In this document: positions 1-64,000 of the stretch, one piece after another | Position numbering within the stretch: the stretch's first letter is position 1 | Layout: each line of letters opens with the position of its first letter | DNA from: Pseudomonadota bacterium | GTDB taxonomy: Bacteria; Bdellovibrionota; UBA1018; CAIMNF01 | Assembly: GCA_027486675.1 (NCBI GenBank) | Contig: JAIXOQ010000017.1 | Span: forward strand, 123,986-187,985 | Length of the DNA stretch: 64,000 nucleotides | Reading direction: 5' to 3' | The notes under the pieces: model-generated | What the model was told of the DNA's origin: nothing | Seen by the model: only the letters and a program-made list of their open reading frames with translations | Databases searched by the model: none | Translations under genes and position numbers: made by a program

Positions 1-94
1 CAGCCTTTTTTTCATCGACCCGCTCAGCCTTAAAAGACGCACAGGAGATCACACCGAACGACAACAAACCAACTATCAGAAGATTTTTATTCAT
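1..94 (-). CDS. Partial CDS: N-terminus of a putative lipoprotein; the rest lies upstream of the window
   Basis: Minus-strand ATG at 92-94 gives MNKNLLIVGLLSFGVISCASFKAERVDEKK..., a signal peptide with a lipobox-like ISC motif. Not in the ORF track because it runs off the edge. Confidence 0.35.
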   Translation of the reverse strand, partial: MNKNLLIVGLLSFGVISCASFKAERVDEKKA

Positions 95-115
95 GAACAT
101 GGATGCGCCCTCTCC

Positions 116-793
116 CTACTGTTGCTTTCTGATATAAGAATCAAAGTCTTTGTCGATCGTATTTAACTTTGCATCTACTTTATTCTTAAGTTCTGGATCG
201 TCTTTTAATCTTAAGGTTCGGGCACGTTGCACCATTTGTTCTACGTCTTTTTTCGCGACCTGAGCGAGTACCCAGCAAGTATAGATCGACTTCGCGCCTC
301 CAACTTGTGAATAGTCCCGCTGTTCCCAATACTGCTTCTTCTTTTCAATCCCGCCCACAATGGTTTTTGAAAGCTGGGAAGAAATTTTTGAAGTCTCTGA
401 GCTCGATGCAGATGCCGATGTTGTGCCAGTTGTGTCGTCGCTTGTGCTATCGCTTTGCGCTCGGGCGACTGCTGAATCGACGAACACCGACACCTGCTTA
501 CTGATGTCATCCACCGTATCTGCGTGAGCTTTTTCACAAGCCATGCGTTTATTCGCACTTTGGGCATCTCCGGTGTAGTAGTAGAAGTCTTTCGTGTTGA
601 GTCCTTCTTTTTCCGCATAAAAGTTTGGATTATCGAGCCAGGCTTCCCTGCCTCCTTTTGCCGCATCGAGCACCTTAAACTGTGGCGCCTCTACTTCAAC
701 CTTTTGCACGGGTGCACTGGTGCATCCTAAAAAGGAAGACAATGCCAAAGCACAACTCACAACTACAAGTTTCATATCGTTTCTCATTTTCAT
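116..793 (-). CDS. Putative lipoprotein (LPP20-like), function unknown
   Basis: 225 aa ORF. N-terminal signal peptide with lipobox (LSSFLGC-TSA). Ser/Thr/Asp-rich low-complexity middle region. Confidence 0.5.
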   Translation of the reverse strand: MKMRNDMKLVVVSCALALSSFLGCTSAPVQKVEVEAPQFKVLDAAKGGREAWLDNPNFYAEKEGLNTKDFYYYTGDAQSANKRMACEKAHADTVDDISKQVSVFVDSAVARAQSDSTSDDTTGTTSASASSSETSKISSQLSKTIVGGIEKKKQYWEQRDYSQVGGAKSIYTCWVLAQVAKKDVEQMVQRARTLRLKDDPELKNKVDAKLNTIDKDFDSYIRKQQ

Positions 794-802
794 TCTCCTT
801 GT

Positions 803-1813
803 TTAAAGACGTTCCAAAATTTTAGTGCAGTGATCTTCGATTAAACCTTCTAACAAACTTTGAACTGCTGCATTCTTTGTGCGACCGCTTTCGGTTTGGG
901 TTGAGGCGACAGACTCTTTCTTTGAAGCTCGCACCCAGTCGGTCATCAAATCCACTTTCACTTTCTCGAAACCTTGCACCGCCATGTGGACCGAAGTCTC
1001 CACGGCTGAAACTTGAAGCGTAACGCTATTCTCGGACTCTGCTGCCGCAAGCGGGATTCCTCGGCCAGAAAGGCAGGCCTCGAGCTTTTGCGCCCACACT
1101 GCATCCCCAGACTTTTGCCGGACCACAAGGGACTGATCTTTTAAGTGTGCGACAAACTCAGCTTGAAGCGCGTCCAGTTTTGAAGATAAAACACGTGCGC
1201 GATCTCCCGTTGAAACACCCAAACTCATCGCCTCACCTGCGAGTACTTCATACTGGGAGAACTCGGCGCGTGCGCTCTGAAGTGAACTATAACGCACCGT
1301 CTTACCCGACGAAGCGAGGTCCAAGGCAGCCGTCACTTTCCGCTCTTTACTCATCAGTTCAGAGAGGACATTTGACCTGGCGGTTAGCTTATCAATGGCG
1401 ACAAGTGCGTAGGTCGCATCGGGAGCTACAAAAGATTCGCGAACATCAGCCCCCCGGAGTGTGACTTGGGTCTGGATCTCTGTGTTTTGTGAAAAACGTT
1501 CTTCAGCATTTCCCGTATTCTTTCCGTCCGTGCCTTCTAAAAGCTTAGAGGTAGCGGCAACGCTTGATTGGCTCACGACCTGACTTCTAAAACCCTCCGC
1601 CATAGAGCGGCGCGCATTCTGGGCCGCACGCTCTAGAGTTTTGCCTGTGCCCACTGAGGTGATGTAACGCTCTTTGGGAAAGAGGACCTCAGGTGTATTC
1701 ACCCATTCTGGAAGCACTCGAGTCGAGTCCACCGGTGCGGAGCTGCAGGCTCCTAAAGTCAGGGTCAGGGAAATGCACAACATCCAACTGGCGCAATGCG
1801 AATCGTTTTTCAT
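803..1813 (-). CDS. Putative lipoprotein, function unknown
   Basis: ORF 803..1864. Likely true start at internal Met (MKNDSHCASWMLCISLTLTLGAC-SSAP), which gives a signal peptide plus lipobox. Third consecutive lipoprotein gene. Confidence 0.45.
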   Translation of the reverse strand: MKNDSHCASWMLCISLTLTLGACSSAPVDSTRVLPEWVNTPEVLFPKERYITSVGTGKTLERAAQNARRSMAEGFRSQVVSQSSVAATSKLLEGTDGKNTGNAEERFSQNTEIQTQVTLRGADVRESFVAPDATYALVAIDKLTARSNVLSELMSKERKVTAALDLASSGKTVRYSSLQSARAEFSQYEVLAGEAMSLGVSTGDRARVLSSKLDALQAEFVAHLKDQSLVVRQKSGDAVWAQKLEACLSGRGIPLAAAESENSVTLQVSAVETSVHMAVQGFEKVKVDLMTDWVRASKKESVASTQTESGRTKNAAVQSLLEGLIEDHCTKILERL

Positions 1814-1966
1814 AGTGACTCCCTGTGTTTCTAAGAGTCTAAGAAAGCACATACTAGACCACAAGGTGAAACCCCCCTCAAATCAGGGTTTCAGGATCAA
1901 TACTCACTTTTTGGGTGCTGAAAAAGGCGACGGACTGATGCAAACTTCTCCAAAGATTGTTTTTCA

Positions 1967-2042
1967 GGGCCCTTAGCTCAGTTGGTAGAGCGCTTCCATG
2001 GCATGGAAGAGGTCAGCGGTTCGAACCCGCTAGGGTCCACCA
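1967..2042 (+). tRNA. tRNA-Ala (anticodon GGC)
   Basis: Cloverleaf read by eye. Acceptor GGGCCCT/AGGGTCC, D-arm GCTCAGTTGGTAGAGC, anticodon stem CTTCC/GGAAG with loop ATGGCAT (GGC), T-arm AGCGGTTCGAACCCGCT, encoded CCA. Close to E. coli tRNA-Ala(GGC). Confidence 0.85.
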
Positions 2043-2074
2043 TTTTCAACCCAGTTGTGTGGAAGGGCATTGAT

Positions 2075-2482
2075 GTGAAGCCTGTTCTCAGCCTGTTGAT
2101 TTCCTTTCTCGGCTTTACTTCAATCTGCCGTGCTGAGGATATTTTCAAGTACGAGCCCTCCATCGTCACATTGCAAGGAACCGTATCTCTTCAGAGTTTC
2201 GCGGGTTCACCTGCCTATGAGAGTACTGCCCAAGGGGATCGACTTGAGCAAAGTTGGGTGTTGACTTTGAGAGTGCCGATTCATGTTGTTGCTCCACCCG
2301 GCGATGAGCTTTTTTATTCGCAAGAAGGAGTGAGAGAAATTCAGCTCATTTGCGTTCAAGATTGTGTGAGGACTGTATCATTCTCAGAAGGCAAGGTGAT
2401 GACACTGGTCGGGACGCTTTTCCCCGCCCATACCGGCCACCACCATAAGGGCGTATTGATGACCGTCCTTACGGGGAAGTAG
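2075..2482 (+). CDS. Small secreted hypothetical protein
   Basis: ORF 1982..2482 begins inside the tRNA. An in-frame GTG at 2075 gives MKPVLSLLISFLGFTSICRA-ED, a signal peptide with an AxA-like cleavage site. His-rich C-terminus (HTGHHHKG). Confidence 0.4.
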   Translation: MKPVLSLLISFLGFTSICRAEDIFKYEPSIVTLQGTVSLQSFAGSPAYESTAQGDRLEQSWVLTLRVPIHVVAPPGDELFYSQEGVREIQLICVQDCVRTVSFSEGKVMTLVGTLFPAHTGHHHKGVLMTVLTGK

Positions 2483-2486
2483 CTGA

Positions 2487-3149
2487 ATGTTTGTCAGAGC
2501 AGAAAAAGGCAGAGGCCGAACGGTCATTTATCATCGCAGTGATGGGGGCAAAGTAACTCGAACAGGCGGCACTCCTGCGTGGAGAAATACCAACCCCGGC
2601 AACATTCGATCGCTTGGTGGTTTTGCGCTCGAAAATGGATCGATTGGGAGGTCGGACGGTTTCGCTATTTTTCCAGACTATGAGACAGGCCGTCGAGCAC
2701 TGGTCCGACTACTGCGAGGAAAAAAATACCGTGACCTAAGCATTTTTGACGCGATCGCCTCCTATGCACCCGCCTTAGATGGCAACGATGTAGCCAATTA
2801 TCGCAAGCTTCTCAAACAATGGACCAAGCTTGACCTGAGCAGGAAGCTCAAATCGTTAAGTGCTAAAGAGTTCCAACAGGTAGTCGATGCCGTTGAAAGA
2901 GTGGAGGGCTGGAGCCCGGGGACAGAGTGCGCTATCGAGCCAAAAAAAGTAACTGCTGTGAGAAGAAATAGTAAAGGAGTGATTATCTCCTATCAGGTTG
3001 AAATCGCGGGCTGGCTGTCGAAATCACAGCTCATCAAAATGATCGAATCCGAGGGAGGAGTAGATGCTGTCGTGGTTCGACCATCAGGCCGCATGCCGTT
3101 TATTCGGATGCGTCCCGACTCAACGCCTCTGAACAACTTAGACACCTAG
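2487..3149 (+). CDS. Hypothetical protein (220 aa)
   Basis: Long ORF immediately downstream of the 2075..2482 gene. Contains a GTPAWRNTNPGNIR motif. No family confidently recognised. Confidence 0.4.
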   Translation: MFVRAEKGRGRTVIYHRSDGGKVTRTGGTPAWRNTNPGNIRSLGGFALENGSIGRSDGFAIFPDYETGRRALVRLLRGKKYRDLSIFDAIASYAPALDGNDVANYRKLLKQWTKLDLSRKLKSLSAKEFQQVVDAVERVEGWSPGTECAIEPKKVTAVRRNSKGVIISYQVEIAGWLSKSQLIKMIESEGGVDAVVVRPSGRMPFIRMRPDSTPLNNLDT

Positions 3150-3427
3150 TTCTAATCCGGTGAAGAAGTTATATGCGATATAGGATAAATCCTCAGTTAC
3201 TGGGGAGTTCTGGTTTAAAGAGAGTTTCATAGAAAACTTTCTCTTGACCGCTTCGAGTAAAACAGGTTTTTTGATTTGGTGATGCTGAGGTAGGTTTTGA
3301 CTATAGGCGCTTAGAGTTCGCGTCGTTGAATGATCTTTCTGGGATCGTCTTTTGAAATCAAAAATCCATTTTTGAAACGTCTGAAGGGCAGCGAGGTGCC
3401 CAAAAATCACGGGGTTATGATTCTTAA

Positions 3428-4450
3428 ATGATGAATCAAAAGACATCCGTTCTTAGCTGCAAAACAGACCGCTTCCCGCTGAATGACGTTGAGCTTCTGC
3501 ACGCCACATTTGCTCTCTCCCGCATCGAGCAACGTGCGACCGCGACATGGGTCGCTCATCTGGAAGAAGTGGACCGGCGAAAAGCTTACACGTTACTTTC
3601 TTACCCAAGTCTCTTTGAATATTTAAGGAAGGAACTGGGATATTCTGAATCTTCCGCCTATGAACGCATCAGTGCCATGCGGCTTGCCAGACAGAATGAA
3701 AAGGCAAAACAGATGATCGAATCCGGCAGTCTCACTTTGACGGGGGCGACGCAGATTCAGCGCTTCATCAAAGAAGAGAAATCGGCTGGAAATGAGATGA
3801 ATCAAGAACAACAGAACGACCTACTGGCTGCGATCGCTGGAAAGTCAAAGAGAGAGACTGAGAAGTTTTTGTTATCTCAGTCCTCTGCGCCTGAAGTACC
3901 CCGGCTTAAAGAATCCACCCGCGTCGCAACACCCACACATACTGAGGTGAAGTTTTTCTTAGATGAAGATGGGATGAATCTACTCAACCGAGCGCGCGAA
4001 TTGATACGGGCAGATTCTACGACCGATCTTTTCACCCAAGCTCTGAGGGTGCTGATCGAAAAGAAAGAACGCAGCCTAGGGAAGATGGAGTCTCAGAAGA
4101 CAGACAACAAAGTAGAAGCGAGCGCCGATTCAAAATCCCGGCCGGTCGGAAAAATGCCCGTGAGAGAGAACTCGTCTCAGCCAGAATCATTCTCCATATC
4201 TCGTTTTATCCCTCTCCACGTGAAGGGACGGATTCATGCGAGATCCGGCGGCCAGTGTGAATACGTCTCGCCGGTCACAAAGACGCGCTGCCACTCCCGT
4301 GCTCACTTACAAGTGGATCACCAGACGCCGCTTGCACTGGGTGGAAGGACAGAGCTCAAAAACCTTCGTCATTTGTGTCAGGCGCATAATTTAAAGGCAG
4401 CAATGGACCTGGGACTTGCACCGTATTGGAAGGGCCTCATTCGGGGGTAA
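3428..4450 (+). CDS. HNH endonuclease with a DUF222-like N-terminal domain
   Basis: C-terminal HNH motif: CEYVSPVTKTRCHSRAHLQVDHQTPLALGGRTELKNLRHLCQAHN (Cys pair, H-N-H, second Cys/His pair). The N-terminal approx. 230 aa resemble the DUF222 region of 13E12-type HNH proteins. Confidence 0.6.
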   Translation: MMNQKTSVLSCKTDRFPLNDVELLHATFALSRIEQRATATWVAHLEEVDRRKAYTLLSYPSLFEYLRKELGYSESSAYERISAMRLARQNEKAKQMIESGSLTLTGATQIQRFIKEEKSAGNEMNQEQQNDLLAAIAGKSKRETEKFLLSQSSAPEVPRLKESTRVATPTHTEVKFFLDEDGMNLLNRARELIRADSTTDLFTQALRVLIEKKERSLGKMESQKTDNKVEASADSKSRPVGKMPVRENSSQPESFSISRFIPLHVKGRIHARSGGQCEYVSPVTKTRCHSRAHLQVDHQTPLALGGRTELKNLRHLCQAHNLKAAMDLGLAPYWKGLIRG

Positions 4451-4495
4451 GCGCGGAGGATTGGAGCCAATCGCCAATCATTCCTTACGCCTATA

Positions 4496-4623
4496 ACAAA
4501 CACCCCTTTCTCTTATTCCTCTTCCCTCGTGAGGCTAAAAGAGCGGAGCTGGAAGCGTAGCGATAGATCCCATGGATGGGTCCGCCTCACGAGAGAAGAG
4601 AAATAAGAGAGAGGGGTGTTTGT
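4496..4623. repeat. Large near-perfect inverted repeat (40-nt arms, 48-nt spacer) between convergent genes
   Basis: Left arm 4496..4535 ACAAACACCCCTTTCTCTTATTCCTCTTCCCTCGTGAGGC. Right arm 4584..4623 is its reverse complement with 3 mismatches (37/40). Confidence 0.75.
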
Positions 4624-4661
4624 AGAGTATCCTAAGTGCGCATGTGTAACCGAAATGTACC

Positions 4662-6089
4662 TTAAGCAGCCTTTGCACTGACAAGGGTCAACACTTCACC
4701 GGCAATTTCACCCAGCGGACGCACCTGTTCAGCGGCTTTCAGTTTAATCGCGGCCTGCGGCATTCCAAACACCACACAGCTTGCTTCGTCCTGCGCAATG
4801 GTCCGAGCGCCTTTTTGTCGCATTTGAAGTAACCCCTTCGCACCATCTGCGCCCATACCCGTAAGAATCACGCCGACAGCTTTCTTGCCAACAAGATCAG
4901 CGACCGACTGAAACAACACATCGACTGAAGGCCTATGGCGATTCACGGGTGGCGCATCCTTCACCTGCACCTGGTATCCGCTGGGTCCGCTTCCACGGAC
5001 TAGAGACATCTGAAATCCGCCAGGTGCAATGAGCACACGGTTCGGTCGACATTCGTCTCCATCAACCGCTTCCTTCACCTCAAATGCACAGAGATCATTC
5101 ATACGTTTTGCAAAGGCCAAGGAGAAGACTGCTGGAATATGCTGAACAATCACAATGGGAGGGATGCCACTTGGGAGACGGGTAAGCACCTGACGCAGAG
5201 CTTCAGTTCCACCTGTTGAAGAACCGATTGCAATGAGATTTGAAAGATTCATTGCACCCATCGCAGTCACTGGCTTTTGTAGTGCCGATTTTTGAGAAAA
5301 AGGCGTGATCGCCTTAACTTTCGCGGACGAGGCCGTTTTGACTTTCTCAACAATCAAAGGAGTCACTTCCGCAAGCTCATCTAAGGAAGGCTTTTGAATG
5401 TAGTCCACCGCACCCGCCTCTAAGGCCTGAAGGACATGGCCACTCTCCGCCATACTAATAGAACTAATCATCACCGTTGGAATCTGGAACTTAGGAAGAT
5501 AGCGTTTCAGCAGCGTAACCCCATCCATCTCAGGCATATGGATGTCTAGGGTGATCACATCAGGCTTCAATCGAGCGATCATCTCTTCAACCTGCGACGG
5601 CCGTTCTGCGCAACCGACAACATCAAGATCGACCTCAAGAATTCGAGTCAAGATATGTCGTATCGTCTTTGAGTCATCAACGATCAAAACCCTCTTCCGT
5701 TTTTCGGGGAGCATCGCCTGAGGCGCGTTTGCAGAAGCTTGTGCTTCACCTAAGCGAACCCGGCCCGAATCCGTATAGAAGTATGCTTCAAGACTTTTTG
5801 ATTCCGATTCCTTCGTTACGAACGAGACCTCAGGAAATTCTCTCCGGAAATCTGACGACAATGAGCGTACAGATGCACTCGCTCCAATAATTTTGGCTTT
5901 GACTTCCTTTTTGACCGCGATGGATTTAACACTCTTGATGAGTGCACGGAGACGATCCATCGTGCTTGCGCTCGAATCTTGAAGGACCATTCCAGCGCCA
6001 CCCACGCCACCTTCAACGTAAGCACAGACAAAGACTCCACCCTTTAACTCATACCTGAGGACCTGTACTGAAAGGGCAGGATTGGTCAT
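4662..6089 (-). CDS. cheB: Chemotaxis methylesterase CheB: CheD-like N-terminal domain, receiver domain, then catalytically intact methylesterase
   Basis: REC: LIVDDSKTIRHIL...DVITLDIHMPEMDG. Methylesterase: GSSTGGTEAL...IVIVQHIP...LTGMGADGAKG...DEASCVVFGMP (Ser/His/Asp triad motifs present). The N-terminal approx. 130 aa align to CheD (GGVFVCAYVEGGVGGAGMVLQDS...KAKIIGASASV...FYTDSGRVRL). Confidence 0.85.
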   Translation of the reverse strand: MTNPALSVQVLRYELKGGVFVCAYVEGGVGGAGMVLQDSSASTMDRLRALIKSVKSIAVKKEVKAKIIGASASVRSLSSDFRREFPEVSFVTKESESKSLEAYFYTDSGRVRLGEAQASANAPQAMLPEKRKRVLIVDDSKTIRHILTRILEVDLDVVGCAERPSQVEEMIARLKPDVITLDIHMPEMDGVTLLKRYLPKFQIPTVMISSISMAESGHVLQALEAGAVDYIQKPSLDELAEVTPLIVEKVKTASSAKVKAITPFSQKSALQKPVTAMGAMNLSNLIAIGSSTGGTEALRQVLTRLPSGIPPIVIVQHIPAVFSLAFAKRMNDLCAFEVKEAVDGDECRPNRVLIAPGGFQMSLVRGSGPSGYQVQVKDAPPVNRHRPSVDVLFQSVADLVGKKAVGVILTGMGADGAKGLLQMRQKGARTIAQDEASCVVFGMPQAAIKLKAAEQVRPLGEIAGEVLTLVSAKAA

Positions 6090-7990
6090 TTTTTGCCCTT
6101 AAATAGCTCATCGTCTGAATGATAGATAAAGCTTGTATATGGAACGAAATGAAGTGCTTTCGCACGAATCATTTTATACGTTCCATCGAGTGCCTTCTGA
6201 CTTCCGATGTCCTCTAAGATAAGACCGGCTTTCGGAAGCTGCTCAAGCTTGCTTAAGACATCTTTACCCACACTTGCAAAAACAAGTGTAGAAACATTCT
6301 TTCCAATAGCAAGCAACTTGAGTGTGCTGAAGGCTGTATCAAAATCTCCAATATAAAACGTCCCAAGCTTGAAATCCTTGATCCCGTCTACTATTGGACT
6401 CAGTGGAACGGGAGAGACGGGCTTTAGCCCTTCGACTACTTTTGGGAGAATTGTGCTTGGACCATGCACAAGAAAGACGGTTGCAGGCTGTGGACCATTG
6501 CACTGTTTTAGAATGGCAGTGCATTTTTCCTTGTCCCCTATGCCTAAGACAACTACCCGAAGCTGATCTTCACTCCATTTACGGTCAGGTTGCTTCTGAA
6601 AGGACCGATCAAGCTCAAGGGCTCTAGCCGTTTGAGAAGGATCAGGTTTCAGTGCACACCTCAGTTTGAGCTTAATTTCATCGGCCTTATCCGCAAGATT
6701 CGCGAGCGTCGGTTTCTCTATGTAGTCCCTGGCCCCTAATTCAAGAGTTCGCATCCCGACTCCTGAGTCCTCACGGGCCGCGGAACTCAGCATCACAACA
6801 GGAGGATGGCTTGCGGAAAAGTTTTTTTCCAGGTACTCCACTCCGTTTTGCTCTGGCATATGAATATCTAAAGTCATGACATCAATAGGTGTCTTATTTA
6901 GGAATTCTGCCGCCTCAATTCCATTCTTTGCCGTCCCAACAATTTCAAACCCTGCCTCTTTCGTGAGCACCTTCTTGAGAAGTGCCAAGATAGTAGGCGA
7001 ATCATCCACACAAAGAACGCGAATATTTTTCTCAGGCGCTGCTATAGAAATAGATTGCTGACTTGCCGTCGGGATTGCCTTCCCCGCCGGAGTGGGGACC
7101 AAAGATTCCTTTGGCTTGCTACTAGTTGCACCTATATGGCCATAAATGGATGGGCCAATATATTTCACTGGAAGATCGAGGCCGTTTAAGGTCTCTGACA
7201 TGCCGGTAAAGAGGATACCGCCTGGATGCAGACATTGAAGTAGCCCTTTTGAGACTTCCTTAATTTGATCATGAGTAAAATAGATAAAGACGTTCCTACA
7301 AAAGATGAGATCAAACTTCCTACCGCGTACTTTTGACAAATCAAACAAATTGATCACGTCAAATTTACATTTTAATTTTATAGAATCTTTTGCTTTAACA
7401 AACGCTGCAATGTTTCCGGTCCCCCTCGAAAAGTGGGAGCCTACATAAATAGAGGGGGCTTCCTTGATCTCATCCCATCGATAGACACCATTCTTTGCGA
7501 TTGCAACCGAATCTGGATCCACATCACTCCCATAGATTTCAAAGTCCATGGACGGGTCAATCGTCTTCAGGTGGTAGGAAAGAAACATCGAAATTGAATA
7601 CGCCTCTTGCCCACGACTTGAGGCAGCGGACCAAACAGAGATTTTTCGATCGCCCCTGGCTTTGGCCTCCGCTACAACTTTCGCCAAACCGGTCCGCTCT
7701 AGATATTCAAAATGGGAAAACTCCCGAAAGAAGAAGGTGTGATGCGTTGTGAGCAAAGAAACAAGCGCTGCACCTTCTGACTCTTTGTTTTGATTGAGAT
7801 GCTCTCGATAAGCCTGTGGAGTGGCAAGCCCTAGGTCGAGCATGCGTTTTCCAATTCGGGCCGAAACCATCGCTTTTTGCTTGTCACCGAGTTGAATGCC
7901 CGCGATTTTTTGCACAATGCTTGACACATGTGCAATGAGATCGTCATCCAAAGCAAGACCACTGATTTGCTGAGCGGTACTACTACCCAT
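6086..7990 (-). CDS. cheR: Chemotaxis methyltransferase CheR fused to a receiver domain and a degenerate CheB-like domain
   Basis: N-terminal CheR (TTHHTFFFREFSHFEYL; SAM-MTase VWSAASSRGQEAYSISMFL). Central REC (VLCVDDSPTILALL...DVMTLDIHMPEQNG). C-terminal approx. 190 aa CheB-like, but GxSTGG is replaced by GIGDKEK and GMGxDG by SVGKDV. Overlaps cheB by ATGA. Confidence 0.85.
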   Translation of the reverse strand: MGSSTAQQISGLALDDDLIAHVSSIVQKIAGIQLGDKQKAMVSARIGKRMLDLGLATPQAYREHLNQNKESEGAALVSLLTTHHTFFFREFSHFEYLERTGLAKVVAEAKARGDRKISVWSAASSRGQEAYSISMFLSYHLKTIDPSMDFEIYGSDVDPDSVAIAKNGVYRWDEIKEAPSIYVGSHFSRGTGNIAAFVKAKDSIKLKCKFDVINLFDLSKVRGRKFDLIFCRNVFIYFTHDQIKEVSKGLLQCLHPGGILFTGMSETLNGLDLPVKYIGPSIYGHIGATSSKPKESLVPTPAGKAIPTASQQSISIAAPEKNIRVLCVDDSPTILALLKKVLTKEAGFEIVGTAKNGIEAAEFLNKTPIDVMTLDIHMPEQNGVEYLEKNFSASHPPVVMLSSAAREDSGVGMRTLELGARDYIEKPTLANLADKADEIKLKLRCALKPDPSQTARALELDRSFQKQPDRKWSEDQLRVVVLGIGDKEKCTAILKQCNGPQPATVFLVHGPSTILPKVVEGLKPVSPVPLSPIVDGIKDFKLGTFYIGDFDTAFSTLKLLAIGKNVSTLVFASVGKDVLSKLEQLPKAGLILEDIGSQKALDGTYKMIRAKALHFVPYTSFIYHSDDELFKGKK

Positions 7991-8011
7991 GTATAGATTT
8001 TCCCTTTTTTC

Positions 8012-8524
8012 TTAAGCTGCTTGACGGGTTGCCTGGGCCTTTTTTGCAGTTGATTGGTCGTCGACATCTATGGCTTTCGCCATGTCTAAAAGTAAAACGA
8101 GTTTCTTGTCTTGCCGTGTTACTCCAATGATGTAGTCACTGGATTTATTACTCTGAATGTCGGGACGATCACTAATGTCTGATTCCCTAAGCGGCAACAC
8201 ACTGTTCACAGAGTTCACAACGATCCCGATACAAAGAGGTGCCAAATCACAAATGATCACTGCTGTCTCAGTATTCTGGTCCGCCTTAATCCCAAATTTC
8301 AGTCTGAGGTCGATCACAGAAATGACCTGGCCCCGAAGATTCATAATCCCGAGAAAGTGGGAAGGTGTGTATGGGATACGCGTGATATCTGGATAGGCTA
8401 TGACCTCCTTCACAGAGAGCAAAGGAACGGCGTAGGCTTCAGTTCCTAAAGAAAACTCTAAGAACCTCCTGAGTTCACCTGACTTTTCCTCAACCTGCTT
8501 CATACCCTCTTTGTCTTTAATCAT
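8012..8524 (-). CDS. cheW: Chemotaxis coupling protein CheW
   Basis: 170 aa with CheW-like domain (YAVPLLSVKEVIAYPDITRIPYTPSHFLGIMNLRGQVISVIDLR). Start overlaps the cheA stop (ATGA). Confidence 0.85.
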   Translation of the reverse strand: MIKDKEGMKQVEEKSGELRRFLEFSLGTEAYAVPLLSVKEVIAYPDITRIPYTPSHFLGIMNLRGQVISVIDLRLKFGIKADQNTETAVIICDLAPLCIGIVVNSVNSVLPLRESDISDRPDIQSNKSSDYIIGVTRQDKKLVLLLDMAKAIDVDDQSTAKKAQATRQAA

Positions 8525-10383
8525 GCGACTCCCCTTAGACTTTGTGTTGTTCGATCACGGCCCTGCGTACGATTCACGAGTTCTGCCACATCTAGAATCA
8601 GCGCTGCTTTTCCATCCCCAAGAATCGCTCCACCGGTAATTCCTTTAAGACTACGAATTTCAGCACCCAGCTGCTTAATGACCACCTGTTGCTGCCCGAT
8701 AATATCGTCAACCAGCACCGAAAATGCGTGATCGCCTGAGCGAACTACGATCGCAATCGCGGTCGATGGATCGATTGGTTTTACCTTTTGCCCTAGAAGG
8801 GTGCCTAACCGGTGCAAGGGTAGATTTTCCCCTCTTAGGCCAAGCACTTCTCCCATTCCAGTCACATAAGAGACATCTTCTTTTGCAGGTTGCAAAGATT
8901 CATGCACTTGGGTGATCGGAATGATGTACTTTTCTGTCCCTGCCTGAACGACCATGCCATCTATAATTGCGAGTGTCAGAGGGAGCAGAATCTTAAAACA
9001 GGTTCCCTTACCGAGCTCGGTCTGCAAAAGCACTTCACCGTGTAATATTTTCTCGACATTCGTTTTTACAACGTCCATCCCAACACCTCGGCCAGATATT
9101 TCTGTCACCTGACTGTGAGTTGAAAATCCAGGGGCAAAAACAAGGGCGTGACATTCAGCCTCTGTCAGCTTTTGCTCTGCTCGGATGATCCCTTTTTCAA
9201 TTGCTTTTTGGCGAAGCTTCTCAGCATTGAGGCCCTTCCCGTCATCCCTAATTTCTAAAACGATCTGATTCCCCTGGTGGTAAGCGTTGAGCGTAATGCG
9301 GCCAGCTTTTGACTTGCCCATCTGTTCACGTTCCTCGCCTGATTCGATTCCATGATCCACGGCATTCCTAATCAAATGGACTAAAGGATCGCCTAAATGT
9401 TCTACGACGGTTTTATCTAGCTCGGTCTCATCTCCTATGAGCTCAAGATGGATCTCTTTTCCAAGTATCTTAGACGTATCCCGAACTATGCGTTGCATCT
9501 TTTGAAATGTTTGCTTCAAAGGAACCATACGCAGGCTCATCGAAATGTCCTGAATATCCTTAGTAATTTTTGCAAGCTGACCAATTGTTTTCTGAACGAG
9601 TGGTGACTCAATATGCACTCGCTGCTGATCAAGCACCGTCTGCATAATCACAAGCTCGCCCACGTTATTCAGTAAGGTTTCAAGCCGCTTCAGGCTCACA
9701 CGAATATTTTCGTCCTGCACCTGTTGTGGCGGTTGAGCGGGACCTGCTTGGGGAGCTTGAACTGGAGCAGATACTGCTGCCGCTGGCGGGATTACTCGGG
9801 GCTCTACCTGGGAAGCTTCCGGTGTGGCTATGGGCTCAGCTTCGATGGATTCTCTCACTAAGGGGATGAGCTCCGCAAAATGTTCAGTCTCTTCCTCGGT
9901 CTTCACCTCAAAAGCGTCGGCAGATGGGTATTCAAGATCTACAGGAGAAGACGAGACCTCGAGTGGCTCCTCAGAGATAGCCTCGAGAACTACCGTCTTG
10001 CCACTCAATTGGGCGCGGATCTCCTCTAAGAGGGCTACGCTGTCCATCTTGGCTTCAAAATCGGCTTTTAAAGCATCAACCCAAACCCGCAGGTGGTCGT
10101 TGCACTGAAGAAGCAAACTCACGGTCGCAGTGTGGATCTGAAGTTCACGATTCTTTAATTTTAAAAGGAGGGATTCTAGTTCGTGGGTGAACTCACCCAT
10201 TTGGATAAATCCTACACCCCGTGCACTGCCTTTCAGATTGTGAGCAAGACGAAATATTTTCTCTAAGATAGAAGGGTCTTCTGAACGTGTTTCAAGGTCC
10301 AAGAAGCACTGTTCCGTGTCAGCGAGTAGCTGTGCCGCCTCATCTAGAAACCCAGCTTTTAATTCTCTTTCAAAGTCATCCAT
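8521..10383 (-). CDS. cheA: Chemotaxis histidine kinase CheA
   Basis: Hpt domain (FRLAHNLKGSARGVGF). HATPase_c (HLIRNAVDHGIE...GRGVGMDVV). C-terminal CheW-like regulatory domain. No fused receiver. Confidence 0.9.
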   Translation of the reverse strand: MDDFERELKAGFLDEAAQLLADTEQCFLDLETRSEDPSILEKIFRLAHNLKGSARGVGFIQMGEFTHELESLLLKLKNRELQIHTATVSLLLQCNDHLRVWVDALKADFEAKMDSVALLEEIRAQLSGKTVVLEAISEEPLEVSSSPVDLEYPSADAFEVKTEEETEHFAELIPLVRESIEAEPIATPEASQVEPRVIPPAAAVSAPVQAPQAGPAQPPQQVQDENIRVSLKRLETLLNNVGELVIMQTVLDQQRVHIESPLVQKTIGQLAKITKDIQDISMSLRMVPLKQTFQKMQRIVRDTSKILGKEIHLELIGDETELDKTVVEHLGDPLVHLIRNAVDHGIESGEEREQMGKSKAGRITLNAYHQGNQIVLEIRDDGKGLNAEKLRQKAIEKGIIRAEQKLTEAECHALVFAPGFSTHSQVTEISGRGVGMDVVKTNVEKILHGEVLLQTELGKGTCFKILLPLTLAIIDGMVVQAGTEKYIIPITQVHESLQPAKEDVSYVTGMGEVLGLRGENLPLHRLGTLLGQKVKPIDPSTAIAIVVRSGDHAFSVLVDDIIGQQQVVIKQLGAEIRSLKGITGGAILGDGKAALILDVAELVNRTQGRDRTTQSLRGVA

Positions 10384-10454
10384 ACCTGCACACCCTTACT
10401 CAAGTTTTCGGAAGCTTGAATCATTTACTTAAGAAGCCATTGATCTGAGGCCGT

Positions 10455-12671
10455 TTAAACGTCTTCGAAGCGGGGATCATCTTTTGACGGGACTTCAAAG
10501 TTTGCGCTCTTACCGGCTCCTACGGCTTCTTTATGCTCTGAAGGCACTGATTTCTCGGGCTGATTAGTTTTTGACGCTCGTCTTTTGGCAATAGGAACCA
10601 CATTCTCTTTCGAGTCACCACTACTGGTCGACTTAGGCGCATCGGTCTCGCTAGAACCGGAGGCGGCCTGCTGGGCGTCAAAACTCCCATTGATCACGAA
10701 GAACAGATCCCGCACCATTTGGCGAAGTTCTTCGGCCTGGGTGCTCAGCGACTCGGCTGAAGATGCTGTGCTTTGGGAAATTGCAGAGTTCTGCTGCGTG
10801 ACTTGGTCGAGCTGATTCATGGCTTTATTGATCTCGGCTACCCCCTGGGCTTGCTCCTGGGATGCTGATGAAATCTCGCCCACCATGCCATCCACTTCTT
10901 GAACAGTAGAGAGAATCTTGTTCAATACCTCTCCACACCGCGCTGCCACCTGCATTCCAAGGCCAACCTTCTCTTTGCTCTCGACTACGAGGCGTTCAAC
11001 CTCAGTTCTAGTCTCTGCTACAATCCCTTCTACCTTCTGGATGCTGGATTCGAGCATAGTAGAAATTTCTTTTGCCGCATTCCCACTCATTTGAGCAAGA
11101 TTCCCGACCTCCTCAGCAACTACAGCAAATCCCTTTCCATGCTCACCAGCGCGTGCCGCTTCGACAGAGGCATTAAAAGAGAGAAGCTTCGTCTGAAATA
11201 CGATGTCATTGATGACTTTTGTCTTGTTCCCAATCTCGCTAATGACTTTCACGATTTCACCAATTTGACGATTTCGCTCCTCGATCTGATTCATGATTGC
11301 TGTATTGCTGTCGCTGATGTCAGCAATCGATTTTGACATTTCTTGTACCGCCTCTTGCCCCTCTTCGGCAGTGGTTCGGCTCGTCTGTGAAACTTTCTGA
11401 GACTGACTTGCATTATCGGCACTCATTTTAACCATGGAACTGACTTCATCAATCGAAGCTGCAGTTTCTTGGATGGCCGCTGCCTGTTCTACGACTGCTT
11501 CTGAAAGACCTGTGCTTGAGCGGGAGATCTGAGAAGCTGCGTTAAATACCTCGTTTGATCCATGCGATAAACGACCCGCAAGACCTGACAGGCTCTTTGA
11601 GAGGGAAATCGCAAAGAAGTAAGAGATCAGCGATGCAAGTGCAATAACCACCGCAAAGATCCCGTAAAATATATTTTGAGCTTGGATGAGCGCGCTCATC
11701 GCCTCTTTCTGTGAATCCTTAACGAGCACAGACCACCCTATGCTATCTACAAACTTCCCACCACTGACCGGTACAAATCCAGCAATCTGCAAGTCGCCTG
11801 TTTTTGTGTTTTTCTCAAGAAGGGCTCCAGACTTCTTTGCTGATAAAGCCGCCCATGCTGCGCCAGTTTCAGTTTCTTTGAGTAGTCTGTTCCAGTCGTA
11901 CTTCGAATCACTCAGAACCTCTATCTTCGGGTCAGACGAGTACTCAAAGAGCACTGTCCCGTCATGGCGAACCATAGAAAGCTCAGAGCTTCCGAATCCA
12001 CTTTTCTTTAACCCTGCATAGAGCTCTTTAAAGGCGACTTCAAACCAACGTGAACCTGCACGGTTGGTGATCACTCCAATCACCTTGCCACTTGCGTTTT
12101 TGACCGCTGCACTGAAGCTTGATCCTAAACGATCTGAACCAAAAACCTTGCTAGTGTACGGATCAACGTGCACGTCTTCCACAAAAGTTCCTGCAAAAGC
12201 TTTCGCCTTATCTTCTGTGAATTTCCCCTCCATCACAGCTTTAAACCATGGGGCCTCTGAATAATTCTGTTCATAGAGAGGTTTTACAGCGATGTCTTCG
12301 CCACCAGGTGTTTTGCTGGAAGTAGCGACCAGGTGTCCTTTTGCATCGACCAACATGATCAGATCGTAGATGCCATAAAGTGCGCTCCAAGAGTTGAGCA
12401 TGTCTACGATCGATTGCTGGCTGCTCGCTTGAATTGCCGGGCTAATCGCAAAGGCCTGAACGTCGCCGTAACGCTCAAAGAACTGTGCGCCGATAGCATC
12501 ACTTAAGCTTCTGGCATAGGCTTCAAAGCTATCGAGCTGTGCCTTTTCTTGCGTGCCCACAATGTGCTTTAACACCCCCACAGAGGCGGCACCCAGAAGC
12601 ACCGTGATCCCCATGGAAAGAGCGATGAGTTTAAATTTAAGAGATTTGCCATTTTTCATTTGCTTGTTCAT
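10455..12671 (-). CDS. Methyl-accepting chemotaxis protein with periplasmic Cache-type sensor domain
   Basis: ORF 10455..12764. Likely start at internal Met ([26 protein letters not shown]). TM1, periplasmic Cache-like region, TM2, HAMP, MCP signalling domain ([44 protein letters not shown]). Confidence 0.85.
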
Positions 12672-12735
12672 CCGTGATTGCTCATCGGCAGGGCACAAAG
12701 AAAATGTAAAAAAATTAATGTAGACTAGCCGCAGC

Positions 12736-13518
12736 ATGACTTTAGCAGGCAAAACCACCGCCAATATTCCTTCACCCCCACTGCTTCTGATCGGAAAAGG
12801 AAAGCTAGCTCAGCACATGCAAACGTACTGCAAGCTCATGAATGCACCATTTCTGTGGCACAAAGACGCAAGAAGTCTAAACGATGACTTCAGCGCATTG
12901 TGTCAGACTGAGGTCGGGCGACTTAGACCGACCATGGCCTGGATACTGGTCTCGGATCGCGCAGTTCCTCTTGTCACAAGGGGAGTTCGCGCACTAGCCC
13001 CGCATTTAAAACTTTTTCACGCATCAGGTGCGCTTAAGGTGGAGGGCGCCACAGCTCTCCATCCCCTATTCACTTTTGGTCCCGACCCCTATCCACTTCA
13101 GATCTATCAGTCCTTCCCCCTCACATTGATCGGCAGAAGATGGGCAGATGAAGAAATACTCCTGCAATTTTGCTCTACCTACTTTTCTAAAAATCAAAGA
13201 CTTGAGTTCCATGAAGACCATCAGGCCTTTTACCACGCTCTCTGCGTGATGGTTTCTAACTTCCCTCAGATCCTTTGGGATATGAGCGGGACTGCACTTC
13301 AAGATAAAACTGGCGTGAATAGAACCGTCTTTACACCGATCATTCTGCAAGCAGCTGCGAATTTTGCACAGTCTGCAGACCGTGCACTGACCGGCCCTTT
13401 GGCTAGAGGTGATCAAGAGACGATAACTAAGAATTTAAGCGCGCTCGGTGAAACACCACTTCGCGGACTTTATGAAGCATTCCTTAAGAGTTACTCAAAA
13501 CCTTCGGAGGACACGTAG
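12736..13518 (+). CDS. Rossmann-fold / DUF2520-like putative oxidoreductase
   Basis: N-terminal dinucleotide-binding-like motif ([13 protein letters not shown]). C-terminal region contains a TGPLARGD motif reminiscent of DUF2520. Divergent from the che operon. Confidence 0.35.
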
Positions 13519-14897
13519 TCTGTTGCAACCGATGCCTGATAGCGTGCCAGGGCACGGAGGTAATCCACTTTCGAATCAATCTGACGAATCATCGCTTCTG
13601 AGGATTGTTGTTCTCTAAGGTTCACAAAGATCAGATTGCTCGACCCCAGTTTGAATCTCCGTCGTTCACCTTGCTCCAATGAATGTGCAGTTTGAAACTC
13701 TAACCCTGCAAGCTCCACACGCTTACGCGCCTGTTCAAGCGCAGAAAGCACATCTCTCAGCTCCTGCTCTACCCTCTGCATCAACAACTCTTCTTGTGCT
13801 TCAATTTGAATCAAAGTTGCGCGTGCGCTCTCGCCTCGTCCTTCGGCCACATTCACCTGAAGGGGGATCTCGAGCCCAGCGCCAACCTCAAACCCATTAC
13901 CGTATTTTGCATAAAGTCCGGATGCCATGTTTCGAACGGCTCCAACCTGGAGATCAAGACGGGGCAAAACTTGGTTTGACGCAAGTTTAATGTCTAGCTC
14001 TATTTGCTGCTTTCTTGCCCGGATACGAGCGACATCTGGGCGACTGGCTATTGCTGCTTTCTCCTCCTCCTTCAGTTCAGTTCGAGGAAGAGGTCCGTAA
14101 GGAGCATGGCTGATATCCGCAGGCAGCGCCAATGGCTCGGTGCCCGCACCTCGCTCGATCGTTCTAGGGGTTCCGTTATCATCCCGAAGATAAAGAGCAA
14201 GTCTAAAGGATGCTTCCTGCAACGCACGTTCGCTTGCTACCTTTTGAGCCTCTCTTTGTAAAATTGCCCGTCGATTGTCATCAACGTCAAACTTGGGTAG
14301 ATCCCCTCGTTTGACCTGCATTTCAAGCTGAGAGCCTCTCTCCGACGCAACGTGCAATAGCTCTTCAAATACTTCTAGTCGCTTCACAGCTGCCAGCCAC
14401 TCCCAATAGACCATGGTAGCGTCACGCCGAATTTCAATTTTCTGTTGTGCGGAAAGCTGAACTGCAGCATCACGGCCAATGACAGACTGCGCCAATGAAA
14501 CGCGCCTGCTATCTAGAGGGCCGTCTCTCAGTAAAGGTACGTTTAACCCGGCGCGCATTTGACCAGGAGAAGGAGCATCACTCAAACCATAGTAAGGAGG
14601 GAACACCCCATTTGAAGACCTATAACCTGCGAATAGTGAAGTCCCCCAAATGGTAGTTGGCTTCTCTAGAAGAGCATCAAAACGAGTCGTATTATACTGA
14701 TCCCCAAATACACGAGCAGCATTTCCACGGAACCGAATATCAAACTCTCCTTCTGAGGTTTGAACCCGCCCTTCAGCGACTCCTTTTTCTGCATCGGCTG
14801 CTCGCATCATGGGAAATGATCTTTCCACCGATCGAATCACATCCTTTAAGGTAATGGCGAATGACGACTGATTCAGGAGCAACGCTAGAAACAGCAT
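13491..14897 (-). CDS. TolC-family outer-membrane efflux protein
   Basis: 468 aa. N-terminal signal peptide. Two coiled-coil/beta-barrel repeats typical of OEP family. Last gene of the ABC-HlyD-TolC unit. Confidence 0.7.
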   Translation of the reverse strand: MLFLALLLNQSSFAITLKDVIRSVERSFPMMRAADAEKGVAEGRVQTSEGEFDIRFRGNAARVFGDQYNTTRFDALLEKPTTIWGTSLFAGYRSSNGVFPPYYGLSDAPSPGQMRAGLNVPLLRDGPLDSRRVSLAQSVIGRDAAVQLSAQQKIEIRRDATMVYWEWLAAVKRLEVFEELLHVASERGSQLEMQVKRGDLPKFDVDDNRRAILQREAQKVASERALQEASFRLALYLRDDNGTPRTIERGAGTEPLALPADISHAPYGPLPRTELKEEEKAAIASRPDVARIRARKQQIELDIKLASNQVLPRLDLQVGAVRNMASGLYAKYGNGFEVGAGLEIPLQVNVAEGRGESARATLIQIEAQEELLMQRVEQELRDVLSALEQARKRVELAGLEFQTAHSLEQGERRRFKLGSSNLIFVNLREQQSSEAMIRQIDSKVDYLRALARYQASVATDYVSSEGFE

Positions 14898-15917
14898 CTA
14901 CTTCTTGCTCACTTTTTTTGCGGCTTTTTCATCTGGGGAATCAATTGTTGCGGGGAAGCCATTTACTTTTCGCCAGAGTTCATAGCCAAGCCTGACCCTT
15001 CCCAGGAGTACCCAGCCGTTGACTCGCACGCCTTGACGCAGATATTGAGCTGCAGGCCAGTGGTATTCTCCTCCTTCCGGAAAAACTAGAATCCTAAACT
15101 TCCCGGTCTCACCTCCTGCTGAATCAACGCTTCCAACCCTACCCCCAAACGTTCCTACTGCGACTGACGGCCAACCTGCAAACTGAACCGCAGGCCACCC
15201 CTCAAACTGAAGGCGCACTTCTTGCCCTTCATGGATGAGCGGCATGTCATTCCCATCAATCCATAACTCGACGGCGCGCATCTGAGTGTCTGGTACGAGT
15301 TGCGCTAAGACCTCACCGGTTTTAATCACCGGACCGCCCTCGGGCGCGAGGATTCTAAATATTGAACCATCACGAGGAGCCGTCAACACTTGAGATCCCT
15401 GCCGAGTCAACCGAAGGTCAATTCGCGCTAACTCAGCCTTAGCAGTCGCAACATCAGATTGAAACCTTTGATACTCAATCCTGGCGAGTTCATAACTTCG
15501 TTCAGCCGACAAACCTTGATCGGCAAGCTCTCGCTGACGGCCCACGTTAATTTGTGAGGTCTTTTGCGCGGACTCCGCAGCAAGAAGACGTGACTTTGCG
15601 GCCTGTCGCTCTCTTTCCAGTTTTTCCATGATCTGAGGATCTAAATCGGATATCTCAACGAGAGGATCTCCACCTTGAACTCTTTGCCCCTCCACGACGT
15701 ACCACTTCGAAACACGCCCATCTACTGTTGCACCGATTTGCTGGATACGCTCATTGGGCGCGAAAGCGATCACTTTTCCTGTGCCTAGACTCGTCTGAAC
15801 CCACGGAGTGACCACCAGTGAGACGAGCCAAAATGCCAAAAACCAAATCAAATAACGTGCAAATTTAGGCATCTGATCTTCAATTGGGACTTGCTCTAGC
15901 GCTCGGTAATTCTTCAC
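14898..15917 (-). CDS. HlyD-family membrane fusion (periplasmic adaptor) protein
   Basis: N-terminal TM anchor. Biotin-lipoyl-like hairpin (VVEGQRVQGGDPLVEI). Long coiled coil, beta-barrel C-terminus. Start overlaps the upstream ABC gene. Confidence 0.75.
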   Translation of the reverse strand: MKNYRALEQVPIEDQMPKFARYLIWFLAFWLVSLVVTPWVQTSLGTGKVIAFAPNERIQQIGATVDGRVSKWYVVEGQRVQGGDPLVEISDLDPQIMEKLERERQAAKSRLLAAESAQKTSQINVGRQRELADQGLSAERSYELARIEYQRFQSDVATAKAELARIDLRLTRQGSQVLTAPRDGSIFRILAPEGGPVIKTGEVLAQLVPDTQMRAVELWIDGNDMPLIHEGQEVRLQFEGWPAVQFAGWPSVAVGTFGGRVGSVDSAGGETGKFRILVFPEGGEYHWPAAQYLRQGVRVNGWVLLGRVRLGYELWRKVNGFPATIDSPDEKAAKKVSKK

Positions 15918-17515
15918 AAGATCACCCCACCCTCTTTGACCACTAAGACATCACGCACATAGGGGCGATAGCGCTCTGGGTAACTCGAAATAAGTGCAAT
16001 AGCCCAAGGTGTACCTTGACCCAAAATGTTTTTCACCACAGCGTCGTACCCCTTTTCATCCAGCCCACTGAGTGGTTCATCGAGGAGAAGAATCTTCGGT
16101 GATTGAAAAGCAAGGCGAGCAAAAACTACCAGGCGCTTTTCGGAATCAGGAAGATCTTGAGCGCTCGTCTCCTGGGAGTAACGTCCCAGACCGAAGGTCG
16201 CCAAAAGATCTGGTAATTCGTGTGCTCTTTCATGGGACTTGTGAAGCATGACGTTTTGGGCAATAGAACCGCCAAAGACTTCTGGAAGTTCATGCCCACT
16301 GACGTACGAAATGAATTGGGACACTTGGACCGAAGAAAGCTCATGCGTTGGGAAGCCCCCTAAACGCACGCTATCCAATCTTGCGCCGTCATAACCAAAG
16401 ATTCTACGACGCATGGCTTTTTTATTCGCCCGACCATCTGCATGAAAAAGAACTCGAAATCCAGGTTCACCAGTCCAGCCGTCGACCTGTAACGAAATAG
16501 GACTTTGTTCCTGTAAGAGATCACGCCCCTCCGTCTTTGCCTGAATCTCGAGATCCGTTACCTCAAGTACCTTTTCTGACGCAGCTGACAGATCGTAGAT
16601 GTTTTCAAGAAGCTTTCCTAGTTTGGCCAAAGCACTTAAGACCAGAGCAAGCACCAGCTCAGCAGCCACCAGTTGACCAAGACTGAGTTGCTCCTGCTGA
16701 ACGAGCAATGAGCCAAGACCTAATAAAAGAACGGCAGAAGCAACCTGAAGACAAAGCGAGAAAGTCCATTGGCGATAAACCGTTTTAAAGTGATCCGCAC
16801 GGTAGTGCAGCCATCCTTCAAGCAAGATATCAGTCTTTTCTAATGCAAATGACCTGCCCCGGGCGGAATGGAAAACAGTTTCAAAGCTTGCCATCTCAGA
16901 CAACCAATCCACAAAAGTGTATTTGGCTTTTGACTCACCGCGAGCTGATCCCCAGGCGGTACGACCTGAAATCACCACAATCCCATAAAGCGCGAGTCCA
17001 ATGAGCACAGCAAAAGCCATCAGAATCGGATGGTAGATCGCTAGCAATAATAGACCCATCGCCGTTTGAAACAGTACAGCTACTCCATCGAGCACCAGCT
17101 GGGAGGTAAGCTTTTGCACGGTCACAACATCTAAGAAACGGTTCATCCTTGCGCTTAAGGTATGAAAGGCATCGCTTGCCCAATTGGCCATGGTCAGTCG
17201 TTCTGCCACTTCAATTCCGCTTTTCACAAAGAGCCGCCGCTGGATTCGCTCCAATGTTCGGATCTGTATGAGTTGTACGACTGCAGAAAAACAAAGTAAT
17301 GCGGATAGAAAGACACTGAATACAAAGATGGGCTGCTGCACCGATACCAGCCCGGCCGAGTTCACGACTGACTGAACAGCAAGAGGAATGGCCAGACTTA
17401 AAATACCTACGACCGCAGAATAGAGAATGACCGCATAGAAGCTAGATCGTTCATCCGAAAAGAGACGGCTTAGATTTCGGCGAAGGAAGACAAAAGGATT
17501 TTCCCTATGGGGCAT
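15914..17515 (-). CDS. ABC exporter (TMD-NBD fusion, type I secretion-like) with degenerate nucleotide-binding domain
   Basis: Six predicted TM helices followed by an NBD with Walker B (ILLLDEPLSGLD). Walker A is aberrant (ADGRANKK). Signature LSGGQ is replaced by LPDSEKRL. H-loop His is absent (ISSYPERY). Confidence 0.65.
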   Translation of the reverse strand: MPHRENPFVFLRRNLSRLFSDERSSFYAVILYSAVVGILSLAIPLAVQSVVNSAGLVSVQQPIFVFSVFLSALLCFSAVVQLIQIRTLERIQRRLFVKSGIEVAERLTMANWASDAFHTLSARMNRFLDVVTVQKLTSQLVLDGVAVLFQTAMGLLLLAIYHPILMAFAVLIGLALYGIVVISGRTAWGSARGESKAKYTFVDWLSEMASFETVFHSARGRSFALEKTDILLEGWLHYRADHFKTVYRQWTFSLCLQVASAVLLLGLGSLLVQQEQLSLGQLVAAELVLALVLSALAKLGKLLENIYDLSAASEKVLEVTDLEIQAKTEGRDLLQEQSPISLQVDGWTGEPGFRVLFHADGRANKKAMRRRIFGYDGARLDSVRLGGFPTHELSSVQVSQFISYVSGHELPEVFGGSIAQNVMLHKSHERAHELPDLLATFGLGRYSQETSAQDLPDSEKRLVVFARLAFQSPKILLLDEPLSGLDEKGYDAVVKNILGQGTPWAIALISSYPERYRPYVRDVLVVKEGGVIL

Positions 17516-17545
17516 ACTTTAGTTATACCCACAAAAAAAGGAAGT

Positions 17546-18337
17546 TCACCGTGCACGTTCTAAAATAGATGGTCCAGGGTAGAGAGGAAACTGCACTTGC
17601 GAGAACCCACTGAATCCCGGGTCAATAAAAGGCGATCGACTTACTCCGAAACCCACCAAGAGTGAGGCTCCAGAATCAAACTTATAGGTGCCTGCGGGTC
17701 CGGCCATCAAGGAACTATTTCTACTTTGGATTGCACGCGTGCTGAGCCCCGCTAAACCAAGACTCAAGTGATCGGTCGTTTTTACAAGCAATGCTGAAAG
17801 AAACGACAACATGGTCTCGCCGCCTGACTGTCCGCGGACCACCGTCATTTCATCAAAGAACTCGGGCAGGCCCCCAAGACTTCGCACTCGCTCGTATCTC
17901 CACTGGACCAGGAACGAAACACGCTTGACTGCGATGACAAAGTGACCTCGGACGAATCGACGTTGTGTTTGGCCTACGCACTGAAAGGTAGTGCAGTCGA
18001 CAAAACCCGGCCGAAACGCTCGAAAAGTAAAGTCCTGCCCAAAGCTCAAAAGTAAAATAGAAATGGGTGCAAATTGAACCTCACCCCCGATTCGATTCAC
18101 GACTCCTATGCTCCCTGCATTGAGGGCGGTACGGGCGTAACCGTACTTCCAGGCACCTTCATCATAAAGCTTTTTGGAGTACCCAGCAGAGGCCACCGCG
18201 AGTGCACCGGCAGGATAAGTCCGCGCCAACCCTCCGACCGAAAGATCAAATTCTGCATAGGATGGATGCGGCAGAAGAAACAATGCTAGCCAAAACACTT
18301 TTACGAAGCCGCTTTTTAACCATGCAATGTGCATCAT
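17546..18337 (-). CDS. Hypothetical secreted protein
   Basis: 263 aa. N-terminal signal peptide (VFWLALFLLPHPSYA-EF). No recognised domain. Confidence 0.4.
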   Translation of the reverse strand: MMHIAWLKSGFVKVFWLALFLLPHPSYAEFDLSVGGLARTYPAGALAVASAGYSKKLYDEGAWKYGYARTALNAGSIGVVNRIGGEVQFAPISILLLSFGQDFTFRAFRPGFVDCTTFQCVGQTQRRFVRGHFVIAVKRVSFLVQWRYERVRSLGGLPEFFDEMTVVRGQSGGETMLSFLSALLVKTTDHLSLGLAGLSTRAIQSRNSSLMAGPAGTYKFDSGASLLVGFGVSRSPFIDPGFSGFSQVQFPLYPGPSILERAR

Positions 18338-18372
18338 TTTCTATAAGCATGGCACAATCGTAGGGAGCATCT

Positions 18373-19380
18373 ATGTTTTCTTATTTCTACCCCTTACTTC
18401 GGTCGGCACTTTTTCAAATGGATGCTGAAAATGCACATAGAGTAGCGCTCTCACTTTCAGATCCCTGGCTTCGTTATCTTCCGCGACCGAAGTGGTCTAA
18501 GACTGAAATCCAAGTCTTGGGTCTCCATTTTCCGAACCGTTTGGGCCTTGCCGCTGGTTTTGATAAAAACGCGGAACACTTACATACCTGGCGCGCTTTG
18601 GGATTTGGTTTTGTAGAAATCGGTACTGTTACTCCTAGACCGCAGCCCGGGAACCCCAAACCTCGCCTCTTTCGACTCGCTGAATCAAAAGCAATCATTA
18701 ACCGCATGGGCTTTAACAACGATGGAGTGCAAGCGATAGCCGCGCGTCTTAGAAATAGACCGAACGATCTGATCGTGTGCGGTAATATCGGAAAAAATAA
18801 AGACACCCCTGAAGAAGACGCCCATCAGGATTATAAGGAGTGCTTCCGTGCGCTCCAGGACTGTGTGGACTTCGTGACGATCAACGTATCATCACCCAAT
18901 ACTCCTGGCCTAAGACAGCTCCAACAAAGCGAAGCACTGACACAGATCTTAAGTGGGGTGCAGGACTTAAACATGCAAAGAAAAGTCCCGCTTCCGATCG
19001 CACTGAAAGTCGCCCCTGACATTTCCCCCGATCTCACGATTGAGATCGCCGAAGTCGTGAAGGACTACCGCATTTCTGCCCTTGTATGCACGAACACGAC
19101 CGTCGGCAGAAACGGATTGCAGGAGCAACAAAGTATCTTAGATGAAATAGGGGCAGGCGGGTTAAGCGGCCCCCCTCTGTCTGGGGTTTCTCGAAAAACG
19201 CAGAGACTTTTTCGCACCCTTTTGCCTGAGTCGATTCAAATCATCGCTACCGGAGGCATCTCGGATTTGAGCTCAGCTCAAACTCGAATCGAAGAGGGCG
19301 CATCTCTGATTGAAATATATACGGCTCTCGTCTACCGAGGGCCTAAAGTGATCGAAGAAATCACGCGGGGACTCTCCTGA
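18373..19380 (+). CDS. pyrD: Dihydroorotate dehydrogenase (quinone), class 2
   Basis: Motifs LGLAAGFDKN, GFGFVEIGTVTPRPQPGNPKPRLFRL, NRMGFNNDG, ATGGISD. Length 335 aa. Confidence 0.9.
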   Translation: MFSYFYPLLRSALFQMDAENAHRVALSLSDPWLRYLPRPKWSKTEIQVLGLHFPNRLGLAAGFDKNAEHLHTWRALGFGFVEIGTVTPRPQPGNPKPRLFRLAESKAIINRMGFNNDGVQAIAARLRNRPNDLIVCGNIGKNKDTPEEDAHQDYKECFRALQDCVDFVTINVSSPNTPGLRQLQQSEALTQILSGVQDLNMQRKVPLPIALKVAPDISPDLTIEIAEVVKDYRISALVCTNTTVGRNGLQEQQSILDEIGAGGLSGPPLSGVSRKTQRLFRTLLPESIQIIATGGISDLSSAQTRIEEGASLIEIYTALVYRGPKVIEEITRGLS

Positions 19381-19407
19381 AACGCCCCTTTCCTGTATAC
19401 AATAGGG

Positions 19408-20070
19408 ATGAAGCTCGGTTTTCAAGAAGTTAAGGACGAAGAACTCCACTACGAGTTCAATGAGACGGCCCCTTGGGTGATGGAGATTATCGGCAAGCTC
19501 GACGAGCAATCTGTACAAGTCACAAGGCCTGCAAACTGGAAACCACGCTCTCGAAAAACCCGAGTCAACCTCAATATCCATCGCATCGATGAACTCATCT
19601 CAGTTCGCGGAACGATAGAGACTCAGCTTTTTCTGCTCTGCTCCCTGTGTGCCGACGGATTTCCGTTTCCAATTAAAAGAGACTTTAACGCCCTCTATAC
19701 GGTGAACCCAGAGTTTGCTGAGACTCCGAAAGAAAAGTCTCACAATACTTTTGAACCGATGGATCTTGCCAACGACACCCTAGATGATTCCGATCTCGAT
19801 GAAGATGACGAGGATGGTTTTTTTAAGCCCCAAGATCTGGACGGAAGCGACTACGAGGTCACCTTGCTTGAGGAGCCCATCTTAGATTTTCCAACAATCC
19901 TCAATGAACAAATTATCCTTCATATACCGATGCAACCGAAACCAGCTCTGAACGAGGATGGGGACTGCCAAAAATGTGGCAAGCCACAGGAAGCCCTCTA
20001 TCAACCTGCGAAAGAGCCCCTACAAAGGAATCCTTTCGCAGCTCTTAAGAATTGGAAGCGGGAGAACTAA
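19408..20070 (+). CDS. DUF177 (YceD-like) family protein
   Basis: Core VRGTIETQLFLLCSLCADGFPFPIKRDFNALY, and a second C-x2-C near the C-terminus (CQKCGK). Acidic linker. Resembles YceD. Confidence 0.45.
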   Translation: MKLGFQEVKDEELHYEFNETAPWVMEIIGKLDEQSVQVTRPANWKPRSRKTRVNLNIHRIDELISVRGTIETQLFLLCSLCADGFPFPIKRDFNALYTVNPEFAETPKEKSHNTFEPMDLANDTLDDSDLDEDDEDGFFKPQDLDGSDYEVTLLEEPILDFPTILNEQIILHIPMQPKPALNEDGDCQKCGKPQEALYQPAKEPLQRNPFAALKNWKREN

Positions 20071-20882
20071 CTATTTTTCTTCTGATCTCCCTTTTGTGTT
20101 TTTCGCCCGATAGCCTCGCCGCGCTGAATTTAGATTCTTTTATTTCTAACGGCGTGATTGACACCAGTATCTTAGAAGACTCCGTCCCCCAGAACGTCGT
20201 CGATGCAATCGTAAAAACGATGGGTATTTACACCATGCATCGGCCAAGCATGGGCGCCTCTAGTTTAGGAAGCACGGGAACACTTTCAGGCCATGTCGAT
20301 GTCTACATTGAAGGCACGCTTGTTAAGTTTAGTCCGATCATCATCAACGCGCTCAAGCAGACCGAACTTGGAAGTAACGGCATCGGAGACACGTCGAAGT
20401 TTCCGGCCCTTCCAATCGCAAAACTACACGTCGACGCTGCGATCAACGAGCGCACAGCCTTTGGAATATCTGGGATTTACTATCCTGGAAACTACATCGC
20501 TGGAGGCCATATCCAGCATGTTCTTTGGCAACCCGAAGAAGGTCTGTACATCACTGGGCGTTTGTCCGGAACCTATGCTTCCATTCCCATCGCCTACACC
20601 ACTCTCAGTACCTGGAGCCCTGAAATCGTCGTCGGAAAAGCCATGTCCTTTGCCGATCCCTACATCGGAGTTTCCTACACGCTCATCGCGGGAACCTTTG
20701 ATATCACCTTAGACAATCCGCCATTTCCGATCACACGCGTGAAAGCACGAGGGGGCGGCAGTACCGCGTCCTCCTTCATGGGCGTCATTTTTAGAATGCC
20801 CTTCTTTCGTTTGGGCCTGGAAGGATCCTACAACCTGGATGGCTTCCACACCGTCGGTTCCACAGTAGGGCTGAGTTTTTAA
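20052..20882 (+). CDS. Putative outer-membrane beta-barrel / secreted protein
   Basis: Signal peptide (LLISLLCFSPDSLAA). Alternating hydrophobic pattern, C-terminal ...GLSF (aromatic terminal residue typical of OMPs). Confidence 0.4.
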   Translation: MEAGELTIFLLISLLCFSPDSLAALNLDSFISNGVIDTSILEDSVPQNVVDAIVKTMGIYTMHRPSMGASSLGSTGTLSGHVDVYIEGTLVKFSPIIINALKQTELGSNGIGDTSKFPALPIAKLHVDAAINERTAFGISGIYYPGNYIAGGHIQHVLWQPEEGLYITGRLSGTYASIPIAYTTLSTWSPEIVVGKAMSFADPYIGVSYTLIAGTFDITLDNPPFPITRVKARGGGSTASSFMGVIFRMPFFRLGLEGSYNLDGFHTVGSTVGLSF

Positions 20883-23386
20883 ATCTTTGGAAACCAGCGA
20901 CACGCGGCTGAAAGAGCACTCAAGGCAGCTGCTCTGAGTTGATTCACAAATTCACGGTCTAAGTAGGTTTGGCGGTGTGCTGCTGGATTTCTTAAATCCT
21001 GAAGTTGCATGAGTGTCTTTGCCAAATGAATGAGTTCATCGTCCTGGCCGAGAGACGGGATTCGAGCTGTATCTTTGCCAGGAAGTTTTCGACAAAAGAC
21101 CAGGATCACGACTGCCCATGCGCGCAAACCATCAAAAACACGAAATCGATCTTCTGCAATTCGCCCATCAAAGAAAGCCTTCGTCATGGTTTTAGCTTTA
21201 TGCACAGGGATGAGTTCTGTGGGCAGCTTCTTTGTCGCCCCTATCCGTTCTAAGAATCGATCCGGGGCAAGGTAGTCCTCACGGAGCCCCAAACTCTGCA
21301 TCTGCGACTGCACCTCAGACAATCGATTTTCTAGAAGGGGAAAGAATCGCTCCGCGCCTAAACGTCGATCTAAGGTGAGATCAATCGCTTTGCACCACTG
21401 AATCAAGGCCGGCGCTAAATCAAAGGCTCGATCCGCTTTTAGGCTTTCACTCACTAAAAGTTCCGCCGACCGCAAGGTCGATTGAATCACCGGAGGGAGT
21501 GCCGCAAATTCTGGTAAGTCTTTTACTATCGACTCATCCAGGTGTGGAATGGAGGCTTTTATTTTGTCCCCACCTGCGCCTCCTAAACGATCCCTCAGCG
21601 CCGTCCATTTGTTGAGCGCAACGTGATTTGGAGACTTTTGAATAAGCGCATCCATCCGGGATACCAGGCTTGGATCAGCCTCACCTGGGATGGGCTTAAA
21701 CCTGCGATAAATCACATCCACAATTTCTGGATCATCCGAATGGCTTTCTAACACATGAACCAAAGCTGCGCGTGCAGTAGGCAGTTCAATACGCAGTAAA
21801 CTATCGACTGCCCGACCCAGGATGATTGGATGCTTTGATTCGGTTTCCACAATATTTAAAAGTCTGGAAACCGCTCCTTGAGACCTTCGAAATGAACCCA
21901 GCGCAATGACTGCATGGAGGCGCACTGCATCCTGATCGGACCTAGACTCGGAAAGGGTCCACTCTTCAAATTCTGGGACTGGGGCTCTACGAATCATTCT
22001 GAGAAGGGCCAACTCAGACGCTTCACCTAAATGAGGACCTGTTTTTATGCATTGGATCAGGAACTGAGAAAGAGGTCCCGGCTTCAGCTGATCGAGATGA
22101 TTAGAAAAGAGTTCTAGTAAATGCGGCAGCAGCTCTTTTTGCACGCCGCTGTTCAGCGTCAGGAAGTCCTGAAGGATTTTCTGGCAGTCGAGCGTGGTCT
22201 TTATACTAGCCCCGAATCGAAGCCACGCTTTCTGCACCACTAAAGAAGAGACCGAAGAAAACTTATAGAAATCTTCAAGATATTCAGAGGAATTGCCGAT
22301 TTCTGCGATCGCACGAATCGCGCGAGCCCTGCCTTCGTCTGATCCCCTAAGAAGCTGGCTGCGCGGCAAATCCACTTTCTTACCAATCGAAGCAGCCATT
22401 TGCCAAAGGTTGATCCAAGCAATCTGTGTATGAGTGTCTGCAGCCAACCCCAGTTGGGTGCCGAGCATCTCTTGTAAATCAGTCGTTCCCTGAGCAAAGA
22501 GCACCATCCACTGAGCAGCGTCAGGGTCTGAGAACAAGTTCTTGGGCCTACGGGACTCTCCCAAACGAGCCGCAACTTTAAAGTCTGAAGCATCCCACGT
22601 AACAGCCTGAATCAGTTCAGCCGCCCATGAGGTATCGACCCCATGCAGCACAGAGATCGTCTGACTTGCGGTCAGCGGCGTGAATTGCGAAAGGGCAGAT
22701 TGGACCTCCGTGTCTGGGTATGTACCCAGTTCAAAGGACAAATGGGAATGATGACTTTCCTCTGACAAAAGAGTCTGCAAAACCTGTATTGCACGAACCC
22801 CTTTGCGCGCAGTTGCTTGCTTGATAGCCGCCTGGGCTAATCGGTCTAAGGCCGGACTCTCCTGGAACAGAGACCGAAGTTCTTCGATTTCATGGGGGCT
22901 ACGGCTGATTGAACCCAGTGCCATCAGACAGGCCTTCTTCAGCTCTATACTACAATCGCCCTGCAGCATTCGAATCAAACGGGTGGCCATTCCAGCATGT
23001 CGAAATTCGCTCAAACTTAAGATCACTGCTTCCTGGTGACGGCTTTGCTCTGCTTCAAATCCTGCCTTGTCCCACTCCTTCACCAATGCGTGCTTCACCT
23101 GGAGCCAAGGGATTGCGTTTGCTGCCTCCACCCAATCGGTCAGTAAAGATGGCTGAATTTTTTCGTAAAGACTTAAGAATGCAGCGCTCGCATAGGGATC
23201 CCTCATTTGCGCGAGGGACCTCAGTGCGAGCGCTGCTTCGCCCAGATCCTTGGGGTCAACGATGACTTCCATCAGAAGTTCTATCGTTCGTGGATGAGGA
23301 AATGCCCTCATTTTTTTGAGAGCAGCGATCCGTGTTTTTCGCCATTCACTCTGCCGATACGAAAAAACAAGATCACGTGCTTTCAA
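20879..23386 (-). CDS. Large HEAT/PBS-lyase-repeat protein with a C-terminal HEPN-like region
   Basis: 835 aa. Recurring HEAT-like repeats (DPEIVDVIYRRF, AVRLHAVIALGSF, RARAIRAIAEIGNS). C-terminal LQDLRNPAAHRQTYLD contains an R-x4-H motif. Confidence 0.5.
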   Translation of the reverse strand: MKARDLVFSYRQSEWRKTRIAALKKMRAFPHPRTIELLMEVIVDPKDLGEAALALRSLAQMRDPYASAAFLSLYEKIQPSLLTDWVEAANAIPWLQVKHALVKEWDKAGFEAEQSRHQEAVILSLSEFRHAGMATRLIRMLQGDCSIELKKACLMALGSISRSPHEIEELRSLFQESPALDRLAQAAIKQATARKGVRAIQVLQTLLSEESHHSHLSFELGTYPDTEVQSALSQFTPLTASQTISVLHGVDTSWAAELIQAVTWDASDFKVAARLGESRRPKNLFSDPDAAQWMVLFAQGTTDLQEMLGTQLGLAADTHTQIAWINLWQMAASIGKKVDLPRSQLLRGSDEGRARAIRAIAEIGNSSEYLEDFYKFSSVSSLVVQKAWLRFGASIKTTLDCQKILQDFLTLNSGVQKELLPHLLELFSNHLDQLKPGPLSQFLIQCIKTGPHLGEASELALLRMIRRAPVPEFEEWTLSESRSDQDAVRLHAVIALGSFRRSQGAVSRLLNIVETESKHPIILGRAVDSLLRIELPTARAALVHVLESHSDDPEIVDVIYRRFKPIPGEADPSLVSRMDALIQKSPNHVALNKWTALRDRLGGAGGDKIKASIPHLDESIVKDLPEFAALPPVIQSTLRSAELLVSESLKADRAFDLAPALIQWCKAIDLTLDRRLGAERFFPLLENRLSEVQSQMQSLGLREDYLAPDRFLERIGATKKLPTELIPVHKAKTMTKAFFDGRIAEDRFRVFDGLRAWAVVILVFCRKLPGKDTARIPSLGQDDELIHLAKTLMQLQDLRNPAAHRQTYLDREFVNQLRAAALSALSAACRWFPKI

Positions 23387-23414
23387 TGACCACTCCCCCT
23401 ATTTCGTCTATCCG

Positions 23415-23756
23415 CTAAGCTTTCTTCGCGTCCACTTTGCGGTTAAATGTACGGCACCAGCCTTTAGCGGCGACTTCTCCCGTAGGAAAAATCGTGCATT
23501 TTCCATTCACCTTATCTACGGGGGAGTAGAAGGTGCAGTTTGCACAGACATCGTCATTCTTCTTTTTGAGCTTTTTCCACTCGTCGCTTTTCGTCGCGTC
23601 GTGGACGTAAGCCAAACTCAAAGCCAACCCCTTTTTTTCCTCAATGAGGGCGGAAAATGCCTCCCGAATCTTAAAAAATGGGGAAACGGCTACGGCTCCA
23701 ACAACCAGACCGAGCCTCTTCAAAAATTCTCTACGCTGCGTAAGATTGTCTTTCAT
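23415..23756 (-). CDS. High-potential iron-sulfur protein (HiPIP), Tat-secreted
   Basis: Twin-arginine signal (RREFLKRLGLVVGAVAV). Four Cys in HiPIP spacing (CANCTFY...GKCTIF...GWCRTF). 113 aa. Confidence 0.75.
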   Translation of the reverse strand: MKDNLTQRREFLKRLGLVVGAVAVSPFFKIREAFSALIEEKKGLALSLAYVHDATKSDEWKKLKKKNDDVCANCTFYSPVDKVNGKCTIFPTGEVAAKGWCRTFNRKVDAKKA

Positions 23757-23817
23757 TAGTTTAAACGTTTCCTTTCCCTTTCTATTCTACCCAAGATCGC
23801 TGACAATTAACCTTCGA

Positions 23818-26800
23818 ATGAAAGTACCGAGCCTGCAGGACCTAAAGCGCCTTGGTCCGCGACAACTGCGCCAAAGTCTTGAACCCTCTGCGTTAGAGAG
23901 GGGAGCCCAGTTTTTGCGCGAAGGCGCTTTTGATGGAATTGAAATTAGTCAGATGGGCTCATCCGGCCAACGGATCGAGTTTCAATTTGTCGATCCTGCC
24001 TACCCGCAGGCGCGCTGCAGCCTAGACGTTGAGTCCCCAGGCCGCCCCGTCTATACAGCGTGCGACTGCAATCACGCTTCTCACGGAATCTTCTGCAAGC
24101 ACCAAGCGGCCGCCGTTTTGGTCTGCGCCTATGCTCTAGGTGCAATCGATGAATTTGCCCGTCTCCCCGACCCCGTCCTTAAGAAAATTGATACCGTGGC
24201 TCCCGAACTGGAGCGCCTCAGGGCTCAGAGAGCCTCTGTTGAGGCAGCGGCTGCCAAGCAGAATGCTCCCGCCCTTCAGGCCATCATCCTCCTAGATCTC
24301 ATTGATATTGAGGCCCTTGAGCTCGAGCAAGTCGTTTTCACCCGCACATTTGAACGCCGTCCTCGGGACACTGCCTACGTTTCCTACCTTCGCCCTGGGG
24401 ATTTTGTTGACCTGGGTCGGACCCTCTATCTTTTCGACGATGGGACGCTGTGTCGATCCCGGGATCTTCCCTTCTTTGCGGGGGTGACCGATTTAGCTCC
24501 CGAGCTGATTCCTCAGTCGGAAACGCTCGCATCCTGGATCGCGTCCATCTCTCGGTTTCAACAGCTACGTGCACTTCCTGTGTTCCTTTCAAGCGTCGCT
24601 CGCTTTATGGAAGACCGTCGTGCAGTGCGTCTAAATGGCGTATTACCCCATGTTCCAGATGAATTGGAACGAGCACTCATTGCAGAACAACTCAAGGGTG
24701 AACCTGAAAAAGTTCGCGTCCGATATGAAGTTCCTGAAGCCCTCTGGTTACTGGGTGGCACCTTTGCTTTGCACCGGAAAGACGGAACGCTTTCACCCCA
24801 CCGCTTAGAGCGGGGCGGCCGAGCTCCAAGCGAAGGAATTTTTACGGCACCTGCAGAGCTTGCGAAATTTTCGCATCAACATGGCTCACTTGGCCTCAGG
24901 CTGACTGGAAAACAGAAGGTGCTTTCAGCAGATGAAATCACTCCTTGCGTCGAGCTGACTGATGCAGGGGAACTCTGTTTGACCCTGATCGCAAAGGATG
25001 GCTTAAAGCTCAATGGGTTAACTCCAGCGCAGATGCCGCTCCTTCGTGCGGGTCAAGAGGGTTTAAAATGGCTGATTCCTGAGGATTTCGAGCGCGAAAT
25101 CGAAGGAAAAAAATCCGCAAAGACCCCCACTCATCTCAAGCTCTTTAAACATGCGGGTGTTGCGCTTGTGGTGATTGAAGATTGCCTCTCCATGCTTCTT
25201 GCCGGCACACCTTGGAACGAAGAACAACAAACGAGGCTTGAAGCTAAGGTCGCAATCCTACTTCTTCGCTTAGAGGGCACAGTCGCCGGAGCATTACCTA
25301 AGACGCTGGAATCCATGACCTCCCGCGGAGCACTTGAGATCTTCAGAAAAATTCCAAACGCAATTCGTGATCTCACTTTAAACGCGCCGACGCTGACCTG
25401 GACCAATGGCCTTTGGATCACGATCCCTTCGTGGGGAGCGGTACAAGCTCGCGTCCTCCTTCACTGGCTAAGGGCTCTGTTTGAACTTCGCGGCGGCGAT
25501 CTTTGGTTAAGATCCCGTGATGCGTGGGTTGACCCTGAAGTCGTCGGTCTTTGGGATTCTGACCCAGGCGTAAAGGTCGGACCAAAACATTGGCTGAGAT
25601 TTCAAAATAAGAAACGATTTGAACTCGATCTTTTTCTGAAGGCGTTTTCAACGCTCCCTCAATTTGGTATCGGCATTCGTCTAAACGAGCTCCCAGTTGA
25701 AGAACTCACGGATTCAGACTGGAAGTCTGACTTCATGCTGAGCGAGATCGAACGCGCACCTGGCAAGATTGATTGGTTTGAGCTTCACCCTCGCTTCTAC
25801 CTCCGGGGTGCAGAAATTTCTGAGACACAGGCAAAAGAGCTCGCTGAACGTGGGATGCTCCGCCACAACGGTAAGGTTTTCCGCGTGGCTTCGTCTCTCC
25901 TTCCTCAGATGGAAGAATTGGCGCGCTTCTGGGAACAAATTCAACCCCTCACAGAAGCGAAAGCCACAAAGAAAAAAGCAGGCGAGGAGCGGATCTATCC
26001 ACTGGCCCGTCACGCAACTCTTGAGCTTTTGTTGCTGCGGGCTTCAGGCTTGCCGATCCGCGGTGGTCAGCACTGGGCAAATGTTTGTCAGTTTTATGAT
26101 CGTTTAGGCGAAGAACGTCCTCAATTTGAGATTCCAAAGACCTTCAAAGGGGAACTGAAGCCCTATCAGGTCCGTGGAGTCGAATGGATCCACGATCTTT
26201 ATCAACTGCGCATGGGCGGAATTCTTGCCGACGATATGGGTCTTGGGAAAACAGTCCAAACCTTAGCTTTTTTAGAACACCTGCGCCTCACCGGAGAACT
26301 CGGCCCCACCCTAGTGATCGTCCCTACTTCGCTCACCTTCAACTGGAAGAACGAATGCGAACGCTTTACACCTGGGCTTTCGATGCACCTCTTTCAGTCG
26401 CGTGCGATTGCTGACTATCAAAATTTTATTACGAAGAACCCTGGAAGCGTAGTCCTTGTGACTTATGGACTTCTCGCTGAACACGCAGAAATGTTCCAGC
26501 AAACTGCCTGGAATATTCACATCTACGATGAGGCGCAACATCTAAAAACCCTCACAGCAAAAAGAACGACCGCATCACGTCAAGTTCGCGCTGATTTTAA
26601 AATCTGTCTCACAGGAACGCCGCTTGAGAATCACTTAGGTGAGCTTTTCTCTCTTGTGGATCTCGTGGTGCCTGGAAGTTTAGGCTCGCTCGATCGTTAC
26701 AAACGGACCTACCTCACTTCATATGCGCCGGACCCTGAACGAGTGCGTTACCTCAAGTTAAAGACAAGGCCTTTGATTTTAAGGCGTACTAAGCGCGCGA

Positions 26801-27570
26801 TTCTGACTGAGCTTCCTGCAAAAACAGAAAGCTCCATGAAGATTCCGTTTACCGAAAAGCAACTCAAGATCTACCGCGATATTGCACTGTCTTGGAACTC
26901 CAAGGTGCGTGAGATCGTGGGTAAGGATGGCGAAGCCAAATCCCAGATGATCATGCTGACCGCGCTTTTGCGATTGCGCCAGGCTTGCTCTGCTCCTTCG
27001 GCGATTCCAAACGTGGAATACACGGAAACTCCGCCGAAAGTCTCCCTCTTGATCGACACCTTGTCTGAAGTGATTGAAACCGGTGAAAGTGCCCTGGTCT
27101 TCACTCAATTCATGAGCACCTTCCAAATCATTGCTAAAAAGCTCAAAGAGGCTCAGATCCCATTCTTTGAACTACACGGGAAGGTCTCGAGAAAAGACCG
27201 CGAAGATCGAATCACTTCGTTCCAAAACGCACAAGGCGGCACAGTCTTCTTGATGACTCTAAAAACCGGGGGCGTGGGCTTAAACCTCACCAAAGCAAGC
27301 TACGTCTTCCACCTAGAGCCTTGGTGGAACCCTGCTGTGGAAAACCAGGCAACCGATCGAACTCACAGGATTGGCCAAACGAAGCCGGTACAGGTTTATC
27401 GCTACATTATGAGCGATTCCGTCGAAGAAAAAATCGAGATCTTAAAACAGCGAAAGTCTGCGCAATTTGATGCGCTCTTTAGTGATGCGGAATCGACAGA
27501 TGACCTCTCCGGCAGCTCGGGTCGCTTGTCGCACTCAGACTTCGAGTACCTGCTTGGATTTGGAAAATGA
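23818..27570 (+). CDS. SNF2-family helicase with N-terminal SWIM zinc finger
   Basis: ORF from 23644, but the ATG at 23818 (MKVPSLQDLKRL) avoids overlap with the HiPIP gene. SWIM motif CDCNHASHGIFCKHQAAAV. SNF2_N (LKPYQVRGVEWIHDL...DDMGLGKTVQTLAFL, DEAQHLK). Helicase C (LMTLKTGGVGLNLT...QATDRTHRIGQTKPV). Confidence 0.85.
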   Translation: MKVPSLQDLKRLGPRQLRQSLEPSALERGAQFLREGAFDGIEISQMGSSGQRIEFQFVDPAYPQARCSLDVESPGRPVYTACDCNHASHGIFCKHQAAAVLVCAYALGAIDEFARLPDPVLKKIDTVAPELERLRAQRASVEAAAAKQNAPALQAIILLDLIDIEALELEQVVFTRTFERRPRDTAYVSYLRPGDFVDLGRTLYLFDDGTLCRSRDLPFFAGVTDLAPELIPQSETLASWIASISRFQQLRALPVFLSSVARFMEDRRAVRLNGVLPHVPDELERALIAEQLKGEPEKVRVRYEVPEALWLLGGTFALHRKDGTLSPHRLERGGRAPSEGIFTAPAELAKFSHQHGSLGLRLTGKQKVLSADEITPCVELTDAGELCLTLIAKDGLKLNGLTPAQMPLLRAGQEGLKWLIPEDFEREIEGKKSAKTPTHLKLFKHAGVALVVIEDCLSMLLAGTPWNEEQQTRLEAKVAILLLRLEGTVAGALPKTLESMTSRGALEIFRKIPNAIRDLTLNAPTLTWTNGLWITIPSWGAVQARVLLHWLRALFELRGGDLWLRSRDAWVDPEVVGLWDSDPGVKVGPKHWLRFQNKKRFELDLFLKAFSTLPQFGIGIRLNELPVEELTDSDWKSDFMLSEIERAPGKIDWFELHPRFYLRGAEISETQAKELAERGMLRHNGKVFRVASSLLPQMEELARFWEQIQPLTEAKATKKKAGEERIYPLARHATLELLLLRASGLPIRGGQHWANVCQFYDRLGEERPQFEIPKTFKGELKPYQVRGVEWIHDLYQLRMGGILADDMGLGKTVQTLAFLEHLRLTGELGPTLVIVPTSLTFNWKNECERFTPGLSMHLFQSRAIADYQNFITKNPGSVVLVTYGLLAEHAEMFQQTAWNIHIYDEAQHLKTLTAKRTTASRQVRADFKICLTGTPLENHLGELFSLVDLVVPGSLGSLDRYKRTYLTSYAPDPERVRYLKLKTRPLILRRTKRAILTELPAKTESSMKIPFTEKQLKIYRDIALSWNSKVREIVGKDGEAKSQMIMLTALLRLRQACSAPSAIPNVEYTETPPKVSLLIDTLSEVIETGESALVFTQFMSTFQIIAKKLKEAQIPFFELHGKVSRKDREDRITSFQNAQGGTVFLMTLKTGGVGLNLTKASYVFHLEPWWNPAVENQATDRTHRIGQTKPVQVYRYIMSDSVEEKIEILKQRKSAQFDALFSDAESTDDLSGSSGRLSHSDFEYLLGFGK

Positions 27571-28469
27571 GACGCGAGATCGAGGGTTTCCTCGATCACT
27601 TAAAACTTGAGGCCGGTGTTTCTAAACACACCATCGACGCCTATACGCGCGATCTGAAGCAATTTGAAGACCTGTCCGGCGTTCAGTCCATTGGCGAAAT
27701 CAATACTGGGCACGTACGGGATTTTTTGGCACATCTTGCGAAGAAGTCTGCATCCCCACAAACACAGCAACGTAAATTATCCGCGCTGCGCAGTTTCTTT
27801 CTTTTCTCCCTCAAAGAGGAATGGTTAATCCTGGATCCGACCGAAGGAATCTCTGCGCCACCGAAAGACCGGACTCTGCCGCGGGGGATTTCCCCGGAAG
27901 GGGTGCGCGCACTGCTTGCAACAGTGATGGATGGTTTTCCGTATCCTTCAGCATTACGTGCCGCGCTCCAGTCGCGAGACAGAGCCCTCATTCTTTTGCT
28001 TTATGCTTCAGGCATTCGGGTCAGTGAAGCGACAGGAATTGATCTCAGCCAACTCGATACGGAAGCCCTTTGGGTGAGAGTGATTGGCAAAAGATCTAAA
28101 GAAAGAATTGTTCCCTATCCTCCGCTCGTGAATGAGGCCCTTCTGCATTACGTAAAAGATTTTCGTGGGACCTTAAATCCAGCAGACCAAGCCTTATTTC
28201 TCAATCATCGTGGCCGAAGGATGTCACGCCAAGCCGTGTTCTTGCTGCTGAAGGATCTTGCCCGCCAAGCAGGCATGGGCGCGCCTCCGAGTCCTCACCA
28301 ACTGCGCCATACTTTTGCAACCGAACTCCTGCAAGGGGGTATGGACTTAAGAACACTGCAATCCCTATTGGGACACGCGGATTTAAAGACAACGGAAATT
28401 TACACCCATGTTGCGAACGAAGAGCTAGCTCGGATGGTGGATAAACACCACCCCAGGGGTGGATCATAG
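27567..28469 (+). CDS. Tyrosine recombinase XerC/XerD family
   Basis: Core-binding N-terminal domain. Catalytic R..H..R..Y region (LRHTFATELLQGGMDLRTLQSLLGHADLKTTEIYTHV). Start overlaps the SNF2 stop. Confidence 0.8.
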   Translation: MRREIEGFLDHLKLEAGVSKHTIDAYTRDLKQFEDLSGVQSIGEINTGHVRDFLAHLAKKSASPQTQQRKLSALRSFFLFSLKEEWLILDPTEGISAPPKDRTLPRGISPEGVRALLATVMDGFPYPSALRAALQSRDRALILLLYASGIRVSEATGIDLSQLDTEALWVRVIGKRSKERIVPYPPLVNEALLHYVKDFRGTLNPADQALFLNHRGRRMSRQAVFLLLKDLARQAGMGAPPSPHQLRHTFATELLQGGMDLRTLQSLLGHADLKTTEIYTHVANEELARMVDKHHPRGGS

Positions 28470-29208
28470 TCGACTGCCGCAAAGGCTCTCAATCCATGAT
28501 ACTTTCTTAGTCCGTATGGATAGCTTTGAATCTGGCCTTCAGCGCCTTTCCGTTCAGTTTGTTCCGTTCCTTTTTGCCGTGATCATTCATGAGTTTGGGC
28601 ATGGATGGATGGCCAAACGTTTTGGGGACACCACTGCCGAGGACGCGGGACGCCTCACCCTAAACCCCATCCCACACATAGACATTTTAGGGACCATTTT
28701 TTTCCCTGTGATCAACATGGTTTCTGGAATGAGCGTCATGTTCGGTTGGGCAAAGCCAGTGCCCATCGATCCGCGCCGTTTTAGCAGCGCACGAAAAGGC
28801 CTTTTCTTTGTCTCTCTGGCCGGGCCTGGATTTAATTTCCTGGCCTCACTTGTCTCAGCCATAGGCCTCCTGCTGTGGATCAAGTTCACGCCTCAGGACC
28901 ATTATCTCTTTGAGCCCATCACCTTGATGTTAAACATCGGAGTCATCATTAATTTTGGCTTAGGGTTCTTTAATCTCATTCCGATTCCACCGTTAGACGG
29001 CAGCAAAATGTTAGAGAGCTTTCTTCCAAAACGGCTAGCACTTCGGTACGAGAGTTTTTCTAAGTATGGCTTCGTAATCCTTTTGCTTCTGCTTTTTACC
29101 GGGATGATTCGCTACATTGCAATTCCGGTCTACTTGGCCAGTGAAGCAACACTTCACTTTGCAAGCTTCATCACAGGCATCTCGCTTGAGAACTTAAAAC
29201 CCTTATGA
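28459..29208 (+). CDS. Site-2 protease family (peptidase M50) membrane metalloprotease
   Basis: HExxH in a TM helix (IIHEFGHGWMAKRFGD). Several hydrophobic segments and a second conserved Asp-containing helix. 249 aa. Confidence 0.7.
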   Translation: MDHSRLPQRLSIHDTFLVRMDSFESGLQRLSVQFVPFLFAVIIHEFGHGWMAKRFGDTTAEDAGRLTLNPIPHIDILGTIFFPVINMVSGMSVMFGWAKPVPIDPRRFSSARKGLFFVSLAGPGFNFLASLVSAIGLLLWIKFTPQDHYLFEPITLMLNIGVIINFGLGFFNLIPIPPLDGSKMLESFLPKRLALRYESFSKYGFVILLLLLFTGMIRYIAIPVYLASEATLHFASFITGISLENLKPL

Positions 29209-30200
29209 AACCTACAGTTTTATCGGCCGTTCAGCCCACCGAGGGCCTGCATCTTGGAAATTACTTAGGCGCTATCCGGAACTGGATTGCCTATCAGGAA
29301 GACCATGATTGTCTTTTTTTTGTAGTGGACCTTCATGCAATCACCGTTCGACAAGATCCGAAGGTTTTGCGTAGCAATATTGAGCGGGCCGTCGCAACGT
29401 ATTTGGCCTGCGGTTTAGATCCGCGCAAATCCACTCTGTTTGCTCAGTCGATGGTTCCTGAAATTCTGGAACTCTCTTGGGTCTTAACTTGCCACTCGTC
29501 CATGGGTGAATTGGCCCGAATGACTCAGTTTAAGGACAAAAGCAGCAAGCAAGGCGAAAACATTCCCACGGGCCTCTTTGTATATCCCGTCCTAATGGCC
29601 GCCGATATTCTGGCCTTCCGCACATCGCTTGTTCCAGTAGGTGATGACCAAAAGCAGCACGTCGAACTGACACGTGACCTTGCAGAGCGCATGAATAATG
29701 CTTACGGCAAAGATCTCTTCATCGTTCCAAAACCGATGCTGGGCACGACGGGCAGACGAGTCTTTAACCTCCTTGAGCCCGAAAATAAAATGTCCAAATC
29801 TGACCCTACTGGCCTAGGTGTGGTTTTCTTATCTGACGATGACAAAACCATCGAGAAGAAATTTAAGAGAGCCGTCACCGATTCCGGCACGAGCATCAAT
29901 CCAGAGGCCTTGAGCCAAGGACTTAAGAACTTGATCGAAATCCAAGCCGCCATACAGAATACATCGCTCGAAACGTTGGCCTCCCGCTATGCCGGCAAAC
30001 AATACGGAGTCCTTAAAGTTGAAACGGCCCAAGTTGTCATAGAGCACCTGCGCCCCATCCGCGATAAAACCGATGCCCTACTTCAAGACCGGGCTGCCCT
30101 GCACCAGATCCTGCGGGAGGGAGCCGAAAAAGCCAGGGAGAGGGCCTCGGCCCAAGTGAAAGAAGTTTACAAGCGGATCGGGTTTGTCGGAAGATCCTAA
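29205..30200 (+). CDS. trpS: Tryptophan--tRNA ligase
   Basis: Class I aaRS HIGH-like (PTEGLHLGNYLGAI) and KMSKS motifs. Length 331 aa. Confidence 0.9.
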   Translation: MKPTVLSAVQPTEGLHLGNYLGAIRNWIAYQEDHDCLFFVVDLHAITVRQDPKVLRSNIERAVATYLACGLDPRKSTLFAQSMVPEILELSWVLTCHSSMGELARMTQFKDKSSKQGENIPTGLFVYPVLMAADILAFRTSLVPVGDDQKQHVELTRDLAERMNNAYGKDLFIVPKPMLGTTGRRVFNLLEPENKMSKSDPTGLGVVFLSDDDKTIEKKFKRAVTDSGTSINPEALSQGLKNLIEIQAAIQNTSLETLASRYAGKQYGVLKVETAQVVIEHLRPIRDKTDALLQDRAALHQILREGAEKARERASAQVKEVYKRIGFVGRS

Positions 30201-31011
30201 GAACATGGGTTGGACACAACGGGGCCCCCTTCAGGTCCGCCTAGAGCAGTTCGAAGGCCCCCTAGATCTTCTTTTATATCTGATTCAAAGCCAGGAACTC
30301 GATATCACTCGAGTCACTTTGTCGCGTATTACGGATCAGTACCTGACGGCCATTCGTGTTCATCAAGAACTCGACTTAGACGTGGCTGGTGACTACTTGG
30401 TGATGGCTGCGACCCTGATCCTTTGGAAGTCAAAGTCTCTGATCCCAACAGAAAAGTCGGACCAAGAGGTGCTTGAGGAAGTTGCCCTTCCACTGACGGA
30501 AGAACAGCTTCTTTTGATGCTTCAGGATCGGCAGCGCTTCATGGCTATCGGACAATGGTTAAATGGGCGCACTCTCCTTGGGGCTGAAGTTTTCGGCCGT
30601 ACCCAAGCACGCCCTCCGGTTGAAAAACTTTGGCGTCCTATGAAATTGACCCAGATGGTGACCGCATATCAAGACACCCTTTTACGCGAGCGTCGCCGAT
30701 ACAAAGTCCTACTGAAGAAAGAAACCGTTTCCTTATCGGAGAAGATGAAGGAATTTGGCAGCAAGCTTACTCTGATGCACACGACAGCACTGTCCGACCT
30801 CATTTCTAAAGACCCAACCCGAGGCGAGTGGGTGGTTACCTTCTTGGCCTCGCTTGAACTCGCCCGCCTCAAAAAATTACACGTGCTTCAAGAAGGCACT
30901 TACCAGCCCATCTACGTAGAACTGATCGATTCTTTGATGGAGTTTGATTTGAAACTCGCTCAAGGATTTGAATATGAAACTTCGCAAGCAGGAGGCCCGA
31001 CTGCACCATGA
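30184..31011 (+). CDS. scpA: Segregation and condensation protein A
   Basis: ScpA N-terminal signature (FEGPLDLLLYLIQSQELDITRVTLSRITDQYL). 275 aa. Followed by scpB with overlapping stop/start. Confidence 0.85.
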   Translation: MSEDPKNMGWTQRGPLQVRLEQFEGPLDLLLYLIQSQELDITRVTLSRITDQYLTAIRVHQELDLDVAGDYLVMAATLILWKSKSLIPTEKSDQEVLEEVALPLTEEQLLLMLQDRQRFMAIGQWLNGRTLLGAEVFGRTQARPPVEKLWRPMKLTQMVTAYQDTLLRERRRYKVLLKKETVSLSEKMKEFGSKLTLMHTTALSDLISKDPTRGEWVVTFLASLELARLKKLHVLQEGTYQPIYVELIDSLMEFDLKLAQGFEYETSQAGGPTAP

Positions 31012-32120
31012 GTGATGACGAAAAATTTATCCCCTCAGTATTGGTAGAGAATCCTTCTGAAATTCAATCCGTCAACCTAGACGAGGAAATCGAAACTCTA
31101 GAGGAACTAGAAGACGTCCTTTCTGACTTCAATGAGGCAGAGAGTGATCAGACTCTATCTAAGATGGAATCAGCCATGCGAAAGCACGATGAGGAAGTCA
31201 CTTCCGCTCTTACGGAACAACTGGCTGAATCTTCAGCTGACCTAGAAGAGCTAAACGCTGCAATGATTGCGGAAGACGAACTCCTGAAACAGGATGCCGA
31301 AGCGCTTTCTGATGAAAGCGAAGCGCCTACCCCGACTTTAGTATTACGCGACAGTGAAGGCCGCCTGGATTTAGGTGATCTGGAGTCATCCGTTGAGGCT
31401 TTACTGTTTCTTTCGGACAAACCCATATCAGCGAATCGTCTGCTTGAGCTCTTAGAGCTTGGATCGGAGCATGAGCAGGATCTTTCAGACGTTCTTTTAA
31501 ATCTGCAATCTCGCTACAACGAATCCTACTCAGGGCTTGAGTGCATTCCTGTGGCACGCGGCTATCAAATTCGCACAAAACCTGCGAAAGCAGATCTTGT
31601 GAAGAAGCTTGCCAAGGTACAGTTCCAACGTTTGTCCCGTGGAGCGATGGAAACTTTATCCATTATTGCGCTGAAGCAACCTTGCTTAAAGGATGACATC
31701 GACACTGTGCGTGGTGTGGATTCCAGTCATTTTGTGCGTACCCTTTTAGACCGTGGCCTCATTGAAGTGACAGGCCGAAGCGACGCCGTGGGTCGTCCTA
31801 TGACTTACGCAACAACCGATAAGTTTCTTGAAGTCTTTTCTCTATCTGATCTTTCAGCGATTCCAAGTCTGCATGAAATTGAGGCACTGGTACCGCAGTC
31901 TGAACAAGGGAACTCAGAAGAGATCTCCCCTGCCGTACAGAAGATGCGTACTTTAGTGGGCCAGATGAATATTGAAGCGTCACTCCTCGATCAAAGTGCC
32001 GCGCAAGATGAACAAGATCTAAAAGAAATCCGTGACCGTGTGAAAGCGATTCCAATCTCTACCCCGTTTCTAGAGGCCGAAAAGCAAGAACAGGCGCAAC
32101 AGAAGTCAGAGTTATTTTAA
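31008..32120 (+). CDS. scpB: Segregation and condensation protein B with long acidic N-terminal extension
   Basis: ScpB winged-helix core (VEALLFLSDKPISANRLLELL...IPVARGYQIRTKP...LSIIALKQP). Preceded by approx. 110 aa of D/E-rich sequence. Confidence 0.8.
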   Translation: MSDDEKFIPSVLVENPSEIQSVNLDEEIETLEELEDVLSDFNEAESDQTLSKMESAMRKHDEEVTSALTEQLAESSADLEELNAAMIAEDELLKQDAEALSDESEAPTPTLVLRDSEGRLDLGDLESSVEALLFLSDKPISANRLLELLELGSEHEQDLSDVLLNLQSRYNESYSGLECIPVARGYQIRTKPAKADLVKKLAKVQFQRLSRGAMETLSIIALKQPCLKDDIDTVRGVDSSHFVRTLLDRGLIEVTGRSDAVGRPMTYATTDKFLEVFSLSDLSAIPSLHEIEALVPQSEQGNSEEISPAVQKMRTLVGQMNIEASLLDQSAAQDEQDLKEIRDRVKAIPISTPFLEAEKQEQAQQKSELF

Positions 32121-32127
32121 GGGGTAT

Positions 32128-33027
32128 ATGAGCAGTAAAGTTCGAGTTCAGAAGATTATCGCCAAAGCAGGTCTATGTTCACGCCGTGAGGCTGAGGAAT
32201 GGGTTCGCGAAGGTTTAGTTTCCATCAATGGAAAAATTGCAAAACTTGGAGACCACGCCGAGTTAGACGATGCCATTAAGGTGAAGGGGAAACTCTTACA
32301 CTGGCAGGAAGACGAAGCTTATTTTTTGGTCTACAAACCCCGCGGCGTGATTTCCATCATGACGGAAGATGCTGAAGGGCGCACTACGCTTAAGGACGTG
32401 GTCAAGCGCGTGAAGGAGCGGATCTTCCCTGTAGACCGTTTAGAGTACCTAGCCGAAGGCGTTTTACTTTTAACCAATGACGGAAAATTTGCGTTCGATC
32501 TTACGGAAAACATGGATGTTGTTTGCCGGTATCGCATCAAAGTGGACCGCCGCCCGAGCAATGAGGACATTGATCGGTTGCGTCGCGGCGGACGCGTCGA
32601 AGGAAAAGCGATTGTGCCGGAAGCTGTCGCGATCATTGAGACCTACCAGAAAAATGCGCTCATTGAATTTGCGATTCGCGGGATGCATGCGCTTGATCTG
32701 AAGAAGTTCTTAGAGAACAAAGGATTTCACGCCGAAAAGATCACACGTTATGCGATCGGGCATTTGACCATTAGTGGTAGCGGCCCTGGCACGGTTAAAA
32801 AATTAGAAAAGTCCCAAGTACTTGCGCTTCTCAAGCAACCCGAACTCGGCGTGCGGCAAATGACCCAAGATCACTCAAAAATTCGCCCACGCGATATTGC
32901 TGAGAAAAAGCCACTCAAAGGAAAACGCACTGAGAAGAAAAAGGTGAAATCGCGGGCTAAGATTGCAGCCGTGCGCACCCCTAAAACTGCGGCGCGAGGC
33001 AAGGCAGTTAAGCTGTCGATGAAGTAG
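32128..33027 (+). CDS. rluB: 23S rRNA pseudouridine synthase, RluB/RsuA family
   Basis: S4 domain (RVQKIIAKAGLCSRREAEEWVREGLVSINGK). Catalytic region (LVYKPRGVISIMTED...FPVDRLEYLAEGVLLLTNDG). Lys-rich C-terminal tail. Confidence 0.8.
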   Translation: MSSKVRVQKIIAKAGLCSRREAEEWVREGLVSINGKIAKLGDHAELDDAIKVKGKLLHWQEDEAYFLVYKPRGVISIMTEDAEGRTTLKDVVKRVKERIFPVDRLEYLAEGVLLLTNDGKFAFDLTENMDVVCRYRIKVDRRPSNEDIDRLRRGGRVEGKAIVPEAVAIIETYQKNALIEFAIRGMHALDLKKFLENKGFHAEKITRYAIGHLTISGSGPGTVKKLEKSQVLALLKQPELGVRQMTQDHSKIRPRDIAEKKPLKGKRTEKKKVKSRAKIAAVRTPKTAARGKAVKLSMK

Positions 33028-33031
33028 GTTC

Positions 33032-33886
33032 TTATCCTGGCCGATTTCTTTTTGCTGCAAAGGACCTGACTGCTGAGCGTGGAGCGAATCTCAGCGCCTG
33101 AATCAGAGCCTGAAACTGTCTGCCCGGAATAATAACCCGCTGCTTTTGGTCTAATCCTGCGAGTGCCTTAATCGCAACCTCTGGACTTTGCATGAGTGCG
33201 CCATCAAAGGCCTTACTTTTGCTGGAGCCCGCAACACTTCTAAACTCTGTTGCTACAGGGCCAGGGCACAACACAGAAACCAGGATCCCCTGCTCTGACA
33301 GCTCTTCACCCAGTGCTTCGCTGAATGAATTCACAAACGCTTTCGTCGCGTAGTAGATGGCCATATAAGGCCCAGGAAGAAATCCCGCGGTCGATCCGAC
33401 GTTTAAGATCTTTGGGTTTGGATTTTGCTTAAGCAGCGGAATCATTTTGTAATTCAGGGACACGAGCGCATTCATATTGACCTGCATCATCTCGAGCTGG
33501 CGCGGGAGCGGCAGATCCAGAAAGGCCCCAGTGAGGCCGAAGCCTGCGTTGTTGATGAGTACCGAAATCTTAAGCTTTTTCGAATTCAGGAACGTAAGTA
33601 GGAGATCGGCCGCATCCGGCAACTGTAGGTCAAGTGAAAGAGTTTCGCACTCCACTTGATAGTGTTCACGAAGTTCTAATTTCAGCGCTTCGAGCCGCTC
33701 CAGGCGCCGAGCGATGAGGATGGAAGGAATGCCGCGTTTTGCGTATTCACGCGCTAAATCGGCACCAATGCCGCTGGATGCGCCGGTGATGAGTGCATAG
33801 CTTTGATCGGATTTGGGTGGTCTCATTCGTTTGATCCTACGCGAAATTATTGGAAGCATTTCTCCATCGCAGTTCCTTGACTTCAT
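33032..33886 (-). CDS. Short-chain dehydrogenase/reductase (SDR)
   Basis: TGxxxGIG cofactor motif (ALITGASSGIGADLA). NNAG, and the YxxxK active site (YYATKAF). Confidence 0.8.
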   Translation of the reverse strand: MKSRNCDGEMLPIISRRIKRMRPPKSDQSYALITGASSGIGADLAREYAKRGIPSILIARRLERLEALKLELREHYQVECETLSLDLQLPDAADLLLTFLNSKKLKISVLINNAGFGLTGAFLDLPLPRQLEMMQVNMNALVSLNYKMIPLLKQNPNPKILNVGSTAGFLPGPYMAIYYATKAFVNSFSEALGEELSEQGILVSVLCPGPVATEFRSVAGSSKSKAFDGALMQSPEVAIKALAGLDQKQRVIIPGRQFQALIQALRFAPRSAVRSFAAKRNRPG

Positions 33887-33936
33887 TCCAAACGGCGCAT
33901 AGCCTTAGGGGTTCACAGGTCACCTGATTTTCATGT

Positions 33937-34013
<77 letters not shown>

Positions 34014-34033
34014 AATTTCGGGATAGTAAAACA

Positions 34034-34066
34034 GGGACAAGGCACAAAACCTTGTCCTTTTTTTAT
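34034..34066 (+). terminator. Rho-independent terminator downstream of tRNA-fMet
   Basis: GGGACAAGG-cacaaaa-CCTTGTCC stem-loop followed by TTTTTTT. Confidence 0.7.
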
Positions 34067-34534
34067 TTCTGCACCTCAGATCAAAAATACAAACAAAACA
34101 GCCGTAAAAACCACGGAATCCGAATGATCCTGCTGCTGGCTCAGCAGGCAGTCGAAGTCACTGAAGGTCGCGGTTCGGGCAACTAGAAGTATGCAAAATG
34201 GATGCATTTGGATGCCGAGCCGAAATTTCATCATTTCTTCGGATGCACGATTCTGAAATGCATCCAAGCGTTCTACAAGAATCTGATTTTCAAGGCGAAT
34301 TTACTCGCCTCCTAGGCTCCGGCACTGCTTGGTCCTAGGGGGCCCGAAGAGAAAAGTGGGCAACGTTTCGGAGGCCAAGCGAATTCCAACTTTCGAACAA
34401 ATCGTTCCATTTTTTTCCCTTTCTGCTCTGAATCCTAGTTAGTTCAAATGCGCTACAAAAAGGGCTGGGGCAGGTCGGCGGATATAAAAGATGTTTAGTT
34501 ACACGTAATCTGATCCAAAATACCATGACACCAT

Positions 34535-35779
34535 ATGAAAACAGAGAACCTGATCATTCCATCCGAAATCCCATGGGAAGAAATTAAAGGCAAAGCTCTG
34601 GAGGAATTGTTGTATTGGCTTCTCGATTCCATGGGAGCAAAAGATCTTGAGTGGCGAATCGGCGGAAAAGGAAATGGGACAGCTGACCAGGGCAGGGATC
34701 TTGAGTGTGTCTTCTACACGCAGACTCCAGAAGGGGAATTACTTCGGGAATCCTGGTGGATAGAATCTAAGGGACGTGTCGGCAAGGTAGAACCAGACGA
34801 AGTCAAAGGCGTAGTGCTGAATGTCGCAGGAAAAGCTTCAGTTGATGTTCTGGTGATAGCGACAAATTCAAATTTTTCGAACCCAACGCGCGATTGGGTG
34901 AAAGAATGGCAAAGAGGTCATCCGAGACCAATCATCAAACTCTGGGAGCGCACAGAGCTCGAAAAATTCTGCTCAAAATTCCCTACAGCTGTAATGCGAC
35001 TCTACTCAAAAGCACTAAGCACTCAAGGAAGATTGGAGGTGGTGAGATCAAGATTCTGGAATTACGCGTTATTAGCTGACGCGCCAACTCTCGAAGCACT
35101 CTGGAGTAAACATGAGGTACTAATTTCACCTGAGGCCCTCGCGGCGCTGATTACATCTGAGGCCGGAAATGGAAGTTTATCTAAGCGTCCCTGGGGCATG
35201 CGAGTAGATCCAGATACTTTGGGAAAAACTCTTATAAATTCACTCTTAAACTTAATATTTCTAGTCTTTCGCGCGGGGGACATCGGAGTAAGGCAGGAGC
35301 CATTTATAAAAGCATTATCTTACCAAGTTCTATGTGCGATGGACCGCTTGGGAAGTGATTATGTTGCAACATTACTCAAGGAATGGAATTTTGATGACCG
35401 AGCATTGCCACAAGAAATCAAAGAATTAATTTTGGGCCCAGTTATAGATACCTTAGTCACCGAAATTCGCGATGTTTGCACCAGTGATTGTTCACGGGTA
35501 ATGACCAGTCCATTGGAGTTATCGGAGCGAGATATAGAACTATACTGGTTTCGATTGTCGACGAATGGTTCTAACGAAAACAAAAAAGAGAAGGTGCTTA
35601 GTATGGAATCCCTTAAAACACCTTGCAAAGTAGGTTTTTGCGTAAGCGAGGAAGTTGGCTGTCCAGTGAATGGCGATAAGTACCGGAAGCGCGACACCTC
35701 AAAACTGCTTTTTGACATAAAAAAAATTGTTGACTTCAGAAAATCAGAAATAACCAAAAGTAGCCCATCATTGCCCTAA
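34535..35779 (+). CDS. Mrr-like restriction-endonuclease-domain protein with approx. 270 aa C-terminal region of unknown function
   Basis: N-terminal approx. 130 aa match the Mrr catalytic PD-(D/E)xK pattern (GKGNGTADQGRDLECVF...WWIESKGRVGKVEPDEVKGVV...VLVIATNSNFS). No motif recognised in the remainder. Confidence 0.5.
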   Translation: MKTENLIIPSEIPWEEIKGKALEELLYWLLDSMGAKDLEWRIGGKGNGTADQGRDLECVFYTQTPEGELLRESWWIESKGRVGKVEPDEVKGVVLNVAGKASVDVLVIATNSNFSNPTRDWVKEWQRGHPRPIIKLWERTELEKFCSKFPTAVMRLYSKALSTQGRLEVVRSRFWNYALLADAPTLEALWSKHEVLISPEALAALITSEAGNGSLSKRPWGMRVDPDTLGKTLINSLLNLIFLVFRAGDIGVRQEPFIKALSYQVLCAMDRLGSDYVATLLKEWNFDDRALPQEIKELILGPVIDTLVTEIRDVCTSDCSRVMTSPLELSERDIELYWFRLSTNGSNENKKEKVLSMESLKTPCKVGFCVSEEVGCPVNGDKYRKRDTSKLLFDIKKIVDFRKSEITKSSPSLP

Positions 35780-35959
35780 AATCTATTTGCCACCTTCAAA
35801 TCAAACACCACTTGCTCAATCGCCACTAATGGGCACCTCCGACGCCGGCCACTGAACCATTCCGAAGAAGGAGTCATGTCCTTTGTCGATCGATAGAACC
35901 GTCCCCGAAGACATCGCGGTCGCAATCCTAGCCGTCGCTTCCGGCTCATGTGTTGGGCC

Positions 35960-37576
35960 CTATTTCGCACGCTTCAATGAGACTGGCACTGCAGAGGCGC
36001 AATGAGCGAATGCTTTCGCTCGCTCTCTGAAGTCTGAAGACCTCGTGAAAGAGACATTACTTTTAACATCGCCTTTGTTCTTCATCGCCTGAATGGCATT
36101 TGCAATGAGGTTATAGTCCTGCGATACGCAGATCCGCGAATATCGCTTTTCGTCCGGCGTTACACCAGCACAGTTCTCAAAATATGAGACAGAAACATCC
36201 AAAATCGAATAATGCTGTTTATTCAAATTATAGACTTGGGTTTCAAGTGAAATGAGCGCTTCATTCTGTGCCAACTGCGTTCGGTAATACTCGATATCGC
36301 TCTTTTGGCTCTCAAGCTTCATGTCACCAATCGCTTCCAGAATCAAAACGTCGAGCTTAGCCATCCTTAAAGAACTCGACTCTTCTTCGGAGACCTTGCC
36401 ATTGCGACGCTGCTTTTCTTGCAACTCCGAGATGAAAAGTTTGGCTTGAGCAATCTGGTCTATCCTCTCTTTCTCGGCAAACTCGCGCTCAAGCTGTTGA
36501 CGCTCCTTCTCTGCGTCGCCCGTATACTCGCGAATCAAGAGTTCGTTTGAGGAAAGCGGAGCTTTCATAGCTATAGCATCGCCGCGACCTATGGACTTTG
36601 CCTCCGATTGCATCTGTTGCACAATCGTCGGCTTATAAAGGCGTTGGTCGCGATCGTGTTCACGAATCTTAGCTTTGAGTCTCTCAGCCTCAATTTTGTA
36701 TTCTTTAATCTTTTTTTCAGTCGACGCTAGCGCTTTGTCTCGCTGAGTAACAATATTTTGCTTAATCTCTTCACGGATCTTTTGCGCCGTGTCATAGACG
36801 GCGCGGTAAGTGCCGCCTTTCACTGAGTGAACCCCAAGACTACTTAGCATAGCCAGATCGCTCTTTTCGACTGAGAAGCCCTTGCCAAGTGCGTCGAGTA
36901 CGTTCAGGGATAGGCTAACGGAGGTTCCCACAGTGATGGTTTCATTTTCAGGTGTCGTCGACCACGCACAAACAAATTTCTGTTGGTCGGGAGAAAGCTT
37001 ACTGACCCAGCGGGTAAAGACCCCACTAAAGCAGGCATTGCTAAAGATCCTCAGAAATACTCCCCGTTCAGCAGCGCGGATCGCAAGATTCTCTAGTTCA
37101 TTGGTCGTTGTGCAGTCTTCACGAAATGTTCGAACGCCGCCCTTGGAGCCACCGTGGGTGTCAAAAAAAACATCGAGGATACTTCCCTCCTCCTGCGTCT
37201 CCACGGCGTTGTGCAAAGGATTCCAAAATTCTTGTACTTCGCGATTCCCTTCGACGATTCCAAATTCGATTGCCTCCCGAACTTGTTCTGCTTTTATGAG
37301 GTCAAAGTAGTGCGATGCAATTGCGCCCGTATCAAATGAGATGAAGTTGCCACCAGTTCGACTTGCATACTTTAGTGCAGCAGCACCAAATTCGTTTCGG
37401 GATTGGATCTCGCTTTTATCTGCCGCGCCTTGATTTAGAAAAACGAAGTGGGCCGGGGCCGCAGTTGCAACACACCCGACCATCAGAACGGAGGTAAGAA
37501 AAATAGTACCGACTGGCGACATATGCCGCATTATAGTTGACATAAATGGTAATGTAAAGATGATTTTTGTGTCCAT
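35960..37576 (-). CDS. Secreted/lipoprotein clan-CD (caspase/legumain-like) peptidase-domain protein with long C-terminal coiled coil
   Basis: Signal peptide with lipobox-like LMVGC. His-Gly ... Ala-Cys dyad context (FFDTHGGSKGG ... LRIFSNACFSGVF) as in C13/C14 peptidases. C-terminal half is heptad-rich (EKKIKEYKIEAERLKAKIREHD...). Confidence 0.45.
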   Translation of the reverse strand: MDTKIIFTLPFMSTIMRHMSPVGTIFLTSVLMVGCVATAAPAHFVFLNQGAADKSEIQSRNEFGAAALKYASRTGGNFISFDTGAIASHYFDLIKAEQVREAIEFGIVEGNREVQEFWNPLHNAVETQEEGSILDVFFDTHGGSKGGVRTFREDCTTTNELENLAIRAAERGVFLRIFSNACFSGVFTRWVSKLSPDQQKFVCAWSTTPENETITVGTSVSLSLNVLDALGKGFSVEKSDLAMLSSLGVHSVKGGTYRAVYDTAQKIREEIKQNIVTQRDKALASTEKKIKEYKIEAERLKAKIREHDRDQRLYKPTIVQQMQSEAKSIGRGDAIAMKAPLSSNELLIREYTGDAEKERQQLEREFAEKERIDQIAQAKLFISELQEKQRRNGKVSEEESSSLRMAKLDVLILEAIGDMKLESQKSDIEYYRTQLAQNEALISLETQVYNLNKQHYSILDVSVSYFENCAGVTPDEKRYSRICVSQDYNLIANAIQAMKNKGDVKSNVSFTRSSDFRERAKAFAHCASAVPVSLKRAK

Positions 37577-37719
37577 ACGCCAAAACGACTATAGAGACTG
37601 CTTAGGTGTGCTGCGCGCAAAAGGCCTCCACGGGACTTGCATCCTGCTGCAGTTCACGGAGTAGCCCCCCCTAATGCCGCCGACGGATTTAAAGGCTTTG
37701 AGCCAAACCTGTACCCCTA

Positions 37720-37766
37720 AAAATGGGAGACTTTGTCTCCCATGACAGACAGAGTCTCCCATTTTT
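37720..37766. promoter_or_regulatory. Three copies of a 9-bp motif ATGGGAGAC (one forward, two inverted) upstream of the wHTH gene; candidate operator
   Basis: ATGGGAGAC at 37723..37731. GTCTCCCAT at 37735..37743 (a perfect palindrome with the first copy across a 3-nt spacer). A further GTCTCCCAT at 37754..37762. Confidence 0.4.
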
Positions 37767-37928
37767 GACAGATTGGTCGGGTATTTACTTGGGGAGGCAA
37801 TTTTAGAATTCCCCAATCCTTTTCAAGAGATACGGCCATTTTCGGTCTAACGGCCTTTTTTCACCAAAGCTGGCACGCCTTTGCATCTCAGTAGTTCAGA
37901 AACACAAACCGAGAAAAGGAGAGGCTTA

Positions 37929-38747
37929 ATGAATCAGAAGCCAGGAATACAGGACCGGATGATCGAGGAAAAAGATGCGACCCCGCAATACAACAGCGGC
38001 CAACCGATGCCGCCTGATACATATGACGCAATATTGTTCACAGCGAAAACAGGATTTATCAGCGCTGGGATCTGGAGGCGATACTTCGGATCAGGAAATG
38101 ACAGATCAAAACGGCGAACCCTACGCCGCCTCTGCGAACGCAGCTACTTCCGCCGACATCACAGCGGGCAAGCGAAGAATGTATTTTTACTTGGAGCAGA
38201 AAGCGTCCAATGGCTTAAGTCTCGCGGATACGGATTTGTGAGAAGCGCCTATCTTGCACAGTTGGATCACGATCTCATCCTAGCGGAATCAGTTCTTCGT
38301 CTTGAACTCAAAGGATACTGCGACAGTTGGTGGACAGAAGCTGAACTGAAAATCGGCAGTGGCCTGGCCTATGCTGTGAAACCTGCGACCGGTTCACAGA
38401 AGCATCCAGACCTTCTGATTACTTTGAGCACGGCTGGCGGAGATCAGAAAGTAGCCATCGAACTTGAGCTCACTCAGAAGAGTGCTCAGCGCTACCAAGA
38501 CACGGTGAATGCCTACGATCGGATGGAAGACCTCTCAAAAGTTATTTTTGTGGCCAGGACGGACTCCGGGATGTTTGCAATAAAAAGAGCGTTCCAGACG
38601 CACGGCTCGGCGCGCCTCCGTGCGAAGGTGCTTTTTGCAGAGTTATTGGATTGGCACGTAGACCCGGGCAGAGCACCTCTCAGCGGGATGGACGGCACGA
38701 CATCGATCGCTGAAATCTGCAAGAACCAGAGGCTGACAGCGGCATGA
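37929..38747 (+). CDS. Hypothetical protein: N-terminal winged-helix-like region plus PD-(D/E)xK-like core (replication-relaxation-like)
   Basis: ORF from 37881. The ATG at 37929 has a strong RBS (AAAAGGAGAGG). Putative nuclease motif HPDLLITLS...VAIELELTQKS (D...E-x-E...K). Confidence 0.4.
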   Translation: MNQKPGIQDRMIEEKDATPQYNSGQPMPPDTYDAILFTAKTGFISAGIWRRYFGSGNDRSKRRTLRRLCERSYFRRHHSGQAKNVFLLGAESVQWLKSRGYGFVRSAYLAQLDHDLILAESVLRLELKGYCDSWWTEAELKIGSGLAYAVKPATGSQKHPDLLITLSTAGGDQKVAIELELTQKSAQRYQDTVNAYDRMEDLSKVIFVARTDSGMFAIKRAFQTHGSARLRAKVLFAELLDWHVDPGRAPLSGMDGTTSIAEICKNQRLTAA

Positions 38748-39001
38748 AAAAGGTGACTCGTTCAAAAGTCCTCCAGGAGTCATCTATTTGTTACTCAGCC
38801 AAGTAGACCAACTGCGAATAACCACTACGTAACTCTTCAATATTTTCCCCTCCGCCCGGACCGGTCATTTCCTCTGTTCGTTTTTGACCACTCCCCCCCA
38901 ACGATGTTGAGAGAGAGTGGTCAAAAACTAGGAAATAAACATAAGGGCGGAGGGAGAGGTAGAAACAAAAAAACAAGTAAGAATGAAAGGTAGGCAAAGC
39001 G

Positions 39002-39406
39002 ATGGAGAAAGAAGAAAAAACAAAAACAAAGACAGAAATCCAAAACCAACACCAAAAGACAAAGAAGCAAGCCGAAGAACAGTTCCGCGTGGTGATCTCT
39101 AGAGAAGCGAACGCGGAACTGGAGCGACTCGTGGCTCGTATTCTGGATGGTCATGATGCTGTCACTGTGTCGAAGTCTGATATCGGCAATTACATCTTTT
39201 GTAATCTGAACAAGCACATTTCAGATGCCGATATCCAGACGATTCGAGTCACGCACTTCGATGAGCGAAAGGTCCTACAAGGTCTGATGCGAAGGTCTAG
39301 CCAAGAGGATGAAATTCCTAGCGATCTAAAAAAGATCATTCGCGACTTCTATGGGATAGGGGAAAAAGATAAAAAACGACCTTCTAGACGGGATGCGGAG
39401 CCCTAG
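39002..39406 (+). CDS. Hypothetical protein (134 aa), Lys/Thr-rich N-terminus
   Basis: ORF with a plausible RBS. No recognisable domain. Lies between the wHTH gene and xis. Confidence 0.35.
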   Translation: MEKEEKTKTKTEIQNQHQKTKKQAEEQFRVVISREANAELERLVARILDGHDAVTVSKSDIGNYIFCNLNKHISDADIQTIRVTHFDERKVLQGLMRRSSQEDEIPSDLKKIIRDFYGIGEKDKKRPSRRDAEP

Positions 39407-39523
39407 ATTGATTCCCAACTAAATCGCTATGTTCATTGACCTTCAGATCTTAGCGATCCTTCCATGCACCTCGTTCCGAAGTTACGCCCCTCTCATTGTC
39501 GCCTGAACCCAACTTGGAGTAAT

Positions 39524-39787
39524 ATGGACAAAGAACTGATAAACAGTTCGTCGCTCTCTGAAAAACAGAATTCTTGTAAAACACATGATGAAGTTGTTTC
39601 GTTAGAAGTCAGCAAATGGCTCACATCTAGCGAAGCCGCCCTTTACCTTCGGATCTCGAACTCCAGCTTAAAAATGATGGTGTATCGAGGTTCAGTTCGA
39701 GTTTGGAAGCTAGGAAGGCGAAATCGCTTTCTACGCGAAGATCTCGATCGACTCATTCGGGTACCTTCAAACAAAAAGGAGACCTAG
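39524..39787 (+). CDS. Excisionase-like HTH DNA-binding protein
   Basis: ORF from 39464. The ATG at 39524 has an RBS (GGAGT). HTH_17/excisionase-like segment WLTSSEAALYLRISNSSLKMMVYRGSVRVWKLGRRNRFLREDLDRLI. Stop is immediately followed by the int start. Confidence 0.55.
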   Translation: MDKELINSSSLSEKQNSCKTHDEVVSLEVSKWLTSSEAALYLRISNSSLKMMVYRGSVRVWKLGRRNRFLREDLDRLIRVPSNKKET

Positions 39788-41041
39788 ATGGCACAGAAGG
39801 ATTTTATAAAGGACGGAATACAGAAACTCATCATCTACATCGCAGTAAACTGTAAGGAGTACCCAGGAGGAAAGATCCAAAGGAAAAAGACCGTCACCGG
39901 TATTGCCAAAGGATCGCCGAAGGCGAACGCAATCGAGCGAGAAATGATCCGAGAAACGGAACGCGAGGCTGCGCAAAGAGAAGCCGTTGGCACCAACTGG
40001 GAAGCACTTGTAGGATTGTACGAACTTTGGGCTCGCGACGAAGAAAAGAACGGTCGCTGGGTTCAAAGCAAGCAAACCCTCTTTGATGCTGTACGCTCTT
40101 TACACAATTGGACCAATGATTGGTACAAACTCCCTGCCGCAAACATTACGGCTACCGATGTCACCAAGCTATTTCACAGAATGAGAGCTGCGGGTGTATC
40201 GGAAACCACAATTGGCAAAATGCGGGGGGATATTCGGAAAGTCTTTGAATTTGGTTTGCTGTTTGATCACATTCGCGGTGTCCGTAATAACCCGACAAAT
40301 GGGGTGACGATAAAAAGTCGAAAGCGGATGAGGACAGAGATTCTCAGCGAAGATGAAATCAAAAAGCTACTTTCCTATGCAAAGTCCTACGAACCAAGCT
40401 GGCACCCAATTTATGCCTTTGCCGTGTACACAGGGTGTCGTAACGGGGAATTGTACTCGCTTAAATGGAGCGATATCGATTTTCAGGAACGACTGATTAC
40501 GGTTCAACGGTCCTACAACAAAATGTTTAACGAAGAGAAATGCACGAAGACCGGCGAGTGGCGCCGAGTCTCCATCTGCGACCCTCTTTGGGAAATTGTT
40601 TTAGAACTGAAACGAAACCATGATCACGATCTTGAACGTGGAGCCTGTAAGTATCCGGGCTACGTTCTTCCGAGACCGGGTGTATGGCAGAACGGAGAAC
40701 AGGCGAGAAAGCTTCGAGAGTTTTGTGAAGAAATCGGAATCACACCGATCTGCTTCCACACTCTTAGGGCTTGTTTTGCGACTGAACTTCTAAGGCGCGG
40801 TGTAGACGTTCCTAGCGTGATGCGGGTTGGAGGCTGGAAGAGCCTAAAAACAATGATGCATTACGTTCGTTTATCCGGTATGGCAGACAAAGGGATCACT
40901 GATCCTTTGGACTACCGATCGGAAGACCCCCAAGCGACCAATCGCAAGCTTTTGTCTGCGGTTGGAGAATCGTTTCGATCAGGGGGCGGAATGGGTGCAG
41001 AGATTATCCCACTGCCGACTCGGAAACTTCCGCATCGGTAA
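39788..41041 (+). CDS. Tyrosine-type integrase (phage integrase family)
   Basis: SAM-like N-terminal domain. Catalytic R...HxLR...Y region (FHTLRACFATELLRRGVDVPSVMRVGGWKSLKTMMHYVRL). RBS AAGGAG upstream. Confidence 0.85.
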   Translation: MAQKDFIKDGIQKLIIYIAVNCKEYPGGKIQRKKTVTGIAKGSPKANAIEREMIRETEREAAQREAVGTNWEALVGLYELWARDEEKNGRWVQSKQTLFDAVRSLHNWTNDWYKLPAANITATDVTKLFHRMRAAGVSETTIGKMRGDIRKVFEFGLLFDHIRGVRNNPTNGVTIKSRKRMRTEILSEDEIKKLLSYAKSYEPSWHPIYAFAVYTGCRNGELYSLKWSDIDFQERLITVQRSYNKMFNEEKCTKTGEWRRVSICDPLWEIVLELKRNHDHDLERGACKYPGYVLPRPGVWQNGEQARKLREFCEEIGITPICFHTLRACFATELLRRGVDVPSVMRVGGWKSLKTMMHYVRLSGMADKGITDPLDYRSEDPQATNRKLLSAVGESFRSGGGMGAEIIPLPTRKLPHR

Positions 41042-41297
41042 CTGGGGGTTACAAGAAGGACACTGCATTAAAAGTGCTGTTCGCTGTAAGTTCTTGAATT
41101 TATGAGCCCCGACCAGAGGCAACCAAGACACAAAGAAAGGAGTCTCACAAAAGTTGGAGTACTTTTTTTGTGTCTTGGTTGGGTAGATTTTGGAACCTCG
41201 AAAACGAAGGTTTTCAAGCGAAGGCAGGAGCCGAAGCGCACTTTAGTCTTGAGGCGCGTGCACCGAGAGGTCACGAGCCGGATGCGACCGATAAATC

Positions 41298-42587
41298 TTA
41301 CCCCTGGCGCGGGGTCGCAAAACTCTGTTGATCCCACTCTGCTATCCACTCCAGAAGCACTTTCTCAAAGAGTTCTATTCCCTGCTTTAATCCGCTCGAA
41401 GTGCACGGTCCGAAGTCTCCAGGCTTACAACGAGGAAAAATATATCTATGGGCGTCTGCCTTCCAGTTCTTCTGCTCCGCAAAATAGCGCCGCACGCTCG
41501 GTCGATCAAAGGCAAAGACTTCGTCATAATCATCTTCGTGACCGTAATGGAAAACCACATCCACATAGCCAGTCCGTACATCCGGATCAAGCCTAGGGTT
41601 ATCCAGAACTGCATTCACTTTCCCTTGTAGCCGGACACGTTCCCCAGGCTTAAGTGATTCGATCTTTCGGCGAATCTGGGTGATGTGCTGAACATCGTGG
41701 GCCGGTACGCCCGCGCCGAACATAGTGCCATTGTCAATCTCTACCGTGCTCGTGTCTTCCGGGAAGCCGATAAAATGAACGTCAGAAGCAATTACCGTTC
41801 GAGCGATGTCCTCCATGGACTGATTCAGAAACGTTGGCACGAGAAACGTTCCGGGCAGGACTCCACTCAGTTCACTTTCGTATAATTCTATCGAAGAAGA
41901 CGAAAGCTCATGACGGCGGTAATCGAAGAATGACTCAGAAATGAAACCAGCACCTCTCCTCTCGTAGAGCGCATAGTCGGATGCCGAATTTTTGTCCTTA
42001 ATCACTTTGAAGTAATATGAGTACGAAGAGGGACCTCTCAAAATAAGAAACTCTATTTCCGGATCGCCTATTTTTCCACGGATCCTAAAATGGTCAAAAA
42101 AGTCTGGCTGATCCCAATTGAACGAAGAGCCCATGACGATAGAAAAATCAACTGCCTTCCTGATCAGCGAGATTTCCTGCTCGGAAAGCAATCTAAACGA
42201 GGACTCGAAAGTGCGATTCGCGGAAGCAAACAGAGTGGCCCAGGCTCTAGCACGGATGGAGATATTCGGTGAATTGAGTGCTAGCAGCGAGAAGTCTCCG
42301 TAAGCGCTCTTGAGCCGGCCCCAAGTATCGAGTCCGATTGGAGACGAGATTTGTGCGTTCACATTCTTTACTTCGGCAGCCTCCAAAAACGCGTTGTCGG
42401 AAACGGCTTCATCAACAAGAATACGGCAAAGCCATGTGGGCATTGCCCATGCGCTATCGCTGAAGCATACAAAGAAGACGATGAGACATATTCCGCGGGA
42501 CCTTGGCTTCACAACGGTAGGAAACATACTAAACATTACCATTTGGGTCAAATAATCACCGACCCCATCTCTTGCAACTTGGGCCAT
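41298..42587 (-). CDS. Hypothetical protein (429 aa)
   Basis: Long ORF with an N-terminal hydrophobic segment. No confidently recognised domain. Confidence 0.35.
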   Translation of the reverse strand: MAQVARDGVGDYLTQMVMFSMFPTVVKPRSRGICLIVFFVCFSDSAWAMPTWLCRILVDEAVSDNAFLEAAEVKNVNAQISSPIGLDTWGRLKSAYGDFSLLALNSPNISIRARAWATLFASANRTFESSFRLLSEQEISLIRKAVDFSIVMGSSFNWDQPDFFDHFRIRGKIGDPEIEFLILRGPSSYSYYFKVIKDKNSASDYALYERRGAGFISESFFDYRRHELSSSSIELYESELSGVLPGTFLVPTFLNQSMEDIARTVIASDVHFIGFPEDTSTVEIDNGTMFGAGVPAHDVQHITQIRRKIESLKPGERVRLQGKVNAVLDNPRLDPDVRTGYVDVVFHYGHEDDYDEVFAFDRPSVRRYFAEQKNWKADAHRYIFPRCKPGDFGPCTSSGLKQGIELFEKVLLEWIAEWDQQSFATPRQG

Positions 42588-42758
42588 TTAGATCAGCTCA
42601 CTTACGAATCTCGAAAGGCGATCTAACCGTTTCGAAGAAGGAGTCATGCCTCATGTCACTCGACAAACTCATTCCGTTAGCAACTACTTCTGCGGTCCAG
42701 GCCGAGGCTCCGTACGTTAGGCAGCAGACGAGTACTTTCATCGTCGCAAGTTCATGGT

Positions 42759-43259
42759 CTAAGGATTTTTCTCTAGCGTCATTAAAAAACCCAGTGCTTC
42801 ATTAATCGTAAATTCACTAAAAACTCGGATTCCATTTGACTCTAGTAGCGCCGTCGTTACTCCTTGCCCACTCTTTTTACCGCCAGCAAAGGTACCGTCG
42901 TAAATGGACTGACTGCCGCAAGAAGGGCTGTCTTCTTTCAGTATCGCAATCTTGATTCTATGACTGAGAGCCAAGGTGAGGGCATTCTGCGCTCCCCGAA
43001 TGTATCCATCAGTAACATCAGTGCCGGTATCCTCGATTATTTTTTATGAATCATTTAAAACTGAAGCACCATCTCCGCCGCCAACGATTTCGGCAGGTGG
43101 CCGGGGCGTCGCAAATCCTGCAGAAACCTCCGGACAAACCATCACAAGACGCCCTTCATTTCTCCAAAGATCAAGTGTCGAATTGGCATAGAGCGCATGC
43201 CCACCGTGGTACTTAACTTTTTCTCCAAGCAAACAAGCGCTGATTAGAATTTTCTCCAT
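42759..43259 (-). pseudogene. DUF523-family gene interrupted by an in-frame TAA stop
   Basis: Track ORFs 43044..43259 (MEKILISACLLGEKVKYHGG...CPEVSAGFATPRPPAEIVGGGDGASVLNDS*) and 42759..42974 (TTG start; ...ILKEDSPSCGSQSIYDGTFAGGKKSGQGVTTALLESNGIRVF) are in the same frame. Together they cover a complete DUF523 fold, separated only by TAA at 43044..43046 (VLNDS*KIIEDTGTDVTDGY). Confidence 0.55.
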
Positions 43260-43476
43260 CTGATATTATTATACCGACTTCGAGGCAAGTGGATGAAGAG
43301 TATTGAGCCACCCGCACAAGTTACGCCAACAGGAGAAAGCGGAATCACCCAAGTCATCGCTCGCACTCATTTTCAAAAAAAAACCAAGAATTAGCTGTTC
43401 ATCATTGTCGAACCAATCCTGAACAGGCAGCTTAGTTCTTCACGAACCTCACTGGAAAAAGAAGGGCACTCAGGAA

Positions 43477-43884
43477 ATGAATCGATTCATCAATACCCTA
43501 ATGGTGGGCTTCGCACTTGTTCTCACGCAGGTAGCCACGGCCATAACCCTAAAAGACATGGTGAAGTGCGAAGAGTTCCCAGATCCTCCGTCAGGACTCA
43601 TTCAATCGATCCGCGAATGGGATACACTGCCTCCCCATCAACGCATCAACGCTGCCTTCTATCATGATGCGAAACACCACGTGATCAAACGCAGCTTTGA
43701 TGTGGTGCGAAACCCAAACGGATTGCCCAGTGACTACAAGTCCATTTTTCTGGAGGCTGCTAAACGCATTCAAGAAGACTTGCCTGAGGTCTACTCAACA
43801 TATTACCCCCTCATCGGTGAACCATTTCTTTCTGAAATCGAAGTGGCAACAACTCCGACCGGCGAATTGCTTGCGTATCAGTAG
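43477..43884 (+). CDS. Small secreted hypothetical protein
   Basis: Signal peptide (MNRFINTLMVGFALVLTQVATA). 135 aa. No recognised domain. Confidence 0.4.
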   Translation: MNRFINTLMVGFALVLTQVATAITLKDMVKCEEFPDPPSGLIQSIREWDTLPPHQRINAAFYHDAKHHVIKRSFDVVRNPNGLPSDYKSIFLEAAKRIQEDLPEVYSTYYPLIGEPFLSEIEVATTPTGELLAYQ

Positions 43885-44153
43885 ATCTTTAAACAAGTGG
43901 GCGGTGATGCTGGGCGTCCACTCGAAAAGAGATTTGCAACTCGCCAGCTTGCGTATCAAGCAGGGCTCGATACCGAAGCAGACGTAGAATGGAAGATTAA
44001 TTTCGAGATCAACCATGATGGAACCATTTACCACCAAAAGAATGCGCACTGGGAGTGGACTGGGCATTAGGAGAATCTGAAGTTAGATTTGCTGAGACTG
44101 GGATGAAACCGAAGATTGAAATCCAAACTCAAAGCAGTGATAACCTCTAGTCT

Positions 44154-44699
44154 ATGAAGGCCAAACTTGACGAGCTACGCAAAAGGCTAGACCACTTCAG
44201 CGCTCGGAGTGATTTAACGGTAGAACAGATTGCATGGGGCCATTGTATCGAAGAAGCAATACTCGCGGGCGAGCAAGGAAATTATAGCGTCGGTGCATTA
44301 GTAACGGATTCTAAATTCCGTATTCTCGGGCGCGGACGGAACGCGGTCTTTAAACCAAAATTCCGCTCCGAGGCGCATGCTGAGATGATTGCGATTTCAG
44401 CGGTTGAAACGGCTGCATCCGTAGTAGATAAGAATAATCTGATTTTGTTTTCGACCCTTGAGCCGTGCCTCATGTGCACAGCGAGGATTTTGCTATCGGG
44501 TATTGGCCAAGCTGTCTTCCTAAAACGCGATCCCACTGCTGGCATCTGCGATCGGCTTCACATGTTACCGCCCAACTATCAGGATTTAGCCAAACGGGTT
44601 CAGTTCCACGAATACAATAATGATCTGGAACTCAAAGAGATCTCTTCCGAGCTTTACAAAATTGGCGAAGAGCTTTGGTCACGGGAGTACGGGCTCTAA
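44154..44699 (+). CDS. Nucleoside/tRNA-adenosine (TadA-like) deaminase, CDA family
   Basis: Zinc-binding motifs HAEMIAI and PCLMCTARI (H-A-E ... P-C-x2-C). 181 aa. Confidence 0.7.
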   Translation: MKAKLDELRKRLDHFSARSDLTVEQIAWGHCIEEAILAGEQGNYSVGALVTDSKFRILGRGRNAVFKPKFRSEAHAEMIAISAVETAASVVDKNNLILFSTLEPCLMCTARILLSGIGQAVFLKRDPTAGICDRLHMLPPNYQDLAKRVQFHEYNNDLELKEISSELYKIGEELWSREYGL

Positions 44700-44769
44700 A
44701 AGTTACAGTCATCACCGACGTACTTATACTAAGTCTCCTAATCTTTGATTCAGTGTATTTCTGAAATCT

Positions 44770-45408
44770 CTATTTGGCGTTTAATGCAGTTTTGAGTTCC
44801 TGCATTACCTCTTTTTTGAGCGCCAGTAGTTCATCAAGTCCAGGAAGCTTCACAAATGCGAGCGAGAAGATCAGTTCATTTCGACCCAATGACTCTTCTT
44901 TTAGTTTGAAATCTACTTGGCAGGCTTTCCTGCCGTATTCTGGATCCTCACTCATTTTGGCGTAATGATCGATCCGCTCTTGCTCAAACGCGTTGAGACT
45001 ATAGTCGGTTTCTTCCAAGGAGTAGAGATTCTTAGCGTAACGAGTTTTCAACTTCTGAGTAAATGGCATCAGATTCCGTAGAATCTTCTCTGCCTGAGCA
45101 ATGTTTGGTATGCCTCGAAGTTTGAATTCGCGGTCCGATTTCTCAGGATCGACGTAATCCCTACGCATGGGATCGCCGTATTGAATAATGAACAATTTGT
45201 CCTCTGAGATTGCGCTTCCTTGAACTGAATCACTCACCCAAGCCTCCTTTGGCAAAAACATGCAAAGCACGACAAACACTACACGAGCAATTCTCATCAA
45301 CTGATCTTCAACCACTGATCGGAAAGCGCAATAACTGACTTCAGTTCCATGATCATGCTTTGTAGCATATTGGATTCTGCCAGCCATCCTCAGCATGCCC
45401 TCGGACAA
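44770..45408 (-). CDS. Hypothetical protein (212 aa)
   Basis: Long ORF with an N-terminal hydrophobic stretch. No recognised domain. Confidence 0.35.
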   Translation of the reverse strand: MSEGMLRMAGRIQYATKHDHGTEVSYCAFRSVVEDQLMRIARVVFVVLCMFLPKEAWVSDSVQGSAISEDKLFIIQYGDPMRRDYVDPEKSDREFKLRGIPNIAQAEKILRNLMPFTQKLKTRYAKNLYSLEETDYSLNAFEQERIDHYAKMSEDPEYGRKACQVDFKLKEESLGRNELIFSLAFVKLPGLDELLALKKEVMQELKTALNAK

Positions 45409-45593
45409 CCCAGAAATGGGCTAGGGGCCAAACCATCCTTAAGATGTGTTAGACATTTGGCGCCATTGCATGAATCGAAGGCGAGAACGTTTTAGTTCTT
45501 CTTCACCGCGAAAAAGAAGTAGCCATTTTCTAACGGGCGCGCAGGATCATTCCCGTCTCTTCGGAACACAGAGACCTTGCCCTCGTGAACTGA

Positions 45594-45603
45594 GGGGGGG
45601 GGG
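45594..45603. repeat. Homopolymeric G10 tract in the intergenic region upstream of the OMP-like gene
   Basis: tgaGGGGGGGGGGcaaacg read directly. About 190 bp upstream of the 45790 start. Confidence 0.8.
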
Positions 45604-45789
45604 CAAACGATCATTGTCTCTGGCCCAGTCTTTCGAATTCCTGTGACCAGCGATCCATCTATCAAGCGGCTGGTCCGTCAGCTTCACCCCCTTGCATTCA
45701 CTGGGTTCGGGATGCGAGCACAGAAAAACGGATTTATAGAAGAATACTGAGCTGGATTCCAAATCAGCTTTATGATCTTCTGAAAATGC

Positions 45790-46707
45790 ATGAAACACAC
45801 CCCGAAGAGACCCACTCAAAGTCGTGTACATATTTTTTTCGTCTTAGTAGTTATCATTTTAGTATCGGTCGGGACAGCCCAGGTTGCCTCTGCGCAGCTC
45901 AGGGATCGGGCAGCGCTTTGGGTCGAAGCCCTGCCTTCAGCTGACTTGGAATCGATCAACGGGGCGTCGAGTCCAACTCTGCAAGCTCAAGCCGCTGAAG
46001 TTTATGCTGCCGAAAGATTCTTTCTAGATGAAGACGGAGCTGACCTCCTTAATGTTGCTCTGTCCTATCGCAATAGCTTTATCCAAACCAACGGCGCCCC
46101 TGGCCTTGCCGGCGTGCGCAACGTCGGCTGGATAGTGCCAATCGTTACCTGGCTTCATTCCATCAATGAGCGGGACACAATCATCATCCAGGGGCGCCCA
46201 GGAGTTTTTACCGATTACACTCGCATCAACGGGGATCACTTTCGCATGGAGGGTTCTGTTTTGTGGGATCGTATCTGGAACGATCGGTGGACCCTTGGAG
46301 TTGGATTTGCAAGAACAAGTAATTTCGGCAAAGTCCTCTACCTTCCTCTGTTTCACGCGCTCGGCATAATCGGAAAAGACCTTTGGCTTGATTTGCTATT
46401 ACCGGGACGCGGCGAACTTTATTTTCTGCCCTCTAAAGATTGGGAGCTTGGCGTCATGTTTAGTATCACTGGATCCCAGTACGCAATTGGGGAGCAGGCT
46501 CTAGGCTTTGATACGCTTCAATATGCGAATGTACTCATGGGGCCAACCTTACGTTATAGATTGAGCGGAAGTGCATATCTGGGGCTCGAAGCGGGTTATA
46601 CAGTGATGCGACGTGCAATTACCCTCGACAGCGATACTGGAGCGCAGTTCAGCTATGAGCCTGGTCGCACATTCTTTACTCGTTTAGGTCTACAACTTCG
46701 ATTCTAA
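45790..46707 (+). CDS. Putative outer-membrane beta-barrel protein
   Basis: Signal peptide (FFVLVVIILVSVGTAQVASA). Alternating amphipathic strands. C-terminal ...LGLQLRF (terminal Phe). Confidence 0.45.
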   Translation: MKHTPKRPTQSRVHIFFVLVVIILVSVGTAQVASAQLRDRAALWVEALPSADLESINGASSPTLQAQAAEVYAAERFFLDEDGADLLNVALSYRNSFIQTNGAPGLAGVRNVGWIVPIVTWLHSINERDTIIIQGRPGVFTDYTRINGDHFRMEGSVLWDRIWNDRWTLGVGFARTSNFGKVLYLPLFHALGIIGKDLWLDLLLPGRGELYFLPSKDWELGVMFSITGSQYAIGEQALGFDTLQYANVLMGPTLRYRLSGSAYLGLEAGYTVMRRAITLDSDTGAQFSYEPGRTFFTRLGLQLRF

Positions 46708-46735
46708 GAAAACCTCGAATGAAAGGCACAATCGT

Positions 46736-47521
46736 ATGAAAATTTTTCTCAGTTTACTCTCCTTGACGTTCATTCTGTCAGCACATGCGGCACCAGCAAA
46801 AAAATCAGCGGTAGCGTCCGCTCCAACAGCCCCATCCAATTCTTTTGCAAAAGTTGATGCCGACCTCCAGGCGAGCCGCTTCACTGAGGCGCGTGCTGAA
46901 ATTGAGGCACAGCTCAATAAAGACCCAAGTAACGCGGAATGGGTGTGGCGCTTATCGCGTGCAAAGGTATTTCAAGGTGACACATTAAAGTCAGGTTCAA
47001 AGGAACAAGAACAGCTTTATATTGAATCTCTTTCGGACTCGGAAAAGGCAATCCAATTGAAGCCAGATCTTGCAATGGCGCATGTACGTCGCGCCATATC
47101 CGCTGGAAAGATCGCGTTGTTTAAGGGGATCATCGAATCCAAAGATTTAGCCCTTGAGGTCAAGAAGTCTTGTGAAACTGCGTTAGCTAAAGCCTCGACT
47201 CTGGACGCAAATGCTAAGGCTCTTGCTCATTACGTGTTGGGCCGGTTGCATGTGAAGCTGACAGATACTCCACTGGTATTGAGAAAGCCCATGGGACTAG
47301 GCTGGGCAAATTTGCAAGAAGCAGAGACAAACTTGGCGGAAGCAATCAAGGTGTATCCAAACTGGGTGCAGATTCGATTGGAATACGGCAAGGCGTTGAA
47401 GAAGCTAAAAAAATCATCTGAAGCGAAAGAGCAGCTTCAACAGGCGATCAATCTGCCGTCTTCTGAGCCGGGTGACGAAGAGAAGAAATCAGAGGCGAAG
47501 GAACTTCTGTCTCAGTTCTAA
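46736..47521 (+). CDS. Secreted TPR-like repeat protein
   Basis: Signal peptide (IFLSLLSLTFILSAHA). Helical repeat content with TPR-like spacing. 261 aa. Confidence 0.4.
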   Translation: MKIFLSLLSLTFILSAHAAPAKKSAVASAPTAPSNSFAKVDADLQASRFTEARAEIEAQLNKDPSNAEWVWRLSRAKVFQGDTLKSGSKEQEQLYIESLSDSEKAIQLKPDLAMAHVRRAISAGKIALFKGIIESKDLALEVKKSCETALAKASTLDANAKALAHYVLGRLHVKLTDTPLVLRKPMGLGWANLQEAETNLAEAIKVYPNWVQIRLEYGKALKKLKKSSEAKEQLQQAINLPSSEPGDEEKKSEAKELLSQF

Positions 47522-47545
47522 ACACTTACAAACTGCACCAGCAAA

Positions 47546-47555
47546 GGGGGGGGGG
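47546..47555. repeat. Second homopolymeric G10 tract, immediately after the TPR-like gene
   Basis: caaaGGGGGGGGGGctcat read directly. Lies between convergent genes. Confidence 0.8.
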
Positions 47556-47567
47556 CTCATTCGTAGC

Positions 47568-48524
47568 TCAATCCACCCTATTTCGTTTTTCCCCTCGAAG
47601 AAACGCAAGTAGGTTTTCAGTCAATTCCGCGAGGAGCCTCGTTCTTGATTCAAATGTGGCCCACGCAATATGAGGCGTAACCAAACAATTCTTTGCGCGC
47701 AACAGGGGATTACCATCGCGCGGTGGTTCGAATGATAGGACGTCTAGGGCCGCGCCCGCGATCCTGCCTTCATTTAAAGCAGCCGCAAGATCTTCCTCAG
47801 CAACTAAAGCGCCCCGACTGACGTTTAGAAAGAAGGCTGAAGGCCTCATGAGTGCAATTAGGTCTTTATTAACAAATTCTTGATTCGTGGAAGTCAAAGG
47901 ACAATGCAAAGAAACAATATCCGAGTCTGAAAAACATTGTTTTAAACTGACAAAGCGAACGCCATCCATAGCATCACGTTCAGGATGGGTGTGACTTGCG
48001 ATGACCTGCATCCCGAATGCCAATGCAATTCTGGCAACAGCCTTTCCTATCTGCCCGAGTCCTACAATTCCCAAAGTCTTTCCGGACAACTCGGTCAAGG
48101 CCGCTAGTGAATAGCTAAAGTCTGCCGTTCTACACCAGTCCATGGATCGCGTACTTGCAGCATGAATCCCCACATGATTCGTGAGCTCAAGGAGCAAAGC
48201 GAAAGTATGTTGGGCAGCAGAAGCAGTGCTATATCTCGGAACATTTGTGACTGCGATGCCACTTCTGCGCGCAGCATTCACATCAATGCAGTTAAATCCG
48301 GTCGCGGATACACCAATGTATTTCAGTTTACTTGCGTCATGAAGAGTTTGCTCGTTGAGCATTACCTTATTGGTAATCACAATGTCCGCATCCTCAATCC
48401 TGGTAAGAATTTCGGAATCTGATGTGTGCTCATAGGCGCTAATGGCACCTAAAGTCCGAAGAGGGTCCCAAGAGTCTTCAGGAAGCGAGATTGTTCTTCG
48501 GTCAAGAACTACGATTTTCAGCAT
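47568..48524 (-). CDS. D-isomer-specific 2-hydroxyacid dehydrogenase (glycerate/phosphoglycerate DH-like)
   Basis: ORF extends to 48644, but the family-typical start is the internal Met (MLKIVVLD) at 48524. NAD-binding GxGxxG (GIVGLGQIGKAVARIAL). Catalytic R/E/H region (HIAWAT). Confidence 0.8.
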   Translation of the reverse strand: MLKIVVLDRRTISLPEDSWDPLRTLGAISAYEHTSDSEILTRIEDADIVITNKVMLNEQTLHDASKLKYIGVSATGFNCIDVNAARRSGIAVTNVPRYSTASAAQHTFALLLELTNHVGIHAASTRSMDWCRTADFSYSLAALTELSGKTLGIVGLGQIGKAVARIALAFGMQVIASHTHPERDAMDGVRFVSLKQCFSDSDIVSLHCPLTSTNQEFVNKDLIALMRPSAFFLNVSRGALVAEEDLAAALNEGRIAGAALDVLSFEPPRDGNPLLRAKNCLVTPHIAWATFESRTRLLAELTENLLAFLRGEKRNRVD

Positions 48525-48708
48525 GGATAATATTAATCCTAAAATGCGGAGCCCAAGGAGGAAACGCCAATCATCTCGTCCTTGTTGTGCAATCCAGTTT
48601 CGATCCTTCGTGACCCCTAACAAAAATAGCCCCACCGTTTCCACGATGGGGCTATGAGATTTTCAGATACGGCGCAGTCTCTCTGGAGTGCTGCTAAAGA
48701 AGGAGAGC

Positions 48709-49455
48709 CTAAACGTTTCCGAATCCACCATCGGCAAGGATGTCAGACCCTGCAATATAGCTCGAATCATCGCTTGCTAGAAAGAGCGCTACTTTCGCCA
48801 TCTCTGTAGCGCTACCGAAACGATGTGCGGGAACGATAGACTTCATGTGCTCTGAGAATCCAGCCACTTGATCTGCAGGCATCCCCATTTTTCCATAGAT
48901 TGGCGTCTCAATAGGACCTGGAGACAGGACGTTGAAACGTACATTTTCTACAGGAATCTCTGCAGTCCATGAGCGTGCAAGACTGCGAACAGCTGCTTTT
49001 GTAGCTGCATAAACAGACGCGCCAGCCATGCCTTTTACGCTTACGGTCGAAGCATTTAAAACTACCGTACTTCCTTTGTTGAGCAGCGGAAGAGCCTGAG
49101 CCACAGTAAAATAGAGACCTCGGACGTTCGTATTGAACTGATTGTCAAAGAAATCTTCCGTCACTTCAGCAGTTGGAGTAAACAGAGCGACGCCTGCATT
49201 CGCAAAGAGAACATCTAACCCGCCGTAGGTGGTCTTAATATGTGCATAAAGTGCCGTCAGTTGCTTTGGCTGACTAACGTCGGTTTGAACCACATCAAAC
49301 TGTCCACCGAGCTCTGTTTTGGCGACTTTAAAAGTCTCTGGCGATCTTGCTGTGATAATGACTTGGGCGCCTTCTGCCTTAAACATCTTTGCTGTTGCGA
49401 GCCCAATACCTGAATTTCCACCTGTTACTAATGCGATCTTACCTTTAAGTTTCAT
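48709..49455 (-). CDS. SDR-family oxidoreductase
   Basis: KIALVTGGNSGIGLATA, NAG, YAATKAA motifs. 248 aa. Confidence 0.8.
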   Translation of the reverse strand: MKLKGKIALVTGGNSGIGLATAKMFKAEGAQVIITARSPETFKVAKTELGGQFDVVQTDVSQPKQLTALYAHIKTTYGGLDVLFANAGVALFTPTAEVTEDFFDNQFNTNVRGLYFTVAQALPLLNKGSTVVLNASTVSVKGMAGASVYAATKAAVRSLARSWTAEIPVENVRFNVLSPGPIETPIYGKMGMPADQVAGFSEHMKSIVPAHRFGSATEMAKVALFLASDDSSYIAGSDILADGGFGNV

Positions 49456-49468
49456 GTGTTCTCCTTTT

Positions 49469-49535
49469 TTGAACCGTTTGGTTCAAATTACAGAGAACCA
49501 AAGTGACTGGCAAGTCTTTTTTGAACCATATGGTT
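49469..49535. promoter_or_regulatory. Two palindromic operator-like sites in the SDR/TetR divergent intergenic region
   Basis: TTGAACC-gttt-GGTTCAA at 49469..49486 and the perfect palindrome AACCATATGGTT within 49521..49535. They share GAACC/GGTTC half-sites. Confidence 0.5.
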
Positions 49536-49557
49536 TTTTATGCTAAGCTACATATCT

Positions 49558-50100
49558 ATGGGACGCCCAAAAATCTATGATCGCGATGCTGTGCTTCACG
49601 CGACAACTCAAGCATTTTGGCAAAAGGGCTTAGCCGACACCACTCTGTCCGATATTGAGAAATGCACTGGGGTGAATAAATCAAGCCTCTACACTGAGTT
49701 CTTAGATAAAGACGATATCTTTACAGCCAGCATCGAACACTACATTCAAACCGGGGGAGTGATTGAGCTCTTAACCACGAAGCCCTTGGGAAAAAAGAAT
49801 CTCTTAGAGTTCTTAAAGCTCGGAAAATCATGTTCAGGCCAACGGGGCTGTTTTGTAGCGAACTCTGTACGTGAATTTGCTATCTTACCTGAAAAAGCAA
49901 AAGACATGATTCAGTCGCATTTCAAAAAGATAAAAACACTGCTCACAAAAAACATTCGCGCCACAGAGTTTTCTGGCAATCCTGAAAAATGCACAGATCT
50001 GATCCTGACCTTTAATGCGGGGCTTTGCTTAGAACTCAATGCAACAAAAGAGTCCCAGGAAGAAAAGATTGAAACGTTCGTCTCGTTACTTGGGATTTAG
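49558..50100 (+). CDS. TetR-family transcriptional regulator
   Basis: ORF from 49540; likely start MGRPKIYD. N-terminal TetR HTH (ATTQAFWQKGLADTTLSDIEKCTGVNKSSLYTEF). Confidence 0.8.
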   Translation: MGRPKIYDRDAVLHATTQAFWQKGLADTTLSDIEKCTGVNKSSLYTEFLDKDDIFTASIEHYIQTGGVIELLTTKPLGKKNLLEFLKLGKSCSGQRGCFVANSVREFAILPEKAKDMIQSHFKKIKTLLTKNIRATEFSGNPEKCTDLILTFNAGLCLELNATKESQEEKIETFVSLLGI

Positions 50101-50109
50101 AGTCAGACC

Positions 50110-50625
50110 TCATAAAGTTTTAGCAAATATGACTTTGGAGTCCCCTATTCCATAAAAGTCGGCAATTCTCCCACATTCTTTATAGCCGCTGCGCGGATAG
50201 AATTTCCTGGCTCGCTCGAGCGGGGGCAATGAACTCGTTTCAATCACGATCACTCGCCCTCCTTGGGTCCTAATTTCACTCTCGATCAATGCGAGCATCT
50301 GACGCCCGACTCCTTGGCCGTGGACTTCAGGGTGTGCGCCAATCCACCAAACATCCCAGACGCCGCTCGCATACTGAGATGGGGCGAAATACGACCAGGC
50401 AAGAATATGATCCGTACCCTCTTGCGTTGCTACTTTAATTTGGTGTTGATCTCCGAGCGTACCGGCATGAAAACTCGACAAGGTTGATCCTAAGAGTTCA
50501 GTCACTTCATCGGGCTGAAAGACGCCGGTAGCTTCAGCAAGGTTCATGAGAATCTGAGATTCTGACGGTGTAGGATTCCGGATTAACATAGGTCTGCTAC
50601 TGAGTAGATTTTCACAATGGCCCAT
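50110..50625 (-). CDS. GNAT-family N-acetyltransferase
   Basis: Acetyl-CoA-binding motif region (IGAHPEVHGQGVGRQMLALIESE). 171 aa. Confidence 0.7.
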   Translation of the reverse strand: MGHCENLLSSRPMLIRNPTPSESQILMNLAEATGVFQPDEVTELLGSTLSSFHAGTLGDQHQIKVATQEGTDHILAWSYFAPSQYASGVWDVWWIGAHPEVHGQGVGRQMLALIESEIRTQGGRVIVIETSSLPPLERARKFYPRSGYKECGRIADFYGIGDSKVIFAKTL

Positions 50626-50691
50626 TGGATCACCCGATTGTATGCCAAGGCAGGGTAGAAATCCAATCGTCGGGCCTTCAGATCTTAAAAA

Positions 50692-51300
50692 TCACATCGA
50701 ATCGAGCAATGGTGCCTGGATACTCGACCCAAGTACTGCAAGCGCATTCATCCCAGTTGGAAATCCGCAGTACGCGATTTGATGCCGAAAGAAGCATCGC
50801 AAGCGCTCTGGATCATATCCCCGAATGAGATATGTTCTGATCTCTGCTTCAAGAAGGTGCAACTCCCCTCTTGCCGAATGAGAGAGAATAGCCACTTCTA
50901 TCGCAAGATCCTCAGGACAAGGAGCGGCCGTATCTAGGACCAGCTTTCGGCCCTTATCAAAAAGCTCATGCACACTGTCCTTCAGGGAGCTGTCTTTTTC
51001 GCTTAAGATCTTCAAGATGTGCCCTAACGTTAGGACCGCACCCCCTGTGTTTAAGAACCCTTGCAGATGAATCTGGATTTGCTCTGACTTCTCTGTGGCC
51101 AGCAGGGAAACAATCGTCACAAAACTCTTTTCCGAGACACTCAGCCCCGGCAGCGCCCAAAAGTAGTCATAGGCAATTCTCTGCACCATGTCGTTTAACA
51201 CGGGATCAATTTCTTCCAGCCGCTGATAAACGCTCGCCGCACTTTCCTCACCGTAAAGACTGACCATTTGCGGGGACATTCCATGGTTCATTTGCTGCAT
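50692..51300 (-). CDS. Hypothetical protein, possibly carboxymuconolactone-decarboxylase (AhpD-like) family
   Basis: All-helical 202 aa protein. Weak resemblance to CMD-family proteins. Low confidence. Confidence 0.3.
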   Translation of the reverse strand: MQQMNHGMSPQMVSLYGEESAASVYQRLEEIDPVLNDMVQRIAYDYFWALPGLSVSEKSFVTIVSLLATEKSEQIQIHLQGFLNTGGAVLTLGHILKILSEKDSSLKDSVHELFDKGRKLVLDTAAPCPEDLAIEVAILSHSARGELHLLEAEIRTYLIRGYDPERLRCFFRHQIAYCGFPTGMNALAVLGSSIQAPLLDSM

Positions 51301-51352
51301 TTATCTTAACCCCATTTGTATTATCCTACTTACCATAAAGGCCCCTCCTGCT

Positions 51353-52741
51353 ATGAATTCACCACTCTCCTACACCACGCTTCCCGAAACGCTTTGGGCG
51401 CCCGCAAATGTCCACAAATTTCCTGCTTTAGAATGGGTCATCGGATCATTTGATGGTACTGAACTTCCCCCACGCGAATGGATACGCTTAATTGCGGATA
51501 CAGAAAATTCTTCAAGCATTGCTCAAGCCTACGGAGGACATCAATTTGGGCATTGGAATATATTAGGCGATGGACGAGCGCTTTTATTTCAAGAAATCCA
51601 TGCCAAGAATGGTGACCTCTTTGACATCGGGTTAAAAGGCTCAGGCCGCACACCTCTATCGCGTGGCGGAGACGGCCGTGCGCAGCTGGGCTACATGTTG
51701 AAAGAATTTTTAATCAGCGAGTGGTTTCACGCGATGCGCATTCCGACCACACGATCTTTAGGGGTCCTAACGACGGGTGAAACTGTTCAGCGCGAACGCC
51801 CTGAACCCGGAGCCGTCCTCATCAGAAAAGCCCGAAGCCACATACGAGTCGGCACCTTTCAGTTTGCTGCTGCAAAGGGTGGCGCGTCGTTAGTGAAAGA
51901 GCTACTTCAGTTCACGGGTGTTCGCCACTTGAGGAACAAGGATGTATCTGCCTTAGACCTGTTAAGAAAGACGGTAGAATCACAGGCGAAGTTGATCGCT
52001 GTTTGGATGAGTATTGGATTTATTCACGGTGTGATGAACACCGACAATATGACCATCAGCGGGGAAACCATCGACTTCGGCCCTTGCGCATTTCAGGATG
52101 AATTCCACTTTGACCAGGTCTATAGCCAGATCGATCAAAACGGGCGTTATGCCTATGAAAACCAACCCCACATAGCACTTTGGAATCTGTACCGCCTGGC
52201 AGAAGCCCTACTCCCGCTCATCGATGGCGACCAGGACCATGCGCGTCAAAAGGCCAAAGAGGCTTTAGATCAATTCAATACGATTTATGATTCAGAGTGG
52301 CTTCGATTGTTTCAATCAAAGCTTGGGATCAGTCCTGCGCATTCGGACACAGACGACTGCACTTTAGCCAAGGATTTTTTATCAGAGATGGAGTCTAATA
52401 GCGCAGACTTCACAAATTCGTTTCTAGCGCTTGAGGACCTTGTACTGGGCCAAGGCCCTGGCCCAAAAGTCAGCACTGCGTGGACCACGCGGTGGCTTGC
52501 GCGCACGAGCAAAAAACCAGACACATTGACGCGCTTGCAAAGCTCTAACCCTCGCATTATCCCGCGCACGCACTTCATCAAACAAGCGATCGATGCAGTT
52601 CTAGCTGGAGATAGAAAGATGCTTACGGATTTCCACGCGGCAATCACTCATCCCATGGTTGAACTCACCCAAGACGGGGCGGGCTTTAAAAACCCCCCAC
52701 TCCCGCATGAGAAAGTCCCCTACACGACTTGTGGGACTTAA
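51353..52741 (+). CDS. selO: Protein adenylyltransferase SelO (YdiU/UPF0061 family)
   Basis: Conserved SelO segments (GGHQFGHWN, LGDGRALL, EWFHAMRIPTTRSLGVLTTGE, DFGPCAF). 462 aa. Confidence 0.75.
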   Translation: MNSPLSYTTLPETLWAPANVHKFPALEWVIGSFDGTELPPREWIRLIADTENSSSIAQAYGGHQFGHWNILGDGRALLFQEIHAKNGDLFDIGLKGSGRTPLSRGGDGRAQLGYMLKEFLISEWFHAMRIPTTRSLGVLTTGETVQRERPEPGAVLIRKARSHIRVGTFQFAAAKGGASLVKELLQFTGVRHLRNKDVSALDLLRKTVESQAKLIAVWMSIGFIHGVMNTDNMTISGETIDFGPCAFQDEFHFDQVYSQIDQNGRYAYENQPHIALWNLYRLAEALLPLIDGDQDHARQKAKEALDQFNTIYDSEWLRLFQSKLGISPAHSDTDDCTLAKDFLSEMESNSADFTNSFLALEDLVLGQGPGPKVSTAWTTRWLARTSKKPDTLTRLQSSNPRIIPRTHFIKQAIDAVLAGDRKMLTDFHAAITHPMVELTQDGAGFKNPPLPHEKVPYTTCGT

Positions 52742-52769
52742 GTACTCAAAGCTCTTACGGTCGTGTAAC

Positions 52770-53468
52770 ATGCCCCTGATGAATGCATCCACTGAGGCCA
52801 CGCATCCAAATCTTTCTCAAGCCGAAACAATGGAAGGGGTCCTGTTTGCACGACAGAAAAGCTGGGAAGCACTTGATCTGATCAAACCTAAAATCCTCGT
52901 TGAAGGCATCTCCGAGGTGGAAGCGCGGAAGATCATCATTCAATCCTTCTTAGAACTTGGAGTGAAAACACATTGGCATCAGCCTTATGTCAGATTTGGC
53001 ATCGGCACGAAGTCCACCTATGCAGATCCCTTAAGCGACGATCACAGGCTAAAAAAGAATGACCCAGTCTACATTGATATTGGTCCCGTCTGGAGTCACG
53101 AAAGAACGGGGGTTAAATTTGAGGGCGACGTTGGAGACTCTTTTGTATTTGGTGAAAATGAAATTGCCGAGCACTGTGGACAAACTGTGCGGCAACTTTT
53201 TTCGGAAACAAAATCTTCCTGGCGCAATAACCAATGGACTGGGCCAGAAATATACGAGTACTTAAAAAATCGCTCTCGAAGCTTAGGCTATTCTTTGCTG
53301 GTTGATGTCGACGGTCACAGAATCGGAGACTTCCCTCACCATAGATATTCAAAAGAAGGCATTCCAAATCTTCACTTCCATCCATCCGCACACCTCTGGA
53401 TCTTAGAGATTCAAATCGTTCACGATGAACTTCCGATCGGTGCCTTTTTTGAAGATCTTCTATTTTGA
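52770..53468 (+). CDS. Hypothetical protein with M24 (pita-bread) peptidase-like motif pattern
   Basis: ORF from 52659 overlaps selO. The internal Met start (MPLMNAS) is more plausible. Spacing of VYIDIGPVW ... EGDVGDSFVFG ... DGHRIGDFPH ... WILEIQI is reminiscent of the M24 metal-site pattern. Confidence 0.3.
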   Translation: MPLMNASTEATHPNLSQAETMEGVLFARQKSWEALDLIKPKILVEGISEVEARKIIIQSFLELGVKTHWHQPYVRFGIGTKSTYADPLSDDHRLKKNDPVYIDIGPVWSHERTGVKFEGDVGDSFVFGENEIAEHCGQTVRQLFSETKSSWRNNQWTGPEIYEYLKNRSRSLGYSLLVDVDGHRIGDFPHHRYSKEGIPNLHFHPSAHLWILEIQIVHDELPIGAFFEDLLF

Positions 53469-53470
53469 CG

Positions 53471-54304
53471 TCACTCCTGGTCCACGACTCGGATCGCATC
53501 GATGATTAAATCGGGGCGTTTCCAGGGCACAAAATGATTGAGACCGTGGACACGAATGACTTTTAAAATCGTCTTTGGTTCCAGATGCTTCACTAGGAAA
53601 TCCTGATTCTGAGGCGGAACAAGGTCATCCTCTTCACCTTGAATCAACACACTCCGAGCCTGAATGCTCTTCCAGTCTGGAAGGATGGATTTAAGCTCCC
53701 CTTTGAGAGGAAGAATCTCTTCATTGCAGACGCGCAGAGCGGATGGAATCAGAACTCGAATCGGCCACCACTGCGCGGGATACTGAAACCACTTGGTCGT
53801 CTCTAAGTCTGGGTCAACAGAACTTGCAACAAAGACCAGGCCGGTTGCTCGATGTGGCGCATCCATCGCGGCTTTTGCGATCACTGGACCACCAAAGGAA
53901 TGGCCAACCAAGATCGCGGGCTTATCACTCTGATTGACCTGGAGCACTTCCAGCACATCAGCCGCCTGCGCTTTCAGCGAAGGCACAGCAATACCGGGAC
54001 GACTCTCTCCGTAGCCAGGTCTATCGATCGCAATCAGATGAAAATCTTTTTGAAGCTCTGGATTCAGTAAGAAATGACTCCAGCCCTCCCACGAACCTGG
54101 GGATCCATGAACAAAGACGACGGGGCGTTTCTTAGGGTCACCGCTCCACGCGTAACCCAGGGTCCCATGTCTGCCTACAATCTTTTGGATCTGATCTTTG
54201 TGCTCCGCCTTAAAGCGTTTGATGTCCGAATCTACTGCGACAGTCGGATTAGCACAACCGCTCAGGACCCCAGCAAGAAAAAAGAGACTCCGCAAAACGC
54301 GCAT
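53471..54304 (-). CDS. Alpha/beta hydrolase, secreted
   Basis: Signal peptide. HG oxyanion (VVFVHGSPGSW). Nucleophile elbow GHSFGG. Confidence 0.7.
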   Translation of the reverse strand: MRVLRSLFFLAGVLSGCANPTVAVDSDIKRFKAEHKDQIQKIVGRHGTLGYAWSGDPKKRPVVFVHGSPGSWEGWSHFLLNPELQKDFHLIAIDRPGYGESRPGIAVPSLKAQAADVLEVLQVNQSDKPAILVGHSFGGPVIAKAAMDAPHRATGLVFVASSVDPDLETTKWFQYPAQWWPIRVLIPSALRVCNEEILPLKGELKSILPDWKSIQARSVLIQGEEDDLVPPQNQDFLVKHLEPKTILKVIRVHGLNHFVPWKRPDLIIDAIRVVDQE

Positions 54305-54406
54305 ACTTATTGATACGCTGTATTCGTTCTTCTCAACAGAAGCTTAGGGATACTTCTTGTTGCACCTGGATGAAAGCGGTCTGAATAAGTGATATAAATC
54401 AGAGCA

Positions 54407-54748
54407 ATGAAGCCATTCAAAGTACTCCTAGTCCTCCAGACCATTGTCATTCTTGGATACACCCTAGCCGTTGGGACAAACCACGGATGGAATCTTTTTG
54501 AGATCTTTTTTTCAGATATACTGGCACTCAATTGGCCGGGACAGTTCAACCTCGACTTCACCTTCATGCTCATGCTTTCTGCACTTTGGACCGGATGGCG
54601 AAACAGATTTTCGCCTCAGGGGCTAACACTCAGTGTGATTGCCTTTGTCGCAGGGATTAGCTTTCTGGCTCCCTATCTCCTCGTGCTCACTTTCAAACAC
54701 AAAGGAGATGTCCAGAAGGTCTTGCTTGGCATGAGAAGTGTGACCTAA
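54407..54748 (+). CDS. Small integral membrane protein
   Basis: 113 aa with four hydrophobic helices. No family assigned. Confidence 0.4.
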   Translation: MKPFKVLLVLQTIVILGYTLAVGTNHGWNLFEIFFSDILALNWPGQFNLDFTFMLMLSALWTGWRNRFSPQGLTLSVIAFVAGISFLAPYLLVLTFKHKGDVQKVLLGMRSVT

Positions 54749-54800
54749 TCGTTTGCGGCACTGGGCCTCATGTTCTCCACTTGGACAAACAGGAATAGGT

Positions 54801-56474
54801 CTATTCTTCTTGAAACTCTGCCTTATTCCAAATGCTCTCTAGCCCCGTCCCTACACCCATGTCATAGCGTGACGATGGTTTAAATAAGTGCTCCCCTTGA
54901 AAAGTCGCTTTACAGTCTTCAAAGGTTATTAGAATTAGGCGACCTGTTTTTTGAGAGCGGGTGAAGCTTGTCACCACTCCTTCTACGATTACTCCAGATT
55001 GAAATTCAAGTTTAACCCTCTCACCTGGCACGATTCCCTTGTCGCCGAGTTGTGAATCTGACAGTTCCTCAAGCAGACTTCGGTCCCGCAGCCGTCCTAC
55101 CGGGGTTCCATAACCGCCGACATGCTGCTCAAATCCTTGTCCTGGAATAAACTCTTTCCTATCCAAAAGTCTGCTCGGGCCAATGGTTTGCACATATGCG
55201 GGGTTTCCATACTTATCGGCAATCGCCCGAAAGAGTGTACCTTCGATCTCAAGGCCTGATGTCATCACTAAGACCACCGGAAGATTGAAGAATTCAACCA
55301 GGGGTAATTCCACTTTAGGACGCACTACTCCTAGACCAATGGTTTCTAGGAACTGGGCGCGAGCGCCTATAGAGAATGACTCTTCTATAAATCGCTCAAG
55401 CAGGGCAACAGACGCCTGATGTCGCTGATGCAAGGTCTTTGAAAGGTCAGCCCACAATTGCTTTTCGCTCATTGTCCCGGTCATCCTAAATGAAGTAGAA
55501 GCGGCATTCATAGCTGCATAGAGAACATTTACACTGTACTGGCGAATGCGTTTTCCAAGATCTTCTTGCTCAAACCGCGATCTATTTTGCCTCTGCAGTA
55601 ACGTTGCAACATCCCTTTCAAGCACCCAGTACTCCGCAAGAGCAACGCGTGCAAGATCGATCTTCGATAAACCTCCGAGCCCCTCAGTGCGGATCCTTTT
55701 CATTTGAACTTCGAAGGACGCGGAGCTTACCGGAGTCAGGGTTTGCGCTCCATCGACTTTCATATGCTTTGCCCAATCACTTAAGGATTGAAGCACCCTG
55801 CCGTAAGACTTCAAAGATAGATGTTCTTCAATAGCTGAACTGAAGAAACGTGGATATAAAGTGAGCGGAATCATTCCGAAGAATCCCGCACCAAAGAGCC
55901 ACTCGGCCACCGCGCCCAAAGCAATGGATGCACCTACGACGACGACGAACGGCTTATCTACATGGCTCGGCCAGTTCGAGACGATTGTTTTCAATTCTTC
56001 TTCCGGCAAAGCAAGCACGCTGATGGAAGCGATAGCGATAGTCCCTTCAATGAAGCCGTAACCAGATTCATGCTGTATTGCTGCCCGCCAGGCCTGCAAT
56101 TCCCCCTGCATTGGCCATTTAAGTGAAGCCTCGACGCCATCCCAAAGTCTTTCAACGCTATTGAGTGTTTGGACAACGACGCGACGCCAATGTTTTGATT
56201 CTTTCCACTTCGTCACCCAATCAAGCCCAGACTTTTTGCCGACCAACTCACGCGCAAAGGCAAGACGCATCTCAGTCGGCATGGCCTCTACAACCGACAG
56301 CCATTTCATCGCTGTGCCAGTCTCATTTAAAATTTCACTGAAGTAGGAAGACGCACCCTCTGATGAAAAACTACAGATGCGCTGAACCCTTTGGGACTGT
56401 CTTGGATGATTATCCGCAAAGGCACGAGGATGAACGCTTAAAAAAATCGCCGCAACAATCAGCAATAATCGCAT
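54801..56474 (-). CDS. Hypothetical secreted protein (557 aa)
   Basis: Signal peptide (LLIVAAIFLSVHPRAFA). No confidently recognised domain. Confidence 0.4.
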   Translation of the reverse strand: MRLLLIVAAIFLSVHPRAFADNHPRQSQRVQRICSFSSEGASSYFSEILNETGTAMKWLSVVEAMPTEMRLAFARELVGKKSGLDWVTKWKESKHWRRVVVQTLNSVERLWDGVEASLKWPMQGELQAWRAAIQHESGYGFIEGTIAIASISVLALPEEELKTIVSNWPSHVDKPFVVVVGASIALGAVAEWLFGAGFFGMIPLTLYPRFFSSAIEEHLSLKSYGRVLQSLSDWAKHMKVDGAQTLTPVSSASFEVQMKRIRTEGLGGLSKIDLARVALAEYWVLERDVATLLQRQNRSRFEQEDLGKRIRQYSVNVLYAAMNAASTSFRMTGTMSEKQLWADLSKTLHQRHQASVALLERFIEESFSIGARAQFLETIGLGVVRPKVELPLVEFFNLPVVLVMTSGLEIEGTLFRAIADKYGNPAYVQTIGPSRLLDRKEFIPGQGFEQHVGGYGTPVGRLRDRSLLEELSDSQLGDKGIVPGERVKLEFQSGVIVEGVVTSFTRSQKTGRLILITFEDCKATFQGEHLFKPSSRYDMGVGTGLESIWNKAEFQEE

Positions 56475-56595
56475 CTTGCGTATTCAATCATTTTCAGACA
56501 AAAACTGTCAATCAACGAGATCAGAGGACATGAGGGCCCTGCCCCGTCCTTTTTCTTTGGCAGAACCTCCCCACTAGCATAAAACTGCCACCACG

Positions 56596-57963
56596 ATGAC
56601 CGTAAAAATCTATCTGATAAGACTTCAGTGCATCGCTCTGACCTTCCTCTGTGCATCATCGATAGCACTCTCGGCAGCTGCGGCCTCTCCCTTCAAATGG
56701 TGCGTCGCAACAGCAGGCCATCAGATTGAAGGCGAAAACTTTGATAGCGATTGGTGGGCCTTTGAACAAAAACCAGGAACTATCGCACGTAAAGAAAACT
56801 CCTCTTGTGCAGCAGATTCCTGGAATCGCCTCACTCGCGACCTCGACAACCTTCGCTATTTGGGTGTGAACATGTACCGGTTTTCTATCGAATGGAGCCG
56901 TATCGAGCCGAGACCCAACCAATATGACGAGGCCGCTATCTTCAGGTATCAGGAATTTATCAGGGACTTAGAGGCCTCAGGCATCGAGCCGATGATCACC
57001 CTTTCGCACTTCACGATTCCAAATTGGTTCCGCAAGCTTGGTGCCTGGGAACATCCACTAGCTGCAGCCCGATTCGCCCGTTTTGCTAAACTGGTACGCT
57101 CGCGAATCGCTCCGATGGCGACTTACTTCATCACCTTTAATGAACCTATGGTCCATGCCATAGGGGGATATTTCTCAGGCAGTGTGCCTCCGCAAGAAAA
57201 GCGGAAATTAGCGGGAGTTGCGCCCGTGCTGCGCGGAATGCTCCTCGCTCATGCTGCAGCCTACCGTGAACTTCACTCGCTCGATAAAGAATTAAAAAAA
57301 GTCAGCAGTATTGGTGTCGCTCAACACATCCGTCCTATGCGTGGGACGTCTGAGCTTCCTTTGAATAATTACCTAGCGAAGAAGCTAGAACAGGCGTGGA
57401 GCTGGGCTTGGATCGATGCTGTTGAAACCGGGTGGCTTCGGATTGAAGTCCCGACTCAAGCATCGCTGAAAGAAGCGCTCAAGGGCGTCGCTGGCACACA
57501 AGACTTTGCAGGCATCAATTACTACACCGTAAGCGAAATTAGCGCCTCAGATCTTTTTCAATCAAGCCGCCACCCAGACTCAATCCGCAATGACCTCTAC
57601 GATCCTCATGCCTGGAAATCCCGTCCAGACGGACTGGTCTCTGCAGTGACGCAATATGATCAAAAGGTAAAGAAGGCCCGTGGACACTCGATCCCAATCT
57701 TCATCACTGAAAATGGTGTCGCTGATGCGGCAGATAGAAAACGGCAAAAGTTTCTGTTAGATCATCTCAACGTAGTTGAGGCACTCCGAAAATTTAAACT
57801 ACCCATCCAAGGTTATTGTCACTGGAGTTTGATGGATAACTTCGAGTGGATTCACGGCTATGAACCCAGGTTTGGTTTGTTTGAGACGGACTTTTTAACA
57901 TTTCAAACCACGCCTCGCCCGAGCGCCAAGCTATATAGAGACTGGATCCAGGGACATCAGTGA
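56596..57963 (+). CDS. Glycoside hydrolase family 1 (beta-glucosidase/beta-galactosidase), secreted
   Basis: Signal peptide. GH1 acid/base (FITFNEPMV) and nucleophile (IFITENG) motifs, plus the N-terminal FKWCVATAGHQIEG signature. Confidence 0.85.
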   Translation: MTVKIYLIRLQCIALTFLCASSIALSAAAASPFKWCVATAGHQIEGENFDSDWWAFEQKPGTIARKENSSCAADSWNRLTRDLDNLRYLGVNMYRFSIEWSRIEPRPNQYDEAAIFRYQEFIRDLEASGIEPMITLSHFTIPNWFRKLGAWEHPLAAARFARFAKLVRSRIAPMATYFITFNEPMVHAIGGYFSGSVPPQEKRKLAGVAPVLRGMLLAHAAAYRELHSLDKELKKVSSIGVAQHIRPMRGTSELPLNNYLAKKLEQAWSWAWIDAVETGWLRIEVPTQASLKEALKGVAGTQDFAGINYYTVSEISASDLFQSSRHPDSIRNDLYDPHAWKSRPDGLVSAVTQYDQKVKKARGHSIPIFITENGVADAADRKRQKFLLDHLNVVEALRKFKLPIQGYCHWSLMDNFEWIHGYEPRFGLFETDFLTFQTTPRPSAKLYRDWIQGHQ

Positions 57964-58038
57964 GGGGCGCTGCCCTGACCAAGGCGTAAGAACATTATTT
58001 TGTACTCTTTTAGTCTGGATTAGATTAGTTTCCAACCC

Positions 58039-60228
58039 ATGCGTTTTGCTAGGATCTGCGCTCTCCCACTGGTGCTCGCGCTCTGTGCGCCCATCCTTGC
58101 GCGATCCCAAACCGAGTTATCCAAACCAACAAATCCACCCAGCCGCGCAGAAGGTTCCTGGACCGCTGATGCGATCGCCGGAATGATTGCTAGCCGCGCA
58201 ACAATAGCCCACCGGTGGCCAGAGTTTTCAGATCCAGCTCCTTACGTTCAAGCGCCAGTCCTCACACGTTTCGCCGGGTACACAATGCTCATTCATGCAC
58301 TATCGCTAAGCTTTCCTGAGCACTACCCGCAAGTCTCTGTCCCGCATCTTGAAGACCTAAAAAAACCTCTGATCGAACATGAAATGAGAATGTCCCCGGA
58401 ACAACCGACTCGTGTGGATATCGAGTCCCTGCGGAAGCTCAAGGCGATTTCGGGTCCAAGCTCCGTAGAGGCAAGTTCGAAGCTGGCGCTTTCGATCGAA
58501 ATGATGGCCTCAGGTTACTCTCGGACCAACAGAAATTCTTATGACCTTCTGGAAGGTCTTGTCAGGAATCTCTCAGATGAGGAAAGACAGATTTTTAAGA
58601 AACGCGACGATGAACACAGGCTGGGCTATCTACTTGATCCTGATTTGGCGGCATTCAAGGCGCACTTCGAAATGGAGACAGCCTTAGCATGGGACCTCAT
58701 TCACCGGGTACTTTCCTCATTCTCCGATAAGGACCTCGTGGAAGATCCAATCCAGGTCATCAGCACTCTCCGCCACCCAAGTCTCCTCGCAAAGCACATA
58801 CCTAAAAGCTGGGGAATCTCTGCTGAGTCCCATTTTAGAATCGCACGCTTACTCGCACGGAGAATCGCAAAAATCGCAAAAGAACAAGTTGGCGCATTGA
58901 GAATCCCTCATCCTAAAGACCAGGACATACTTAGGAATCCATGGAATTTTAAACTCATTGAAGTCCCGATGTGGCTTGCATTGTTACGCGGCTTCGCGGG
59001 GAATGACTGCAGTACAGACTCCTGCACTTACTCCCCACTTCACCCGGACGAGACAGTCTTTTTTATCGAGGATACTGCAACGGGGAAGCTCCTGGGCTAT
59101 GCACAAGTTAGGAAGGTCGTGGCATCTGGCACTGATAACGAACAACCGAATTCAGGGGCCACTTACTTTATTCATACAGTAACCGGCCTTGGAATACAGG
59201 CGAGCCAGGTGCGTCCAATTTTGGGCGCAGTCATCTTGGTTCTTAGTGAAAAAGGTCCTGGCAGTCAATTTTTGATTCCAACTGATCCAGCAATACTCAA
59301 CTCACTCATCAATCGAAAACGGATCCAGAATGTATTTGCGGATGGGTTTGAAGGAAAAGAGGTCACTTTAGCGCCCACCTTAGAATCGATCTGGAGCGTA
59401 CTCTCGAAGATCCAGCCCAACTCCGATGAGGATCCGAGCGTCACCCAGAAAGGACTACTCCTCAGTCTAGAACAAACACAGAACCTCAGAAAAAGAATTG
59501 AAAAGACAGAGGAAAAAAAGACCTTCCTCAGAGCAACCGAGGAGGAAATTGGCGAGGGATTGAAATCTCAGTTTATGGTGGCGTATTCCGCTTTGCCAAA
59601 GAGTTTTGCTAACGATGTGGACGAGTCTCATTGGTATATCGAATTCGCGAATGCACTTCAACATCCCATGTTTAAAAGGTACGCGCTCGGGAAAACTAGA
59701 CGACGAAGACATGCGGAAATTAGAGATGAGGGACAGGGGGTAGTGCTTAGATACTTAGACGTCCTATCGCTTCATGCCGACGAATTGCGGGTTCCGAATT
59801 TAGTGCTTCAACTTGAAGGGCTAGGCCTGCCGAAGTTACAGTCCAAATTGATTGCAGGGATATTTGCAAATATGAAGCGCCTTCAGCGCAGACCTAAAGA
59901 AAGCCGCGTCCTTCGGAATCTTAGCGAAAATATCCGGGATACAAAGGCCTTGTTAGAATCTTCGGGCAACCTAGCATTCGCCCCAATTGGTGATGCGCTA
60001 GCGGTAATCCTTCACGGTCGAGCGCAAGAGCTCGCCCAACAGATCAGCTCGAATGCGGGCAGATCATACTCTTTGGCTAACGCGTTGATTGACCTTTCAC
60101 CCAGAATAGCGGAGACCTCCATGTACACGAAGCCCTTAGAAGAATGGGAGAATGGCACTTCGATTGAACACAGGATTTGCAGATATATTGTCGATCAAAA
60201 ACTAGCCACAGAAGTGCAGCCGCACTAG
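58039..60228 (+). CDS. Hypothetical secreted protein (729 aa)
   Basis: Signal peptide (ALPLVLALCAPILARSQ). No recognised domain. Confidence 0.45.
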   Translation: MRFARICALPLVLALCAPILARSQTELSKPTNPPSRAEGSWTADAIAGMIASRATIAHRWPEFSDPAPYVQAPVLTRFAGYTMLIHALSLSFPEHYPQVSVPHLEDLKKPLIEHEMRMSPEQPTRVDIESLRKLKAISGPSSVEASSKLALSIEMMASGYSRTNRNSYDLLEGLVRNLSDEERQIFKKRDDEHRLGYLLDPDLAAFKAHFEMETALAWDLIHRVLSSFSDKDLVEDPIQVISTLRHPSLLAKHIPKSWGISAESHFRIARLLARRIAKIAKEQVGALRIPHPKDQDILRNPWNFKLIEVPMWLALLRGFAGNDCSTDSCTYSPLHPDETVFFIEDTATGKLLGYAQVRKVVASGTDNEQPNSGATYFIHTVTGLGIQASQVRPILGAVILVLSEKGPGSQFLIPTDPAILNSLINRKRIQNVFADGFEGKEVTLAPTLESIWSVLSKIQPNSDEDPSVTQKGLLLSLEQTQNLRKRIEKTEEKKTFLRATEEEIGEGLKSQFMVAYSALPKSFANDVDESHWYIEFANALQHPMFKRYALGKTRRRRHAEIRDEGQGVVLRYLDVLSLHADELRVPNLVLQLEGLGLPKLQSKLIAGIFANMKRLQRRPKESRVLRNLSENIRDTKALLESSGNLAFAPIGDALAVILHGRAQELAQQISSNAGRSYSLANALIDLSPRIAETSMYTKPLEEWENGTSIEHRICRYIVDQKLATEVQPH

Positions 60229-60357
60229 CGGTTTTGACTAGATTGAGGTCCGCAAGAGCGGACCATTTGGTATCCGAACTTATGAGCCACTCTGCTCGCC
60301 ATCTGCCCCTAGGCTGCTGAATCATCCGAACGTGGCTATTCTACTGCAACTCATCCT

Positions 60358-61230
60358 TTAAGGTCGTTGTCGTTCAGGAATCAGCACCGTAAAAGTACTT
60401 CCACGCCCTAAAAAACTATCCACTAAGATCTCTCCGCCTAGTTTTTCCAAGATTGCCCTCGAAGAGGAAAGACCCAAGCCAGTTCCTTGCCCTTTGGGCT
60501 TTGTCGTAAAGAAGGGCTTAAAGAGCTCCTTTAGATTTTCGTCACTAATTCCAACCCCATTATCTGCAATCGCTACCCTGACAAATTTTTTTTCTAAGCT
60601 AGTCCGGATCACAATGCGTCCGCGTTTTTCAATTGCATGAGCCGCGTTGATCAAAAGACTCATGAGCACCTGCAGTAACGCGCCTGTATCAGTGATCATT
60701 TTGGGCACTACTCCAAACTCTTTGACTACCTCACACTTGTACTTTAATTCATTTGCAGCCACTCGAAGTGCCGCCTCAATACACTCATGAATGTCCGTTT
60801 CCTGAGTGGTCTCAGTGGAAACATTTGTAAAGACCTTGAGGCTTCGGATTGTTTCTGATATTCGGCAAACACCAATTAAGCACTCCTCTGCAAGTATGCT
60901 TTGATCCTTAAGAACGAAGTTAAAGTCCGGATCGTTCAGGAGGACCTGGACGCCATGAAGTCTTGTGCTGGTCGCATTCGTACCCTCTTTACCCAGGTCT
61001 GCTACTAAAGTCCGCACTTCGCCCACAAATTGCAGCATCTTATCCTGATAGATCTTGAGCGTCTCTAGATTGGACTGAACATAACCCAGTGGATTGTTGA
61101 TCTCGTGCGCGACACCTGCTGCGATCATGCCGATGGAAGCAAGTTTTTCAGACTGAATGAGCTGCTGCTGGGAGGCGATGAGGTGAAACTCATCCTTCTG
61201 GTCTAGCTTCTTGGATCGGCTTTGCGGCAT
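60358..61230 (-). CDS. Soluble sensor histidine kinase (HisKA + HATPase_c, no sensor domain)
   Basis: H-box (MIAAGVAHEINNPLGYV). N/G boxes (NAAHAI...DNGVGI...GTGLGLS). No TM segment. Confidence 0.8.
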   Translation of the reverse strand: MPQSRSKKLDQKDEFHLIASQQQLIQSEKLASIGMIAAGVAHEINNPLGYVQSNLETLKIYQDKMLQFVGEVRTLVADLGKEGTNATSTRLHGVQVLLNDPDFNFVLKDQSILAEECLIGVCRISETIRSLKVFTNVSTETTQETDIHECIEAALRVAANELKYKCEVVKEFGVVPKMITDTGALLQVLMSLLINAAHAIEKRGRIVIRTSLEKKFVRVAIADNGVGISDENLKELFKPFFTTKPKGQGTGLGLSSSRAILEKLGGEILVDSFLGRGSTFTVLIPERQRP

Positions 61231-61647
61231 TTATGCTGCCACCCTCTCATCATTGAGCGCCAGGAGATGCTCCACTGTTTGAGCAAACCGATCTAGGTGA
61301 AAGGGTTTTGGAAGAAAGGGCGGACACTCCCTAGCATTCTTCTCTTTCATCAAACTGAGAAATGACTCCGTGCCCATCCCTGACATCAGCAAAAAGGGAA
61401 TTCCGCTGCTTTGAATTGCAGGATGCTCCCACAATTCAAGGCCGAATCTCAGATTCGGGAGAAAGTAGTCGCAGATGATCAAATTGGGACGATTCGCCTG
61501 CAGGTACTCAAAGCTATCTTCAAGGCTTCCCACACACTCGACCCGAGCATGGGGGGCAATCGTACGAATCGCACGCTTCATAGAACTCCACAGAAGCGTT
61601 GAATCCTCAACCACAAGAATCGTCACTGCGTTCGAAGTGTTTTCCAT
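61231..61647 (-). CDS. Single-domain response regulator (receiver)
   Basis: ILVVEDS, phospho-acceptor context LIICDYFLP, LMSGMG, LPKP. 138 aa. Confidence 0.65.
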   Translation of the reverse strand: MENTSNAVTILVVEDSTLLWSSMKRAIRTIAPHARVECVGSLEDSFEYLQANRPNLIICDYFLPNLRFGLELWEHPAIQSSGIPFLLMSGMGTESFLSLMKEKNARECPPFLPKPFHLDRFAQTVEHLLALNDERVAA

Positions 61648-61655
61648 AATACTCC

Positions 61656-62258
61656 TTATATTGTATGAACCAGACCATCCAAGGCCTTAAGCAGCTCTTC
61701 TCTTTGAAAAGGTTTTGCGACAAAACCCGCAGCACCTAAACTCATCGCCTCCTGAACTCGACCCGAAACATCTCCGGAAACAATCATCACTTTAGTCTTT
61801 TTTTGCAGCAGATCATTCCTGCTCAGGGCCTTCAAAACCTCTATCCCGTCCATACCGGCCATGTGGATATCTAAAGTCATCACGTCCGGAGAAAACGAAG
61901 CGATCTGAAGACCGGCTTCAAACCCTCCTAACGCAATTTGAGTTTCATATCCCGCTAAGCGGAGGATCCGCTCTAATGAATGCGCAAACGGCAGATCATC
62001 CTCAACGATCAAGACTCTTCGCGGGCCAGACACCTTTTTTGCCGCTAACCATTCGTCGGGCAAGGGCATGCCATTCTGTTGCATAAACCGAATGAGGCTT
62101 TCGACGCTGATCCTATGATCACCGCGACCGGGCAACCGAGTGGCCTCGAGCTGCCCCCGCTGAACCCACCGAATCACCGTACGAAAGTTAACACCACAGT
62201 AGCGAGCGGCCTGCCCCGTCGTTAGGAATTGGTCGAGATGATCTGTCCCATTTGCCAC
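61656..62258 (-). CDS. Response regulator with N-terminal MerR/excisionase-type HTH and C-terminal receiver
   Basis: HTH (LTTGQAARYCGVNFRTVIRWVQRGQLEA). REC (RVLIVEDDLPFAHSL...DVMTLDIHMAGMDG...IVSGDV...KP). Confidence 0.7.
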   Translation of the reverse strand: MANGTDHLDQFLTTGQAARYCGVNFRTVIRWVQRGQLEATRLPGRGDHRISVESLIRFMQQNGMPLPDEWLAAKKVSGPRRVLIVEDDLPFAHSLERILRLAGYETQIALGGFEAGLQIASFSPDVMTLDIHMAGMDGIEVLKALSRNDLLQKKTKVMIVSGDVSGRVQEAMSLGAAGFVAKPFQREELLKALDGLVHTI

Positions 62259-62475
62259 CCCTTTAGAGTAGTCCTACAGAACCTAATTGGTCAAGCTTGA
62301 GAACCTGACTTTCATGACAATGCAAGAACATGAGTTACTCTTAACATTATTGCCCAATAATTTCAATTACTTAGCATATTTGTCTGAAATTAAGGCTTGG
62401 TCGGTTTGACAGGTTAATGCACTTCGTTATATTATTATTTTAGTCAGGAATAGCGGTCACTCGCTAGAAAAGGAA

Positions 62476-62859
62476 ATGGACATGAAGGCCAGAATACTTC
62501 TCATCGACGACAGCAAGATACTCCGCACCTTGCTCGGAAAAATTGTAGAGCGTGCGGGCCATGAAGTCGCAGGATACGGCGAGGATGGCGTCCAAGGGCT
62601 ATCTCTCTTCCTCTCTACCAAACCTGATTTCACTTTAATGGATGTCACCATGCCCAACATGAGCGGCAAGGAATGCCTTGAGGCCATCCTGAAACACTCA
62701 CCTCACGCAAAGGTCATCATGATCTCGGGCCTTGCGGATCCAGAGATCGAAAAAGATTGTCTCAGACTTGGAGCAAAGGCCTTTATCTCCAAATCTGATC
62801 TCACGAGCTCTGGTGCCCTTGAAAAGCAACTGAACGAAGTCTTGAAGAGATTTCAGTAA
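62476..62859 (+). CDS. CheY-like single-domain response regulator
   Basis: ILLIDDSKILRTLL, DFTLMDVTMPNMSG, MISGL, ISKS. 127 aa. Confidence 0.8.
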   Translation: MDMKARILLIDDSKILRTLLGKIVERAGHEVAGYGEDGVQGLSLFLSTKPDFTLMDVTMPNMSGKECLEAILKHSPHAKVIMISGLADPEIEKDCLRLGAKAFISKSDLTSSGALEKQLNEVLKRFQ

Positions 62860-62874
62860 GCCCAAGGACAAAAA

Positions 62875-64000
62875 ATGGAAAACAACGAAGCTCAGAAAAA
62901 AATCACCTCCGACGTCACAGAACGGTTTGCACAAGAAACAGCTGCAATCTTTAACGGTCTACTTCAATCTCCAGGAAAGGCGAGCAGCATCACCGCCCTG
63001 AGTGACTCACTGCAAAGTCAAAGATCTATTTTTGTTTCGGTCTACTTTACTGGGCTGGTCTATGGTGAGTTTATCTTGGCGCTAGATGAAGATACTGCGA
63101 CGGAGGCAATTCGAAGAAGCGGCCTTTCCGATGAACTCTTCAGCAATCCAAATGAAAAGCTCCGCATCGACCAGTTTGGTGCGATTACAGAAGCCTTAAA
63201 CATCATTGTCGGGACAACACTTCAAATCCTGACGCTTACTTTTGACAAGCTCACAATTACAGCGCCTAGGGTCTACTTCGGAAAGATTCAATATCCTAAG
63301 CTGCTCACAGGCATGCAGTCCGTTGACCTCGGATTTGGATCTATAGATTGCCACTTCTATTACGATCAAATGCAACTCGATCTTGCAGTTTCTTATCAGG
63401 ACACACTTCAAAGTCTGATCACAACGAACCGTGCATTAAATCAAGTAAACGAGAAGCTGAAAGAACAACAGGCTCAGTTGGTTCACTCAGAAAAGATGGC
63501 CTCTTTGGGGATGATGGCTGCTGGTGTGGCACATGAAATCAATAACCCTCTCGCATACGTGGATAGCAACATTTCAACGCTCGAAGATTATTCCAATATC
63601 GCACAAACGCTTCTCACTACTCACGAGCGACTGCTTCATTCGTTTGTTAGAAAAGACCAAAGAATACTGGAAAAGTCCATTGGTGAGATCGATGAAATTA
63701 GAAAAAAAGATGACTTCTCTAGGATACTCAAAGACACAAAAGACATCTTCGAAGAAACAAGGTTTGGGATTAAGCGAATTAAAGAAATTGTCCTTGGCCT
63801 AAAAAGTTTCTCCCACTTAGACCAGGAGGTCTTTAAGGCTATAGACATCAACGAGCAGCTCGAAAACATGCTGCGATTAGTTGCGAACCAACTCAAATAT
63901 AAGTGCGATGTACAGAGAGAATACGGGGAATTGCCTCCGGTTCACTGCTTCCCAGGGCCACTCAATCAAGTCTTTGTGAACCTACTTGTGAATGCGGCGC
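62875..64000 (+). CDS. Partial CDS: CheX/CheC-like phosphatase-type domain fused to a histidine kinase (continues beyond window)
   Basis: Own translation from the ATG at 62875 (frame 1) has no stop to the window end. N-terminal domain carries a CheC/CheX-type E-x2-N motif (QFGAITEALNIIVG). Then HisKA H-box (MAAGVAHEINNPLAYV). Absent from the ORF track because it has no stop. Confidence 0.7.
   Translation, partial: MENNEAQKKITSDVTERFAQETAAIFNGLLQSPGKASSITALSDSLQSQRSIFVSVYFTGLVYGEFILALDEDTATEAIRRSGLSDELFSNPNEKLRIDQFGAITEALNIIVGTTLQILTLTFDKLTITAPRVYFGKIQYPKLLTGMQSVDLGFGSIDCHFYYDQMQLDLAVSYQDTLQSLITTNRALNQVNEKLKEQQAQLVHSEKMASLGMMAAGVAHEINNPLAYVDSNISTLEDYSNIAQTLLTTHERLLHSFVRKDQRILEKSIGEIDEIRKKDDFSRILKDTKDIFEETRFGIKRIKEIVLGLKSFSHLDQEVFKAIDINEQLENMLRLVANQLKYKCDVQREYGELPPVHCFPGPLNQVFVNLLVNAA

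Follow-up and report, generated by a model that had tools for sequence, protein, structure and literature searches.

Why would a chemotaxis operon carry, on both its receptor methyltransferase and its methylesterase, additional domains that resemble enzymes of the same pathway and are predicted to be catalytically dead? The question arises from the window, the whole 64,000-nucleotide stretch of DNA that was analysed, whose host genome is predatory-bacterium-like. The operon lies on the minus strand and comprises the following genes, in which REC1 and REC2 denote the two receivers, X the C-terminal domain of the CheR fusion and N the N-terminal domain of the CheB protein.

10455-12764, minus strand: methyl-accepting chemoreceptor (MCP), first gene of the operon (Pfam MCPsignal at residues 457-656, E 5e-37)
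8521-10383, minus strand: CheA histidine kinase with Hpt, dimerisation, HATPase_c and CheW-like domains (Pfam)
8012-8524, minus strand: CheW coupling protein (Pfam CheW, E 2e-34)
6086-7990, minus strand: CheR-REC1-X fusion gene, 634 aa
4662-6089, minus strand: N-REC2-CheB gene, 475 aa

The first-pass annotation had placed the last two reading frames exactly, in coordinates and in length. An ATGA shared by the two genes holds the start codon of N-REC2-CheB and the stop codon of the CheR fusion, and it is precisely between X and N that one gene gives way to the other. The MCP also has a weak dCache_1 match in Pfam. Its ORF as listed starts with TTG at 12764, and the true start is likely the ATG at ~12671 (MNKQMKNGK...), because the orthologue alignments begin at residue 25-32. 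Neither a receiver nor a P2 domain was detected by Pfam in CheA, and a scan for promoters and terminators along the operon gave counts at or below shuffle expectation. The earlier remark that there is no free CheY holds for the operon in the window, where CheY was sought and is absent, the nearest receiver ORFs (61.6-62.9 kb) being an ordinary two-component set. It does not hold for the system overall, since relatives often have an adjoining CheY-like gene, which in several related clusters is a single-domain receiver gene.

The 634-aa protein divides into three parts.

7175-7924, minus strand: CheR_N and SAM-dependent CheR methyltransferase domain, residues 23-272
6707-7018, minus strand: REC1, CheB-type receiver, residues 325-428 (Pfam Response_reg, E 2.5e-20)
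6089-6565, minus strand: X, degenerate CheB methylesterase-like domain, residues ~476-634, roughly 160 aa

Pfam assigned CheR_N to residues 23-69, CheR to 84-272 and a receiver to 325-428. Both CheR_N and the SAM-binding domain are complete (141.7 bits for CheR and 31.3 bits), and the CheR portion aligned over its full length with Salmonella CheR (1af7, E 2.7e-35; residues 7-283 to 5-271). Judged from these alignments, the CheR enzyme is intact and is predicted to be a methyltransferase. REC1 has the phospho-acceptor D375 together with D329, D330, S402 and K426, all of which are kept in 20/20 orthologues (S or T at 402). Its best receiver matches were NCBIfam CheB models, and CheB structures outranked CheY structures in the PDB. 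The CheB models aligned over residues 321-511/531 of the fusion, suggesting that X is preceded by a CheB-type receiver and linker.

The identity of X was less apparent to standard domain models. Pfam gave no match in residues 440-634, even at E up to 10, and the region falls below the gathering threshold for PF01339. Searching the PDB with the single sequence of REC1 and X using phmmer returned CheB structures as the top three matches (6ymz, E 1.1e-21), with the alignment continuing from the receiver into the esterase domain, and a profile of X from 20 orthologues likewise had CheB as its top three PDB matches. Alignment of X to the operon's own CheB domains by hhalign gave E 1.2e-6. The AF2 model of X (pLDDT 78.9; the input alignments for AF2 were shallow, at 8-9 sequences) matched CheB in all of the top eight Foldseek hits (E 2.8e-5 to 7e-4, TM 0.61-0.68), the next-best matches being generic Rossmann-like proteins at TM ~0.35. 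Collectively, the sequence-profile and fold searches bear out the reading of this protein as CheR-REC-degenerate CheB, and indicate that X is homologous to the CheB methylesterase domain well above chance.

The positions of the CheB triad, Ser164, His190 and Asp286, are occupied in X by Gly483, His509 and Asp577. The proposed triad loss was thus correct for the serine of the window's X, which is replaced, but not for His509 and Asp577, which are still present though unconserved in relatives. Among 27 X sequences, 15 have G and 6 have S at the Ser164 position, 11 have E and 5 have H at the His190 position, and Asp at the third position is limited to the window's three closest relatives. An intact Ser-His-Asp was found in none (0/27), and X is predicted from these substitutions to be catalytically dead. 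In global mode, hhalign paired 'LILEDIG' of X with 'ILTGMG' of CheB; a manual secondary-structure mapping was preferred, in which VSTLVFASVGKD of X corresponds to VGVILTGMGADG of CheB. Under either alignment no Asp is conserved across the X family. What X does conserve, at 18-33% identity to its orthologues, is R478, P502, E593-D594 and P617-x-T619-S620.

The 475-aa protein carries a second domain of this kind ahead of a conventional CheB.

5745-6068, minus strand: N, catalytically dead (predicted) CheD-like domain, residues ~8-115
5373-5690, minus strand: REC2, CheB receiver, residues 134-239 (Pfam, E 4e-21)
4695-5234, minus strand: active (predicted) CheB methylesterase domain, residues 286-465 (Pfam CheB_methylest, 213.8 bits)

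This CheB had been described as catalytically intact, and we reached the same view: the triad S291, H317 and D415 is present and invariant in 18/18 sequences, and the protein scores above curated thresholds (NCBIfam CheB PRK00742, 387.9 bits against a cut-off of 293). The REC2 phospho-acceptor D182 is conserved together with K233, also in 18/18 sequences.

Pfam found nothing in residues 1-130 of this protein, and a search of the PDB with the N profile returned no CheD, giving noise alone (MglB, SBDS; E > 0.2). Fold comparison gave N a CheD/CNF1-like deamidase fold. With hhalign, N and CheD aligned collinearly across 106-107 columns (E 1.3e-4 to 3e-4), at a modest probability of 39-54%, and an exhaustive search with the N profile retrieved a protein that Pfam recognises as CheD (P0135), at E 2.4e-4 over the whole library. 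In the alignment, Cys27 of CheD falls on Gly18 of N, His44 on Gly33/Met34/Val35 and Thr21 on Arg12; Cys27 and His44, together with Thr21, are the catalytic positions of T. maritima CheD (2f9z). The fold and the hhalign alignment thus uphold the suggestion of a CheD-like N-terminus that has lost its Cys and His, and the CheB N-terminal region did not prove to be devoid of CheD homology. We conclude, from alignment and model, that N is probably a CheD homologue without Cys, His and Thr and a predicted dead deamidase. N is highly divergent, with 10-25% identity to its orthologues and no invariant or nearly invariant column in 18 of them.

The architecture is not the one-off that it had appeared to be, but one member of a Bdellovibrionota-wide series that includes single-chain CheR-REC-REC-CheB proteins. 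The 634-aa protein has 19 full-length orthologues (39-47% identity) in Bdellovibrionota MAGs, X and N are conserved in the same gene order in 19 Bdellovibrionota genomes, and both persist as intact, confidently folding domains in no fewer than 25 sequences that are distinct at species level and come from several families. Both domains also occur within a single 1,100-aa chain, CheR-REC-X-N-REC-CheB (P0004-6, P0077, P0104), and there are chains with X only (P0013) or N only (P0037, P0059). A free-standing N-domain gene adjoins one cluster (L028). The commonest relative, ~110/120 among the relatives listed, is a CheR-REC-REC-CheB protein of ~800 aa with neither X nor N; the relatives were listed with a concatenated CheR-fusion and CheB query, and the list is dominated by these fusions, two-gene CheB orthologues not being among the matches listed. 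Every two-gene locus with both genes visible has both X and N (17/17, plus the window), and the forms lacking X or N are all single chains among the relatives seen. A neighbour-joining tree of the relatives was star-like and carried no support values; in it, the forms with N only diverge close to the base of the clade that has neither domain. Word-index homologue searches with X alone or N alone returned no matches and also missed the window's own proteins. Where a source name was returned for the 800-aa relatives, they were called 'CheB' or 'CheR' and not fusions; the window's two proteins had no name in the collection searched. We found no description of the CheR-REC-X / N-REC-CheB layout in the literature searched (CheR-CheB fusions, Bdellovibrio che fusions, CheBR).

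We propose, with moderate confidence, that the locus encodes a fused adaptation module in which X and N are non-catalytic docking modules and both receivers are under kinase control. This Bdellovibrionota module would derive from a former cheR - cheB' - cheD' - cheB gene array. CheR would have been fused to a complete CheB paralogue, comprising REC1, the CheB-type linker and X, whose nucleophile was then lost, as was the whole triad across the family; the working CheB (REC2 and esterase) would have been fused at its N-terminus to the CheD homologue N. In the P. aeruginosa Che2 cluster, cheR, cheD and cheB are neighbours in that order, and such an arrangement would place a source of N beside cheB. 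Phosphorylation of REC1 and REC2 by CheA~P would place methylation and demethylation both under kinase feedback. Since all phospho-acceptor residues are kept in both receivers, control by CheA probably extends to methylation in addition to demethylation. In the preferred version of the model, X and N would hold CheR and CheB together at the receptor adaptation region, and in the two-gene forms they would replace the covalent link of the single-chain relatives; the presence of both domains in every two-gene form seen is consistent with this. REC1 may lie against X in the way that the receiver of CheB lies against the esterase domain, which would make the docking sensitive to phosphorylation.

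A narrower proposal, which we regard as tentative and rather improbable, is that X and N form a specific heterodimer joining CheR and CheB non-covalently in a single bifunctional adaptation complex, with phosphorylation of REC1 and REC2 opening or closing the latch and so gating methylation and demethylation of one receptor reciprocally. If true, the X-N latch would be a two-armed feedback adaptation logic unlike the E. coli scheme. Several observations count against the docking model. The X-only and N-only proteins indicate that X and N are not strictly dependent on each other; both are found in covalent fusions too, in which holding would be redundant; retention of both by the split forms could reflect simple shared ancestry; and the absence of an invariant N residue is unusual for a specific binding interface.

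Some of the same observations fit an alternative in which X and N are independent receptor-binding 'reader' domains that use their parental grooves, X tethering CheR and N tethering CheB with no X-N contact; they might also sense the modification state of the receptor. The methylation-site helices of MCPs are recognised by CheB as well as by CheD, and it is on this one stretch of the receptor that both parents act. The occurrence of X and of N in separate chains, and of the free-standing N-domain gene beside a cluster, is consistent with independent roles, as is the finding that receptor methylation in P. aeruginosa is augmented by CheD (PMC10107281). However, no conserved groove residues were identified, N having no invariant column; most relatives listed (~110/120) do without both domains; and the receptors already carry a conserved, candidate C-terminal tether. 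We consider this alternative possible but not probable. It seems quite unlikely to us that X and N are leftovers of evolution, a duplicated CheB and a fused CheD reduced to folded spacers that have no specific function and are being deleted as in the 800-aa proteins. Their high divergence, the loss of catalytic residues, their complete absence from most relatives and the place of the N-only forms in the tree, suggestive of stepwise loss, would all fit. Yet both fold confidently in at least 25 species-level sequences from several families, and neutral relics would not be expected to outlast such divergence with the X motifs conserved. The nearly invariant ED and P-x-TS motifs lie outside the CheB triad, and X might accordingly be a neo-functionalised enzyme or small-molecule sensor with new residues, for example E593/D594 or T619/S620. 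This we judge highly improbable: no similarity to another enzyme family was found, the next-best folds being those at TM ~0.35, and by manual mapping the ED motif lies at the end of the strand bearing the conserved Q-D/N-E of CheB, which fits a structural role.

At the end of the receptor, a conserved tail follows a long low-complexity linker.

10458-10478, minus strand: extreme C-terminal tail of the MCP, DPRFEDV-COOH

The tail reads DPRF[EKQV][DE][VIL] in 10 MCPs linked to the operon at related loci, with the variant NPDFEDV in one (L017); among ORFs with a minimum length of 70-80 aa in the window and loci L001-L022, no other matched the pattern. It resembles the MCP pentapeptide (NWETF / GWEEF), which binds CheR and CheB, in its place at the extreme C-terminus behind a long flexible linker, its aromatic residue at position 2, its acidic character and its conservation across orthologous receptors. 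It differs in having an aliphatic residue (V/I/L) in place of Phe at position 5 and a conserved D-P prefix. In pentapeptide-bearing MCPs, the second and the fifth of the last five residues are aromatic (PMC7390727); RFEDV, with Phe at position 2 and Val at position 5 (I or L in relatives), falls outside that definition, and we regard the tail as a candidate receptor tether. X and N were considered as its binder, an idea weakened by similar tails on MCPs adjoining clusters without X, without N or without both. The tail is conserved in every variant of the module, and would probably anchor the complex through a part common to all of them, most likely the CheR beta-subdomain.

Two points follow for annotation and for experiment. 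X and N are clear predicted pseudo-enzymes recruited from the pathway in which they now stand, and standard domain models miss both; the finding also corrects the annotation of the 800-aa CheR-REC-REC-CheB proteins. The natural graded series (split, fused, X-only, N-only, neither) together with the candidate tether DPRFEDV allows the role of each part to be tested directly.

Compared with CheB (1a2o, 6ymz), the stretch from REC1 through the linker to X is collinear across receiver, linker and esterase, with the same fold and a receiver predicted to be phosphorylatable. In contrast to CheB, X is ~35 residues shorter, with a beta-hairpin region apparently deleted according to the manual secondary-structure mapping, has neither the Ser nucleophile nor a conserved triad, is missed by the Pfam model and is joined to the C-terminal side of CheR. 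Relative to CheD (T. maritima 2f9z; PF03975), N has Thr21, Cys27 and His44 all replaced, is ~40 residues shorter, is fused to the N-terminus of CheB and is missed by Pfam. The single-chain CheR-REC-REC-CheB proteins of Bdellovibrio and relatives have the same parts in the same order, with CheA-CheW upstream in both, whereas in the window these parts are divided between two genes, and X and N are both present.

F7-type clusters have CheR, CheD and CheB as their three adaptation proteins (PMC9855816, PMC10107281), alongside MCPs with a C-terminal tether (PMC9855816, PMC10107281, PMC7698151). In a comparison of gene content with published descriptions, the window's operon has the same content as these clusters (P. 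aeruginosa Che2, Shewanella Che1, Vibrio Che2/3), namely MCP, CheA, CheW, CheR, a CheD-type unit and CheB. In the F7 clusters, however, CheD is separate and active, and CheR has neither a receiver nor a CheB-like domain. CheBR (KEGG K13924) is a CheB-CheR-PAS-kinase fusion in which CheB precedes CheR. CheR-TPR fusions of the FrzF type are a further case of CheR with an extra regulatory or docking domain (PMC3447774). Both resemble the present proteins in having an additional domain on CheR or a fusion to CheB, but the addition is TPR in the one, and in the other CheB comes first, with PAS and a histidine kinase; in neither does a receiver separate CheR from a dead esterase, and neither includes a CheD-like domain. 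According to the textbook model, CheR is constitutive and feedback from the kinase reaches CheB alone, E. coli CheR being unregulated. The phylum-wide fusion to CheR of a conserved receiver that is predicted to be phosphorylatable argues for feedback on methylation too.

The chemotaxis operon comprises five closely packed genes on the minus strand (window 4662-12764), and the start codon of cheB shares bases with the stop codon of the CheR fusion (ATGA):

10455-12764, minus strand, MCP
8521-10383, minus strand, CheA
8012-8524, minus strand, CheW
6086-7990, minus strand, CheR fusion, 634 aa
4662-6089, minus strand, CheB, 475 aa

Pfam placed CheR_N (residues 23-69), CheR (84-272) and a receiver, REC1 (325-428), on the CheR fusion, and a second receiver, REC2 (134-239), and CheB_methylest (286-465) on CheB. 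Residues 440-634 of the CheR fusion (X) and residues 1-130 of CheB (N) gave no Pfam match, even when each was searched separately with E values up to 10 allowed. The first hint of a CheB-like C-terminus on the CheR fusion came from full-length NCBIfam CheB models, which covered residues 321-511/531, extending beyond the receiver and linker to the first part of the esterase domain. The CheA (8521-10383, minus strand) is without a Pfam P2 (response-regulator binding) domain and has a long acidic, Pro/Ala-rich linker at approximately residues 130-225, between the Hpt and dimerisation domains. Immediately downstream of cheB, the other strand carries a 340-aa ORF (3428-4450, plus strand) whose sole match, to HNH endonuclease at the C-terminus, is weak (E 4e-4) and falls short of the Pfam cut-off; after it comes a 102-aa ORF without a family match. 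The only receiver domains of the window outside the che operon are in an ordinary two-component set at 60361-62856:

60361-61230, minus strand, HisKA/HATPase kinase
61659-62273, minus strand, HTH_17/MerR-type regulator with a C-terminal receiver
62410-62856, plus strand, single-domain receiver

The CheR domain matched Salmonella CheR over its full length (E 2.7e-35). The esterase triad of CheB (S291/H317/D415) was invariant, in line with the first-pass annotation of this enzyme as catalytically intact. D329, D330, D375, S/T402 and K426 of REC1 were kept in 20/20 sequences, and REC2 was conserved in 18/18.

Profile, PDB, single-sequence and fold searches all agreed that X is CheB-like, as the first-pass annotation had proposed. 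A 20-member X profile aligned with the operon CheB catalytic domains in hhalign (probability 90.7%, E 1.2e-6, 79 columns), its three best PDB matches were the CheB structures 1chd, 1a2o and 6ymz (E 0.005-0.012), and it matched the genuine esterase domain, in register, in ~55 other proteins. The top three PDB matches of the single REC1+X sequence were CheB, ahead of all CheY structures, with query residues 4-219 aligned to residues 9-225 of the CheB 6ymz (E 1.1e-21). When the AlphaFold2 model of X (pLDDT 78.9, pTM 0.78) was searched with Foldseek, the eight best matches were CheB (E 2.8e-5 to 7e-4, TM 0.61-0.68), followed by generic Rossmann-like proteins at TM ~0.35. The catalytic loss claimed for X held for the family, since Ser, His and Asp occurred together in 0/27 members (triad positions G/S/other, E/H/other and K-neighbour/other), but was overstated for the window protein. 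Here Gly483 aligned to the nucleophile Ser164 and His509 to His190, and Asp577 occupied the Asp286 position by manual secondary-structure correspondence, so that Ser alone was lost. X is ~35 residues shorter than CheB, and in the manual secondary-structure mapping a β-hairpin segment of CheB appears to be absent. On alignment and predicted fold, X is thus classed as a dead CheB domain. REC1 was closest to CheB receivers, and was 44% identical to REC2. CheR therefore carries a complete CheB paralogue with a dead enzyme half.

CheD was not found in the PDB by N sequence profiles alone. The AlphaFold2 model of N (residues 1-120) was confident (pLDDT 85.2, pTM 0.80), with a β-β-β-α-β-α-β-β-β topology, and Foldseek independently ranked T. 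maritima CheD first (2f9z_C, probability 1.00, TM 0.70). The N profiles were also collinear with a PDB-checked CheD sequence over 106-107 columns in hhalign (E 1.3e-4 to 3e-4), in keeping with the CheD likeness suggested earlier. The Cys and His of CheD were, as anticipated, not conserved: Cys27 fell on Gly18 and His44 on Gly33/Met34/Val35, with Thr21 on Arg12. No column of the 18-member N alignment was invariant or nearly so, which excludes a conserved active site. N is accordingly predicted, from alignment and model, to be a dead CheD. When the N profile was run exhaustively with HMMER against 1.84 billion representative proteins, just 23 matched with an E of 1e-3 or better, namely N-REC-CheB proteins, fusions, short N-only proteins or fragments, and the 154-aa P0135. 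P0135, the sole canonical CheD among ten short matches scanned against Pfam (56.9 bits), retains Cys and His and may stand near the ancestor of N. Its gene (L029/L030 8001-8465, GCA_002256935.1) adjoins a single-domain receiver gene and a CheW fragment. In the P. aeruginosa Che2 cluster, cheD presumably lies adjacent, between cheR and cheB. The three adaptation proteins named for F7-type clusters are CheR, CheD and CheB, and CheD enhances receptor methylation in P. aeruginosa (PMC9855816, PMC10107281), making a cheD gene once located between cheR and cheB a plausible source of N by analogy.

Scanning a single genome per species turned up 19 related loci, all in Bdellovibrionota MAGs (Bdellovibrionia, Oligoflexia, Pseudobdellovibrionaceae, Bacteriovoracaceae), with the common gene order CheA-CheW-(MCP)-CheR fusion-CheB. 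Each had a full-length CheR-fusion relative (39-47% identity), and orthologues carried both X (18-33% identity to the window) and N (10-25%). A word-index protein search with X or N alone gave no match, although the full-length window proteins were in the collection (P0001, P0141). A homologue search with the CheR fusion and CheB concatenated revealed that the window architecture is one member of a larger family:

(a) two genes, CheR-REC1-X and N-REC2-CheB: the window, P0002, P0003 and the two-gene loci among L001-L019
(b) single ~1,100-1,180-aa chain, CheR-REC1-X-N-REC2-CheB: P0004, P0005, P0006, P0077, P0104
(c) single ~800-aa chain, CheR-REC1-REC2-CheB, without X and N: the great majority of matches
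(d) X only: P0013
(e) N only: P0037, P0059

Class (b) chains, such as P0077 (L017 1686-5012), are the two genes of the window joined in frame. Among relatives in Bdellovibrio-like genomes, the ~800-aa chains are the most frequent (range P0007-P0120; L023 10001-12466, L024 10001-12403); those returned with a source name were called 'CheB' or 'CheR', with NCBI-named examples given as 'chemotaxis-specific protein-glutamate methyltransferase CheB'. X and N were both kept in the window and in all 17 two-gene loci with both genes visible, and forms without X or without N were single chains in every case. In a midpoint-rooted neighbour-joining tree of the CheR+REC1 part, built without support values, the domain-less forms made one clade with N-only forms near its base, and all X-bearing forms lay on the other side, which suggests stepwise loss from an ancestral X+N state. 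A full-text literature search gave no account of CheR-REC-pseudo-CheB, pseudo-CheD-REC-CheB or single-chain CheR-REC-REC-CheB. The parts are known families in an ordinary chemoreceptor adaptation pathway and so not categorically new; the architecture is of real interest to researchers on chemotaxis and pseudo-enzymes.

The observed homologies, dead active sites, intact receivers, conservation and modular series are the basis for a proposed mechanism. CheA~P would phosphorylate both REC1 and REC2, giving kinase feedback on methylation and demethylation alike. X and N would be non-catalytic docking modules, and we favour the view that at the receptor they keep the enzymes CheR and CheB together, standing in for the covalent link in the two-gene forms. 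The packing of REC1 on X would resemble that in CheB, making docking responsive to phosphorylation. Alternatively, X and N may be independent receptor-binding reader domains, which would fit the X-only and N-only forms and the free-standing N-domain gene in L028. This gene (131 aa, P0127; L028 481-876, plus strand) is convergent to an N-REC-CheB gene, itself 3' of an X-bearing CheR fragment; the other short N-only proteins P0128, P0136 and P0138 may resemble P0127. A neo-functionalised X is a further, improbable alternative. That X and N are decaying relics is unlikely, because at least 25 divergent sequences have kept them.

After a long low-complexity linker, the operon MCP ends in a tail (last 12 residues not shown; 10458-10478, minus strand) of the pattern P-S-x-x-D-P-R-F-[EKQ]-[DE]-[VIL]-COOH, which is the C-terminal end of operon-linked MCPs in at least 11 related loci. 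Loci with such a tail, in addition to the window, are L001, L003, L005, L006, L009, L010, L015-L019 and L024-L027. No other ORF (minimum length 70-80 aa) in the window or in L001-L022 matched the pattern. The tail was also found beside X-only, N-only and domain-less fusions, pointing to a component common to all variants, for instance the CheR β-subdomain, as a likelier partner than X or N. This subdomain aligned without gaps to the pentapeptide-binding Salmonella CheR. In the NWETF-type pentapeptide, a tether for CheR and CheB, positions 2 and 5 are both aromatic (PMC7390727); the MCP tail is similar but has an aliphatic residue at position 5.

Follow-up and report, generated by a model that had tools for sequence, protein, structure and literature searches.

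An ABC-fold protein in a HlyD/TolC-type export cassette lacks most consensus motifs of an ATP site

At this locus in the window, by which we mean the whole 64-kb stretch of DNA that was analysed, the following genes lie side by side:

13491..14897, minus strand: gene for a TolC-type outer-membrane factor, 468 aa (Pfam OEP, 1.2e-31, two repeats)
14898..15917, minus strand: gene for a membrane-fusion (periplasmic adaptor) protein of the HlyD type, 339 aa (Pfam HlyD_3, 3.8e-16, and HlyD_D23)
15914..17515, minus strand: gene for the ABC-fold inner-membrane component, an ORF of 533 aa
17546..18337, minus strand: gene for a protein of 263 aa that carries a signal peptide, 30 bases upstream of the ABC gene

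The stop of the ABC gene and the start of the adaptor gene overlap by 4 bases, and the first base of the TolC-type gene comes directly after the end of the adaptor gene, leaving no gap. The adaptor has one transmembrane (TM) helix with a short cytoplasmic N terminus; it matched the NCBIfam models RND_mfp and type_I_hlyD, both below their cut-offs. Together, the ABC-fold protein, the HlyD-type adaptor and the TolC-type channel would form a three-part exporter that spans the envelope. An earlier note on this DNA had described the ABC gene product as a HlyD/TolC-coupled ABC-type exporter, and both the two downstream genes and the exporter fold presented below bear this out. The synteny of the three genes is kept at the sister locus (L001), where the 263-aa gene adjoins them too, and adaptor orthologues lie downstream of the ABC gene at other loci of the same family.

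The 263-aa gene is probably co-transcribed with the cassette. Its product, which carries a signal peptide of the Sec type, matched nothing in Pfam or NCBIfam, and a search for homologues gave only six, one of which is named as coming from a Bdellovibrionales MAG. We considered this protein as a substrate or fourth component of the exporter and rejected it as a conserved part, because its homologues are few and those outside the clade of the query have no adjoining ABC cassette. Scans of the operon for promoters and terminators gave counts at or below the shuffled expectation, and an Rfam scan of the 64-kb window found two tRNAs only, neither of them near the operon.

The AF2 model of the 533-aa protein, hereafter the query (pLDDT 87.9, pTM 0.78), has a helix pattern that fits a type IV ABC exporter, with an elbow helix and six long TM helices that extend into the cytoplasm, followed by a C-terminal domain resembling a nucleotide-binding domain (NBD). 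Coupling-helix regions and helices of the intracellular loops (ICLs) are also present in the model. The two domains map as follows:

16541..17515, minus strand: membrane domain (TMD), aa 1-325
15917..16498, minus strand: NBD-like domain, aa 340-533

Foldseek matched the model to PCAT1, TM287/288, PrtD, HlyB and TmrAB with TM-scores of 0.77-0.85 at about 15% identity, and the E-values for PCAT1, PrtD, HlyB and TM287/288 ranged from 6e-18 to 1e-15. The NBD-like domain was modelled with the usual pattern of strands and helices, with a pLDDT mostly of 75-96. At the level of sequence, the Pfam model ABC_membrane (PF00664) scored 11 bits against a cut-off of 28, and ABC_tran (PF00005) narrowly missed its threshold (24.2 bits against 25) with a match that spans only profile positions 46-136, excluding the Walker A part. 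The curated NCBIfam models gave scores far below their cut-offs. The best of them reached 43-52 bits against cut-offs of 510-693: LssB (TIGR03375) scored 51.9 against 693.1, the PCAT model TIGR01193 scored 47.8 against 523.9 and PrtD (TIGR01842) scored 42.9 against 510.2, and HlyB (TIGR01846) was not among the best 25 NCBIfam models. The query also lacks a domain of 150-190 aa that many family members carry at the N terminus. Because the upstream gene is 30 bases away and the query begins about 20 residues before TM1, there is no N-terminal C39 peptidase domain; the N-terminal domain of the long family members, which we considered as a possible C39-like domain, gave no Pfam match at all, even at E <= 10.

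We next give the nucleotide-binding motifs of the query in a register set by alignment to 120 homologues, which is supported by a family-profile alignment to the NBDs of P-glycoprotein in the PDB:

16418..16441, minus strand: Walker A remnant ADGRANKK, aa 359-366, with the glycines lost and K365 kept
16295..16306, minus strand: Q-loop position YVSG, aa 404-407, with Ser406 in place of Gln, followed by a three-residue insertion, HEL
16139..16153, minus strand: signature remnant LPDSE, aa 455-459, in place of LSGGQ
16058..16093, minus strand: Walker B ILLLDE, aa 475-480, and D-loop SGLD, aa 483-486
15980..15991, minus strand: H-loop position ISSY, aa 509-512, with Ser511 in place of the switch His

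Among the motifs of an ABC ATPase, Walker B and the D-loop are present, and Walker A, the Q-loop Gln, the signature and the H-loop His are absent. The earlier note had placed ADGRANKK at the Walker A position and the string LPDSEK at the signature position, had read Walker B as kept (ILLLDEP) and had regarded the Q-loop Gln and the H-loop His as lost; the alignment agrees at every one of these positions, the ILLLDE of aa 475-480 being followed by a proline. The retained Walker A lysine, K365, and the SGLD D-loop did not figure in that account.

It is vanishingly improbable that the loss of these motifs is an artefact of a frameshift, an assembly error or a sequencing error, and we found nothing in favour of it. 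The identical protein (P0001) is on record in an NCBI assembly, and independent assemblies give two relatives, P0121 (91% identity) and P0002 (77% identity), that have the same length, no gaps in the alignment and degenerate residues at the same positions as the query, which rules out a frameshift or sequencing error of the kind that the earlier note had named as a threat to its reading. Six-frame translation of positions 15801-16700 revealed neither a GK[ST] nor a real signature in any of the frames, and hence no alternative frame with a canonical Walker A; the lone signature-like string, LSGQ, occurs in a frame that is broken by 16 stop codons.

A related possibility is that the gene is a decaying relic of a type I secretion ABC transporter, close to becoming a pseudogene and without current function. 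The NBD has indeed diverged faster than the TMD (68% versus 83% identity to P0002), and curated ABC models match the query with very low scores. Against this, the 533-codon frame is intact with zero indels across three diverged genomes, the three genes still form a tight operon whose synteny is preserved, and the query keeps all of the TMD residues that are invariant in its family. Comparison of the query with P0002 over 533 ungapped residues gave a pS of about 0.82 and a pN of 0.16 overall, or 0.12 for the TMD and 0.22 for the NBD; we report pN and pS instead of dN/dS because dS is saturated. These values indicate that the NBD-like domain is under purifying selection, and the selection data largely refute the idea of a relic, which we consider highly improbable. 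The 533-aa gene is intact and is neither an error nor a pseudogene.

The query is a member of an uncharacterised family that comprises about 1,100 clusters at 50% identity (1,102 at E <= 1e-30), as judged by its TMD signature residues and its ABC-adaptor-OEP cassette. At least 592 species loci of the family were found. Members occur in at least four phyla, among Acidobacteriota, Planctomycetota, Myxococcota and Bdellovibrionales, and phmmer searches with the query returned them with E-values from 1e-60 to 1e-82. Literature searches for type I secretion ABC proteins that are degenerate or homodimeric or that lack Walker A turned up no description of the family. In a sample of 80 loci, which were the best 80 from other species, the full ABC-adaptor-TolC triad was present at 68, as were TolC-type (OEP) orthologues, and 8 of the 12 loci without the full triad are truncated by a contig end.

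To count motifs across the family, we used the aligned motif columns of 193 sequences. The Q-loop Gln was found in none of them at the aligned position (in 5 when the neighbouring column is included), LSGGQ in 2, the H-loop His in 21 and the catalytic Glu in 78, whereas 175 of the 193 sequences have a Walker A GK[ST]. Among 138 diverse cluster representatives, 90 have Walker A, 32 the Glu and 26 the His, and all three occur together in 13. Walker A has been lost in at least ten separate lineages, each of which has nearest neighbours with an intact Walker A, and the NBD is conserved after this loss, as in the P0051 clade (70-79% identity). The census indicates that motif decay is family-wide and that the query stands at its extreme end. 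Since most family members keep Walker A, ATP binding would still matter to the majority of them, and the mode of action of the query may differ from theirs.

In ABC exporters, the NBD is usually more conserved than the TMD. This family has the opposite pattern, with a mean pairwise identity of 56% in the TMD versus 41% in the NBD, and the query is 41% identical to the family in the TMD versus 22% in the NBD. Counts of residue conservation on 193 and 146 sequences identified as near-invariant in the TMD P44, Q61-P62, E89, N125-R126, K135, D143, Y161-H162-P163 and E194-S195-K198, and, further along, R239, H242, Q249, G268, G280-Q281, E286, K298, Y307-D308 and K315; the query keeps all of them. 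The corresponding family signatures are NRFxDVxTVQK, YHP, ESKxKY, LGQLVAAEL and YDL..A..K. These alignments suggest that the conserved part, which defines the family, is the membrane domain with its cytoplasmic helical extensions rather than the NBD.

The residues that survive in the NBD of the query raise the question of whether it is still an ATPase or an ATP-binding switch, with a divergent but working site built from K365, D479, E480 and the D-loop. The query, P0121 and P0002 all have K365, and they share LLLDEP[LF]SGLDEKG save for a single L/F change in P0002; LLLDEPLSGLDEKG is the same in P0121, where the remnants of Walker A and of the signature have drifted. In contrast to 60% of the family, the query has retained its catalytic Glu and a D-loop that looks canonical, and the purifying selection on the NBD is also in keeping with a working site. 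However, the other P-loop positions drift in a manner that is unlike a conserved phosphate-binding loop: the Walker A remnant reads ADGRANKK in the query, VDTRASKK in P0121 and TEGRAMKT in P0002, and the signature remnant reads LPDSE, LSDAE and LPDSD, respectively. P-loops almost universally have a Gly directly before the lysine, where these three proteins have N, S or M. The Q-loop Gln, the Ser and Gln of the signature and the switch His are all absent, and the loss of Walker A is tolerated in about one third of the diverse clusters of the family. We therefore regard a divergent working site as distinctly unlikely, although it is possible that the retained K365, Walker B Asp-Glu and D-loop support some non-canonical interaction with nucleotide or phosphate.

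Another way in which the query could depend on ATP is as the degenerate half of a heterodimer, with a canonical half-transporter encoded elsewhere supplying one working ATP site, an arrangement that the earlier note had also raised. The substitutions seen in the family, with the catalytic Glu changed to Asp or Gly and the switch His lost, resemble in type those of known degenerate halves (PMC7756269), the heterodimeric exporters BmrCD, TM287/288 and TmrAB are among the top Foldseek matches of the query, and the search for a partner covered only 64 kb of this genome. Within that window, a Walker A regular expression and phmmer with a canonical-type NBD, applied to ORFs of at least 120 aa, returned only the gene itself. 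A second ABC gene of the family was found at none of the 80 sampled loci, and no second ABC exporter gene was found at the sister locus. Three loci of Walker A-less members in other phyla are likewise single-ABC cassettes. Weak matches to unrelated ABC ATPases, mostly of the MacB/FtsX type, occurred at 9 of the 80 loci, a number that we judge, rather than calculate from an expectation, to be no more than chance because ABC ATPase genes are common. In short, no second half-transporter with a consensus site was found in the 64-kb window or at the 80 family loci, whereas the known heterodimers are encoded by adjacent gene pairs. Moreover, the LPDSE of the query would face the Walker A and B motifs of its partner, so that neither composite site would be consensus even if that partner were canonical. 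The proposal of a partner encoded elsewhere thus gained no support, and we consider it unlikely.

On balance, we think it somewhat probable that the query is a non-hydrolytic, homodimeric inner-membrane subunit of a tripartite exporter in which the NBD has a structural role. The family would have descended from the ABC transporters of type I secretion and peptide export, and ATP catalysis would no longer constrain its NBD. The lineage of the query has lost the P-loop glycines, the Q-loop Gln, the Ser and Gln of the signature and the switch His, and because of this loss we infer that the query does not hydrolyse ATP and probably does not bind it in the canonical manner. The query most likely forms a homodimer, and the suggestion of the earlier note that such a homodimer would be ATPase-dead is a reasonable one as far as canonical hydrolysis is concerned. 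The NBD would probably join the two half-transporters by way of its conserved core of Walker B and D-loop, and it would probably also dock on the coupling helices. A broader version of this proposal, which we advance tentatively and consider possible rather than probable, is that the family as a whole no longer depends on ATP hydrolysis and that about one third of its lineages, including that of the query, do not depend on ATP binding either, the NBD being a vestigial structural module.

If the query is such a non-hydrolytic subunit, its export would be powered by a source other than ATP. A proton gradient acting on the membrane domain would be the most plausible, if speculative, source: two acidic residues are invariant, E286 in TM6 and D/E143 in TM3, their placement in the membrane being judged from the sequence and the secondary-structure string. 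Passive gated release would be an alternative to proton drive. As to the cargo, genes for ArsR- or LysR-type regulators adjoin many of the family cassettes; apart from these, no gene recurs beside the cassette across the 80 loci and no gene for a substrate protein is conserved there, although at one planctomycete locus a giant Calx-beta/LapA-like protein adjoins the cassette. The regulators and the lack of a conserved substrate gene hint that the cargo is not an RTX-type protein but a small molecule or ion.

By the general view, an ABC exporter requires one or more consensus ATP sites. The query is intact, under selection, coupled to an adaptor and a TolC-type channel, and presumably homodimeric, yet it has no consensus ATP site. 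If it functions without ATP hydrolysis, the energy source of trans-envelope export would need rethinking, the proposed link between ABC transporters and proton-driven SbmA-like proteins could be tested on natural intermediates, and thousands of annotations as 'ATP-binding' transporters would be mis-described. Such proteins would lie, as natural intermediates, between primary ABC exporters on the one hand and secondary (proton-driven) or passive transporters such as SbmA on the other, and the cassette would be the first tripartite adaptor/TolC system based on one. If they are instead paired with distant canonical partners, this would be an unlinked heterodimer arrangement that is unusual for bacterial exporters.

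Among known systems, the query resembles those of type I secretion (HlyB/HlyD/TolC, PrtD/PrtE/PrtF and LssB) in its TMD-NBD order and type IV exporter fold, in its TM-scores of 0.78-0.83 to PrtD (5l22) and HlyB (8dck), and in its operon with a TM-anchored adaptor and an OEP-family channel. Unlike the ABC proteins of type I secretion, it has no Walker A, Q-loop, signature, H-loop or N-terminal C39-like domain, no gene for an RTX-type or other candidate substrate is conserved beside the family cassette, and, unlike in ABC exporters as usually seen, the TMD of its family is more conserved than the NBD. PCAT1 and ComA are the top structural matches (6v9z, 8vox and 8hf6, with TM-scores up to 0.85), and phmmer aligns ComA to residues 28-499 of the query. 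At 14-15% identity, however, the query differs from both in having neither a C39 peptidase domain nor a working ATP site, and no gene for a leader-peptide cargo was seen near it.

The heterodimeric exporters TM287/288, TmrAB and BmrCD, as well as the eukaryotic CFTR, TAP1/2 and MRP1, show the same kinds of substitution, at the catalytic Glu, the switch His and the signature (PMC7756269), and the idea that a degenerate site is structural or regulatory rather than catalytic, which comes from these exporters, is also applied here to the query. In the reviewed cases of degenerate sites, the transporter is asymmetric and its second site is still active as an ATPase (PMC7756269). Heterodimeric exporters invariably retain one consensus site, and the bacterial ones are encoded by adjacent gene pairs, whereas the query is encoded by a single gene and is degenerate in Walker A, the Q- and H-loops and the signature within the same polypeptide, leaving a homodimer without any consensus site.

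SbmA/BacA and LmrA without its NBD (LmrA-MD) are ABC-like membrane domains that are driven by the proton gradient and transport without ATP through conserved acidic residues (PMC8442886; PMC13316013). Unlike the query, SbmA/BacA are importers that have no NBD, coupling helices, adaptor or TolC; the query, with its NBD-like domain and ICL helices, falls outside the SbmA/BacA-like (SLiPT) group, for which the absence of an NBD and of coupling helices is diagnostic. By analogy, SbmA/BacA and NBD-less LmrA nevertheless offer a precedent for the energy source that we propose for the query.

The query, a 533-residue protein with an ABC-exporter fold, is encoded within the following genes.

17546..18337, minus strand: signal-peptide protein gene, 263 aa, 30 bases upstream of the ABC-like gene
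15914..17515, minus strand: ABC-like gene, open reading frame of 533 aa, second in a compact run of minus-strand genes
14898..15917, minus strand: adaptor gene, 339 aa, 4-base overlap with the ABC-like gene; Pfam HlyD_3/HlyD_D23 (3.8e-16)
13491..14897, minus strand: outer-membrane factor gene, 468 aa, first base directly after the adaptor end; Pfam OEP (1.2e-31)

The query falls below both Pfam thresholds, scoring 24.2 bits against ABC_tran (threshold 25; profile positions 46-136 only) and 11 bits against ABC_membrane (threshold 28). Its top NCBIfam matches, scoring 43-52 bits where the cut-offs are 510-693, come from ABC families of type I secretion and peptide export (LssB, bacteriocin_ABC and PrtD). 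We placed the motifs of the nucleotide-binding domain (NBD) by aligning the query with 12 and then 120 homologues, and an alignment of the family profile with PDB entries for P-glycoprotein NBDs backed the register at every motif.

Motif positions in the query, by alignment
aa 359-366: Walker A position, ADGRANKK
Ser406 plus a 3-residue insertion: Q-loop Gln position
aa 455-459: signature position, LPDSE
aa 475-480: Walker B, ILLLDE
aa 483-486: D-loop, SGLD
Ser511: H-loop His position

As the earlier note had claimed, Walker B is kept and Walker A, the Q-loop, the signature and the H-loop are replaced, and this held in the 120-homologue alignment. Judged as an ABC ATPase, the query fails at four of five motifs and also misses the curated thresholds, and no other frame of the NBD region contains GK[ST] or a real signature. 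On this alignment, a consensus ATP site is absent from the query. A less likely alternative to complete loss would be a non-canonical ATP site built on K365, D479 and E480.

The gene itself is intact. An identical protein (P0001) is known from an NCBI assembly, and homologues that are 91% (P0121) and 77% (P0002) identical come from other assemblies; all four proteins are 533 aa long and align without gaps. The P0002 locus (L001, the sister locus) has the same synteny, with the 263-aa gene followed by the cassette and chemotaxis genes. Between the query and P0002, synonymous differences are saturated (proportion ~0.82). The non-synonymous proportion is 0.16 over the whole protein, 0.12 for the membrane domain and 0.22 for the NBD, and thus both domains are under purifying selection, somewhat weaker in the NBD. 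Because these selection data oppose it, the reading of the gene as a decaying relic is unlikely. A sequencing error or pseudogene is ruled out by P0001, the gap-free P0121 and P0002, the selection and the lack of an alternative frame. Among the query, P0121 and P0002, the former Walker A varies (ADGRANKK, VDTRASKK and TEGRAMKT), as does the former signature (LPDSE, LSDAE and LPDSD), whereas LLLDEP[LF]SGLDEKG is kept save for one L/F change. Such drifting remnants around a kept core would be expected of a disused phosphate-binding loop in a domain whose core is still important.

An AlphaFold2 model built from the 120-sequence alignment was confident (pLDDT 87.9, pTM 0.78). It contains an elbow helix, six long helices that extend into the cytoplasm and short helices where coupling helices would sit, and its C-terminal domain is of alpha/beta type. 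Foldseek matched it in the PDB to PCAT1, TM287/288, PrtD, HlyB, TmrAB, ComA and MsbA (E around 1e-17, TM-score 0.77-0.85, about 15% identity). By its predicted fold, the query is a type IV ABC exporter.

In a protein library clustered at 50% identity, every entry of which was scanned, the query clade forms one single cluster, and its nearest relatives beyond that clade align over their full length at ~36% identity (E 1e-60 to 1e-82). The family comprises 1,102 clusters at E <= 1e-30, and a scan in which a single genome stood for each GTDB species turned up at least 592 loci, mostly in Acidobacteriota (Bryobacterales and Vicinamibacterales), Planctomycetota, Myxococcota (for example, Cystobacter fuscus) and Bdellovibrionales. 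Among the 80 loci kept for neighbourhood analysis, 68 have the complete ABC-adaptor-OEP triad, and 8 of the remaining 12 end at a contig edge. Motifs were counted in 193 non-redundant sequences and in 138 cluster representatives whose NBD was aligned.

Motif retention in the family (sequences; representatives)
Walker A GK[ST]: 175/193; 90/138 (65%)
Q-loop Gln at the aligned column: 0/193 (Arg in 147); 6/138
Q-loop Gln, next column also counted: 5/193; 8/138
Canonical LSGGQ: 2/193 (norm L[ST]xxQ); 2/138
Walker B Asp: 191/193 sequences
Catalytic Glu: 78/193 (Gly 64, Asp 28); 32/138
H-loop His: 21/193; 26/138
Walker A, Glu and His together: 18/193; 13/138

At least 10 separate lineages, the nearest neighbours of each being Walker A-intact, have lost Walker A; the family tolerates repeated loss. 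NBD conservation persists after the loss; in the P0051 clade, for example, identities are about 92% in the membrane domain and 70-79% in the NBD. Mean pairwise identity in the family is 56% in the membrane domain versus 41% in the NBD (41% and 22% between query and family), whereas ABC exporters usually show the opposite pattern, with the NBD better conserved. Some two dozen membrane-domain residues are near-invariant family-wide, including E286 (TM6) and D/E143 (TM3), and every one is present in the query. Many family members (P0028, P0021, P0078 and P0063 among them) carry an N-terminal domain of 150-190 aa that is absent from the query and matched no Pfam model with the cut-off relaxed to E <= 10; its position would fit a diverged C39-like domain.

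The intact ABC partner envisaged in the earlier note did not appear within the 64-kb window or beside the 80 family loci. No further open reading frame of 120 aa or more in the window carries a Walker A or resembles an NBD, and none of the 80 loci has a second family ABC gene. The Walker A-less P0063 (planctomycete), P0011 and P0013 (two other lineages) are likewise single-ABC cassettes. Some loci have other ABC ATPases within 8-10 kb, mostly of the MacB/FtsX type, at a frequency that we judged not to exceed chance. Less probably, the query could instead pair with a canonical ABC protein encoded far away in the genome, but since its own signature is degenerate, such a partner would gain no consensus site either.

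The query is an intact, selected gene with an ABC exporter fold in a conserved tripartite operon that has no adjacent partner. We infer that its product acts as a homodimer, which would not hydrolyse ATP and would probably lack canonical ATP binding, the NBD persisting as a dimerisation and docking module. Speculatively, the proton gradient could drive transport via the membrane domain; gated passive release would be the alternative. Proton-driven ABC-like membrane domains do exist, in SbmA/BacA and NBD-less LmrA (PMC8442886; PMC13316013).

Clustering of neighbouring open reading frames across family loci gave no conserved substrate gene. Of the 80 loci, 40 have a gene for an ArsR-family regulator divergent from the ABC gene (for example, L005:5284-5739, minus strand, Pfam HTH_5, 5.6e-06). 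A LysR-family regulator adjoins the cassette in 12 or more others, among them loci of Walker A-less members (L088 and the P0013 locus); neither regulator is in the query window. Efflux systems for small molecules or ions typically have a dedicated regulator adjoining the operon, and these neighbours hint at such cargo. One planctomycete has, divergent from the adjoining cassette, a gene for a 2,356-aa Calx-beta/LapA-like protein (L004:2523-9593, minus strand), possibly a cargo exported there in the manner of type I secretion. In 13 loci (for example, L007:12691-15834, plus strand), the cassette is closely followed by a gene for an Oar-like outer-membrane protein (CarboxypepD_reg, Plug, OMP_b-brl_4), which may simply be inherited synteny. 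The 263-aa upstream protein has few homologues, one named from a Bdellovibrionales MAG, and was rejected as a conserved cassette part, having no cassette linkage outside the query clade.

Other window features are as follows.

1967-2039 and 33937-34010, plus strand: two tRNA genes, the only Rfam matches in the window
8012-12764, minus strand: chemotaxis cluster directly downstream of the operon region (769-aa methyl-accepting chemotaxis protein (MCP), 620-aa CheA, CheW-like open reading frame; domains assigned from L001 synteny)
12736-13518, plus strand: DUF2520 gene, convergent with the TolC-type gene, 3' ends overlapping by ~28 bases
20052-20882, plus strand: signal-peptide protein ending ...VGLSF
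20879-23386, minus strand: 835-aa protein; L001 counterpart with a faint HEAT_2 match only
23415-23756, minus strand: 113-aa protein with a twin-arginine-like signal (RREFLKRLG)
23644-27570, plus strand: SNF2-family helicase, 1,308 aa

The order of the 835-aa protein and helicase genes is kept in L001. There, in the region compared (L001:14013-15234), a crcB (fluoride channel) gene sits between the DUF2520 and MCP genes; the window has no open reading frame of at least 80 aa between these two. The 113-aa protein is probably a high-potential iron-sulfur protein because its L001 syntenic counterpart carries HiPIP (PF01355). The products of 20052-20882 (plus) and 17546-18337 (minus) are each ~270 aa long, have a signal peptide and match no Pfam model; their sequence patterns suggest that they may be small outer-membrane beta-barrels.

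Our full-text literature search found neither a description of this family nor one of a tripartite ABC system that is homodimeric and has fully degenerate sites. The interest of the query system lies in ATPase decay that is family-wide and recurrent. Its architecture resembles that of type I secretion and ABC-type tripartite efflux. The degenerate sites reviewed so far belong to asymmetric transporters that retain a second, ATPase-active site (PMC7756269), whereas the query has no consensus site.

Follow-up and report, generated by a model that had tools for sequence, protein, structure and literature searches.

The window, by which we mean the whole 64,000-nt stretch of DNA analysed here, is chromosomal and contains a chemotaxis cluster, an OEP/TolC-like gene, a SNF2 helicase gene and a pseudouridine synthase gene, as well as a variable region flanked by a tRNA-Met gene. 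Because of the OEP/TolC-like gene, the host was taken to be diderm. An Rfam scan gave two tRNAs and nothing else. The features around the gene of interest (the target gene) are arranged as follows.

33937..34013, plus strand: tRNA-Met (CAT), which flanks the variable region (Rfam).
34535-35779, plus strand: Mrr_cat/PDC-M58A-like nuclease gene, convergent with the target gene.
35855..35893, no strand: left copy of an imperfect direct repeat of 39 nt, in which 16 nt (CGAAGAAGGAGTCATG) form an exact core; candidate att site, from its score against a shuffled null.
35960..37576, minus strand: target gene, a complete ORF of 538 aa counted from the first ATG.
37881..38747, plus strand: weak MobC-family replication-relaxation match (30 bits, E 2.4e-7; curated cut-off 200), divergent from the target gene.
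39464..39787, plus strand: excisionase-family HTH_17 DNA-binding protein (HTH_17 / TIGR01764, E 3e-9).
39788..41041, plus strand: tyrosine recombinase (integrase) of the element (Phage_integrase, E 3.8e-21).
41298-42587: unannotated 429-aa ORF with a signal-peptide-like N-terminus, at the end of the element opposite the target gene and adjoining the right repeat copy.
42625..42663, no strand: right-hand counterpart of the 39-nt repeat at 35855; likewise a candidate att site, by the same score.

The two repeat copies bracket a 6.8-kb segment that has the target gene at one end and the 429-aa ORF at the other and encloses the recombination genes; a further ORF of 134 aa is situated between the MobC-like gene and the excisionase-family gene. 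The direct repeat scores 41, against 20.8±2.2 in shuffled controls with a maximum of 31, and its left copy lies 67 nt downstream of the target stop codon. An earlier interpretation made from the letters of the DNA (the sequence-only reading) had placed the target gene on a mobile element, and the excisionase, integrase and MobC-like genes, the flanking direct repeat and the tRNA-Met all support this. It is plausible from the sequence that the 39-nt repeats are the att pair of a small integrative element, possibly a mobilisable one, and that the target gene is its monocistronic cargo. A repeat of the 3' end of the tRNA-Met was sought as an att site, and none was found. The genome scans gave no close relative, hence no empty site was seen; the scan made with the neighbouring pseudouridine synthase yielded only spirochaete MAGs at 25% identity. 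The base composition does not stand out. The target gene and the adjacent nuclease gene were also considered as a two-gene defence system; this was rejected because the two genes are convergent, the target has no PADLOC match and the nuclease gene is located outside the repeat-bounded segment.

The target ORF is intact on the minus strand with 538 codons, exactly as first described. The NCBI annotation begins at M16 (nt 37531) and gives a protein of 523 aa. Along the gene we traced the following features, from the N-terminal end to the C-terminal end of the product.

37530..37558, minus strand: sigma-70-like promoter match TTTACA-17-TATAAT, with 11/12 consensus positions; a consensus match only.
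37472..37531, minus strand: predicted type II (lipoprotein) signal peptide MRHMSPVGTIFLTSVLMVG/C, from a lipobox pattern match and a hydrophobic core.
36881..37450, minus strand: predicted caspase/haemoglobinase-fold (clan-CD-like) domain, about residues 43-232, from a model.
37148..37168, minus strand: FFDTHGG, residues 137-143, where β3 reaches its C-terminal end, with the predicted catalytic His141 and, after it, the invariant Gly142, from sequence, three-way alignment and model.
37022..37042, minus strand: SNACFSG, residues 179-185, with the predicted nucleophile Cys182 after the invariant Ala181, three residues past β4, from sequence, alignment and model.
36950..36976, minus strand: FVCAWSTTP, a third conserved block that covers β5 and the first part of loop L5; its Val, Cys203, Trp205 and Pro are invariant in the alignment.
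36176..36808, minus strand: four charged α-helical segments, together about residues 257-467, in which a heptad pattern is partly present, from a low-confidence model and a heptad score.
35963..36175, minus strand: C-terminal region of about 70 aa with Cys 469, 483 and 526; sequence, with no detectable homology.

The promoter match falls within the longest target ORF; since the M16 ATG and the -10 box overlap, transcription may start near the M19 ATG. Read from M16, the N-terminus (MRHMSPVGTIFLTSVLMVG/C) has a positive n-region and a hydrophobic core, which are followed by the lipobox L-M-V-G-C; the predicted lipidated residue is Cys35 (position 20 counted from M16), with Val at +2. The signal peptide matches [LVI][ASTVI][GAS]C, which we take to be the PROSITE PS51257-type lipobox pattern. 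The proposal that the product is an exported lipoprotein is supported by this signal peptide and pattern match (…LMVG/C35), and from them we infer the lipidation and localisation of the protein.

The target has only two known relatives, P0003 (248 aa) and P0004 (360 aa), which are 24-27% identical to it and were the sole yield of databases holding 1.8 to 5.8 billion proteins. When phmmer was run exhaustively against 1.84 billion representatives, P0003 was the single relative, at a borderline E of 8e-4, and the alignment spans exactly the target N-terminal domain. Pairwise BLASTP gave E 3e-8 for the target and P0003, and E 9e-11, with 27% identity across 214 residues, for the target and P0004; P0004 is 73% identical to P0003. 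A word-indexed search of 5.8 billion clusters with the single sequence recovered the target itself and no relative, and a three-protein profile run against the same 5.8-billion-cluster database recovered the three family members and none further. No member was added when the family profile was run over GTDB genomes, JGI metagenomes and IMG/VR. With three proteins in about 15 billion, this family is extremely rare. Export signals are present in 3/3 family proteins, although those of P0003 and P0004 are cleavable signals of the SPase-I type and have no lipobox. The helical region of the target is missing from both relatives as well, so that export appears common to the whole family and the predicted lipid anchor and coiled-coil-like region specific to the target.

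Parts of the window recur without differences in Logan contigs of run SRR16126844. In the same run, P0003 was found on another contig, beside gcvT and gcvH, with a compatible composition; because of this placement and composition, the target and a chromosomal gene may be paralogues, with the target as the diverged copy carried by the element. Relative to P0004, P0003 is interrupted by an in-frame stop codon.

Both motifs of the sequence-only reading, FFDTHGG and SNACFSG, were confirmed. The spacing from His141 to Cys182 is 41 residues, which equals that from H148 to C189 in human legumain (the human legumain sequence was validated against PDB 4fgu/4aw9, and that of caspase-3 likewise against PDB entries). 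Orthologues lacking the His or the Cys had been named in advance as evidence against the proposal, but P0003 and P0004 keep both residues. Invariant in 3/3 family proteins are T-H-G, the G-G-x-R after the His, A-C, and V-C-x-W-x-x-x-P. This conservation goes beyond chance, since the motif residues and the third block are invariant in proteins of only 24-27% overall identity. However, H43 and C203 are invariant in all three proteins too, and with a second invariant His and Cys, conservation alone cannot single out the dyad. The third block, FVCAWSTTP, resembles FLYAYSTAPG of caspase-3 and NVYATTAANP of legumain, a likeness seen by eye only. At the Cys-2 position the target has Asn180, whereas both relatives have Asp. 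This position contributes to S1 specificity in caspase-7 (Gln184) and in MALT1 (Asp462) (PMC4357240), and the exchange of Asn and Asp hints at differing P1 preferences between the target and its relatives.

The model of the N-terminal domain was built by AF2 with the three-sequence alignment and has a pTM of 0.58, a mean pLDDT of 59.5 and core strands at pLDDT 70-84; 105/275 residues are below pLDDT 50, so that the confidence is moderate, with three sequences as its basis. In this model, β1 (43-50) is followed by an α-helix (54-73), β2 (77-82), helices, and β3 (133-140), directly after which His141 is located. An α-helix (155-171) then leads into β4 (174-179), with Cys182 beyond it, and the chain continues through an α-helix (184-193), β5 (202-206) and an α-helix (216-231). 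No β6 strand is predicted. The minimal caspase/haemoglobinase fold consists of parallel strands in the sheet order 2-1-3-4 with helices α1-α3, and in clan CD the catalytic His and Cys are situated at the C-terminal ends of β3 and β4, with a Gly adjoining the His that is conserved in all families (PMC4357240). The predicted strand and helix order of the target contains β1-β4 and α1-α3 as in this minimal fold; the His and then the Cys, both invariant (3/3), occur at the ends of β3 and β4 in the model; and the Gly next to the His is present as T-H-G in 3/3 proteins. Trp205, which is invariant, is placed by the model directly past β5, and the clan-CD feature with which it was compared is an aromatic residue on L5. 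In a Foldseek search of BFVD with the domain model, one sole match passed E<=1e-3; it is annotated as "Peptidase C14 caspase domain-containing protein" and has E 2.3e-4 and TMq 0.47. In the Foldseek search of the PDB nothing was significant, and by E-value generic flavodoxin-like folds top the list; the best TM among the 50 listed matches is that of caspase-6 (TMq 0.41, TMt 0.49). The model predicts a caspase/haemoglobinase fold for the N-terminal domain and puts the His and the Cys at the ends of β3 and β4.

Sequence comparison gave no family for this domain. Pfam-A hmmscan of the target found no family at E<=10 besides a spurious Caudo_TAP (E 8.3), NCBIfam, PADLOC and PHROGs scans gave nothing meaningful, and the Pfam models of C11, C25, C80 and CHAT had no significant match to it. 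Searches of PDB sequences with the whole target, the N-domain and the three-sequence profile returned no match, legumain included. The BLASTP alignment of the target domain with human legumain is non-significant (E 0.46) and places the His on His148 and the Cys on Cys189; likewise, hhalign of the family profile with legumain covers 80 columns at E 0.45 and a probability of 0.1%, with His148 and Cys189 in register. With caspase-3, hhalign gave E 0.36 over 9 irrelevant columns. The caspase/legumain-like domain of the sequence-only reading is thus retained in its predicted fold and dyad spacing, but membership of C13 or C14 by sequence fails (no Pfam family, hhalign E 0.36-0.45, BLASTP E 0.46). 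The best reading is that the target belongs to a new, very small sequence family with a predicted clan-CD-type fold and dyad. Families of clan CD share the fold and the order of the residues and not the sequence, and the absent family link is in keeping with the clan and with the recent case of YabG (PMC12445089).

A single-sequence AF2 model of the mature target reached pLDDT 44, which is too poor for a fold search. This model has four long helices at about 257-467, roughly 210 aa. By a crude heptad score, two stretches are raised, 261-320 and 341-470, and a break at around 321-345 separates them; when 28-residue windows were sampled at steps of 10 residues, only those that begin at 281 and at 441 lay above the 99th percentile of shuffles. 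The coiled coil of some 250 aa proposed earlier is thus retained as a helical and partly heptad region, but its size was overstated (about 200 aa), it is segmented and its support is weak. From the model, the region may be a coiled-coil-like stalk or an oligomerisation region. The last ~70 residues of the target are not heptad-like. Homology of this region, with its three Cys, to the tails of P0004 and of the L001 downstream ORF, which contain Cys as well, was also considered and rejected: the Smith-Waterman scores equal those of the shuffled null (p 0.37-0.59) and the MAFFT alignment is inconsistent.

Taken together, we consider it probable that the target is a cysteine endopeptidase of clan-CD type, exported and anchored by a lipid, that it represents a new small family, and that its catalytic domain is the one modelled at about residues 43-232. 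In such a protein, Sec, Lgt and signal peptidase II would process the signal peptide and acylate Cys35. Val at +2 is no Lol-avoidance signal by the E. coli rule. The predicted catalytic domain starts only 8 residues past Cys35, and it would for this reason be held close to the membrane of the diderm cell. His141, at the end of β3 and next to the clan-wide Gly, and Cys182 of the Ala-Cys pair past β4 would form the catalytic dyad. As in other clan-CD enzymes, the P1 residue would dictate cleavage, and the S1 pocket would be built from α1/L1, L4 (Asn180, the Asp of the relatives) and L5 (the invariant Trp205). The helical ~200 aa and the C-terminal ~70 aa would most likely be a stalk or oligomerisation module, or else a removable inhibitory C-terminal prodomain as in legumain. 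Catalysis, the role of the helical region and the substrate are likewise matters of inference. The target might act against competitors or prey, or in processing, as the sequence-only reading suggested.

The same domain might instead be a generic three-layer α/β fold, flavodoxin-like or vWA-like, without peptidase activity; its His and Cys would then serve in metal or cofactor binding, in redox chemistry or in a structural disulfide of the periplasm, and the target would be a binding protein or scaffold, anchored in the envelope and equipped with a helical stalk. We regard this interpretation as unlikely but worth real weight. The sequence-only reading had named a non-peptidase structure prediction as the outcome that would contradict it, and the fold predicted here matches peptidases best. 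A domain with the predicted clan-CD fold and dyad could also act mainly as a transpeptidase or ligase that attaches or cyclises envelope proteins at the membrane. The analogues are the GPI transamidase of C13 and the plant asparaginyl ligases. We hold such a main activity to be highly improbable.

The target might also be a catalytically dead or decaying orphan, the cargo of a degenerate element and without current function. The extreme rarity of the family (three proteins among about 15 billion), the in-frame stop codon of the chromosomal relative P0003 in comparison with P0004 and the lack of a clean att repeat involving a tRNA are in line with decay. However, the 538-codon ORF is intact, the signal peptide, the lipobox and all conserved motifs are retained, and a strong promoter-like site is present; the retention of the motifs at 24-27% overall identity indicates purifying selection on the domain. 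To this orphan we assign the lowest probability of any reading. A more far-reaching version of the preferred endopeptidase may be outlined, in which the element carries an extracytoplasmic "weapon or shield" module. The protease would mature co-carried exported cargo or clip host surface proteins against phages or competing elements; it would found a clan-CD family, the ninth or tenth, whose source was a housekeeping paralogue on the chromosome of the P0003/P0004 type, next to gcvT/gcvH, and which moved onto a mobile element and acquired a lipid anchor and a coiled-coil stalk. The candidate cargo would be the exported 429-aa ORF (41298-42587), in parallel with fragipain and the Fab1 and BFT protoxins. 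We consider this picture speculative and its truth rather improbable.

If the endopeptidase is active, it would represent a new clan-CD sequence family, found only via fold and dyad geometry. The combination of a lipobox, a minimal caspase-like domain and a coiled-coil-like stalk is an architecture not described for clan CD, and a catalytic domain of ~190 residues in which no β6 is predicted could be useful for studying the caspase/haemoglobinase fold in minimal form. The gene is carried by an integrative element of 6.8 kb, a hint that mobile elements can trade exported proteases of clan CD as cargo. In practical terms the importance is limited: bacteria are already known to have clan-CD proteases that are exported and lipid-anchored, and the family has three members in one lineage.

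Among the known clan-CD enzymes, legumain and the GPI transamidase PIGK of C13 show no significant sequence similarity to the target. The legumain S1 residues Arg44/His45 (α1) and the Glu at Cys-2 are not conserved in the target, which has Asn180 in the latter position; the place of legumain's LSAM prodomain is taken in the target by a lipobox anchor together with a coiled-coil-like region, and the target model has no β6. In the case of C14 (metacaspases, orthocaspases, paracaspases and caspases), the target has no PF00656 match and no p20/p10 linker, and C14 proteins are typically cytoplasmic whereas the target family carries export signals. YabG, a recent candidate for clan CD, sets a precedent: this bacterial protease was placed by a His-Gly … Ala-Cys dyad and a predicted structure, without sequence homology to the other families (PMC12445089). 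In contrast to the target, this Firmicutes sporulation protease is cytoplasmic or in the forespore, without a signal peptide or a coiled coil, and its sequence is unrelated. Gingipains are cell-surface enzymes. In C11, thetapain and iotapain of Bacteroides thetaiotaomicron are described as mature lipoproteins whose lipid tail tethers them to the membrane (bioRxiv 10.1101/522870), and fragipain of B. fragilis acts on protoxins that are exported, processing and activating BFT as well as the bacteriocin Fab1 (PMC8406203). A surface-tethered protease of clan CD, which had been called unusual, is therefore no new kind, because lipid-anchored (bioRxiv 10.1101/522870) and exported (PMC8406203) C11 enzymes have already been described, and the word was too strong. 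What is new, as judged from sequence, is a family without a detectable link to the eight families that clan CD comprised as of 2025 (PMC12445089), and one so rare that it counts three proteins in about 15 billion. Also new is the joining of a compact predicted catalytic domain of legumain-like spacing to a lipobox and a ~200-aa coiled-coil-like region on a small integrative element. Thetapain, iotapain and fragipain, which like the predicted target enzyme are bacterial, exported cysteine proteases of clan CD, provide the nearest functional analogy.

The 6.8-kb element carrying the predicted caspase-like lipoprotein gene (target, 538 aa) is bounded by a pair of similar sequences, and an exported ORF is located at its far end:

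Window 35855-35893 and 42625-42663: imperfect direct repeat, 39 nt per copy; a core of 16 nt, CGAAGAAGGAGTCATG, is identical in both copies
Window 41298-42587, minus strand: ORF of 429 aa whose N-terminus resembles a signal peptide (…KPRSRGICLIVFFVCFSDSAWA)

The 39-nt repeat obtained an alignment score of 41 against a shuffled null of 20.8±2.2 and is a candidate att pair. The segment between the two copies contains the target, the MobC-like, excisionase and integrase genes, and the 429-aa ORF, which adjoins the second repeat copy. No match to the 429-aa product was found in Pfam, NCBIfam, PADLOC or PHROGs, and it may represent exported cargo of the element in addition to the target.

A promoter-like sequence is situated inside the longest ORF of the target:

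Window 37530-37558, minus strand: near-consensus sigma-70 promoter match, TTTACA-17-TATAAT (11/12)

The -10 box of this match overlaps the ATG of M16, the annotated start. Transcription from this site would begin close to the M19 ATG. The mRNA would then have no leader or almost none, and the signal peptide of the target would lack a positive n-region. The true start codon of the target is therefore uncertain.

The two known relatives of the target, P0003 (248 aa) and P0004 (360 aa), are both adjoined by the glycine-cleavage genes gcvT and gcvH. P0003 is followed by a second ORF:

Logan contig L001 (SRR16126844_28009) 1877-2938: P0003 and the downstream ORF

The downstream ORF of 88 aa shares the reading frame of P0003, from which one TAA stop codon and 48 nt separate it, and P0004 is the counterpart of the two combined; either a nonsense codon therefore interrupts the chromosomal homologue, or the gene is split on purpose. 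Run SRR16126844 contains the target as well as P0003, its distant relative, located on separate contigs (L001, L006, L007 and the window), which suggests one genome with a chromosomal paralogue and a diverged, element-borne copy.

Further genes are situated just past the element and elsewhere in the window:

43477-43884, plus strand: 135-aa ORF with a clear signal peptide
44154-44699: cytidine/deoxycytidylate deaminase-like gene, with a weak Bd3614-like deaminase match
44770-45408, minus strand: 212-aa ORF
4662-6089, minus strand: CheB of a chemotaxis cluster, 475 aa
6086-7990, minus strand: 634-aa fusion of a CheR methyltransferase and a response-regulator receiver domain, same cluster
23644-27570, plus strand: SNF2-family helicase, 1308 aa
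27567-28469, plus strand: gene for a XerC/D-like tyrosine recombinase; the identical Logan contig L007 shows its Phage_int_SAM and Phage_integrase domains

The 135-aa and 212-aa ORFs, both placed just past the element, have no match in NCBIfam. The CheB and CheR-receiver genes adjoin those of CheA, CheW and MCP; the receiver domain of CheB starts at residue 134, and the stretch N-terminal to it has no Pfam match. The N-terminal ~830 residues of the helicase are unannotated, and the 3' end of its gene overlaps the start of the recombinase gene.

Between tRNA-Met and the first repeat copy, outside the repeat-bounded segment, lies one more gene:

34535-35779, plus strand: 414-aa Mrr-like protein with Mrr_cat and PDC-M58A matches

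About 270 residues after the Mrr_cat domain are without a match. The N-terminus itself matches the Mrr_cat restriction-endonuclease domain (E 2.4e-5) and, over the same domain, PDC-M58A (E 7e-8), a candidate defence protein of PADLOC, and the gene may be a separate defence islet.

Follow-up and report, generated by a model that had tools for sequence, protein, structure and literature searches.

Two identical G10 tracts border an outer-membrane protein operon as a 12-nt direct repeat, possibly the trace of a tract duplicated at a cassette insertion

Any run of ten G is a substrate for slipped-strand mispairing. Poly-G tracts in promoters have been described for tprE/G/J, tprL, and tp0126 of Treponema pallidum and for porA and opc of Neisseria meningitidis (PMC7864442), and the insertion sequence IS186 targets GGGG(N6/7)CCCC and duplicates only the 6-7 bp core (PMC5009759). 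The window analyzed here, a stretch of 64,000 nt, carries two G10 runs on the + strand, at 45594-45603 (tract 1) and 47546-47555 (tract 2), exactly where the first-pass annotation had placed them. As in T. pallidum and Neisseria, a predicted outer-membrane protein (OMP) gene is preceded by a G run whose length falls within 8-12, in a genome of about 50% GC. One extra base is shared on each side of G10, which gives a 12-nt direct repeat, AGGGGGGGGGGC, at 45593-45604 and 47545-47556, and beyond these 12 nt the tract flanks show no mutual similarity. The features of the locus are the following.

41314-48707, no strand: 7.4 kb variable stretch that includes the bracketed operon, defined by comparison with the related contig L085
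44770-45387, - strand: left neighbour h205, a divergent hypothetical protein called at 205 aa, without Pfam match
45550-45585, no strand: 36 nt without whole 31-mers in either Logan contig, 8-44 nt to the left of tract 1
45563-45586, + strand: GGAAC-N16-CGT, an ECF-sigma-like motif and a weak lead, ending 7 nt before tract 1
45593-45604, + strand: direct-repeat copy 1, A-G10-C, between the divergent h205 and OMP genes, whose intergenic region measures 400-490 nt
45604-45789, + strand: presumed promoter/5' UTR of the operon, 186 nt, unalignable with the upstream regions of relatives
45790-46707, + strand: outer-membrane beta-barrel-like protein of the DUF6268 family; 305 aa, signal peptide, C-terminus ...GLQLRF
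46736-47521, + strand: secreted TPR (RMD1-3-like) protein, 261 aa, with TPR matches and a signal peptide
47545-47556, + strand: direct-repeat copy 2, A-G10-C, in the 46-nt gap between the convergent stops of the TPR and 2-hydroxyacid dehydrogenase genes
47568-48524, - strand: right neighbour, a convergent D-2-hydroxyacid dehydrogenase, 318 aa, Bacteroidota-like

The genes between the tracts had been read as an OMP-like/TPR-like pair, and this reading was borne out by the DUF6268 match, the TPR matches, and signal peptides in both products. The OMP protein matches PF19783 (DUF6268) with 37.2 bits against a cut-off of 22.8 (E = 2e-9). Its N-terminal hydrophobic segment ends in ASA-Q, and the terminal ...GLQLRF is conserved in three homologues, so that gathering score, signal peptide, and C-terminal aromatic beta-signal are all those of the DUF6268 family; a PGAP-annotated DUF6268 homologue of the protein also exists. 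The AF2 model (pLDDT 36) was too poor to add information. The TPR gene, which begins 28 nt past the OMP stop, is conserved beside the OMP gene in relatives. Together with 186 nt of upstream DNA, which separate the end of tract 1 from the OMP ATG at 45790, these two genes form one transcription unit inside the repeat, and they are the only genes that the segment between the tracts encodes. On the other side, tract 2 starts 24 nt past the TPR stop (47521) and ends 12 nt short of the dehydrogenase stop codon (47568-47570). The convergent stops of the TPR and dehydrogenase genes are therefore only 46 nt apart, tract 2 included. GC content, GC3, and codon usage of the segment revealed no compositional foreignness. 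The divergent h205 protein likely starts at the M at 45297, which is followed by a signal-peptide-like N-terminus, and no homologue of it was matched among the fetched loci.

The rarity that the first-pass annotation had claimed for such tracts was confirmed by a run census, by shuffles, and by a Markov model, all of which agree. By length, the G runs of the window number 21 (length 5), two (length 6), and two (length 10), and its C runs 24 (length 5), four (length 6), and two (length 7). Apart from the two G10 tracts, no G/C run in the window or in 64 kb from four related contigs is longer than 7. The lineage DNA counted, 128 kb in all, consists of the window with both tracts masked together with L002, L003, L004, and L085; in it, runs of length 4, 5, 6, and 7 occur 417, 71, 16, and four times, respectively, and runs of 8 or more do not occur, so that the widespread G10 tracts which would have spoken against the earlier claim were not seen in this set. 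Likewise, the longest G/C run in 874 kb of unrelated bacterial loci is 7. Four G9 matches were observed in the window against 0.16 expected from dinucleotide shuffles (none of 100 shuffles reached four), and a first-order Markov model predicts about 0.043 G/C runs of 10 or more. Two G10 tracts are far too rare to be put down to chance.

We tentatively favour the reading that one tract was duplicated while a cassette was inserted or relocated, leaving behind two slippage-prone tracts; we regard this as plausible rather than probable. Because such tracts are so rare, two independent origins within 2 kb are unlikely. Moreover, the copies agree in strand, length, and flanking A and C, as duplication predicts and as independent tracts need not do; equal length and equal flanking bases could nevertheless coincide by chance in roughly 1 in 40 cases. 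Insertion is further supported by the fact that what lies within the repeat is precisely one operon and its upstream region, by gene order that differs from that of relatives at both borders, and by identical direct repeats directly flanking the segment, as in a target-site duplication. That both copies arose in a single event, and by what mechanism, is what we infer from these observations. The 12-bp A-G10-C copies would mark both borders of a self-contained OMP-TPR cassette, and a G tract already present in a recombination-prone stretch beside an integrase might have been the site where this cassette was inserted or to which it was relocated. Two routes could have doubled the tract: a staggered break that was filled in, the way target-site duplications form, or template switching primed by microhomology within the G run. 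Both copies would now be prone to slippage; as a secondary effect, the upstream one could influence how the OMP operon or the divergent gene is transcribed, and the downstream one would have nothing to regulate. This model needs one prior G10 and an insertion exactly there. Counter to insertion, the segment holds no transposase and does not stand out in composition or codon usage. No terminal inverted repeats were detected inside the tracts, where CAAACGATCATTG... and ...CTGCACCAGCAAA at the inner ends show no complementarity, and no extended or inverted repeats were found around them. To our knowledge, no bacterial mechanism that duplicates a homopolymer in this way has been documented, and a literature search found no report of paired homopolymers flanking a cassette.

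The surroundings of the operon are variable. A tyrosine integrase (39788-41041) with an HTH_17 excisionase-like gene lies 4.5 kb upstream, outside the segment. In L085, the integrase end and the SDR-TetR-SelO block are held in common with the window and the DNA between them is wholly different: 7.0 kb of unrelated genes replace the 7.4 kb stretch between the same anchors, the integrase 3' end and the SDR gene. Neither a copy of the tRNA-Met 3' end nor convincing direct repeats were found as att repeats of the neighbouring island. The dehydrogenase gene was found in none of the relatives and is missing from the syntenic place in L085, and its nearest relatives, 56-61% identical, belong to Chitinophagaceae/Bacteroidota. 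Comparison of loci showed that relatives keep the OMP-TPR pair with different flanks and without G tracts. In L002, the same pair (72-77% aa identity) has no tracts and lies beside RDD-SelO, inverted relative to SelO, and its TPR gene is followed by a hairpin. Only a few kb separate the pair from SelO in L002 as well as in the window, so that the pair may have stayed in this neighbourhood throughout. Homology with L002 and L003 covers coding sequence only (window 45902-47497, 68.5%), and the intergenic regions could not be aligned with either contig for breakpoints. No empty site was found among the relatives, because none of them shares either flank: no relative exceeds 61% identity for the dehydrogenase, and none in the fetched loci carries h205.

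The locus is carried by one sample only, in which both assemblies read G10/G10. Logan contig L001 (run SRR16126844, equal to window 45556-48780), which was assembled independently, is identical to the window and contains both G10 runs; it may share reads with the window and is therefore no test of tract-length variation. JGI metagenome contigs, searched with patterns allowing any tract length, contained neither flank pair, and plasmid and phage collections gave no match except one distant DUF6268 match. The break between Logan contigs falls near tract 1, where L086 ends at 45579 and L001 starts at 45556. The 36-nt stretch at this break may reflect a gap in coverage, a branch of the graph, or a second context, and no second copy of it was present in the window, the fetched loci, or viral contigs. 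As to taxonomy, TrpRS reached no more than 59% identity with any cluster representative, and NCBIfam added no information.

The main rival to duplication is that both tracts are contingency tracts which evolved independently under selection, the upstream one altering by slippage the promoter of the OMP operon or of the divergent secreted-protein gene, and the downstream one being a second switch with some other target, or a coincidence. We consider this possible, if doubtful. As expected of contingency loci, the homopolymers are far above background length (two G10 against none of at least 8 in 128 kb). Here a long G tract occupies the promoter region between a surface-protein operon and a divergent gene, the classic setting of such switches, and a tract of T. 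pallidum can be positioned directly at the transcription start site, which would allow a long 5' UTR (PMC7864442). The ECF-like GGAAC-N16-CGT ends 7 nt before tract 1, and, of five matches to this motif in the window (2.9 expected), it is the only intergenic one. The Logan break at 8-44 nt from tract 1 is also compatible with local heterogeneity. However, both tracts are intergenic, outside any ORF whose frame a change in length could shift. A translational switch was ruled out by simulating G8-G12, since no long ORF was opened; the longest stop-to-stop frame through either tract measures 167 codons and joins no gene. Any switch would therefore act on transcription. The promoter scan gave no sigma-70-like match around tract 1, which lies 186 nt from the ATG, and promoter and terminator scans together found nothing at either tract. 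Rfam gave no match even at E <= 1, and folds around both tracts on both strands were no better than shuffles. The earlier proposal that the upstream tract phase-varies OMP expression is no more than a possibility. Tract 2, being situated between two convergent stop codons, leaves no promoter for a switch to act on. Nor would independent selection lead one to expect another such rare tract at a distance of 2 kb that matches the first in length, strand, and flanking bases, and relatives with the same operon have no tracts. In addition, the relative L003 carries a MutL gene, and no length variation was seen in the one data set at hand.

It is improbable that the tracts serve as transcriptional punctuation, insulating the OMP-TPR unit from - strand read-through. 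Here, C10 RNA just past the dehydrogenase stop would be a strong loading site for Rho, or G10 in the non-template strand of the operon would form an R-loop or a roadblock. No other RNA activates Rho as well as poly(C), and a G-rich non-template strand is a block to transcription. The OMP-TPR operon is the sole + strand unit amid - strand genes, with the SDR and dehydrogenase genes on one side and h205 on the other. The tracts lie exactly at both operon ends on the same strand, so that both read C10 on the - strand, and neither the terminator scan nor folds revealed a hairpin in the 46-nt convergent gap. Against this, relatives manage without tracts, a hypermutable sequence would be a fragile terminator, the folds are nothing special, and we know of no example of a bare C10 as a natural rut site.

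Slightly more remote is the idea that a site-specific recombinase, such as the integrase at 39788-41041, uses the 12-mers as crossover sites, and that the operon is an excisable circular cassette, like an integron cassette or an att-flanked islet. A complete cassette is indeed flanked by direct repeats, and the stretch downstream of the integrase and its HTH_17 excisionase-like gene, which lie 4.5 kb upstream of the operon, varies among relatives. The integrase is, however, located outside the segment; dyad-symmetric arms, an array, and a third copy of the 12-mer, even with two mismatches, were not found, and the L085 replacement spans 7.4 kb rather than the 1.95 kb cassette. A bolder and very improbable reading would make the A-G10-C repeats the working ends of a homopolymer-guided cassette movement without an encoded transposase or recombinase. 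A fork or break stalled in one G run would switch template to another G run (or an RNA or ssDNA copy would be primed there), copy the promoter-plus-operon unit, and return, leaving direct G tracts usable for later excision, amplification, and re-insertion.

A sequencing or assembly artefact, such as poly-G from two-colour chemistry or a chimeric join, is highly unlikely. The source appears to be a metagenome-assembled contig, and one Logan contig break lies beside tract 1. Yet two assemblies agree base for base across both tracts, and both flanking contexts consist of coherent genes with intact ends. Ten bases are also shorter than any assembly k-mer, and reads therefore span each tract together with unique flanks. 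Poly-G artefacts from dark cycles are long and occur at read ends.

Least credible is the tailing-type insertion raised by the first-pass annotation, in which terminal-transferase-like homopolymer tails annealed at both junctions: homopolymers do lie exactly at the two junctions, but both are G10 on the + strand and form a direct repeat, whereas symmetric 3' tailing gives Gn and Cn on one strand, no such complementary pair was found at the junctions, and no polymerase or reverse-transcriptase gene is nearby.

If the repeat is a duplication scar, the locus would show cleanly, in a natural setting, how a homopolymer can serve as a junction or microhomology in the relocation of a complete surface-protein operon, and hypermutable tracts beside surface genes could then arise as a by-product of rearrangement and not via selection for switching. 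If the tracts are instead independent switches, they would show that poly-G promoter phase variation, known mainly in host-adapted pathogens, also occurs in a flagellated environmental lineage that is uncultivated and branches deeply. Since a single locus in a single sample is concerned, the finding has modest general significance.

Compared with known systems, the locus resembles junctions made by dG/dC tailing in having homopolymers of about 10 nt at both fragment ends. In cDNA cloning, terminal transferase produces two ends that read Gn and Cn, respectively, along one strand, while here G10 occurs at both ends. With integron cassettes and att islets, it has in common a small unit with the same short sequence on both sides, situated downstream of a tyrosine recombinase in a variable region. 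Unlike them, it comprises its own promoter region and two genes, its sites are without dyad symmetry or an attC-like fold, and it forms no array, with the recombinase 4.5 kb away in the same orientation; the dyad arms, the array or more than two sites, and the adjacent recombinase of integron-like or att-flanked cassettes were all missing from this locus. The tract upstream of the OMP gene is intergenic, as in T. pallidum and Neisseria, and any effect would accordingly be on transcription. In those organisms, however, the tract lies in a mapped core promoter, length variation has been shown, and many tracts are present per genome, while here 186 nt separate the tract from the ATG, the 128 kb contain only two tracts, and the second of them follows the operon. 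Finally, short identical direct repeats just outside the segment are also the mark of target-site duplications, and IS186 provides a precedent for the targeting of G/C runs. The difference is that transposase and terminal inverted repeats are absent here, and the duplicated unit is a 10-nt homopolymer within a 12-nt repeat.

Two identical G10 tracts were confirmed on the plus strand, at 45594-45603 (tract 1) and 47546-47555 (tract 2), separated by 1,952 bp, and no other G or C run in the 64-kb window exceeds 7; G runs of 5, 6 and 10 occur 21, 2 and 2 times and C runs of 5, 6 and 7 occur 24, 4 and 2 times. G9 matched four times against 0.16 expected, a number reached by none of 100 dinucleotide-preserving shuffles, and a first-order Markov estimate predicts about 0.043 G/C runs of at least 10 per window. 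In 128 kb of lineage DNA, pooled from the window with both tracts masked and four related contigs, runs of 4, 5, 6 and 7 were counted 417, 71, 16 and 4 times and none of at least 8 was present, and 874 kb of unrelated bacterial loci held no G or C run longer than 7. Because of this rarity, on which the first-pass annotation was right, two such runs on one strand 1,952 bp apart are not due to chance. The identity extends by one base on either side, giving the direct repeat AGGGGGGGGGGC at 45593-45604 and 47545-47556, beyond which the surroundings share no similarity. A separately built Logan contig of run SRR16126844 (window 45556-48780) agrees with the window at every base across both tracts. 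Since every assembly k-mer is longer than ten bases, each tract must be spanned by reads that also cover unique flanks, which makes a sequencing or assembly artefact very unlikely. The locus is a real, non-random homopolymeric direct repeat bracketing a surface-protein operon.

As also first annotated, the tracts bracket an OMP-like and a TPR-like gene; from the gene order between them and the orientations of the neighbours, they enclose exactly one transcription unit, the sole plus-strand unit among minus-strand neighbours.

44770-45387 (or likely true start 45297), divergent, left of tract 1: small hypothetical exported protein (h205)
186 nt between tract 1 and the OMP gene: non-coding DNA
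45790-46707, plus: OMP, 305 aa, DUF6268 match above the Pfam cut-off, signal peptide, ending ...GLQLRF
28 nt between the OMP and TPR genes: spacer
46736-47521, plus: secreted TPR/RMD1-3-like protein, 261 aa
24 nt from the TPR gene to tract 2: spacer
47568-48524, minus, convergent, right of tract 2: D-2-hydroxyacid dehydrogenase, stop codon 12 nt from tract 2

The C-terminal ...GLQLRF is kept in the OMP homologues, and a distant one in a RefSeq plasmid record carries the name DUF6268 outer-membrane beta-barrel protein. Neither tract has sigma-70-like promoter or terminator matches or RNA folds better than shuffles, no Rfam matches were obtained, and varying the tract from G8 to G12 never creates a long reading frame. 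An ECF-sigma-type motif, GGAAC-N16-CGT, ends 7 nt before tract 1; with five matches in the window where 2.9 are expected, it is no more than a lead to a possible promoter. The composition of the bracketed segment does not set it apart from its surroundings.

Among 5.8 billion proteins, the OMP matched three, namely itself, P0002 (72%) and P0003 (37%), and a TPR partner adjoins the OMP gene in every OMP locus found, so that the two genes form a functional unit conserved in the lineage. No G or C run longer than 7 is present at the related OMP-TPR loci. The related contig L002 has SelO, an M24 peptidase, a 583-aa protein and GH1 in common with window 51.3-57.9 kb, and there the pair, with a hairpin after the TPR gene, directly adjoins RDD-SelO, is inverted relative to SelO and has other genes on both sides. 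In more distant relatives (L003 8986-10882 and L004 540-2436), the TPR and DUF6268 genes lie next to a flagellin gene and a dUTPase and are divergent, not tandem, the pairing being kept despite the changed orientation.

A third relative, L085, which was found via SelO, is collinear with the window at the integrase 3' end (40832-41313), and the collinearity resumes at the SDR stop codon (48708 onward; 83.6% at the nucleotide level, SDR 95.6% at the amino acid level). Between these conserved anchors, the integrase end and SDR-TetR, the window carries 7.4 kb (41314-48707: h429, DUF523, h135, deaminase, h205, tract 1, OMP, TPR, tract 2 and dehydrogenase) and this closest relative 7.0 kb of unrelated genes (499-7466), which points to a recombination hot spot beside the integrase. 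For the dehydrogenase gene, all best matches come from Chitinophagaceae or other Bacteroidota and no relative exceeds 61% identity; it probably entered the lineage by horizontal transfer from outside. Given the gene order in L002 and L085 and this Bacteroidota-like gene, the operon sits in a replaceable, mosaic stretch adjoining an integrase-bearing element, and gene order has changed at both operon borders; the intergenic DNA is too diverged from the relatives for finer breakpoint placement. Also within the variable stretch is a 181-aa cytidine/deoxycytidylate-type deaminase (44154-44699, plus), with weaker matches to the toxin-type deaminase models MafB19, Bd3614 and SNAD4 and to an anti-phage dCTP deaminase model.

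The adjoining region, 33937-41313, looks like an integrative mobilizable element.

33937-34013: tRNA-Met
34535-35779: Mrr-like endonuclease
37881-38747: MobC-like protein, weak match
39002-39406: 134-aa ORF
39524-39787: HTH_17 excisionase-like gene
39788-41041: tyrosine integrase, end kept in L085

No att repeat of the tRNA-Met 3' end was found. Just downstream of the MobC-like gene lies a compound hairpin of about 108 nt (38847-38954; outer arms CCCTCCGCCC/GGGCGGAGGG, inner arms TTTTTGACCACTC/GAGTGGTCAAAAA, C7 run in the loop), a candidate oriT or att structure, and the Logan contig L086 begins at the final base of this C7 (38899). A 12-nt exact inverted match, GAATGATCCTGC, occurs at 34122-34133, about 110 nt after tRNA-Met, and at 45541-45552, 42 nt before tract 1, and is about at chance level once the number of comparisons is allowed for.

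Direct repeats can arise by target duplication, through a circle that recombines by a single crossover, or independently of each other. We tentatively favour one event, in which a single G tract would have been duplicated when the OMP-TPR cassette relocated, leaving copies at both borders, through either a staggered break with fill-in or microhomology-primed template switching. A single duplication would account for there being two tracts, for their orientation and identity, and for their position at the cassette borders. Against it, the segment has no transposase or inverted repeats and no empty site was observed; we know of no documented mechanism that duplicates a homopolymer in this manner. 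Somewhat less probable are two independently arisen contingency tracts, which would need two events, each rare in the lineage, and a coincidental match in strand, length and both flanking bases; tract 2, flanked by two convergent stop codons, would then have no function. That the tracts serve as transcriptional punctuation is unlikely, even though both are C10 on the minus strand and one would offer a potential Rho-loading site immediately past the dehydrogenase stop codon. Slightly less likely again is a site-specific recombination cassette; the locus lacks defining features of an integron-like cassette. Least likely of all is the previously suggested tailing-type insertion of the 1.95-kb segment: if insert and target carried complementary 3' tails, either strand would show Gn at one end of the insert and Cn at the opposite end, and the idea fails because both junctions are G10 on the plus strand, a direct repeat.

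Near tract 1, the Logan contigs L086 (38899-45579) and L001 (45556-48780) share 24 nt instead of the full k-1 = 30, so neither contains the six 31-mers that start at 45550-45555. Such a break is expected where a 36-nt stretch (45550-45585, lying 8-44 nt from tract 1) has more than one context on either side, where two strain differences lie close together, or where coverage fails very locally. No second copy of this 36-mer was found in the window, the other loci or the viral contigs searched. As Logan contigs in the region are 3-7 kb long, a break would fall this close to either tract (within 45 nt) by chance with a probability of a few per cent.

None of 1.8 billion 50%-cluster representatives exceeds 59% identity to the housekeeping TrpRS (29205-30200, plus), and this, together with the mere three OMP homologues in 5.8 billion proteins, marks the source as a very poorly sampled lineage. 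The window encodes CheA/B/R and an MCP, indicating that the source organism is chemotactic, and flagellin is encoded in a relative.

How the tracts arose and what they do are distinct matters, and both are slippage-prone whatever their origin. Of the hallmarks of a transposon target-site duplication, only the direct repeat was found, and of those of a phase-variable locus, only the abnormally long tract, the ORF feature being absent at both tracts. IS186 is a precedent for transposition targeted to G/C runs, yet only a 6-7 bp core is duplicated there (PMC5009759), whereas here the G10 itself is repeated. By analogy with the poly-G tracts that modulate promoters of T. pallidum tpr/tp0126 and N. 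meningitidis porA/opc (PMC7864442), tract 1 could modulate the promoter of OMP or h205.
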